Positions 1-34,246 of a stretch of DNA of 34,246 bases are shown piece after piece; position 1 is the first letter of the stretch, and each line of letters opens with the position of its first letter. The notes below the pieces were generated by a model. That model saw only the letters and a list, made by a program, of their open reading frames with translations. It was not told where the DNA came from and made no database searches. The position numbers and the translations under genes are program-made. Location of the stretch: positions 1 to 34,246 of the forward strand of contig NW_021831741.1 of assembly GCF_006345805.1 (NCBI RefSeq), in the 5' to 3' direction. This stretch comes from Octopus sinensis (lineage: Eukaryota).

Positions 1-184
1 CAAAACTAGGGTTTAGAAGATTCAGAGATAGCGCACAAGAGACGAGATGGTACAGATATGGAGGAGTATGGGGGATTTAAAATATGTGGATAAAGAAGTG
101 CCAGGAGATCCAAATTTGATGGAAATAAGAAGTTGAACCTGACAAAGGATGACAACAGCTATGGGCGTAGTCAAATTGAATGCA

Positions 185-556
185 ACAATCAAGTCAAAAC
201 TATAAACATAGGGAGAAACACTCAGAAAACTGTGCCTCTTTTAATATTAATATCATCTAAAATCTAACAAGAGTGAGAAAAAGAATGACTATATGGATGG
301 TAAATGTTGTTCAAACAATTTAATAATTGTATATTATATATAGTTACAAACAGGGATTTGTGAGATCAAGTCACACAGGGAACTCATATTTAATTCCTAT
401 CTTTATATTTTATGTCAACACCAATGTTTTGTTTAAATGTAAACAGATGTTCACCGTTCAATACTAAATTTAATATTTAATCAACGTTAATGATCATTAT
501 ACTTATACTCTTAGAGATTTGATTTTTAATCCTTTTAATTTATAACAATGTTATTC
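185..556 (+). repeat. Segmental duplication block A, copy 1 (paralogue ~2980-3341)
   Basis: About 18 mismatches over ~340 bp counted by eye; the last ~90 bp are identical. Confidence 0.95.
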
Positions 557-852
557 AGTGGTTTGTTGCCAGTTCCGCCTGACTGGTTCCATGTACCGGG
601 GGAAAGTAAAATGCACCATCTGAACGTGGTCAATGCCAGCCCCAAGCTCAACTGGCTCCTGTGTCGGTGGCACGTAAAAAGCACCCACCACACTCTCGGA
701 GTGGTTGGCATTAGGAATGGCATACATATATGGAAACCTTGCCAGATCACAGTGGAGCCTGGCGCTGCCTACTGCCTTGCCAGTGAAATCGTCCGACCCA
801 TGCTACTATAAAAACGGACGTTAAACGATGATGATGATGATGGTGATGATGA
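553..852 (+). mobile_element. SINE-like repeat (RTE-tail family) with (GAT)n tail
   Basis: Shares core and tail with 1338-1727 and 12650-13059. Confidence 0.75.
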
Positions 853-1104
853 GTTCCGTGACCAAATGACAAAATTAACTCTATTGTGTCTTCTAATTTG
901 AACATTATTACCAACAGTGCTATCCTCAATGGTTATTCCATAAACTTTCAATAATATCGATATCTTTAATAGAACTATTATACAGTTAATCTTTCAATCG
1001 TAAAATCGGAATGTAACCTGTTTTCAGTTATTCTTTGAAGCACAATATGGCCAGGGGAAGTAAAACTTATAGAAATGAATTGGCAACTGTTATTTTATAC
1101 TCAC

Positions 1105-1161
1105 CAATTTCCTCAGATGCAACCTCTGTTTGTACACACTTGTCTTCAGACTTTGGAGACT
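1105..1161 (-). CDS. Linker micro-exon copy 1 (57 nt, phase 1-1)
   Basis: Acceptor tatttatttcag, donor G|gtgagt; open frame (E)[18 protein letters not shown]. Confidence 0.7.
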
Positions 1162-2275
1162 CTGAAATAAATATTTCCAAGTTTTAGAATTAATAATAGA
1201 ATTTCTTTATCGTTATTTTAAATAAACTCTTTCTTGTTGTGAGACATTCAATTCCTTTGAGTCAAGTAAAACCAAAAACCAGAAATCACAAATCAGAATC
1301 AAAACAAGATCGAAATCAAAATGGAAATTGTAATTATGGCCGATGCCAGTGCCGCCTGACTGACACCTGTGCCGTTGGCACGTAATAATTACCATTCAAG
1401 CGTGGTTTGTTACCAGTTCCGCCTGACTGGTTCCCTGTGCCGGTGGCACATAAAAAGCACCACCCAAACGTGGTCAATGCCAGCTCCCACCTCAACTGGC
1501 TCCTGTGTCGGTGGCACGTACAAAGCACCCACCACACTCTCGGAGTGGTTGGCGTTAGGAATGGCATACATATGTGGAAACCTTGCCAGATCACATTGGA
1601 GACTGGTGGCGCATCCTACTGCCTTGCCAGTGAAATCGTCCGACCCATGCTACTATAAAAACGGACGTTAAAAGATGATGATGATGAGGAGGAGGAGGAG
1701 AAGGAGGAAGAGGAGGAGGAGGAGGAGTTCCGTGACCAAATGACAAAATTAGCTCTATTGTGTCTTCTAATTTGAACATTATTACCAACAGCATTAACCT
1801 GAACGGGTATTTCATAAACTCACAGTAAATCGATATCTTTAATTCAATTATTATACAGATAATCGTTCAATTGGAAAATAGGAATGGAAGCTGTTTTCAG
1901 TTATTCTTTCAAGCACAATATACTCGCGGGAAGAAAACCTTACTGAAATATATTGGGAACTGTTATTTTATACTCACCAATTGCCTGAGATGCAGCCCCT
2001 AATTCCTGACATGTAGCCTCTTTTTTTACACACCTGTCCTCAAACTTTGGAGCCTCTGAAATAAATATTTCCAAGTTTTACATTTAATAATAAACTTTCT
2101 TTATCTTTATTTTTATTAAACTCTATCTTGTTATTGTGAGTCATTCAATTCCTGTCGTTACTGGTCAACTGTTGACCATTATGGTTTTGGTAAATATTTA
2201 TGTACTTTCTACAGTGGTCCCATGTAATAGCTCAATATGTCCACAATAAAATAGACTAACATTCCTAAATCCACC

Positions 2276-2315
<40 letters not shown>

Positions 2316-5300
2316 AAGAACACATTAAATATTCTAACAATGTACCAATTATCTCATTTAATTAACACTTGATAACAGTTTTCTCTTAGCTTTGTCTTTC
2401 TCTTTTTGTAACTGTGCCAAATCTATGGCATGGCACAGGCCTCTCATCACTAGAATTCACTAATCAACATTCCTCTCTAATTAAGTAAAACTGAGGCCAT
2501 AAAGATGTCCTTTATGTGCATACCCTCCACCCCGCACACAATCTGTCCCCTAAAATTCATCTACACAAGCCAAATTCCATACACCCTTTCCCACCAATAT
2601 CCCTAAGAAGATATAAAATTTAAGGTGAGGGTACATGATGTTCCTATGACAAAATAAGTTTACATTTCATACATACAAATGTAAGAGAGTTAATGAATTA
2701 TAGCTTATTAATTATCATGATAATTAGGTATATATGTAATACAATGACACTGTGCTTGACGGTGCAATACTATATATCAATATAGATTGTATATAATCTG
2801 AGTAAAGAACATATCACCTTCACTACAATAAATATGATTGTGTTTCAGCACAGCTAATATTATGGTAGTTCCATGAGCAAACGAAGAAAGATATAACCAA
2901 GTCCACTGCCAAGTACTAATGATTAATTCATTTCCTGGTCAAATAACAATGACTAACTTCCATTAAATAATTTGAACACAACAATCAAGACCAAAGGGTG
3001 AAACACTCAGAAAACTGTGCCTCTTTTAACATTAATATCATCTAAAATCCAACAAGTGTGAGAAAAAGAATGACTATATGGATGGTAAAAGTTGTTCAAA
3101 CAATGTAATAAGTGAATATTATATATAGTTACAATCAAGGATGTGTGTGTTCAAGTCACACAGGGAACTCATATATAATTCATATCTTTATATTTTATGT
3201 CAACACCAATATTTTGTTTAAATGCAAACAGATGTTCACCGTCCAATACTAAATTTAATATTTAATCAACGTTAATGATCATTATACTTATACTCTTAGA
3301 GATTTGATTTTTAATCCTTTTAATTTATAACAAAGTTATTCTGACCTGAGACATTCAGGGTACGTACCTAAACAACATATCATGACAGACATCTGGTTAC
3401 ATAACAACAACAACAATAACCTATCAGAAAACTTAGGCAAGACCTTAGTAGCAAAAGAAACAAAAGCTTTCTCGTTAACTCACCTGTTTACAAATAAACA
3501 ACAAAATGTTTTAGTTCTCTGTCCTAAAAGACATCATTAACTCTATTGTGTCTTCTTATCTATTTTACCAACCACGTTAACCTGGATTTTATGAAATTTG
3601 AGTGGAATATCTAATAGAATCATTTTACACCTAATCTTACAAATAGAAATTAAGAACGGAACTTGTTCTCGATCAGCCTGACAAGCAAAATCACTCAGGC
3701 GAAGATAAATGCTATAGAAATCTATAAAGTACTGTTGTGGAGGCGCAACGGCCCACGGTTGTAGGATCGCGGTTTCGATTCCCAGACCGGACTTTGTGAG
3801 TGTTTATTGAGTGAAAACTCCTAAAGTTCCACAAGTCTCTGGCCGGGGGGTTGTAGCGATCCCTACTGTTCACTTTCTCCACAACATTATCTCACTCTTT
3901 CTTCTGTTGGCCTGCTCGCTTAGCCAGCGGGGTGGCACCACTTGAAGGCGAAGCGCATTGTAACCAGCGATGTGTAGCAACATCTGATAGCCTGGTCGGT
4001 CACAGTGATAACGGTGATAAGGTACTGTTAATTTATAGAAATCTATAAGGTACTTTTAATTTATACTCACTAACTGCCCCTGCCAACATCTTGGCTTCCT
4101 TCTCTTTAAAATTTGGACTCCCTGAGATATGTGTTTTCAAGTTTTATACTTTATAGAAAAATCTTAATAATCTATATTATTGTGAGCCATTCCTATCATA
4201 AATGAACAACCGGTGACCATTATGGTTTTGGAAGACAGATTCAACGGTGTTACCATTTAATAGGTCAATATTTAGGTGCACAACAAAATAACCTTCTAAC
4301 CTTCTTAACTCTTAAATCTCTGATCTTCTTAAATCTCCGCTGCCTATTAAGACATCCTACATAATCTAACAATGACCAACTTGGTTGACATTAGAATGAA
4401 GCAGAAGATAGGAAAATGTTGGTTTGGGAAGTCTAGAGGTGAGAGAACTATGCCATATCATAGATCTGGCACAGATATAAGAAACGAAAGCCAAAACGGA
4501 GAGATTAACAGTGATATCAATGGAAAATTAAATGAGTAGTTGTGTGTTCGAATCTGATATTTCAAAAGCTGAATCGAAGTTCCGGCAGCAGAATTGGGTA
4601 TTATCACCCTTACAAGACAGAACAAAATACCCATCCGATAAAAGTAATTTAATGATCAATATTCTAATACAGAGTTAATATTCAATTTTGTTTTATTTAC
4701 TTTCTAGGGTATATATTTGAAGTTGAGACCTTCATTGTATATACCGCAAGAGATGATATCTCATATCAAGCAATTATTTGAGATCTTTATGTATTTCCGG
4801 AGGACAACTTTATAAAATATCCATGTCGTTTTTTACATGTTGCCAGTATTTACACCTACACAGAACAACCGATTTAACAGTCAAACTTTCTAATGTTGGT
4901 TCTCAAACTCTCAGCTGAGATTTTATGATTAAATATCTTACTTCAGCAAAGCTCGAAATGATGTTCTTGGGAATATCTTTGTCTTTAATCATCATCTTCC
5001 CTAGATACTGATAAATCATTAATCAACTTTGATGACTCACAATCAATTATTAGAAATTGGTGTTTACTGATATAAAAACGGATGTACTGATATTTCAGTG
5101 AGTTACTAGTAATATTGCTGTATCATTCATTAGTCTTATGTTGCAGCATGATTCTTTAGTCTTATGTTGCGGCATGATTGATTAGTCTTGTGCAGGACCC
5201 TCTTGAAATGTGACAAGTCTTCTATTTGGATAAAGACAATGTTTTGTGGATGTAGTGTGAGATACACTATCACAGAGAAATGACACCTGGAACATCTTTC

Positions 5301-6116
5301 AACATTAATCTGCCAGATTATGGCAGATCTGGGTCTACACGACAATTCTGAAGCACATTAAATACCATATATACATATTATATATCATAAAGTCAATGAG
5401 ACAAACAGACAGATTATCAAATAGTTTTCTTACCAAATTCTCTCACACCCCTTATTCGCTGTTGACAAGTGGGGCATGATTCCCACTTAATTCTGACATA
5501 ACAATCACGACATAGGGCTATATGTTCACAGGGCTTGAATTCGGAAGAGGCATACATCACTTGACAATATGTACATCTGTAGAACAAAATAATAAAGATT
5601 ACATTGTGTACCTGTTCAGAGTAGAGAATATTACGAGACATTACAATGAAGAGTAAGACTACATTAGAAAGAGATTTCTTTTAACAATTACATTCAAACA
5701 GATTTGTGTGTGTATGAACAGAGCACACATGCAAATGCATATATATATTTAATTATACACATATTGATAAATATATAATTGACTGTGACACATGTCTAAA
5801 ATCGCAAAAACACAATGGGATACATATATTGAAGAAATATACTTCAATTCTAGCATAGACTCCATTTCTTCTGAATAAACACATGAATGAACACAAGTTC
5901 ATTTGTGTAATTACACTTTCTTATATGTGTATATAACAAATACTTTATTGCATCTAATCTATTTAACAAGCGTTCTGTACTTTGATATTTGATTTCAAAT
6001 TTTATAGATAGGCAGAGAGAACACAATTGCCATGGCTTTCTTTATAGATACACTATGTAACAAAACAAGTCATAGTTCTAAAATAGAACAATGCTTTGAA
6101 AATCATTTTTAATACA

Positions 6117-6152
<36 letters not shown>

Positions 6153-8173
6153 CATAATCTGAGAACACATTATTGTGCAGTAACCATTATATTTCTATCT
6201 GGCATTAATGTAGCAATAACCTCAAGATGGTCCCAGACCAATAGAAGGTACATAATGGTCCTATGATTGAAGGACTGGGGGAAATGGTCCAACTACCGTA
6301 TTGGTCATTTCAGTGCCTGATTCACGTATCTTCTACAAGTTTTGCCAACTAAAATCTGACCATGCATGGGGAAATTTCGGAAATTTGTTCTAAAGAATAT
6401 TAATCTCAAAAATCCTTACAGAACTGCAAAATGAAGGATCATAACAGAATGCCCAGCATACAAACTTGCCCCTAGTGAGAGCTGAATCCAGGCCCATTGA
6501 GAAAGTCACTGAAGCTGACAGACATGATGCTATCTTCATTCGTATGGCTGAAGCTTTCATTGATCTACAACTATTTTCTAACAACTTGTTCACTTTAACT
6601 GTGTTCCTCCAAAATATGTCCCCTACCTCCGTTGATTGGATCAAAACTCAGACTATTTAGATTAAGCCTCCTTCTCAGGTATGTGCATACGGTTTAGCCT
6701 CTGATAATGCTAAATGTGAAAATAAAATTGCATATTGGTTTCGCCCTTATATGAACTCTGAGGATATGTATTGTAGCTCCTTTGTATCAAGACTCTACAC
6801 CAGGTGGAAAACTGATGCGATTTGGTCTGAGGATATTGAACAACGTGCAACACTGTATAAACTTTGATTCAGAATTTAATAATGGCAGACCCTCAGCTTA
6901 CTCAAGAAATAAAGAGACATGCTGTTATTGTGGTTGTAATGGCCGAGCATAGCGATTTAGAAATATCTCAATTTTTACAAGTTGCCAGATCTTTCATCTA
7001 GAAAGTTTGTAAGGAGTTAGAGACTGCAGATGAAAATGTATCACCAGTATCAAAGCATCAAATGCATTCTAAACGCTCTGAAATCATCAGAACACCTGAA
7101 TTTATCCACCAAGTTCAACAGACCATTGATTACAAACCCAGAAATTTCCATGAGTTCAATTGCAAAAGATCTCCATGTGTCCACGAAGACATCAGATATA
7201 TGTCTTATTTGATTGGTCAGAAAAAGCAAAAGAAAATCACTACATCAGACTTAAAAGTATCTTGAACAAACTGTAAAATCCAGCTGAAGAAGATTTGATT
7301 TGGTATTTCTTAAACGTGAAAAACTTCGACCAAGATCAAAGAAGAAATAACAGATGGTTATGTGCAGACCCTTCTGAAGTTCCAAATGTTATGCATGCAA
7401 AGTTTTCTGAAACTGTCATGGTTTTAGGGGTTGTCAGCTATGAAGGACAAGTTATGCCGCCTTACTTCTTTCCATAAGGCCTTAGAGCTAACTCTACCAC
7501 ATACCGTCAGGTCCTGAAAACTATTGTTAAACCCTGAATAGACAGTGTCTGCAATGGAAGGCCTTATGTGTTTCAGTAAGACTCTGCACTATCATACATA
7601 GCTCTAGTAACTAAAGAATAGATGGTCGAAAATTTTCATGATCATATAACCCCTAACATTTGGCCTCCTAATTCATCAGATCTCAATCATTGGACTGTTA
7701 CACATGGAGAGTTGTTGAGAGAAAAGAGACAGAGAGAGAGAGAGAGATCAATGAACACGAACATAACTTAAAATGCTTTGCAAGCTGGCATATTCAGAGT
7801 AATGTTCAAAATGAAACCAGGACCACTTGATTCGAGTATGTAGATAATTTAGATCTCATATAGAAGCAGTTGTTAAAGCTGAAGATGGCGTTATTGAATA
7901 ACATTATAGAAAAGAAGGTTTATTTTTATCGTGAAAGCATTTTTGATAAAGTTATTATCTTTTATTATATATCTGCTTTTTTATAAACATAAATCTGTCC
8001 TCAAATATCTTACACACCATATATATATATATATATATGAATAAATAAATGGAGTTTAACGCAGGTGTAATCAAATATTTTTACTTTCGACACATGTTTC
8101 GAAAATTCCTGGTAACTATTTATTTTTTTTTTCCATGTTAATTGTTAACAAGGTAAAAATACACTCATCTATT

Positions 8174-8226
<53 letters not shown>

Positions 8227-11200
8227 ACTGCTAGTGCGTGTTTGTAGATTATTTTAGGATGAAAGCTTGCATATGATGACTGACCGGGGAACAGAAGAAA
8301 GATATTGCGCAGGCAGATATATCCCAATGCATGGCTAATACTAGTGACAATACAATATATTGCTAGAATTAAAAGTAAACGAATAAATAGACATGATTAT
8401 ATAAAAAAATAGGAAATATACTGGTTTATCTTGTCATTGCCAGGAAATACTTACGCTGGTGGTATAAAGGTTTTTAATTTTTCTTTCAAATTTCCATCCT
8501 TGATGAGGTCCAGTGGTGACATACCCTCCATATTTTTCTGGTAAAAGGTGGCTCCGGATTCGAATAGGTAACTCGCAACAATTATGGAACAGAGCCTATC
8601 TTTCTTGTTCAAAGAGAGTTTCCAGGACCACTACATAGGTTGAAATGTTGTAATATAAATATAAAGATAAGTTCAATAATAAACGAACATAGATAAAGAA
8701 ACAAAATCATAGCTTCATGTCAAGAAGAGGAAATATAATGGAACAAATATCAAAATAATCAAATACAAAACACTGCCTGTTAAAGGCAAGTGGTCATACC
8801 AAACGAAATACTTATGGAAGCATGACAAGCTACATTTTTTGTGTTATATATAAATATAACACAACAACATGACAACAATGTAAGTTATATCAGGAAAGAG
8901 AACAACTACAACATAGGAATTTCTTCAGACATAACAAAATCAATATCACACAGACATATCCAAACATATCAATAATGTTTCCATAATTAATCAATAAACA
9001 TCTTTGGATGATGAAGGTGAAGTAAAGGAAGTAGGAATTAGTGTCACAGTTGAGGCAGCACACCAACACATTGTAGTTATTAAACTGTTCAAACGGTTAG
9101 TCTGATAAACAATTCCAGTATGTCGGGTGGTAGCTGGGTACCGGAGGAGGTCCTTGTCACCAAAGGAGGCATTATTACAATTTACAGATGACCATCAACA
9201 GTCTGAAATAGATTCACACATCTGTAGTGACTTTTATTTATATGGGAAAGAAACAGTTGACAATAAACAGCATCAGATCTACCGATGGATAGATGTTGGT
9301 GTCTTTGTATATGAACATACGTATTTGTACATACAAAACCTAAGTACAAATAAACACAGGAAGGCCCTTGTGTCATTGCACGCCTTCTCTAATGTTCTAA
9401 ATTTCAACAATGTTGTGACATTTCCACAAGATGTCAGAGCATATGAATGGTATAAAAGAAGTATAATAGAGAACTGTTTCAGGACGAATTCCTCATAGAA
9501 TGGACTGGATCTATTTATCACGGTACCAGCACTATAATTGTTATCGTCTATCATGTCTTCTACCCTGTAATATTGTTATTTGGGGATATCTCCTCTCCCC
9601 AATAGGTCACCTCTCCTTCACAGTGTGATGGCTGTGTTTATATTGGACAACGTATGAGACGGGTCACCTTCTCCACCGTTGAGAGGCGATACCTTTGAGG
9701 GTGGAAGAAGATGGAATATCGTTTGTTACATAATACAACTAGTTTTAGCAGGAAAGATTGGATCACGAAATGGTAATGGAGGACGGGGTCGATAGATGTG
9801 TATTGACACGTGACAAGCAGCATCTATGTTTCGCGGCTCTCTCTCTCTCTCTCTCTCTCCCTCTCTCTCTCTCTCTCAAACACACACAAATACACATATA
9901 TTTATTCACAAATAATTTAAAAACTTACCTGATCTAACACGGTCATGTGCTCCACCTCAGAATGAAATTCTTTGGTTGCTAACGCCAGGTGCAGGCAATT
10001 ACTGCCTTCTTTGTCGACAGCATTTACATTCGCACCCCTGGCTATCAGCCTCTGAATTATTCCGAGGTGACCGTCCGAGACAGCTTCAAGCAATGGTGTC
10101 CTATATTTTTTGTTCACAATTTCTAAATTCACCGAATCCTTTGTGGAGGTAAAAATGGAAAAGGAAAATTTACATGAAAATCAGGGTTGATATCAATGTC
10201 ATTACAGTTTTCTACTGGGTACTAGATCAAACTGATCAAATACATTTGATGTTTGTCAGTGAAATAAATCTTCCATAAGGACCTTCTATAACCTGATAAA
10301 TGTGTTTGTTAGAGACATGATAAACATATTAAGATGTCCTACATTTGCCCCTCACAATAGAAAATTGTAGGGCAACAGAACTAGAGTAAACACATGATTA
10401 GCAGATCAAGTCAAGTAAAGAAGAATTATAATTTCTAATGTATACTTTTGATGTTGCTACATTAATAAAGGGTTCATAAAACTGCTGAGCCGGTTAGCGT
10501 CCACATGCATAAAACTAATGCACACACACGCACGCACACATAAAAATCAGTTCACGAGAATATGCATCACAATGACCGTTTCGACCCATCTTGCATCGGT
10601 TGCTTGCGGGTGGGCTACTATACATGTTGTGTTGCATCCTACAGTGCAGATGCATCTCATCGGGTGCCTTGTTTTAATGTAAAGATACCTCACTAAATAT
10701 ATTCAGTTTCACTTGACATGTTGTTGCTAGGAGCTTCTTGGATTACAACATGAGATACAACAGCCTTCTGGCAACAACAACATTCCAAGCGAAACCGAAT
10801 ATATTTACAGAGGTATCTTCTTTAAAGCAAGACACCCGATGACATGCATCTGCACCGGAGGATGTACCACAACCAGTTATACAATATCCTACCTGCAAGG
10901 TACCGATGCAAGATGGATTGAAACAAACGTTGAGATGAATAAAAATTCTCATTAACTCCATTTTCTGCTTCCCTCAGTCATTATAAACTGAACGAACACT
11001 GCAGAATATATGAGGTAGATCCAGTGTCACTTATAGCTCAACTGTGGATAACATGAGGTAACCGAAACAGCGAAAGAGCTTTAAGGGGTATACTACTAAA
11101 TGTATACCCAAATTCCAAATAATTACAAATACATACACACGCACACACACTCACACACACACACACACACATACAGGGAGGATGATGCCTTGCTCGGCAA

Positions 11201-13213
11201 GAATAACAGAGGTATCAAACTATTAGATGAAGCAATGAAAATTACTCAGAGGGTCACAGACCAAATAATTAAGACGGCTGTTAGACCAGAAGAAGTGCAA
11301 TTTTGTTTTGTGCCACAGCGAAGAACCTCTGATGCTATATTCCTGGTAAGGCAGCTGCAGGAGAAGTACCTAGCCGAAGATAAACCCTTGTACTGGGCCT
11401 TTGTTAAACATGGAGAAAGGCTTTGACAGGATCCCTCGATCCCTTATTTGCTGGTCACTGCAAAAGCTAGGGATGGACGAATGGTTGGTGAGAGCGTTAC
11501 AAGCCATGTACAGGGATGCTGTCAGTGAGGTGAGGTTTGGCATCGTGTGTAGCTTATCAATTAGGGTACAAGTAGGGGTTCATCATGGATTAGTCCTCAG
11601 CTCCTTCCTGTTTATCAGAGTCCTCCAGGCAATAACAGAGGGATTTAAGATGAAATGCTTCTAGGAGATCCCCAATGCTGATGACCTTGTTATCATAGCC
11701 GAATAATTTTTAGAACTAGGTAAATTTCAGTAAGGACTAGAATCAAAGGGCCTTAAACTTAATCTAACAAAAGCCAGTCTCAGTAAGTAGGAAAGCGGAC
11801 AAGTCACAAATCCCCTCAGGAAGATGGCACTGTTCGATCTGTAGAAAAAGCGTAGGTAGGAAGTTCATAAGATGTGCCCAGTGTAAGGTATGGACACGTA
11901 AGTGTTGCAGCAATATCAGAGGAAGGTTAACGGGGATAATAGTTTCTCTGTGTGGAAGGTGCACAGGTACAATAAACAGCACAACTGTAGAGAAAATAGA
12001 GCCCATCAATTGCCAGGTAGGTAAGCTACTGGGAGTTGATAGTTTCCGCTATCTTGGTGGCCAAGTCAGGAGTGTGGTTGGTTGTTCCGTGAGTATAGCT
12101 GCAAGAATAAGAATAAGACGTGCAAAGTTCAGAGTGATCTTAACTCTAATGGTAATAAAGAGCATCTCTCTGAGATTGAAAGGCAGACGTTATGATGCCT
12201 ATGTGTAAACAACTACGTTACATGTCAATGAAACATGGGTTGTGACCTCTCTGAGGACTTCCATAGGCTTGAAAGAAATGAAGCCAGTATGCCTCGCTGG
12301 ATGTACAATGTCAGTGTGCATGTACGACAGAGTATGGGGGTCTTGAGAGAAAAGCTGGGCATTGGAGACATCAAATGGGGTGTGCAAAGAGACGTCTGCG
12401 TTGGTATGGTCTTGCGATGCGTATGGACATGGACAGCTGTGTAAAAAGTGCCGATCTCTAACTGTGGAAGGATCCTTTGGAAGAGCGAGACCCAAGAAGA
12501 CTTGCGATGAGTTGATGAAGAATGATCTCTAACCGTTGGGCATCATAGAGGAGATGACAAGTGACCGAGAGCCCTGGTGATATTCTCTGCGGGAGAGGAC
12601 ATGTCAGGCCAAGTGACGATAAGGATGTGGTCGTTTCAGCGTCCTATAAGTGGCACCCGTGCATCATAGCCGTGGCCGTTCACTTCCGGTGCCATGTCAA
12701 TGACACCTGGGTATCGTAGTTGTGGCCATCGATGGTGCCATGAAAATTGGCACCTGGGAATTATCGTCGTTGGTGGTGCCATTTAAATGGTAATCATCCT
12801 TGAATCGTAGTCGTGGCCATTGTCGGTGTCATGCAAGTGGCACCTGTGCCAGTGGCATGTGAAAGCACAAATTACACACCTGGGGTGGTTGGCATTAGGA
12901 AGGACATCGAGCTGTAGAAACCATGCCAAATCAGACAGGAACGTGGGGCAGCTCACCGACTCATAAGCTCCTGTCAAACCATCCGACACATGCCAGTTTG
13001 GAGAGTGGATGTTAAATGATGATAATGATGATGATGATGGTGATGATGATGATGGTGATAACGCACAAATAGAGACATAGACATACACAATTATGAAAAT
13101 AACAATCGAAACTATCATTGTTTAATATATATATATATACATACATGTGTATATTTAGGGCTAAAAACCATATATGCTAGAAGAAGATCTAACCATAAAT
13201 CCATTCATCTCCA

Positions 13214-13254
<41 letters not shown>

Positions 13255-13745
13255 GAGAGAGAGAGAGAGAGAGAGAGATAGACAGACAGACAGATAGAAG
13301 ATAGATAGATAGATAGATAAATATACTAGCAACACTGTCTCGCACGACCTTTGCTTCCCAACAAAATGGTTCTAGGATCAACTTCATTGAATGTAATCCT
13401 TTGATAAGCATTTTTTGTTATAGTTTTTGTGTGCTAACATGTATGAATGTATGTGTTGTGTGTCTGAGTGTGTGTGTGTGTTGTGTGTATGTGTGTGTGT
13501 GTGAGTGTGTTTTTGTCTTGACATCTGTGTGATAGTTGTAAATGAGTGCCACTGTCATATAAGCAGGGTCTCTTATTTCCAACATTCTGCGGGAACATGT
13601 CTAGTTCTTGGCAATGTTAGCTTCCTTGAAAAGAAGCGGAGAGGGTTGGCGATATGGAGAGCATCCAGCTGCAGAAAATCTGCCTCAATAAAATCTATCT
13701 GAGCCAAGCAAGCATGATGATGTTGATGATCTGTGTGTGTGCTTG

Positions 13746-13779
<34 letters not shown>

Positions 13780-13781
13780 TA

Positions 13782-13867
<86 letters not shown>

Positions 13868-14163
13868 CTATGTCTATACATATATACATATATGTATGTA
13901 TGTATGTATATATATATATATATATTTACACAGAAATGAGTACAACACACCCATACATATATACATGGTTGTAGTGTAAGGAGTTTTTTCCCCAACAATA
14001 CACTCTTCCACGTTGAATCCCTCTGCATGGAAACTCAGGCAAGTATATTCTACTCTTACCTCGGGCTGAAAAAAATATTATAAGTGGATTTGGTAAATGA
14101 AAACTAAAAGAAGCTTCATAACAGGTGTGTGTCTATGTGTGTGCCTATGTATATGTGTGTGAG

Positions 14164-14204
<41 letters not shown>

Positions 14205-17200
14205 TGTGTAGTGGTTCAGCAAAGAGGCTGAAAGGATAAGTGATATGCTTAAAATAATAAAATTACTGGGATGATTACAGTTGACCACAAATTCAAGGTG
14301 ATGCCCCAGCATGGCCGCAGTCAAATGCCTGAAACAATATATATATATGATTGATTGATTGATTGATTCTAGTTTCAGCTCATGAGCTGTGACCATGCTG
14401 GGGCACCGCCATTTGGTGTTGCTACATGGTTTTACTTCACGAAAGCTTTTTAGCAACTGCCATTTGGTGCATGAGAGAGTTCGATGCAGCTGCCCTCATC
14501 TGCACCTCCTGCCGTGAAGTTGGTTCACCTGGGATACCTGACAGGAAGAGATCCAGTTTCATTTTAAAGACATCTGCATCCACCCCATGCAGGTCTCTTA
14601 GGTTCTTCGGGAGGATATTGAAGAGCTGTGGGCCTCGGAAGCCCAGGCTATCACAGTATCTTGTCCTACATCTTGATGGCAAATTTGGAGTCCTAGGCAC
14701 CACGCAGTGGCGCCCAGTTCTTGCATTTGTGTAACTCTCGATGCCAAAGTTTGGGACAAGTCCCTCCAGGATCTTCCAGATGTATATTATGGCATATCTT
14801 TCCCGCCTACGCTCCAAGGAATAGAGTTTTAATCTCTTTAGTCTTTCCCAGTAGCTTATATTCTGCTGCATAGAGGCTACCTTCTTCGTGTAGCTACGTT
14901 GGATCGCCTCAAGTTCTGTGATCAACTTGACACTAGATGGTGACCATAACTGAGAGCAATAGTCAAAGTGGCTTAGGACAAGTGTCCTCCAGAGGACCAT
15001 CATGGTTTCTTGTTCTCTTGTTCTAAAAGTTCTGAAAATCCATCCGGCCAGTCGTCTACATTTCATTGCCAATTTAGCAACATGTACACGAAAGGTTGCG
15101 TCATCACTCATGTAAATACCCAGGTCACGCACTGATTGTGCCTCTGGGATTGCAATTCCTCCGGGTCCAGTGTATTCATTGGGTATTGCATTTAGTTTTG
15201 CATGCTGATAGTATAAAGCTTGAAACTTTTCAGCATTGAACTGCATGCTATTCTTTTCAGCCCACTTGTATATTTTGTCCAGCTCACATTGCAGGCGTTT
15301 AGTGTCCTCAGGGTTCTGTATTGCCTGTGAAACTTTTGTATCATCTGCATAACTTGTGATCGTGGCTCTCTGCGTGGCTGAGGGCATGTCTGAGAGGGCC
15401 ATTATGAACAGTAGTGGTCCCAAGACAGTGCCCTGCGGAACACCGCTCACTATTTGCGTGTTAATGGAATTGGCTACTACCACCTGACTTCTATCTTTCA
15501 GAAAGTCATGAAGCCATTCTCCCAGTTTTCCAACTATGTTGAGATCACGCAGTTTGTGACATATCATTCCATGATCGACTTTATCAAAGGCCTTTGCAAA
15601 GTCGAGATATATCACTTCCACATTTGAGTGGTTGAGCAGTCGTTTCAGCACCCAGTCATAGTGTTGTAGGAGCTGAGTTAAACAGCTTCTCCCTGGTCGG
15701 AAACCATGTTGGGTGTCGGGCAGCAAGTCATTTTCTTCAAGGAAGGTGATCAGTTTCTTTATGACTATTCGTTCCATGACCTTGCTGATGTGTGAGGTCA
15801 GAGAGATAGGTCTGTAGTTCTTGGCCTCCGCTCTGCTACCTCCTTTATGAATAGGGCATATTTTACCTTCCTTCAGTTTTCTTGGAAGTTTGCCAGCTGC
15901 AAGGAAGCTCTGAAAGAGGAACTGCAGTGGTCTTGCTAGGACTCTCTTACATACTTTTAGGAGGATTGCCGGGAATCCATCGGGGCCAGTAACTGAGTCT
16001 GTTTTCATTTCATCTATAGCCTTTATTACATCGTCTTCCTTTATATCGATGTAATCTATCGTCGCCGCCTCTGATTTTATATCTGCAGTGGTAAAGAAGT
16101 CAGTTGGATTGGCGATTTGGAAATGCCCAAGGGGTGGAGTGAAAACACTCTTGAATTGCTCATTCAGTATTTCACTTACACTCATTGGTTTTCCTGTGAG
16201 TGTGCCATCCTTTTCAAGGAGTGGCCCTATCCTACAGTGCACTGTAGCTGTTTCTTTGGCATACCTGTAGAAAGCTCTGAGGTTAGATTTTATGTTGTCT
16301 ATAGCCCAGGCTTCTTTGTCTGCTCTTTCCTTTTCATGGGAGAGTTGCAGACATTTTTCAATTTCCAAAAGTTTTATTTTCAGGCGGGACTTTTCACTGC
16401 TTTCAATTTGTTTGTTTAGGCGATTTGAAATGTTTGTACGCCGTCTCATTAAAATTTTCCTCTCTCTGGGGATTTTGTTCTTGTGTACAGTGGCCTTTCT
16501 CTCTGGGACACATTTGTAGCATATGGCTTGCATTACAGACATGAATTGTTGAAGTTTCACGTCGATGTCTGGCGAGGAGGGAATTCAGGCCAGTTTTGTT
16601 TGAGGATCTCTTTCTCAATTTGTTTCCAGTTTGCCTTATGGTAGTTCAAGCTGGAAAGATTCTGAGGGTTTCTTGTAGGCTGCATGTCCGTGCTCTCTTT
16701 TGGCCCGTACATGGTCAGCTCTACCATGTTGTGATCCGAGAGTAGTGTCGGTGTCACTTTCACATTATGGATGAGATCCATATTATTTGTGAAGCAGAGA
16801 TCCAGTGTGTTACCTTCCCTGGTTGGTTGGAGTATTACTTGCTCCATGTACAGGGTGTTGATGAGGTTCAGGAGGGACCTCGCCTGTCCTCGTTCACATC
16901 TTGTCATTCCTGGGAGAGAAAGACCCTCGGGCCATTTGACATTGGGTAGATTGAAGTCTCCCATAAGAAGTACACTTATGTGTTGTTCTAATGTGATTAG
17001 AACTTCTATTTTTATAAGGCAGTCTTCAAACTTGCCTACATGACTTGGGGGCATCTGGAGGGCGATATGTAGCACACACAACTACCTCAAGTTGCCTTAT
17101 ATGTACAATTAGTGTGTCACACACCGAGTTTGAATATGACAAAAGGACCTGGGGTGTGAGGTCCTCACGGATGTACATAGCAACTCCTCCATGACTCCTT

Positions 17201-19669
17201 TCTTTTCTGTCGGTCCGTAGTACAACATACTGTGGTATGTGTAATTCCGCATCTGCTATGTCCGGTTTCAGGTGCGTTTCCGTAAGTGCTATGCATAAGG
17301 CTTGATTGCATGGAAAGTTTGCCACAGGTGAGGATCGAACTCATGACCTTCAGATTACTCGGTTGTTAGAGCAGGATTATGAGACTGACGCGCTGCCTAC
17401 TGCGCTATCTGTCTCTTTTATGTATACCTGATGTCTGTTATATTGTCTCTTTTATATATACCTGATGTCTGTTATATTTTGGTTCATCTCATAATGACCT
17501 TGTTTCATTTGACCATTAAAGGTATTATTATCAGTGGTGGAGGTCAGTTGGACTGTCAACACCGCTAATATCATCATCAACATGATCAATATACAATTCC
17601 TCCACAAACACAAGGGTTTTGTAGTACATGTGATAAATCTATTCCCATTATTTTACTGGTACCTTGATAATATTTATATTATACAGATCAATATAATACT
17701 GGAGAGTGTATATAATATGTATTTATTAACTAACCTTGGACAGCATCGCACACACCACTTTATACCATCGCCTGAAAGTAATGGATGAGGAAAGAAAAAC
17801 ATGAAAAAAACAAACATCACACAGCTTGAGATATAGTTATTAGTCATTAAAGAAAACAAATGCAATTAGGTCACAATAACTTAATTACAGCAATTATTAC
17901 ACCACATACTCACACACACATATATTATTCAATACACACTCTAACAGTAGAACATAATATAACACCCCTGAGTAAACCCAGAAATGTAAAGACAGGAAAA
18001 AATGCTAAGAATTCTCACAGCTTATATAAACATGACATTTAGGAAGGAAAGAAGGGCTACAGGTAATATATGAACCCCAGTACATGACTGGTATTGTTTT
18101 TATCAACCTTGCAAAGATGGAAGACGTTGACCTTGGCAGGATTTGAACTCTTAACGTAAAGAGTCGTAAATAAATAACACAATTATTTTCTCTAAAAGTA
18201 ATAAAGAAACAGAACAGGAGGAAAATAGAAGAAGACAGTTTATAAAGGAACCCTGGGTATTACTGGTATAGATTATATTGACCCAGAGTGATAGTAAATA
18301 TTCTGGTAGGATTTGAACATGGAACATAAAAGAGACAGATGTAAATACTGTAAGGGGATGATTCTGTATTTAGCCCAGGGTCAGAGTAAATAGGGAAACT
18401 ACAAGAGAGAGAGAGAGAGAGAGGGGGAAGAAAGAGAGAGAGAAAAAAGTAGTTCTAAATGGGATGAAAGGAAGAAGAGAGAGAATTTGAACCTGTGACG
18501 TTGAGGAAATGGAGAACGAGATGAAGTAAAGTGTCCAGTCAGGCAACAACAATAACAATGATGATGATTAATTAATAAAGTAGATTACAGTGCGAAAGAG
18601 AGAAGAAAGACAATGACCCCATGGTGGGATTATGACATGAATGACTGAATGAAAAAGAAACAAACATTATTGAAAACATAAAAGAAACAGATTTGGATAT
18701 TCCAGATCCAATGGGGACTTACCTCCGAACTGCCCAATGCAGTGGTGTGTCTCCATCGTTGTTCACCACATTGGCATCGATGCCATTGTGACCCAACAAC
18801 AGCTCGACAGTGTGCAAGTGTCCCCGCGAACAGGCCCAGTGCAGCGGTGTTTCACCATTATTAGACCGTGCATTGACCTGAAAAAGAAAAGAATAAAAAC
18901 ATTAAAAATGGTGTCTGAAAGGGGAGTCGGGTGGTGAAGAATTAAAAGAAAAACTCACAGAAAATGAGAAGAGAAGGAATGAAATTAATTAAACAGGTGG
19001 AATGATTGGGGTGGGGAGTAGGTAATAGAGATTTCTATTGTATATACACACACGCGTATACACAAATACATATGTACATATAAATATATTTATACACACA
19101 CACACAAACACACGCATATAGGATGAATAACTCAATAAATAAACACATAGTGCAGCAAAATGTGTGTGTGTGTGTGTGTGTGTGTTCATAGTTACATTTA
19201 TTCTATTATTCTTTCATTTGTTTCAGTCATGTGGATGTGGCCATGCTGGAGCACTGTCGTTAGTCGAGCAAATCAACCCCAATAAGCCTAGTACTTATTT
19301 TATTAGTTTCTTTTGCAGAAACGCTAGTTTACGGGGACGTAAACACATCAGCATCGGTTGTCAAGCGATGATGGGGACAAACACAGACACACAAACACAC
19401 GTACGTACACACAGACACACATAACACACACACATATATATATATATATATATGTACACACACACACACACACACAATATATATATATATATATATATAC
19501 ATATATAGGACGGGCTTCTTCCAGTTTCCGTCTACCAAATCCACTCACAAGGCTTAGGTCGGCCCGAGGCTATAGTACAAGACACTTGCCCAGGTGCCAC
19601 TAAGAGGGACTGAACCCGGAACCATGTTGTTTGTAAGCAATCTACTTACCACACAGCCATTCCTGTGCC

Positions 19670-19705
<36 letters not shown>

Positions 19706-19969
19706 ATAATATATATATAGTATATATATATTATATGCTGTTGTATGTTCCTCATGAGCTTTTTAATGTAAACATTTCTTGATGAAATTTTCTGAAAATC
19801 CATCCCTTTCAATGTCTTAATCAACAATTATGTCTGGAGTTGTGATTGGTTTGAAACTAATCAAATGCTTCCGTTTTCTCAGCATAATAGTAATCGAAAA
19901 TCAATGTTTATCATTAAACAGTAGGAAACACCAGAAAGTTATGGAGGAAAATACGGGGGCTCAGGAATA

Positions 19970-20053
<84 letters not shown>

Positions 20054-20084
20054 TTTATCATATAACCCCGACTCAACCCGGGAC

Positions 20085-20117
<33 letters not shown>

Positions 20118-20245
20118 TGGTTATGTTATACATACTCATATATAGGTGTGTATACATATTTATATAGATATATATATATGAATTATGTATGAATGTACGC
20201 ATGTATATATATATATATTATATATATATATATATTATATATATA

Positions 20246-20286
<41 letters not shown>

Positions 20287-21333
20287 CATACTATATAGGA
20301 TGAAGTTTTTTTTACAGAAAAATATTCCATCAAAAAATGTGGCAGCATACTAAAATAACTTTACAGTTAAATTATAAACAACTTATAAATAAGGGTTAAA
20401 GAAAAGTATTTCAAAGCCAATTTTCTGATAACAGACTTTTAAATCGTCAATTTCCACATATTATTTACTCGCTACAGAGAAAAAACACTAAGAACTGAAA
20501 ACGGCGAAAGCCGGTCAATAGAATGTTTTTTAAAAAGTTCGTTATTTCTATATTGAATCAATTTCGGAATTAATCTCATAATAGATTCTTTCGTCTTCAG
20601 TAGAACATACGAAAGGATATGAATAAGATACTTACCTCACTGCCCCGAGATAGTAAGATCTCCACAGCATGAGGTCGATCGCTGAGACTAAAAGATAGAA
20701 ACATTGACTAATTTACATGAAATATGAAAATATTTTGGCTTTGAGACGAAACAGTATCGTCATCATCATCACCATCATCATCACCTGCACTATTATCATC
20801 AATATCATGTTCATCAACATCATTACCATCAGCATCATTACCACCACCTCTATCATTGACACAATCATCATCATCATCATCATTATCATCATCGCCATCA
20901 TCACCATCATCATCATCGCCTTCATCATCATCACCATCTTCATCACCTGCACTATTATCATCAATATCATGTTCATCAACATCATTACCATCATCATCAT
21001 TACCACCACCTCTATCATTGACACAATCATCATCATCATCATCATTATCATCATCGCCATCATCACCATCATCATCATCGCCTTCATCATCATCACCATC
21101 TTCATCACCTGCACTATTATCATCAATATCATGTTCATCAACATCATTACCATCATCATCATTGCCACCACCTCCATCATTGACATAATCATCATCATCA
21201 TCATCATCGCCATCATCACCCTCATTGCCAACACCATCATCATCATCATCGTTCATAGCCACCATCATCATCATCACCATCATCATCAACAGAGTCATCA
21301 TCATCACCGTCTGCGTCATCATCATCATCATCG

Positions 21334-21366
<33 letters not shown>

Positions 21367-22138
21367 CCATCATCATCAACAGAGTCATCATCATCAACAG
21401 AGTCATCATCATCACCGTCTGCGTCATCATCATCATCGTCATCATCATCATCATCAGCTCCATCATCAACAGCAAGATCGACCTCATCAATATCATCATC
21501 ATCATTATCACCATCATCATAATCACTATCATCATTATCATCATGATCAACATCACCATCATCATTTTCATCATAGTCATCATCATCCTCATCACCATCA
21601 TCATGAGCAGCAGCAGCATCATTATCATCTGCATCAACATATTAATCATAATCATCATCTTCATCATAATCACCATCAAAATCATCATTATCCTCCTCCC
21701 CCTCCTTCTCATCATCATCGTCCTCATCATTATTATCATCATCATCATCATCATCATCATCATCGGGATTGTTATGTTTGAATAATGACTAATGAATTGG
21801 ATCGATGACTAAAGAGAAGCTTGTTGTTGTTGTTGTTGTTGTTTGCTAGTCTGCTGTTGTGCTGTTGTGCTGCTGTCCCACTACTATGGCATCTTTGGAT
21901 ATTGAACCTGTGACTGCAATTGCAACAAATTTACAAACAAAAACACACCTGCAGATTTTACTTGATTCTCAACTTACCTCCACACAGCCCAATGTAAGGC
22001 TGTATTACCAAACAAGGAGTCTTTTGCTCCCACCCCTCTTCCTGCTTCTAGCAATAATTCGAGTATTCTTCTATCGGCGCCCAATTGAGAGGCCAATATT
22101 AAAGGAGTTTTTCCAAATATATCAATAGGTTTATTTAT
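1105..22138 (-). CDS. Multi-exon ankyrin-repeat + C3HC4 RING protein gene (MIB2-like C-terminal architecture, putative E3 ubiquitin ligase); 3' end runs off the window and the 5' end is uncertain
   Basis: Ten exons with GT-AG boundaries and matching phases (0-2, 2-0, 0-2, 2-0, 0-0, 0-2, 2-1, 1-1, 1-1, 1-1) give one uninterrupted frame: [16 protein letters not shown]...[44 protein letters not shown]...[44 protein letters not shown]...-WSWKLSL...KTFIPPA-CTYC...CPTC. Family assignment is from known ankyrin and RING consensus motifs. Confidence 0.88.
1338..1727 (+). mobile_element. SINE-like repeat (RTE-tail family) with (GAT)n(GAG)n tail
   Basis: Paralogue of 553-852 inside the duplicated block; has extra upstream sequence. 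Confidence 0.75.
1394..2152 (+). repeat. Duplication block B, copy 2
   Basis: Colinear with 553-1258. Confidence 0.93.
1978..2055 (-). CDS. Linker micro-exon copy 2 (78 nt, phase 1-1)
   Basis: Acceptor tatttatttcag, donor G|gtgagt; open frame [25 protein letters not shown]; 21 nt longer than copy 1 with frame preserved. Confidence 0.68.
2980..3341 (+). repeat. Segmental duplication block A, copy 2
   Basis: Direct match to 185-556. Confidence 0.95.
3737..4033 (+). mobile_element. tRNA-derived SINE with ~24-bp target-site duplication
   Basis: Head gtggaggcgcaacggccc...ggtttcgattcc (B-box-like); flanked by tatagaaatctataaagtactgtt (3713-3736) and tatagaaatctataaggtactttt (4034-4057). Confidence 0.85.
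4071..4121 (-). CDS. Linker micro-exon copy 3 (51 nt, phase 1-1)
   Basis: Acceptor atatctcag, donor A|gtgagt; open frame (G)[16 protein letters not shown]; flanks homologous to those of the other two copies. Confidence 0.62.
5434..5576 (-). CDS. RING finger exon (143 nt, phase 2-1; unspliced read-through stops at 5417)
   Basis: Acceptor ttgttctacag; C-x2-C-x11-C-x-H-x3-C-x2-C-x8-C-x2-C (C3HC4, MIB/XIAP-type spacing); donor TTTG|gtaaga at 5433. Confidence 0.9.
6882..8019 (+). mobile_element. Decayed Tc1/mariner transposase, DD37D (maT-type), with right terminal repeat remnant
   Basis: N-terminal HTH-like region from ATG 6882, then KNFDQDQ, MVLGVVS.EG.VMPP.FFP, RPYVFQ*DSA and WPPNSSDLN(P)LD; 37 residues between catalytic D2 and D3 after one frameshift. 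Ends at tgtcctcaaatatcttacacacc followed by (TA)n; left TIR not seen. Confidence 0.88.
8455..8630 (-). CDS. Degenerate ankyrin/linker exon (176 nt, phase 0-2)
   Basis: Acceptor aacctatgtag, donor GC|gtaagt; open frame [58 protein letters not shown]. Its phases bridge the flanking exons exactly. Confidence 0.88.
9606..9690 (+). mobile_element. Possible second GIY-YIG relic (Penelope-like)
   Basis: Frame reads [20 protein letters not shown]; upstream 9130-9500 is coding-like but unassignable. Confidence 0.3.
9929..10138 (-). CDS. Ankyrin exon (210 nt, phase 0-0)
   Basis: Acceptor tttttacctccacaaag, donor CAG|gtaagt; encodes [41 protein letters not shown]. Confidence 0.93.
10545..10965. repeat. 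Long imperfect inverted repeat (foldback/MITE-like), arms ~190 bp, spacer ~30 bp
   Basis: Core 10578-10924: gtttcgacccatcttgcatcggt...gtgcagatgcatctcatcgggtg...aagatacctc is mirrored on the opposite strand; roughly 80% complementary by eye. Confidence 0.92.
11175..12615 (+). mobile_element. Decayed RTE-clade LINE, reverse transcriptase region
   Basis: Broken frames give RGIKLL...[48 protein letters not shown] and ADDLV; many stops and frameshifts. Confidence 0.88.
12650..13059 (+). mobile_element. 3' region of an RTE-associated/SINE-like repeat with internal ~40-bp tggcacc/gtgcc tandem units and a (GAT)n tail
   Basis: Core ggtggttggcattaggaagg...gttaaa(t/c)gatgatgat is shared with 553-852 and 1338-1727; lies directly downstream of the RTE ORF. 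Confidence 0.7.
13215..13320. repeat. Compound microsatellite (TA)n(GA)n(GACA)n(GATA)n
   Basis: Seen directly. Confidence 0.95.
13640..13730 (+). mobile_element. Short diverged copy of the RTE-tail repeat family
   Basis: ggttggcgatatggagagcatccagctgcagaaa followed by a gatgat tail; resembles the family core. Confidence 0.5.
13745..13925. repeat. (TA)n/(TACA)n microsatellite
   Basis: Seen directly. Confidence 0.95.
13965..14337 (+). mobile_element. tRNA-derived SINE with internal (TG)n and a CR1-like tail
   Basis: Degenerate tRNA-like head; ends ccccagcatggccgcagtcaaatgcctgaaac; homologous to 19218-19670 and 30368-30689. Confidence 0.75.
14348..17319 (-). mobile_element. CR1-clade LINE: near-complete ORF2 (APE endonuclease + reverse transcriptase) with two frameshifts, 3' UTR and (ATCA)n tail
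   Basis: APE motifs TET, GGV, YRPP, GDFN, LDL and SDH in ORFs 17026-17325 and 16557-17081. RT motifs [45 protein letters not shown] and YADD in the 707-aa ORF 14437-16560. Frameshifts lie near 17045 and 16580; the tail is (TGAT)n on + at 14348-14368. Confidence 0.95.
17320..17414 (-). tRNA. Elongator tRNA-Met(CAT)-derived copy with a 22-nt insertion at the canonical 37/38 intron site; probable pseudogene
   Basis: Minus strand TAGCGCAGTAGGCAGCGCGTCAGTCTCATA[ATCCTGCTCTAACAACCGAGTA]ATCTGAAGGTCATGAGTTCGATCCTCACCTGTGGCA closely matches the eukaryotic elongator Met tRNA. D arm, anticodon arm and A/B boxes are intact; the acceptor stem is disrupted (only ACAG/CTGT can pair, out of register) and the T-stem has one mismatch. 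Confidence 0.8.
17410..17477. repeat. 34-bp tandem duplication (2 copies) abutting the tRNA 5' end
   Basis: tgtctcttttat(g/a)tatacctgatgtctgttatat at 17410-17443 and 17444-17477. Confidence 0.9.
17735..17771 (-). CDS. Ankyrin micro-exon (37 nt, phase 2-0)
   Basis: Acceptor ctttcag, donor AAG|gttagt; encodes (R)[12 protein letters not shown] and supplies the second ankyrin helix plus the phase needed to join 10138. Confidence 0.82.
18075..18350 (+). repeat. Two diverged fragments of the interspersed repeat also found at 33194 and 33841
   Basis: accccagtacatgactggta...ggatttgaactc at 18075-18155 and gacccagagtg...ggatttgaacat at 18280-18325. Confidence 0.55.
18723..18877 (-). CDS. Ankyrin exon (155 nt, phase 0-2)
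   Basis: Acceptor ttctttttcag, donor AG|gtaagt; encodes [51 protein letters not shown]. Confidence 0.93.
19218..19670 (-). mobile_element. Full-length tRNA-derived SINE (same family)
   Basis: Minus-strand head ggcacaggaatggctgtgtggtaagt...ggttccgggttcagtcc, central (TA)/(TG) microsatellite, tail ccagcatggccacatccacatgactgaaac. Confidence 0.85.
19968..20295. repeat. Interrupted (TA)n microsatellite field
   Basis: Seen directly. Other simple repeats lie at 2276-2312, 6121-6148, 8175-8222, 9837-9877, 27345-27430, 28290-28420 and 32468-32575. Confidence 0.95.
20636..20687 (-). CDS. Small ankyrin exon (52 nt, phase 2-0)
   Basis: Acceptor ttctatcttttag, donor GAG|gtaagt; encodes (S)[17 protein letters not shown], completing the ankyrin repeat between the flanking exons in frame. 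Confidence 0.88.
20757..21763. repeat. ~1 kb degenerate (CAT)n array with a 162-bp higher-order repeat
   Basis: The variant string catcacctgcactattatcatcaatatc recurs at 20779, 20941 and 21103; a second variant (caacagagtcatcatcatcaccgtctgcg) recurs near 21285 and 21395. Confidence 0.95.
21978..22138 (-). CDS. Ankyrin exon (161 nt, phase 0-2)
   Basis: Acceptor ttcattacag, donor AG|gtaagt; encodes [12 protein letters not shown]...LLLEAG and [10 protein letters not shown]. Confidence 0.92.
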
Positions 22139-22179
22139 CTGTAATGAAGAAAGTGAGGACATGTGAAATAGAGAAATTC

Positions 22180-22809
22180 CATTCTCTCTCTCTCTCTCTC
22201 TTCTTCTTGTCTCTCACTCTCTTTCTCGTCTTTTCCTCTTTCTCTCTTCTTCTCTCTCTATATCCCTTTCATTTCTTTCTACTCTTTCTTTTCTCACTTT
22301 TCTCTCTCTTTCCCTTCTCCTTCTCTGTCTTCTTTCTCTTTCTCTCTTTGGGTCTCTTTTACTCTCTTCTCTTTCTTTTCTCTCTTTTCCCATTTTCTTT
22401 CCTCTCTTTTCTCTCTCATTCCTTCATCTCTCTTTTTCTTTTTCTCTTATCGTTCTCTTTCTCATTTCTCAATTTCTCTATTTCTCTCTCCGTATCTCTC
22501 TCTCTCTCTTTCATTTCTTCTCTTTCTATCTTACATTCTTCTCTTTCCCGTTTCTTATATCTTTCTTTCTCCCTTTCTCTTTCTCCCTCTTTTTCCCTCT
22601 CTCTCATGCTTTTCTCTCTTTTTCCATTTTACTTTTCTCTGTTTCTCTCTTTTTCTTTCTCTTTCTCTCTTTTTCCATTTCTCTTTCTTTATCTCTCTCT
22701 CTATTACCTTTTTTCTTTCTTTCTCTCTCTGTCTCCTTCACTTTTCCTTTTCTCTCTTTCACCCAACCTTTTTCTTTTTCGTCTCTCTTTCTCTTTTACA
22801 TTTATCACT

Positions 22810-22847
<38 letters not shown>

Positions 22848-24978
22848 TTCTCGTTGCCTTTTCTCATCACCCTCTTTCTCTTTTACTGTCTCTCTTTCTT
22901 GATGTCCTTTCTTTTCCCTTTTCTCTCTCTCTCTCCCTTCCTCTCTCTCTTCATTCATTCTCTCACATTCTTTCTTTTCTACTCTCTCTCTATGTCTCTA
23001 CACTTTGTTTCTTCTTTCTTCTCTTTCCTCCTCTCTCTCTCTCTTTCTTCTTTCTTCTCTCTCACTATTTCCCACTCTATTTTTTTCCTATTTCTCCTTT
23101 CCATCTCTGTCCTCTCTCTTTTTCTCTTCCTCTTTCTTCCTCTCTTTCGCTCGTTTTCTTTGTCTGTCACTATCTTCACATTCCTCATCTTCTCTCTTTC
23201 TTCTCTATTCTGTTCTCTCTTTCTTTTCGCTCTCTCTCTTTTCTCCTTCTTTCTCGCTTTTCCCTCGTTTTTTTTCCTTCTTTTTCCCTTTCGTTTTTTT
23301 TTTTCCTTTTTCCCTTGTCCTCTCTCTCACTCTTTCATTTCTCTCTTTCTTCCTCTCGTTTCTTTTTCTCTCTCTTTCTTTTCTCGCTCTCTCACTTTTT
23401 TCTCCTTCTTTCTCCCTCTCGTTTTCTTTTTATCCTTCTTCCTCTCTCTCACTCTTTCTTCCTCTCGTTTCTTTTCTCTCTCTCTTTCTTTTCTCGCTCT
23501 CTCGCTTTTTTCTCCTTCTTTCTCCCTCTCGTTTTCTTTTTATCCTTCTTCCTCTCTCTCACTTTTTCATTTCCCTCTTTCCCCCTCTCGTTTTCTTTTT
23601 ATCCTTTTTCCTCTCTCTCACTCTTTCATTTCTCTCTTCCTTCCTCTCGTTTCTTTTTCTCTCTCTCTTTCTTTTCTCGCTGCCTCGCTTATTTCTCCTT
23701 CTTTCTCCCTCTCGTTTTGTTTTTATCCTCTTCCTCTCTCTCACTCTTCATTTCTCTCTTTCCCCTCTCGTTTCTTTCTCTCTCTTTCTTTTCTCGCTCT
23801 CTCGCTTTTCTCCTTCTCCCTCCCTCTCTTTTCTTTTATCTTCTTCAGCTCTCTCACTCTTCATTTCTCTCTTCCTTCCTCTCGTTTCTTTCTCTCTCTA
23901 TTTCTTTCTTGCTCTCTTACTTTTTTCTCCTCTTTCTCCCTCTCGTTTTCTTTTTATCCTTCTCCTCTCTCTCACTCTTCATTTCTTCTTTCTTCCTCTA
24001 GTTTCTTTTTCTCTCCTCTTCTTGCTCTCTTACTTTTTTCTCCTTTTTTCCCTCTCGTTCTCTTATCCTTCTCCCTCTCTCTCACTCTTCATTTCTCTCT
24101 TCCTTCCTCTCGTTTCTTTTCTCTCTCTTTCTTTCTCGCTCTCTCACTTTTTTCTCCTTCTTTCCCCCTCTCGTTTCTTTTATCCTTTCCTCTCTCTCAC
24201 TCTTTCATTTTCTCTCTCCTCCTCGCGTTTCTTTCTCTCTCTCCTTTTTTCTCACTCACTCACTTTTTCTCCTTCTTTCTCCCTCTCGTTTTCTTTTATC
24301 CTTCTTCCTCTCTCTCACTCTTTCATTTCTCTCTCTCTTCCTCTCGTTTCTTTCTCTCTCTCTCCTTCTTTTCTCGCTCACTCACTTTTTTCTCTTTCTT
24401 TCTTTCTCTCGTTTTCTTTTTATTATTCTTCCTCTCTCTCACTCTTTCATTTCTCTCTTTCTTCCTCTCGTTTTCTTTTTATCCTTCTTCCTCTCTCTCA
24501 CTCTTTCATTTCTCTCTTTCTTCCTCTTGTTTCTTTTTCTCTCTCTTTTCTCGATCTCTCGCTTTTTTCTCTTTCTTTCTCCCTCTCGTTTGCATTTTAT
24601 CCTTCCTCCCCTCTCTCACTCTTTCATTTCTCACTTTCTTCCTCTCGTTTCTTTTTCTCTCTCTCTTTCTTTTCTCACTCTCTCACTTTTCTCTCCTTCT
24701 TTCTCCCTCTCGTTTGCTTTTCATCCTTCTTCCTCTCTCACACTCTTTCATTTCTCTCTTTCTTTCTCTCGTTTCTTTTTCTCTCTCCCTTTCTTTTCTC
24801 TCTCATTTTCTTTTTTCAATCTCCTTCTCTTTATCTTTTCTCTCCTTTTTCTCTCTCTCTCTTTCTCTGTTTCATTTCTCTTTTTGTCTTCTCTATAGTT
24901 CTCTCTCAATTTTCATTTTCTTTCTTCTATTTTTCTATTTCTCTCTTCATTTTTCTCTTTCTTTTTCTTTTTCTCTTC
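22180..24978. repeat. 2.8-kb polypyrimidine (CT-rich) tract with a ~110-120 bp minisatellite core (~23320-24790)
   Basis: Recurrent unit ctctctcactctttcatttctctctttcttcctctcgtttc...ctccctctcgttttctttttatccttcttc; almost no purines on +. Confidence 0.93.
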
Positions 24979-24980
24979 TA

Positions 24981-25165
24981 CTTGTTTCAGTCATGAGAGT
25001 GCGACCATGCTGGGGCTCCTCCTCGATTTTGTCTTTTATGTGTGATCCCTTTTCTGTCTAAATAACACCAACCTATAGCTCTCTTTTGCTTCAGAGCTAA
25101 GCAACAGGGATGCAAATACACCAACACCGGTTATCAATTAGCAGTTAGGGACACACTAACATAGA
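24981..25165 (-). mobile_element. 3' half of the same SINE family
   Basis: cttgtttcagtcatgagagtgcgaccatgctgggg...aaatacaccaacaccggtt on +. Confidence 0.7.
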
Positions 25166-25244
25166 CACACATGCATACGCACGCACACAAACAAACACAC
25201 ACACATATATATACGAGTTAATAACACCTGTAAGGATGTGTTTT

Positions 25245-26075
25245 ATCTATTCACCAAAGTGAATGGAGACTGCAGAAAGCTCTTATATATGTCACACTTC
25301 CGTTCATTGGCCTCGTTATAACCCGCCCCCCACGTGACTGTTCGTTCAATTATGATAATTTTCTGGGCCTTTACAGACCACAGAACCACATCAGACCTCA
25401 GGGTTGTATGGATAACCTGGGGAAACTGCAATCTCTTCCCTATATCTACCTTCATATCCCATGGTTGAGACCCTTGTAGCAAGCTGTGTATTGCTATTGC
25501 TGGCTGTACTGGTTTCTCTCCCTCTTTCACGAACTGAATTGCGACAGTTATCTTCCCTTGGTGATGATGTTTCTTACACCTTTACTGCTCCAGGGTGTGA
25601 GCAAGTATTTGTATCTGCCTTGAGAAAGTGTTATTCTGCACCCTGCCAAGATGTGTGCCAGAATGCCCCTTTTCCACAAAGTCTACTCAGCTGGTCTTCC
25701 CTCAAACCTTATCTTTGCAGGTTTGTTGGCGTCGGGAGTGTCATACACAGCTCCATGCAGGAAGGAGATGTGCAAAGGTTCCAGCCTCCACAGGTCAGTC
25801 CATGAGAGCTTCCTCTTAGGGAGATCCCATTTAGTCCATGCACCCAGAGATACCAACTCCACAGCTCTTGATTTCCTTTTATCTTCCTCCTGGTACCACA
25901 ATGCTTTCTTAGTAATAACCCACCCCTCCCTGGTGTGTACTTTCTGCCGTTGTTGGAAATAAGAAGAGCCAAGTACCTGGCGACCTATCATGTAGCTCCA
26001 AGTATGACGCGTACCTCCAGCATGCCCTCAGGCTGAGCGACAGCGTAAATTATAACTGTCCCGATCTTATGTACA
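25245..26075 (-). mobile_element. 3' fragment of an RLE-type non-LTR retrotransposon (HERO/NeSL-like)
   Basis: Broken frames give GAWTKW.LP.RKLSW.DLWRLEP..ISFL..VYDT, a zinc knuckle RLCGK.GILAHILAGCRITLSQGRY, and the restriction-like endonuclease TTLRSDVVLWS...IIIE.TV.W...ANERK..Y. Confidence 0.85.
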
Positions 26076-26706
26076 GTCCTATTCAAGTAAAGCTTGGGGA
26101 ACTCCTAGACATTGTTGGGGGGAAGGGTGTATTTATTTACCTTTCTCGCAACCCTGGTGGGTGACTACCTACCACAACACCACCTCACAATAAGTAAATA
26201 TTTCATGCATCACCACTTCGCTTTTTTTACTCATTCAACCTTTAATACGAGGCTTCTGCCAAATTCAGTTATATATTCTTGGAGTGCCATACATACTTAA
26301 ACTAAATATAAAATGTTCCCACGGCCCCCACACATTGGTGGTAGTGACCACTTTGAGAAGCCCTGCTCTATAATCCTGCAAGAGGACTTCTTTAAAAAGT
26401 CACCATCCATTTATCGGCTCCATTGTCTCTCATCTCTTGGACTGAATACTGCCCGCCCGAACACCCCATTGCAGTATGTGATGGATTTCATTCTCACTCA
26501 CATTCCATCAATTCTGCCATGCCTCAATGTTTGGTTAAATATGATAAAAAATGTCGATGATGAGGATTAGAGAAAAGACGGTGAAGAAGAAATGAAATAT
26601 CATGGACAAATATATGTGGCTACTTTTCATATGTGTATAAAACATTTCATATTGTGTATAAAATAAAAACAGTCAAATTTGAGAAGGCATAAACAGAACA
26701 ACTTAC

Positions 26707-26824
26707 TATTGTTGGATCCTTCTTATTAAATCTTTAACCCCTTCAATGTCATCCTCCGAAATTTTCTGTCTGATATCGACATTGAATTAAAAATGTTATA
26801 GAATCTCCCTATGATATTCGCCAT
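26707..26824 (-). pseudogene. Candidate first coding exon of the ankyrin-RING gene, frameshifted as assembled
   Basis: Donor A|gtaagt at 26706. One frame gives DIRQKISEDDIEGVKDLIR and the phase-0 frame at the exon end gives KKDPTI, which would join INKPID as an ankyrin turn. The ATGs at 26824 and 26782 are in a third frame that stops. Confidence 0.45.
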
Positions 26825-27343
26825 GTCTTTTGATAAAATCAGTCAAAAGAGAAAGAAAACAAAAACAGTTTTTAAAAAACTTATAAAATGAGTTAAACAA
26901 CAATAAACAGAAGTTGATGGTTCTAAAATCTTGCAAAGATAACATTGATATTGAAAAATCAGTTTAGTTTATCTAAAGTATATTCATAGCTGAATGTCTT
27001 CTTGACACTAATAAAACCTAACAACAGTCATTGTGTTGTGTCTCTAGGTTAGTACATTCCTCTGCTACATCTTGAGCTATAAATCTGTGGATCATACCCC
27101 AGCTAGTGTGGGGGGCACTTTTTATGAAAAACAAATTTACTCTCTAAGAAAGGTAAATTTTGGAAAACTAGTAAAAGAATCAATGAAAACAGAGTTTGTA
27201 CAATAAAACTTCTGTATTGATCTTTGATTTGATCTCATCTACTTTGCTAATATTTCGACAGAAACTATCAACAAGTGCTTACTTTATAAACTTTTGCAAT
27301 TATCTTTATGACTATTTCATAATTATTTAATAAATTTCCATAT

Positions 27344-27424
<81 letters not shown>

Positions 27425-27434
27425 TATATAATAA

Positions 27435-27600
27435 CATCATCATCACCACCACATACCGTCCACCTTCCATGCATTCATGAGTAAGATGGATGACAGGAGC
27501 CGGCCATGTAGAAAAAAACTACCCTGGGCTACTGCCTATTTTGGAAGGGATTTTACAGCTGGATGCCCTTCCAAACGCCAACCAGCAGTTTTGTCCCACT
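27435..27600 (-). mobile_element. Diverged RTE-tail repeat family copy
   Basis: ttttacagctggatgcccttccaaacgccaacc is the reverse complement of the family core; (CAT)n tail on +. Confidence 0.6.
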
Positions 27601-28071
27601 GCATGACACATTGGGCAAGTACCTTCTTCTAAATCCCATGGTTGATCAAGGCTTCTGCGTGGATTAAATAGAGATAATCTGAGAGAAGCCCATCTTACAC
27701 CGCTGGACAAAATCTGAGGACCAGTGAAAACACTGCCAAAATTCAGTATTCGTGTGTGTGTGTACGTGTGCATACATATGTCTGTGTGTGTGTGTATGTG
27801 TGTGTGTGTTTTCATTTGCTTTTACTGAAAATTGCCTCAGCTATGAACGATTAGATTATGTTTTCATTCCCTGTAATAGACAACCATTGGAATAAGTGAT
27901 CCCTTGAACAACAGGTAAGGTTAAACATGAAGGGGATCCAGATGCAGAAAGAATGGATCAATAATATACTCATTACAACCCATGGTAGTATGGAGAAAAG
28001 GTTTGTAAAATGTTTGCTTTATATGCATAAACGACATATATAAGTCTATGTATGTGTTTATCGTGTGCATG

Positions 28072-28284
28072 TGTGAGTAGCTGTATGGCATAGTGATTCG
28101 GGGTTTACCCTCACAATAGCTAGATCGTGGGTTTGATTCTTGCAATGCCCTTCTTTTCCCAAGACTTCCGAATGTTCGCCTGCTGTCCTAACCAGTGGAG
28201 TGGTATCATTCAGAACGTCAAACAATGCAAAGCACATTGTGACAAGTGATGTGTAACATCTGGCAGTATAGTCGATCATGTGAC
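28072..28284 (+). mobile_element. Diverged tRNA-derived SINE related to 3737-4033
   Basis: gatcgtgggtttgattc head and gatgtgtaacatctg...gtcgatcatgtga tail match the 3737 element. Confidence 0.6.
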
Positions 28285-28309
28285 TACATGATTATATAAT
28301 ATATATATA

Positions 28310-28353
<44 letters not shown>

Positions 28354-28382
28354 CGTGGTGTGTGGTGTATGTATAATATATA

Positions 28383-28413
<31 letters not shown>

Positions 28414-28420
28414 ATATATA

Positions 28421-29172
28421 CCTTCAGCACATCCTTCAGTGAACTGAATGCTCTCCATCCTACTCTTACCCTTCGCAACATCTCATTCTCCATCTCTCGC
28501 CTCTAGTCACTTCTTGACCGAGATAGACATAGCTGTCCACCTCTTCTATTTCGTCACCTCCGACTGCTAGCTGACCGATTGATACGCCTTCAGACCATAT
28601 GTTCTTTGTTTTCATACAATTGATCTTCAAGCCGTGTGCCGAAACTCTGGAATCCAGTTCGTCCAGCATGGTCTACAGATGATCGGTGCTCTCCGCTGTC
28701 AGCGTTATGTTGTCAGCGAAAGTTAGAACTTAGACAAGGCAATTGGCACCAATCTCTTCAACAGCACAGTCTTTCCTGCAGTGCTATACACATGTTAGAC
28801 TTGGGCATTGAAGAAGAGGGAACATATTTTTACAATGCTGATATCCATTGTAACGCTGGGAATCTGGCTAAGAGATCACACCTGGAATGAGGAAATCTGG
28901 AATAGAACTGAAGTGAAGGACATCATCGCCGAAAACCACTAAGCAAATCTACGATGGGCTGGTCGTGTCGCAAGTTTCACAAACAATCGGTGGACCCGTG
29001 TAGTTTTAGGGTGGTACTCGTGCGAACGGAAGAGACCACTCAGAAGACCTCCAGTCAGATGCGAAGATGATTTAATCAAAATGTTTAGAACAGAAGAAAT
29101 AGGAGAGCAGGAGAGGAAGGGAGCAAATTTTTTGTCCAGCGGAGCCCGAACCGGTACCAGACAGCCTGGCTG
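28421..29172. mobile_element. RTE-clade LINE fragment with 5' inversion (minus 28421-~28725; plus ~28726-29172)
   Basis: The minus piece runs from FADNITL through YVYLGQ to RVGWRAFSSLKDVLKG. The plus piece starts LDKAIGTNLFNSTVFPAVLY and runs through RWAGRV..RWT..RKRP.RRPP to a 3' end. Both ends are embedded in (TA)n. Confidence 0.88.
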
Positions 29173-29923
29173 ATATATATATATATATATAATATATAAT
29201 ATATATACACTCACCAGTAACATCACCACCACACCACTATCAGAACACCCCTTCCCACTGTTCAGCTCACTGCCCAAACCACACACCATCATGCACACAA
29301 CGACTGCCACACACATGCACTAACATATATACATGTGCACACACCATTCAAACAAACACACATTAACTGCTACACACAACCGTTTGCATATGCAGCTTCA
29401 CACACACGTCCATACTCGCGCACACACACAAATACACGAAACACCATTCTACACAATGCTCGCATTAGGATACTTCTACATATACACATACACACGCTCC
29501 CTTACGCACACTCAGGCCCACATAATTTTAAGCTCCCCCGCACATATATTCACACACACTCGTCCCCATTTACACATGCACATCCACACACCCTTCTTAA
29601 ATGCACATTCGCCCTTAGGCAACCTAGTTCAGAAGGGGCAGCGTTATTTGCCCCCTTTATCTCAGACTCTTTCTTCCAGAAATTTCATCATGTTCAACCG
29701 TTAATTCCTACAAATCTTCTCTCTCTCCTCTATTTTCGTTCCCTCTCCATTTTCCCCTCAATCCTTTCTGTCGAAGAGCGTAGGTTCTAAACATCAAAGA
29801 CTTCCACATTTTTCCCGAGCGTCAAAGGAATACACCTTGTTGTGCCCTCACCTGTCTTCGTCTTTTGTTTTCTGTAAATTTATGTGTGTGTGTGTGTGTG
29901 TCTTTGTGAGTGTGTGTACTTAA

Positions 29924-30181
29924 TGTTGGAATTTAAAACTATTTCTTGTGAATAGTATCGACTAGTAACCTTTAACTGAGATCTTAATACATAAGCATTA
30001 CGAATGATGTTTTATTAATACATTTGTGTACACTACACACCGAGACAAAGGCTAGCGGAATGCTAGCATATATTACACACATACACATACATACGCATAG
30101 CAGACTTAATAACATAGGCTAAGAGAAGAATAAGAGAGGAATGGAGGAAGCGGAGGAATTGAAATAAACACTGGGTTTACA
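29924..30181. mobile_element. ~258-bp TGT...ACA-bounded repeat, solo-LTR-like, copy 1
   Basis: Starts tgttgga and ends gtttaca; direct paralogue at 31536-31787 at about 80% by eye; no TSD visible. Confidence 0.45.
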
Positions 30182-30367
30182 ATTTGAATTTCGGAAGTGT
30201 AGAAGTTGTAAAGATAATTTATAGACACGTCAGAATGAAAGCTAAAACAGCAAAAGGAGTGGGAGGGAGTTACAGTTACAGATAATAAATACATGAAACT
30301 TGACTGTATCACATTTACACACACACACACCACACACACATTTATATTCATTTCTAAAAATCTTTTA

Positions 30368-30689
30368 CTTGTTTCAGTCATTTGACAGCAACCATTCTGT
30401 AGCACCACCTTGAAGGGTTCTAGTTAAACAAAACCCCCGGACATATTTTCAGCCTAGTATTTATTCTATCGGTATCCTTAAGCGAACCTCTAAATTATGG
30501 GGATGTAAATACACCAACAACGGTTGTCAATCGATGATGAAGAGTACAAATAACACACACGTATATATAAATATGTGACGGGTTTCTTTCACTTCCCATC
30601 TACCAAATTCAATCTCAAGGCTTCAAGGAGTTGAACGCAGAACCATGTGTTGGGGAAGCAAGCTTCTTACCACACAGCCATTCCTGTGA
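30368..30689 (-). mobile_element. Diverged full-length copy of the same SINE family
   Basis: Tail cttgtttcagtcatttgacagc and head cttaccacacagccattcctgtg on + match 19218-19670. Confidence 0.78.
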
Positions 30690-31535
30690 CTATATACACA
30701 GATATATACATATATGAACTTTTTAGTGTCCAGGGAGTCATTATGCCAATATCCATTAACACACGCACTGGTTCGATTCCACTTTTTTATTGTTTGTCAA
30801 TATTAAATTCATTTGTTTACAAAATATTTTCTTTTCTAGGATGAACATAATTTTTACACAATTCATCGATGAACGAAATGTAAAGAAACATACAGGCACG
30901 AACACACATTTACCCACTCTCACAGACACACACACACACACACACACACACAAGCATATGCCAGCACACGCATAGTTGTATATAAATATGTATGCCTATG
31001 TATGAGTGAATACACACACATACATATAGATGTATAATGATAAATGAAAATTTATTGAACCGATTTTTATGAAGCTTGGTAAACGAATGAAATAAAGTCA
31101 CGTGATTGAATTTAGAAACCATAAAAAGGAATTGCATGTTACGGGATTTATTGTGGATTTTTTTAGATATTTTACTTCAGAACATTCAGTATGATGCGTA
31201 GAAGACAACATAATATTTTTTCAATCATCTGAAGTCCAAAGCTCCCAAAGTTGAAAGTCTATGGAGACACGAGAAGAAAAGTAGGGCAGGCACGGAGACA
31301 AAGAAATGTCGTAGAGACACAACAGCAACAGGAAGTAAAACATCAGTTTCAAGCAACTAGGCAAGCCTGTTGGTGGGAACAAGAGACACCAGAGGGGAAG
31401 CGACAGAGGTTCGAGTCTCAAGCCATTACAAAAGCCAGCTTAAGAGAATATACGTTAACAGAACAACTTCAAAGTAACGCAGATAAAAAATGCCCGCTCT
31501 AGAGAACAGGAAACATCAAAGTAACGACAAGTCAG

Positions 31536-31787
31536 GTTGGAATTTAAAACTTTATCTTTTGGAGAGGAGCGACTAGTAACCTTTAATTAAGATCTTAATA
31601 CATAAGCATTACGATAGATGCTTTATGAATACATTTGTGTACACTACACGCCGAGACAAAGACCAGGGGACTGCTAGTATATATTATACACACACACATA
31701 GTAGACTTAATAATGTAGGCTAAAAGAAGAATAACAGAGGGAGGAAATGGAGGAAGCATAAGCCTTGAAATAAATACTGGGTCTACA
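31536..31787. mobile_element. Solo-LTR-like repeat, copy 2
   Basis: Direct match to 29924-30181; the left terminal T is altered. Confidence 0.45.
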
Positions 31788-31840
31788 TTGAGGGGAAAAT
31801 AAGTTGAAAAACAGCATCAGCAGATCTGACCTCTCTGGAT

Positions 31841-32046
31841 TTGTTTAAATTCAAAAGTGGTCAAACAGACGTGAAGTCTTGTGAAGCCACATACATAAGA
31901 TCAACTAGAAAATAGATTCACCACAGACTGAAAAAGCATTCCTTCAAGACCACACCACCCAGGGCTTTATTCCAACAATGTCAATATTGCCATGGGAAAT
32001 ATCGCACCAGGATTACAGAAAGAGGCGTAGATGATATCAACCACTG
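31841..32046 (+). mobile_element. Degenerate GIY-YIG endonuclease relic (Penelope-like)
   Basis: A single frame reads LFKFKSGQTDVKSCEATYIRSTRK*IHHRLKKH, resembling the Penelope VYKF.C..C.A.YIG.T.R.L..R..EH pattern. Confidence 0.5.
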
Positions 32047-32467
32047 AGTGACAAAGATCCACATCTTTAGAAGCACAGCACAAAGTTTGAAGCTCTGAAG
32101 TGAGCCAGACGAATGGATTCATTTACTGCATTCATGAATATTAATCGGTACATGTCAATTATACACATAAAATTAAAAATTAATGTAAAATATTTCCCTT
32201 TTTTTAGCTGAAGGCAGAAATTTATTGTAGAGATTGCATTAAATTATATGAAGAAAAAAGAGTTTAATATTTTTTATTCCTGTAAAATTGACTTACAAAT
32301 TAAAATCTTTCCTTGAAATATAAAATTCCATCAGGTATAATTGGTATAATTTTCTCCTTTAAATTTCCTCCATATATTTTATTTCAACCTTTCTATTCTT
32401 ATAAATGCAGGACACGTTTTTATAGTTTTATTAATGGCTTGAGAAAAACATAAATGGGAATAGAAGA

Positions 32468-32523
<56 letters not shown>

Positions 32524-33193
32524 CATTTGTATGTGCATATATATTATATATATTATATATATATATATATATATATTGGTAAAAACGGTAAGATGACAAA
32601 AGAAAGAAAGAGACCTCAATATTATGTAAATAGAGGAAATTCTCTATAAAATAATGTTACAATTACTCAATAGAATATTCTATGTAATATGCGTCCATAT
32701 TAAATTATTTTGTGTGTAAGAGTCCTCAACCGATGTTAGGCGATAAACCAAAAATGCCGTATTAGCTCTTAGTGAATATATATATAAATGCACAAATAAT
32801 TTCCATTATTAAAACATGCTACAAATTAATAATTACTGACTAATTAGAGTAGAAATACGTACATGAATTTAAAAAAGATATTTGGATTTATATGATTGAT
32901 TAAACACCCAAGGCTAAGCTCCAGCGTGGCCACAACCCAATGCTTTAAATAATGAAACGCATGACCCACATATCATATGTATAACTAGAAATCTCTCCAC
33001 CACCAACACCGTTTAGTCTCTTAATCTCTCTCTCTCACTCTCTCCCTCTCTTTCTTTCTCTATAAACGACAAACCGCTTTTCAATAATTATTCACCTCTT
33101 TCTCCTTTACAAATCTACACTTTTATATAATCATTTTATTTCGCCATCTATTCTACTGGTAATTCCAGAGAAATCAAACATAATTTCCTATTC

Positions 33194-33366
33194 TACTCTC
33201 GGTACAAGACCCGAAATTTTGGAGGAGGAGGCCGGTCGATTAGGTCGACCCCAGGACGTAACTGGTTCTTAATTTATCGATCGCGAAAAGATGAAAGGCA
33301 AAATTGACCTCGGCCGAATTTGACTTCAGAACGTGAAGACAAACGAAATACCGTTTAGCATTTCGC
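33194..33366 (+). mobile_element. Short interspersed repeat, copy 1 of an inverted pair
   Basis: tcgacccc...gatgaaaggcaaa...gacct...gaatttga...cagaacgt...acgaaatac. Confidence 0.75.
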
Positions 33367-33840
33367 AATTTTTTTTCATTTCCCACAAGGGGACAACACA
33401 GAGGTGACAGTACAATCTGATATGGGGTCAGATTTAACGTATGAATCGACACAAAGATGGATTTTAAAATTTTACATAAATATGAAGAGTTCGGATGATA
33501 AAATATACAAACATTATAGAATGGAGTGGGGGACGGGATATGCATGGACCCCACGAGCGCTGCCTCACCACTGATGCTTTGGGTTCATCCTGCATTGTAT
33601 TCATGCAGTTCCATCCGTACCCAGCTTTCGAGCGACAATCTTCCATCGATCTTGAAACATTTTCGCGGACAGGCATTTTCTCTCAAACCCTATTTTCTTT
33701 CTTAGGTGGAAGGTGGAGAAATTAAACAACCCAAGGACAGAGATAGAATGCCTATTACTAACCCTATTTTTAATTCACACAGCAGTTTAGAGACTCCGCC
33801 GTTCGTGCATAATAAACTTTATAATCATTCTAAGCAATAA

Positions 33841-34033
33841 AGCGGCGAAACGTTAGCACGCCGAGCGAAATGCACAGCCGTATTTCGTCTGCCGTTACGT
33901 TCTGAGTTCAAATTCCGTCTAGGTCGACTTTGCCTTTCATCATTTCGGGGTCGATTAAATAAGTACCAGTTACGCACTGGGGTCGATGTAATCAATTAAT
34001 CCCCTTCCCCAAAAATGTTCAAGTCCTTGTGCC
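33841..34033 (-). mobile_element. Short interspersed repeat, copy 2 of an inverted pair
   Basis: Reverse-complement match to 33194-33366. Confidence 0.75.
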
Positions 34034-34246
34034 AAGAGAAGAAATAATAATTCTAGACAACGTGAAATAATCCTCAGAAGACATCCATCTGATAGAAAAT
34101 ATTTAAGATTGCGAGAAAACATATTTAATGCATTCCACATCAAAATGTTAACATAGGATAAAGAAGTGGAGAGAGAAATGTATGCAGTCACCCACTTTTT
34201 GAATGTTTAAACAATTCATACTCTTTCCTACAAGATATAAATATTA

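Follow-up and report, generated by a model that had tools for sequence, protein, structure and literature searches.

Tandem exon duplication was reportedly surveyed early on by Kondrashov and Koonin in 2001 and by Letunic et al. in 2002. Spacers made of short symmetric exons occur in the PEVK region of titin and in collagen (54-nt exons), and the class 1-1 symmetric modules of exon shuffling described by Patthy can be inserted, duplicated or skipped without a frame shift. Ivanov and Pervouchine (2022, PMC9013439) have reviewed how tandem exon duplication gives alternative or cassette exons, and have added new cases. The principle at work in the locus described here is not new: it is a case of the known tandem exon duplication that gives cassette exons. 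Literature searches for this octopus gene family or its modular linker found no paper.

The window (the whole stretch of DNA that was analysed, 34,246 nt of Octopus sinensis contig NW_021831741.1) appears to include most of a gene of the octopus family whose proteins carry ankyrin (ANK) repeats, a C-terminal RING and a Death domain, and which databases label 'MIB2-like'; this assignment, based on sequence similarity, is part of an explanation that we consider probable as a whole. The features of the gene that could be located are the following.

21983..22162 (approximate), minus strand: probable first coding exon (tblastn with P0007, P0022 and P0035)
18722..18880 (approximate), minus strand: ankyrin-repeat exon (tblastn)
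9929..10141 (approximate), minus strand: ankyrin-repeat exon (Pfam Ank, 35.6 bits, and homology)
8457..8630 (approximate), minus strand: exon 5' of the RING exon, with ...KTFIPP (tblastn)
5434..5575, minus strand: RING exon (zf-C3HC4_3; Pfam PF13920 and sequence), ending in phase 1 at the donor TTTG/gtaaga
5417..5419, minus strand: stop codon met if the post-RING intron is retained (readthrough ...REFGKKTI, then stop)

The exons visible in the window are all intact. The RING exon matches PF13920 with 35.4 bits in a Pfam scan (cut-off 27) and keeps its eight zinc ligands (8/8). Read from the sequence, its donor at 5434 is ...GAATTTG/gtaaga, in phase 1, and the counterpart of this donor is spliced in annotated homologues of O. 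sinensis and O. vulgaris. The Death-domain exons of the gene would lie past the low-coordinate end of the window. The window has mosaic relationships with its paralogues. A LINE is present within an upstream intron of the gene. A search of a library of 1.84 billion proteins gave 55 relatives. The RING peptide of the window was not among the proteins returned by a word-indexed search (3 and 2 matches only), but this search overlooked close relatives that the exhaustive library search found, so the absence of the window protein is weak evidence.

Mind bomb ligases carry MIB/HERC2 and ZZ domains at the N-terminus and have at least two RINGs. As in vertebrate MIB1/MIB2, ankyrin repeats are followed in the octopus proteins by a zf-C3HC4_3 RING near the C-terminus, but the octopus proteins scanned have one RING and a fused Death domain. 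Pfam searches (E up to 0.01) with P0061, P0027, P0013 and P0007 returned nothing beyond Ank families, a single RING and, for P0027 and P0013, the Death domain, although some of these models are perhaps truncated at the N-terminus. True membership of the Mind bomb family is rejected on this domain content, and the proteins are MIB-like by name only. Mammalian MIB2 acts on RIPK1, a kinase with a Death domain (PMC5912950). The RefSeq and ENA models of O. sinensis, O. vulgaris and O. bimaculoides annotated as 'E3 ubiquitin-protein ligase MIB2-like' (among them XP_036355691-703, XP_014776758/763, CAJ1099217.1) have both the gene family and the exon modules in common with the window, and window exons B and C, listed next, are nearly identical to exons of CAJ1099217.1.

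Beyond the RING donor, the same strand holds three homologous micro-exons.

4071..4121, minus strand: micro-exon A, 51 nt, phase 1-1, 17 residues, a candidate cassette exon (cag/GGAGTCC...CAGTTA/gtgagtat)
1978..2055, minus strand: micro-exon B, 78 nt, phase 1-1, a 26-residue module whose first residue is K/E (cag/AGGCTCC...CAATTG/gtgagtat)
1105..1161, minus strand: micro-exon C, 57 nt, phase 1-1, 19 residues (cag/AGTCTCC...AAATTG/gtgagtat)

An earlier note on this DNA had described three homologous short exons, each with an AG acceptor and a gtgagt donor, with lengths that are multiples of 3 and with no stop in the phase that the RING donor imposes. This description proved correct: A, B and C are all flanked by cag and gtgagta, measure 51, 78 and 57 nt, and are free of stops in phase 1. 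All three are interrupted by a stop in phase 2, and B also by stops in phase 0. Derived from 22 modules of other paralogues, a module profile scores A at 13.7 and C at 15.2 bits, against a maximum of 8.7 in a background of ~118 kb translated in six frames. The best matches of this profile in the six-frame translation of the window correspond precisely to A, B and C, each in phase 1. Neither a DNA search nor the six-frame scan with this profile gave any additional copy of the module in the window. The peptides follow the motif x-[SC]-P-K-x-E-[ED]-K-x-V-Q-T-V-x-E-x-V, in which E, K, Q, T, V, S and P are abundant, and their approximate net charges are +1 for A, +1 for B and -4 for C.

The closest public locus is that of O. 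vulgaris (L002). The window from 5591 to 857 is colinear with L002 32462-37210, with 4.6% mismatches (~95% identity). The annotated splicing of L002 runs from the RING exon to B, C, Death-domain exon 1 and Death-domain exon 2, and B and C are coding in CAJ1099217.1 and CAJ1099218.1. The counterpart of exon B (L002 36036-36113) is identical at 75/78 positions and that of exon C (L002 36906-36962) at 57/57, and both are annotated coding exons of P0015 and P0016. However, the O. vulgaris gene models were produced by combining Iso-Seq, RNA-seq, protein alignments and ab initio calls in one pipeline (PMC10700109), so the B and C exons of L002 may lack read support.

In O. sinensis, the isoforms X1, X2 and X3 of LOC115230672 (locus L001) are arranged as the RING, then ARPIFEDKEVQTVEEPR, then ESPVLKERDLLRVAKRLGRDWWQV, then the remaining Death domain; X2 is without the 17-residue module and X3 without Death-domain exon 1. 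The corresponding exons lie at L001 13685-13735, 18334-18405 and 18917-19117, and Death-domain exon 1 is itself 72 nt long and 1-1 symmetric. The RING donor is a genuine splice donor, joined in related loci to homologous micro-exons and through them to the Death domain, which supports the proposal that A, B and C would form a linker between the RING and a downstream domain. Copies of exon A are found at L001 11444-11494 and L002 33953-34003, each matching at 49/51 positions with splice sites kept, and its type of acceptor, acacatat[c/t]tcag, is used by the annotated exons m3 and m5 of the O. bimaculoides locus L004, although no annotated model of the two closest loci (L001 and L002) includes exon A. 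On these comparisons, we consider it quite likely that B and C are spliced at the window locus; that exon A is used there at least sometimes is a possibility on which we would lean slightly to the doubtful side.

The origin of the micro-exons can be read from their surroundings. Since A, B and C are paralogous with their flanks included, they belong to tandem duplication units of ~0.9-1.2 kb, delimited as follows.

2992..4231, minus strand: duplication unit A, with upstream flank, exon A, downstream flank and a 300-nt tail (2992-3291); repeat insertion at about 3740-3980, approximate (repeat families D1, D7 and D8, and alignments)
1402..2190, minus strand: duplication unit B, with upstream flank, exon B, downstream flank and a SINE-like insertion (1402-1700) (repeat families D2 to D8, and alignment)
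207..1281, minus strand: duplication unit C, with upstream flank, exon C, downstream flank, a SINE-like insertion (558-853) and a tail (207-506) (repeats and alignments)

The tail of unit C (207-506) is 94% identical to 2992-3291. A tRNA scan of positions 1-6000, aimed at typing the SINE-like inserts, found nothing. Seven copies (A, B and C of the window, three in L001, and Death-domain exon 1) align across exon and flanks, and the region of Death-domain exon 1 in L001 is matched by the window units over up to 723 nt (E = 3e-38). These alignments indicate that the units arose from Death-domain exon 1 and its flanks by partial tandem duplication. What each duplicate would have kept is the acceptor with about 45 nt of exon after it, the gtgagta donor, and flanking sequence of several hundred bases. 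The basic form would be 51 nt long; C would have gained 6 nt and B, apparently by internal duplication, another 21 nt, and the last 7 residues of exon B do seem to be repeated internally. The intron that holds the three tandem duplicates would then be the one separating the RING exon from Death-domain exon 1. Taken together, the three duplicates of Death-domain exon 1 probably serve as symmetric spacer exons between the RING and the Death domain.

As in known tandemly duplicated cassette exons, the copies are adjacent, homologous, on the same strand of one gene and equipped with their own splice sites, some of them are unannotated, their lengths and phase would allow frame-neutral skipping, and alternative inclusion is annotated in relatives. 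Unlike in those cases, the copies stem from exon 1 of a folded domain, have been truncated and seem by now to encode a disordered spacer, and their use seems combinatorial (0 to several) rather than one of a set. The 1-1 phase, shared with a Death-domain exon 1 that is skipped in X3, recalls class 1-1 exon shuffling, but the octopus exons would come from intragenic duplication of part of an exon and not from inter-gene domain shuffling.

The number of modules varies widely in the family. Counting linker exons in paralogous ANK-RING genes, as the earlier note had recommended, gives 0 to 6 modules of ~17 residues between the RING and the Death domain in O. sinensis, O. vulgaris and O. bimaculoides: none in P0007, P0013 and P0018, one in P0020 and P0022, two in P0010 and P0014, four to five in P0009 and P0061, five plus one longer unit in P0019, and six in P0027. 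The 26-residue module of the B type occurs in P0006 (twice), P0026 (four times), P0028, P0035 and P0037. In L003 and L004 one module corresponds to one exon, framed by cag and by gtgagta or gtaagt. Pfam detects the Death domain above cut-off in P0027 (45 bits), P0018 (49) and P0013 (23.8), and below threshold in P0001 (PF00531, 15 bits). For P0070, AlphaFold2 predicts the ANK region, the RING and a Death domain of six helices with confidence, while the stretch formed by the two modules (residues 183-215) stays below a pLDDT of 50 and lacks secondary structure; the modules are thus predicted to be disordered.

The isoforms annotated in RefSeq differ in the same units. In O. bimaculoides, P0061 has 5 modules, P0009 has 4 and P0062 has 3; P0010 and P0064 differ by one A-like module. 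In O. sinensis, P0070 has both of its modules, P0020 only the second and P0071 only the first, and one gene with four modules, annotated as X9-X22, shows isoforms with none, with every single module and with 5/6 of the pairs. Module-free isoforms are also annotated in paralogues (P0003, P0077). Because each copy is symmetric (1-1), any combination could be spliced between the RING and the Death domain with the frame unchanged. The proposal that the exons could be included or skipped in any subset, or else used mutually exclusively, is supported in its first part by the many annotated combinations in paralogues, but not in its second, since homologues carry B and C together. A cluster in which exactly one of A, B and C enters each transcript would agree with the frequent exclusivity of tandem exon duplicates (PMC9013439) and with P0020 and P0071, which each hold one of two modules. 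Against it, P0015, P0016 and P0037 hold both B and C, P0070 holds both its modules, P0077 holds none, and isoforms of paralogues hold zero, one or two. All copies being symmetric, there is also no frame constraint to enforce exclusivity, and the B-C intron, at ~816 nt, imposes no steric block. Exclusive use, rejected on the annotated products of homologues rather than on transcripts of the window locus, is accordingly very improbable.

The earlier note had argued from the preservation of the exon frame amid intron indels of varying size, and the comparison of the window with its closest relative agrees: only 5/22 intron indels are multiples of 3, while the seven homologous copies (51, 78, 57, 51, 51, 48 and 72 nt) all are. 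Phase 1 stays open with a probability of 0.29 for A, 0.17 for B and 0.24 for C after composition-preserving shuffles, and of 0.42, 0.24 and 0.36, respectively, after neutral drift of an open ancestor by 0.45 substitutions per site, so that the open frames alone are merely moderately unlikely. Frame retention nevertheless appears to be better than chance, by an argument that is post hoc. The further claim that the micro-exons are under selection was not upheld and failed the test of exon against intron divergence that the note itself had set: between the window and L002, 5/186 positions differ in the micro-exons and 201/4341 in non-exon sequence (Fisher p = 0.28), a comparison low in power with only 5 substitutions in 186 nt. 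These substitutions are all non-synonymous (5/5). Across the paralogous copies, those of L001 included, conservation is no higher in the exon bodies than in the flanks. The peptides show no sign of purifying selection, and what the exons preserve is limited to their frame, their open reading and their splice signals.

These results would suit neutral intronic relics, in which case the RING exon would be spliced directly to Death-domain exon 1, and chance would account for the frames and splice sites that are still intact in young copies. The equal divergence of exon and intron, with exon changes that are all non-synonymous, and the lack of extra conservation in the exon bodies are what such relics would show, and an open frame retained under drift with a probability of 0.24-0.42 per copy is not rare. 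Exon A is unannotated in L001 and L002, the module-free P0003 and P0077 exist, and dead copies are known: the third copy of L001 (sC, 15768-15815) has lost its AG acceptor, and the paralogue L003 holds two more, with bodies counted at 50 and 49 nt. However, the colinear locus of O. vulgaris has B and C annotated as exons, and the peptides fit a motif derived from other paralogues above all of the six-frame background in ~118 kb. Frame, length divisible by three, AG and gtgagta are moreover all retained even though A is ~45% different from B and C, a distance which also means that the copies are not young. We regard relics as unlikely.

Another possibility is that the window gene is a decaying copy in a family with fast turnover, in which the micro-exons are perhaps still spliced but the Death domain no longer works and the linker has no function here. 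Death-domain exon 2 of L002 can be read only with two frame shifts, that is in three different frames, and Pfam finds no Death match in P0016, which suggests that this branch of the family may be decaying. The RING exon differs from that of L002 at 7.7% of positions, against a background of 4.6%, with 6 non-synonymous and 5 synonymous changes, and the intronic LINE and the mosaic relationships to paralogues point the same way. Yet the RING has lost none of its eight zinc ligands, no exon seen in the window is broken, the frame shifts of L002 may be assembly errors, and the Death-domain exons of the window locus fall outside the window. Decay seems rather improbable, and spacer exons between the RING and the Death domain remain the preferred reading.

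As spacers, the modules would determine how long and how charged the tether is that connects a RING that binds the E2 to a Death domain that would dock the ligase on Death-domain partners; the length of the linker may be functionally relevant. The analogy is with PEVK-type spacers of titin, where short tandem multiple-of-three exons likewise encode low-complexity, unstructured, charged units and inclusion sets tether length. The octopus tether differs in having 0-6 units instead of >100, in linking an E3 ligase to a signalling adaptor domain rather than forming a muscle spring, and in its unrelated sequences. A more speculative extension, to which we give limited credence, is that a fast-evolving family of ANK-RING-Death ubiquitin ligases, restricted to octopods, employs regulated combinatorial splicing of 51-nt Death-exon-1 duplicates to tune the reach and charge of the tether. 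If so, gene duplication, with 0-6 modules in a paralogue, and splicing, with many isoforms from one gene, would jointly provide Death-domain signalling complexes, perhaps in cell death or innate immunity, with a graded series of ligases.

The locus also offers visible intermediates of a process in which part of the first exon of a domain is tandemly copied and reused as a putatively disordered spacer: copies annotated as exons in relatives keep frame, open reading and splice signals while the peptide drifts, and dead copies adjoin them. The natural length series of 0-6 modules could help to determine whether the spacing between a RING and a docking domain matters in an E3 ligase. As regards annotation, exon A is a candidate for an exon that the models have missed, and the name 'MIB2-like' is misleading for the family.

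The best-supported reading of the three micro-exon copies (modules) A, B and C, which lie 3′ of the RING exon, is that they are symmetric cassette exons, which would add spacer units between the RING and a C-terminal Death domain. The exons concerned are the following; the coordinates of the first four are approximate.

~22162-21983, minus strand: exon of the set coding for the ankyrin repeats and pre-RING segment
~18880-18722, minus strand: exon of the same set
~10141-9929, minus strand: exon of the same set
~8630-8457, minus strand: exon of the same set
5575-5434, minus strand: RING exon (Pfam zf-C3HC4_3, 35.4 bits against a cut-off of 27)
4121-4071, minus strand: micro-exon A, 51 nt, cag acceptor, gtgagtat donor
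2055-1978, minus strand: micro-exon B, 78 nt, cag acceptor, gtgagtat donor
1161-1105, minus strand: micro-exon C, 57 nt, cag acceptor, gtgagtat donor

The RING exon ends in TTTG before a gtaaga donor in phase 1, and read-through into the intron adds GKKTI before a stop at 5419-5417. Phase 1 is the sole or best open phase of A, B and C, which are located in tandem duplication units whose flanks align too; the window holds no further copy. The earlier note had described three paralogous exons of 51, 78 and 57 nt, with splice sites and open in the phase of the RING donor; this observation is therefore correct in every detail. C consists of the basic 51 nt plus 6, and B is longer by another 21 nt, which resemble an internal repeat of its final seven codons (ATCQELG / AASQAI; compare VASEEI in C). 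The net charge of the units is about +1 for A and B, and about −4 for C. The duplication units also contain SINE-like insertions (558-853, 1402-1700 and ~3740-3980), the first two being 89–91% identical with (GAT/GAG)n at the end; ARAGORN finds no tRNA-like head in these insertions. A 68-nt sub-repeat occurs at 1346-1529, and related copies are found at 22.3-24.6 kb of the O. sinensis locus LOC115230672 (L001).

The annotated isoforms X1, X2 and X3 of LOC115230672 have the order RING, ARPIFEDKEVQTVEEPR, ESPVLKERDLLRVAKRLGRDWWQV, AIFSGVD...LSLDAK; the 17-residue exon is skipped in X2 and the 24-residue exon in X3. Their C-terminal part is a Death domain, which scores a sub-threshold 15 bits in P0001 and is clearly above the Pfam cut-off in the paralogues P0027 (45 bits), P0018 (49) and P0013 (23.8); the AlphaFold2 model of P0070 shows it as a six-helix bundle. 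Seven copies were aligned: A, B and C, three copies from L001, and Death-domain exon 1 of L001. Their homology extends from the upstream intron through the acceptor (..aacttggaaatatttatttcag), the exon start ((E)SP..) and the donor (gtgagta) into the downstream intron, and the window units match the Death-exon-1 region of L001 over up to 723 nt (E = 3e-38). Since several paralogues (P0007, P0013, P0018) have no module, the micro-exon units appear to be partial tandem duplicates of Death-domain exon 1, minus 21 nt of its helix-1-coding part. Tandem exon duplication is a known source of alternative exons (PMC9013439), of which the array in the window would be an instance.

In the closest locus, L002 of O. 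vulgaris, CAJ1099217.1 and CAJ1099218.1 have annotated coding exons for B (36036-36113, which matches the window at 75/78 positions) and C (36906-36962, at 57/57), spliced from the RING to B, C, Death exon 1 (41126-41200) and Death exon 2. The O. vulgaris annotation draws on Iso-Seq and RNA-seq together with protein alignments and ab initio gene prediction (PMC10700109), so read support for these two exons is likely but unproven. The A-like copies of L001 and L002 keep both splice sites, yet are unannotated. A scores 13.7 bits against the family motif (background maximum 8.7), it resembles module 2 of O. bimaculoides P0010 (KNPNFEEKQRETMAKRV), which is skipped in isoform P0064, and its acceptor type is used in annotated exons of the O. 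bimaculoides locus L004; A is thus a plausible candidate cassette exon. At the window locus, B and C are probably spliced, and A possibly so, with some doubt.

Searching exhaustively with P0001 as the query turned up 55 relatives. All those with both RING and Death domain whose source was looked up come from O. sinensis, O. vulgaris or O. bimaculoides; the matches in Argonauta, sea star and fish are to the Death domain only. The RING-to-Death linkers of the family proteins hold 0 to 6 modules of about 17 residues each (motif x-[SC]-P-K-x-E-[ED]-K-x-V-Q-T-V-x-E-x-V), a count that the earlier note had called for. In the O. sinensis paralogue L003 and in L004, each module has its own exon, in the same splice frame. 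The proposal that any subset of linker exons can be included or skipped finds its counterpart in the gene models of paralogues, whose isoforms differ from one another by complete modules: there are 5 in P0061, 4 in P0009 and 3 in P0062, P0010 has 2 and P0064 has 1, and P0070 has both modules where P0020 has only the second and P0071 only the first. Isoforms X9-X22 of one O. sinensis gene with four modules include none, each single module and 5 of the 6 possible pairs; the same gene has an alternative acceptor at Death exon 1. Mutually exclusive use of A, B and C, also suggested in the earlier note, is contradicted by annotated products of homologues with two modules, and is most improbable. 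A spacer built from short symmetric exons is also found in the PEVK region of titin, to which the octopus linker would be functionally alike.

Between the window and L002, 201 of 4341 non-exon positions differ (4.63%), with 22 indels, five of them multiples of three; the micro-exons differ at 5 of 186 positions, with no indel (Fisher p = 0.28 against non-exon), and all five changes are non-synonymous. Among the paralogous copies, the exon bodies are 50–63% identical and the flanks 47–76%; between B and C, the upstream flank is 76% identical, the exon 81% and the downstream flank 84%. The earlier note's observation of copies, frame and splice sites stands, and its interpretation only in part, selection on the sequence not being borne out by the note's own yardstick, exon against intron divergence, with this p value and bodies no better conserved than flanks. 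What is kept in the copies is a length divisible by three (7/7), an open phase 1 (7/7) and the splice signals. The retention of an open frame has a probability of 0.17–0.42 per copy (shuffles and drift simulations), and the chance that four independent exon indels would each be a multiple of three is about 0.003–0.012. Dead copies do exist: the third of L001 (sC, 15768-15815) has caa in place of cag, and L003 packs four module copies into 16547-17079 (spacing about 160 nt, introns about 110 nt), of which a pair counted at 51 nt is annotated as exons and the others, counted at 50 and 49 nt, are unannotated. That A, B and C are neutral intronic relics is considered unlikely. Retained frame and splice signals with a drifting sequence fit a disordered spacer. 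The P0070 model, in which RING and Death domain are both confident, gives the two modules between them a pLDDT of 27–46 and no secondary structure.

That the gene is a decaying copy is favored by Death exon 2 of L002 (44804-44981), which is readable as a Death domain only with two frame changes, so that the tail of the annotated protein P0016 is out of frame and Pfam detects no Death domain in it; the cause is real decay or else a mistake in the assembly. Eleven of the 142 RING-exon positions differ between the window and L002 (7.7%, five synonymous and six non-synonymous; surrounding introns 4.6%), which makes the whole 3′ part of the gene fast-evolving. Every zinc ligand is preserved, and the RING surface may be under relaxed or diversifying selection. 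Decay of the copy is judged quite unlikely, and cassette exons remain the preferred reading.

The protein relatives are restricted to Octopus. The window is colinear from 28289 to 857 with O. vulgaris GCA_951406725.2 CATOCA020000001.1 (L002), with 4.6% mismatch over 5591-857. Positions 5923-2482 are about 96% identical to L001, an unplaced O. sinensis contig (only mismatches counted), past which the unit array differs. The protein of exon 8630-8454 is 98% identical to P0006, from another O. vulgaris contig, where the colinear L002 has only 76% DNA identity; from the RING exon onward L002 reaches about 95%. These mosaic relationships suggest segment exchange between paralogues, and thus a young family that probably exchanges segments. 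An intron of the gene contains a decayed non-LTR retrotransposon (LINE, 14437-17325, minus strand), with a 707-aa ORF matching RVT_1 (110 bits) and, in another frame, a separate 174-aa ORF matching Exo_endo_phos_2 (43 bits). Extreme low-complexity DNA at ~20700-25100, namely a minisatellite rich in ATG/ATC-type triplets (~20.7-21.8 kb) then a C+T-rich tract of about 3 kb (GC and AT skews both about −0.8), gives long spurious ORFs; its L002 counterpart is only 76–83% identical, with many gaps.

The gene models of the family are already public, and a literature search found no paper on the family or its linker. In the "MIB2-like" proteins scanned, Pfam recognizes nothing beyond ankyrin repeats, a single RING and a Death domain, which places them outside the domain definition of Mind bomb ligases, and this identity was rejected. 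In P0027, P0039 and P0019, many modules start with C-P-[KR]-C, every 17 residues, a pattern like that of zinc-knuckle half-sites in a row. The motif is absent from the modules of the window, and the modelled modules, with a single Cys only, are predicted to be disordered. O. bimaculoides P0043 (XP_052821851.1), which is adhesion-GPCR-like (LRR repeats and 7TM), has a C-terminal Death domain of the same type preceded by a different low-complexity linker, (STSQQ)n, and P0023 has (PSTSQHE)n ahead of its Death domain.

Follow-up and report, generated by a model that had tools for sequence, protein, structure and literature searches.

A putative chimeric retrocopy of an unspliced pre-tRNA-Met and a CR1-like LINE in the genome of Octopus sinensis

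We analysed a stretch of 34,246 nucleotides of the Octopus sinensis genome (contig NW_021831741.1, here called the window), whose minus strand carries a segment derived from an intron-bearing elongator tRNA-Met, joined to a 5'-truncated CR1-like LINE. We favour, with moderate confidence, an origin in one retrotransposition event, in which the reverse transcriptase (RT) switched from the LINE RNA to a nascent pre-tRNA-Met and left a bipartite chimeric retrocopy. The original prediction had described a tRNA fused to a LINE ORF2 on this strand; both partners are present, the LINE with endonuclease (EN) and RT domains, but the tRNA part scores below detection thresholds and lacks an authentic 5' acceptor strand.

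Results

The tRNA-Met-derived segment

The segment derived from elongator tRNA-Met(CAT) occupies positions 17320..17407 on the minus strand, corresponding to tRNA positions 8-73, as delimited by ARAGORN in relaxed mode, Rfam and comparison with locus L017. ARAGORN matched tRNA-Met(cat) with an intron i(39,22) in relaxed mode only, over a tRNA-like span of 17320..17415, and the Rfam tRNA score was 25.5 bits (E=0.0034), below the gathering score of 29. Default ARAGORN and Rfam at the gathering score returned zero tRNA anywhere in the window, and neither a second tRNA nor a tRNA cluster was found by ARAGORN or Rfam in the 34 kb. A chance similarity is excluded, since the exons from position 8 to the discriminator are identical at 64/66 bases to those of L017, the nearest reference gene, and a 21-mer of the segment occurs once in the window against zero expected occurrences.

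The A box (17407..17396) and the B box (17342..17332) are intact, the anticodon CAT lies at 17381..17379, and an insert of 22 nt (17377..17356) occupies the canonical intron site at 37/38 and resembles the intron of L017, all on the minus strand and in agreement with the original prediction that intron and boxes were kept. The 3' acceptor strand CTGTGGC (17327..17321) and the discriminator A (17320) follow on the same strand, and no CCA stands after the discriminator. Recovery of more than 120 intron-bearing tRNA-Met genes from metagenomes indicates that this intron class is genuine. The reference loci (L002-L122, comprising more than 120 loci from the metagenome scan plus L002) gave 133 pattern matches, with introns of 11-36 nt at position 37/38, many of them starting with ATC; acceptor strands and terminators were compared with a panel of 88 such genes. 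We considered the insert as a random indel, given the TAATC repeat that flanks it, and dropped this reading, as introns at this site are the rule in the panel. When the ORF antisense to the tRNA was searched at the protein level, the sole match was L002 (P0121), a real intron-bearing eukaryotic tRNA-Met gene, which served as a reference and not as a source gene.

At the 5' acceptor position the window reads AGACAGA, whereas 88/88 reference genes read G[CT]CT[CAT]G[GTA]; only 1/7 bases match, whereas the acceptor stem pairs at 7/7 in 87/88 genes of the panel. AGACAGA lies inside a tandem duplication of 34 bp in the upstream flank adjoining the tRNA segment (17410..17478, minus strand; TRF period 34, 2.0 copies, 97% match), which had also been noted originally and is confirmed. 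Its units, 17477..17444 and 17443..17410, differ by one mismatch in 34, and the GAGACA that closes the duplication, present in both, mimics a 5' acceptor strand. As AGACAGA is not authentic and belongs to the tandem repeat, we place the start of the tRNA copy at about position 8. On the 3' side, the first TTTT begins 1-9 nt past the discriminator in 86/88 reference genes (at 3 nt in 13), whereas the window has TTT only, no terminator of four or more T within ~10 nt and the next T4 run at 17144. Of the attributes of a functional tRNA-Met gene, the copy thus has the intron and the A and B boxes, and lacks the acceptor stem, a sufficient score and the terminator. It is a 5'-truncated copy without authentic positions 1-7, and not a working gene.

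The junction

Between the discriminator and the point at which homology to the LINE begins stand nine bases, AACTTTCCA (17319..17311). This contradicts the absence of a spacer claimed originally, and the NFP codons read there are not LINE-encoded. The sequence AAC plus TTT (17314..17319, minus strand) can be read, by analogy with 86/88 genes of the panel, as a pre-tRNA 3' trailer and the first bases of the U-run of a Pol III terminator. As it stands where these real genes have trailer and T-run, the tRNA part appears to end where the primary Pol III transcript ends, and we infer that it carries the 3' end of that transcript, joined to LINE-internal sequence. The remaining bases, CCA (17311..17313, minus strand), were delimited by pairwise alignment with L001, a full-length relative of the LINE that has GCT at this place, and could be an untemplated addition or diverged LINE sequence.

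The LINE and its insertion site

The LINE (17310..14348, minus strand) is 5'-truncated and CR1-like, with EN and RT domains, two frameshifts and an (ATCA)5 tail. According to Pfam and the alignment with L001, its ORF2 extends from codon ~72 to the stop (14437..17310, minus strand), with the domains Exo_endo_phos_2 and RVT_1 (an APE-type endonuclease and a reverse transcriptase). It is 90.2% identical in DNA to L001/P0001 from 17310 to the tail, the homology starting at nt 258 of L001. The EN region (17310..~16560) is broken by two frameshifts, +1 near 17051 and -1 near 16582, and is followed at 16560..14437 by an intact ORF of 707 aa with the RT and a C-terminal domain. By N-terminal protein alignment, the first ~71 codons are missing, including the start codon and the conserved endonuclease motif LLNIRGL, and with these losses and the frameshifts the earlier description of a near-complete ORF2 was overstated. 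The dN/dS against L001 is 0.24, with 0 in-frame stops in 954 codons. Six T4 runs lie within the LINE, the first at 17144..17141, which agrees with the TTTT run originally placed near 17147.

The 3' UTR (14348..14436, minus strand), defined by TRF and by alignment with L001 and SINE tails, contains a conserved tail, GGCGGTGCCCCAGCATGGTCACAGCTCATGAGCTGAAAC, and after it, at 14368..14348, the (ATCA)5 microsatellite, which TRF calls (TGAT)5.2. The same conserved tail is found in two relatives, L123 and L124, where AAAT/AAATT-type repeats follow. The LINE thus ends in a conserved UTR and a short tandem repeat, not poly(A), as is characteristic of the CR1 clade, and its RT motifs, including YSLERRR, presumably resemble those of chicken CR1. 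An RTE-type assignment was dropped on the strength of these motifs and of L123, in which an upstream open frame with a CCCH-like motif runs into the start of ORF2; CR1/L2-group would be the safest label.

Tail-to-tail with the LINE lies an old, diverged copy (SINE a; 13960..14347, plus strand) of a partner tRNA-derived SINE, identified by self-BLAST to copies b, c and d and by tail alignment. This SINE has four copies in the window and its tail aligns with that of the LINE. SINE a marks the (TA)n tail into which the 3' end of the LINE inserted. We also considered the tRNA segment as the head of this resident SINE, and rejected it because the heads are unrelated, that of the window being an intron-bearing tRNA-Met, and because the adjoining SINE a has the opposite orientation; a primer-binding site of an LTR element was rejected because the segment is a near-whole intron-bearing tRNA and not an 18-mer. 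No target-site duplication (TSD) was found around the LINE alone or around tRNA plus LINE, the flanks sharing only low-complexity TATATATA. CR1-type LINEs often leave no TSD, and its absence weakens rather than excludes the claim of a chimeric retrocopy.

Search for further copies

The original prediction had also raised a replicating tRNA-headed LINE subfamily, and proposed a search for further copies of the junction and inspection of the 5' flanks of related elements. In the full-length relatives L001, L123 and L124, the place of the tRNA is taken by ordinary LINE coding sequence, and no tRNA-like sequence was found in them. The junction has no second copy within the window, its 38-mer had no match in the metagenome DNA scan, and concatenated ORFs from the junction and the flanks gave no match in a protein search, which leaves such a subfamily without support. 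The intron-specific pattern was not matched in prokaryote genomes and viral contigs, and the window ORFs of 707, 701 and 99 aa had no exact record in the contig collection.

Discussion

LINE RTs that switch to Pol III RNAs leave copies in which a small RNA precedes a 5'-truncated LINE, as described for the L1, L2 and RTE clades, and LINEs of the stringent type, which recognise their own 3' tail, yield such copies only as chimeras (PMC4476161). Nascent Pol III transcripts end in UUU-3'OH (PMC5737608). In the event that we propose for the window, the (TA)n tail of the old SINE would have been nicked, and reverse transcription of the CR1-like LINE RNA would have begun there from the 3' tail of that RNA. 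After ~2.96 kb, at codon ~72 of ORF2, the RT would have left this template and gone on to the 3' end of a Pol III transcript from an elongator tRNA-Met gene, nuclear and still unprocessed, with intron and 3' trailer AAC-UUU present and CCA absent. The pre-tRNA may then have been copied up to about tRNA position 8, after which the cDNA end would have been attached to target DNA on the upstream side. This step may also have produced the adjacent 34-bp duplication, a link that is speculative. Without a start codon and the first endonuclease motif, the product is dead on arrival as a LINE.

That the RT passed from the LINE RNA to a pre-tRNA not yet spliced was among the origins originally proposed, and this fits best with the intron, the trailer with TTT, the lack of CCA, the minus-strand orientation shared by tRNA segment and LINE, and the 5' truncation of a LINE whose 3' end and tail are intact. 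The tRNA part is moreover truncated at its own 5' end, unlike a gene that had stayed in place. Twin priming was rejected as it would give an inverted orientation. The chimera has decayed only slightly since insertion, and LINE, tRNA copy and duplication all look equally young, judging from the uninterrupted codons and dN/dS of the first, 2 changes in 66 exon bases of the second and the single mismatch between the units of the third. As neither TSD, empty site nor second copy was found, the single-event origin is not proven.

An account in at least two independent events, which we regard as rather unlikely, would have a resident tRNA-Met gene or pseudogene, a later 5'-truncated LINE that landed in its terminator T-run by chance or through a preference for Pol III genes, and a separate rearrangement, perhaps the event that made the 34-bp duplication, which destroyed the first seven bases of the tRNA. 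TTT may just as well be what an insertion left of the terminator of a resident gene, since a terminator cut in this way would also read AAC plus TTT; a tRNA with intron and without CCA is moreover what genomic DNA contains, and no TSD encloses tRNA and LINE jointly. By a rough estimate, a genome of a few Gb with ~10^5-10^6 copies of LINEs, and with tRNA-like loci in the thousands, would be expected to contain a few adjacencies within 10 bp by chance, and retroelements that target tRNA genes are generally known (Dictyostelium TRE, yeast Ty3), although we know of none that commonly targets tRNA-Met genes. Against this, the account needs at least two extra coincidences, a junction exactly at the transcript end and, where the tRNA faces away from the LINE, an unrelated loss of its positions 1-7. 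The 34 kb of the window contain neither a tRNA cluster nor a second tRNA, removal of the LINE in silico reveals no T4 within ~100 nt downstream, and the relatives L001, L123 and L124 have no association with tRNA. The precise insertion of a LINE at the 3' end of a tRNA gene, another of the origins originally suggested, is likewise weakened by the absent 5' acceptor strand and the lack of a nearby tRNA.

An assembly artefact, or a rearrangement of DNA in which end-joining linked a LINE copy to a broken tRNA gene, would find support in the very repeat-rich character of the region, evident from TRF and self-BLAST, and in the three junction bases CCA, which would suit end-joining filler. We nevertheless consider this improbable, as the sequence at the junction is unique and contains no shared repeat able to mislead an assembler, the break falls at the 3' end of the transcript, and orientation and polarity are those expected of TPRT. 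Slightly more improbable still is a secondary copy, by read-through or 5' transduction, of an older tRNA-LINE composite that belongs to a small lineage of tRNA-headed LINEs or 'long SINEs'. The LINE 3' tail needed for recognition and both Pol III boxes are intact, and truncation inside the tRNA is expected of a retrocopy of a longer composite RNA. Opposed to this are the single junction in the window, with none in the junction-ORF protein searches or the metagenome DNA scan, full-length relatives without a tRNA head, six T4 runs of which the first, at 17144, would halt Pol III long before the tail, and an ORF without start codon and first EN motif. We give least credence to the fusion as founder or member of a lineage before its amplification, in which the tRNA-Met head, with its A and B boxes working, would drive Pol III transcripts with LINE sequence and internal deletion would yield a nascent SINE on a CR1-like LINE tail. 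The tRNA-free full-length relatives and the T4 runs indicate that the element is not a functioning SINE precursor, and the 'SINE birth intermediate' of the original prediction survives as an analogy only, for a composite of 3 kb in which part of the endonuclease is absent.

The origin of SINEs is thought to lie in a jump of a LINE RT from the RNA of the LINE to a Pol III transcript, and natural chimeras with both parents intact are few, mostly of mammalian L1 and U6. If the template switch that we favour is true, it would add to such evidence a mollusc and a type of LINE with recognition of its own 3' tail, and would locate the jump to nascent transcripts with UUU ends, in the nucleus of a host whose genome already has a tRNA-derived SINE sharing the same LINE tail. 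With one locus and a mechanism already accepted, the chimera serves as an illustration and not as a conceptual advance, unless many more of its kind turn up in a genome-wide census.

U6/L1-type chimeric retrocopies were reportedly attributed to template switching by the LINE RT in work by Buzdin et al. (2002/2003). In these, as in the window, a sense copy of a Pol III small RNA is joined at the RNA 3' end to a 5'-truncated LINE with its 3' end, and Doucet et al. 2015 extended such chimeras to L2 and RTE LINEs (PMC4476161). The partner is in both cases a nuclear, U-tailed Pol III transcript, if our reading of the trailer is right. The window differs in having an unspliced pre-tRNA-Met instead of U6, a CR1-like LINE and a cephalopod host, a small RNA 5'-truncated by ~7 nt, three extra junction bases (CCA) and no visible TSD, compared with TSDs in 19/21 human U6 cases (PMC4476161). 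Chimeras of tRNA and L1 have been reported in primates, where tRNA and LINE were also inserted together, but these mostly contain tRNA halves (positions 1-37) antisense to L1 and are attributed to twin priming (bioRxiv 10.1101/2025.02.02.635956), whereas the window copy is nearly whole, sense, intron-bearing and provided with a trailer. The L1-mediated, pre-tRNA-derived retropseudogenes of Schmitz et al. 2004, as cited in PMC4476161, share an unprocessed nuclear pre-tRNA as RT template; as described there they are stand-alone products of the L1 machinery, whereas here the copy is fused to the LINE presumably responsible.

Retroelements that target tRNA genes, such as TRE5/TRE3 of Dictyostelium and Ty3 of yeast, also adjoin tRNA sequence, but occur in many copies at set distances of tens of bp from intact, functional tRNA genes, unlike the window, with its truncated tRNA, its junction at the transcript end and related LINEs without tRNA association. 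SINEs with a tRNA-derived head and a LINE 3' tail are reportedly known from work by Ohshima and Okada. Such elements share with the window a tRNA head with A and B boxes upstream of an RT-recognised LINE tail (Kojima 2018, PMC5786205). Unlike in these elements, head and tail in the window are separated by ~3 kb of LINE coding sequence, in which six T4 runs occur, and the composite, of 3.07 kb, is present as one copy in the window and was found nowhere else searched. Set beside these systems, the chimera of the window is a new example of an already known kind of RT accident.

Results

Neither ARAGORN at default settings nor Rfam at its gathering score detected a tRNA in the window. Relaxed ARAGORN placed a tRNA-Met(CAT) with a 22-nt intron on the minus strand at 17415..17320, and the segment scored 25.5 bits with the Rfam tRNA model (E=0.0034; gathering score 29). 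Within window 17356-17382, the 5-nt direct repeat TAATC flanks the intron on both sides, and the exact intron position is therefore ambiguous between six registers, of which the canonical 37/38 is one.

The antisense ORF across this tRNA, used as a protein query, returned a sole match, on contig L002, where a complete tRNA-Met gene has a T11 terminator and an intron of 19 nt, placed as in the window. Scanning metagenome contigs with a gapped DNA pattern gave more than 120 further loci, and the fetched loci (L002-L122, metagenome and ENA contigs) held 133 pattern matches, frequently as tandem clusters of two or three tRNA-Met genes (L008, L009, L016, L017, L040). Their introns measure 11-36 nt, lie at position 37/38 and in many cases start with ATC, so that for many eukaryotes such an intron is a normal part of these genes; the window insert, ATCCTGCTCTAACAACCGAGTA, is similar to such real introns, for example ATCCACAGTTCTAACACTGAGCA of L017, the contig with the nearest reference gene. 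Elongator tRNA-Met(CAT) genes combining introns with animal-type exons were widespread in eukaryotic contigs from metagenomes.

We compared the window copy with a panel of 88 animal-type tRNA-Met genes with full flanks. Between T8 (17407) and the discriminator (17320), both included, the copy agrees with the L017 gene at 64 of 66 exon bases and departs from it at A49, which lies in the T stem, and at T69. The acceptor stem pairs at 7/7 positions in 87 of the 88 panel genes, and the 5' acceptor strand reads G[CT]CT[CAT]G[GTA] in every one of them, whereas the seven bases 5' of T8 in the window, AGACAGA, match at only 1/7. The 5-of-7 acceptor pairing reported by ARAGORN was built on GAGACAG plus a bulge, and six of these bases sit in unit 2 of a 34-bp tandem repeat and are present again in unit 1. 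The copy thus lacks the authentic 5' acceptor strand, its 5' truncation falling at about position 7/8.

At the other end, the discriminator is directly followed by AAC and TTT (17319..17314), in the place that trailer and terminator occupy in the panel genes, where TTTT starts 1-9 nt past the discriminator in 86 of 88 cases, most commonly at 5 nt. The trinucleotide CCA (17313..17311) then separates TTT from the LINE. The original prediction had a tRNA joined to the LINE with no spacer, which is incorrect given these nine bases, and the spacer is itself informative. The intron is retained, CCA is missing at the discriminator, and primary Pol III transcripts end in UUU-3'OH (PMC5737608). Judged by its bases, the tRNA part thus seems to end as a primary Pol III transcript does.

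The LINE ORF2 (17310..14348, minus strand) contains Exo_endo_phos_2 and RVT_1 domains. The only named relative of its protein was from the octopod Argonauta hians; the closest relative is P0001, a full-length ORF2 protein of 1033 aa encoded on Logan contig L001, and pairwise alignment, which runs from nt 258 of L001 (window 17310) through the 3' end, gave 90.2% DNA identity. Protein alignment starts at the conserved CNQALCIAL block and leaves about 71 codons absent from the window copy, among them the conserved LLNIRGL...LRDL endonuclease block. Relative to L001 there are frameshifting indels near 17051 (+1), near 16582 (-1) and at 14451 (-1, near the stop codon), and another three indels keep the frame. 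ORF2, originally described as near-complete but for a short N-terminal stretch, is thus more damaged than supposed, with its endonuclease region broken by two frameshifts, although the reverse transcriptase and C-terminal domain do form one intact 707-aa ORF. Once frameshifts are corrected, 954 codons hold no in-frame stop, and dN/dS against L001 is 0.24, which indicates that the copy is young and that most of the 10% divergence arose in active lineages.

Two further relatives, L123 and L124 (protein identity about 65%), have the 3' UTR end GGYGGTGCCCCAGCATGGCCRCAGC..GCTGAAAC in common with the window LINE; AAAT- or AAATT-type repeats follow it in these relatives, and (ATCA)5 in the window. 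Upstream of ORF2, L123 has an open frame (1-330) with a CCCH-like motif (CKFYKKENCWHGEEGSRCRFAH) that reaches into the ORF2 start and is probably the end of ORF1. The reverse transcriptase and C-terminal motifs of the window LINE resemble those of chicken CR1. Domain order, microsatellite tail, probable ORF1 and these motifs all fit the CR1 assignment made previously, and CR1/L2-group would be the safe clade label.

A tRNA-derived SINE is present in the window as four copies, which share their 3' end (GGYGRTGCYCCAGCATGGYCRCAG..CTGAAAC) with the LINE family (L001, L123, L124). Three are on the minus strand (19285-19731, 30369-30715 and about 24982-25200) and an old one on the plus strand (13960-14347). 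The common tail marks this LINE family as the partner of the resident SINE, and the two form a classical SINE/LINE partner pair. The old copy lies tail-to-tail with the LINE, suggesting that the latter was primed in the (TA)n tail of the SINE.

The window is animal DNA rich in repeats and in AT. On the plus strand, about 3 kb at 22100-25060 is almost pure polypyrimidine, with 56% T, 34% C and 10% purine, which explains extreme GC and AT skews there; the stretch is a candidate for a triplex-forming tract or a satellite. An imperfect ATC/CAT-type trinucleotide array of about 1.1 kb (20700-21800, only 6% G) gives rise to long spurious poly-Met, poly-Asp, poly-His and poly-Ile ORFs. The segment 10549-10957 (409 bp) is 74% identical to its own reverse complement, a long imperfect palindrome that is possibly a foldback or MITE-like element. 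Direct repeats of 350 bp at 207-556 and 2992-3341 are 94% identical at a spacing of 2.8 kb, and a 700-bp segment adjoining the first (558-1256) recurs about 850 bp downstream (1402-2153, 82%); either a terminal-repeat element or a local segmental duplication could account for this arrangement.

Discussion

The composite consists of a sense-oriented copy of a small Pol III RNA whose apparent 3' end adjoins a LINE that is 5'-truncated and has its tail, an anatomy that looks to be that of template-switch chimeras. We are therefore inclined to read the locus as one event, and hold with moderate confidence that both parts arose in a single retrotransposition in which reverse transcriptase switched from the LINE RNA to a pre-tRNA-Met. 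Sense anatomy, retained intron and the AAC+TTT end make this the best supported of the readings originally offered. Reverse transcription of the LINE RNA would have begun at the (TA)n tail of the SINE, left the LINE RNA for a nascent pre-tRNA-Met at about codon 72 of ORF2 and copied this second template to about position 8, after which the cDNA end would have been joined to upstream DNA. The 34-bp duplication in the upstream flank may, speculatively, be a by-product of this joining. With one mismatch in 34 bp of the duplication and two changes in 66 exon bases of the tRNA relative to the nearest panel gene, LINE, tRNA copy and duplication look to be of similar young age. Flank comparison found no target-site duplication around the composite; LINEs of this type often leave none.

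Alternatively, a tRNA-Met gene could have been resident and the LINE could have inserted 9 bp behind it, by chance or targeting, with TTT as a possible stump of the gene's terminator. We roughly estimate that a few adjacencies of this kind would occur across the genome, but the junction would have to coincide exactly with a transcript end, tRNA positions 1-7 would have to have been lost on the far side in a second, unrelated event, and no other tRNA lies nearby; we consider this unlikely. Mis-assembly, or end-joining at the DNA level, is a very improbable source of the junction. The replicating tRNA-headed LINE subfamily that had also been proposed found no support and is highly doubtful: upstream of the junction point L001, L123 and L124 have ordinary coding sequence and nothing tRNA-like, and the window contains the junction a single time, with no further instance in any of the collections searched. 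Moreover, six runs of four T, the first at 17144, would terminate Pol III, and the ORF lacks both a start codon and the first endonuclease motif.

The observation behind the original prediction is real, although its tRNA is below threshold and lacks its 5' acceptor strand. Under the standard hypothesis of SINE birth, a template switch puts a small-RNA head on LINE-derived RNA (PMC5786205, PMC4758252), and the proposed 'SINE birth intermediate' holds as an analogy, not as a function. Our interest in the locus is moderate, and would rise if a genome-wide census showed many such fusions. Template-switch chimeras are known from the U6/L1 pair and from LINEs of the L2 and RTE clades, pre-tRNA retropseudogenes are likewise cited, and for LINEs of the stringent type, which recognise the 3' tail of their own RNA, chimeras are the sole form that such copies take (PMC4476161). 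On this reading, the composite adds a new case of an established process, and both its LINE type and its host are new to it. Primate tRNA/L1 chimeras have recently been catalogued (bioRxiv 10.1101/2025.02.02.635956); these are mostly antisense halves, whereas the tRNA copy described here is in sense orientation.
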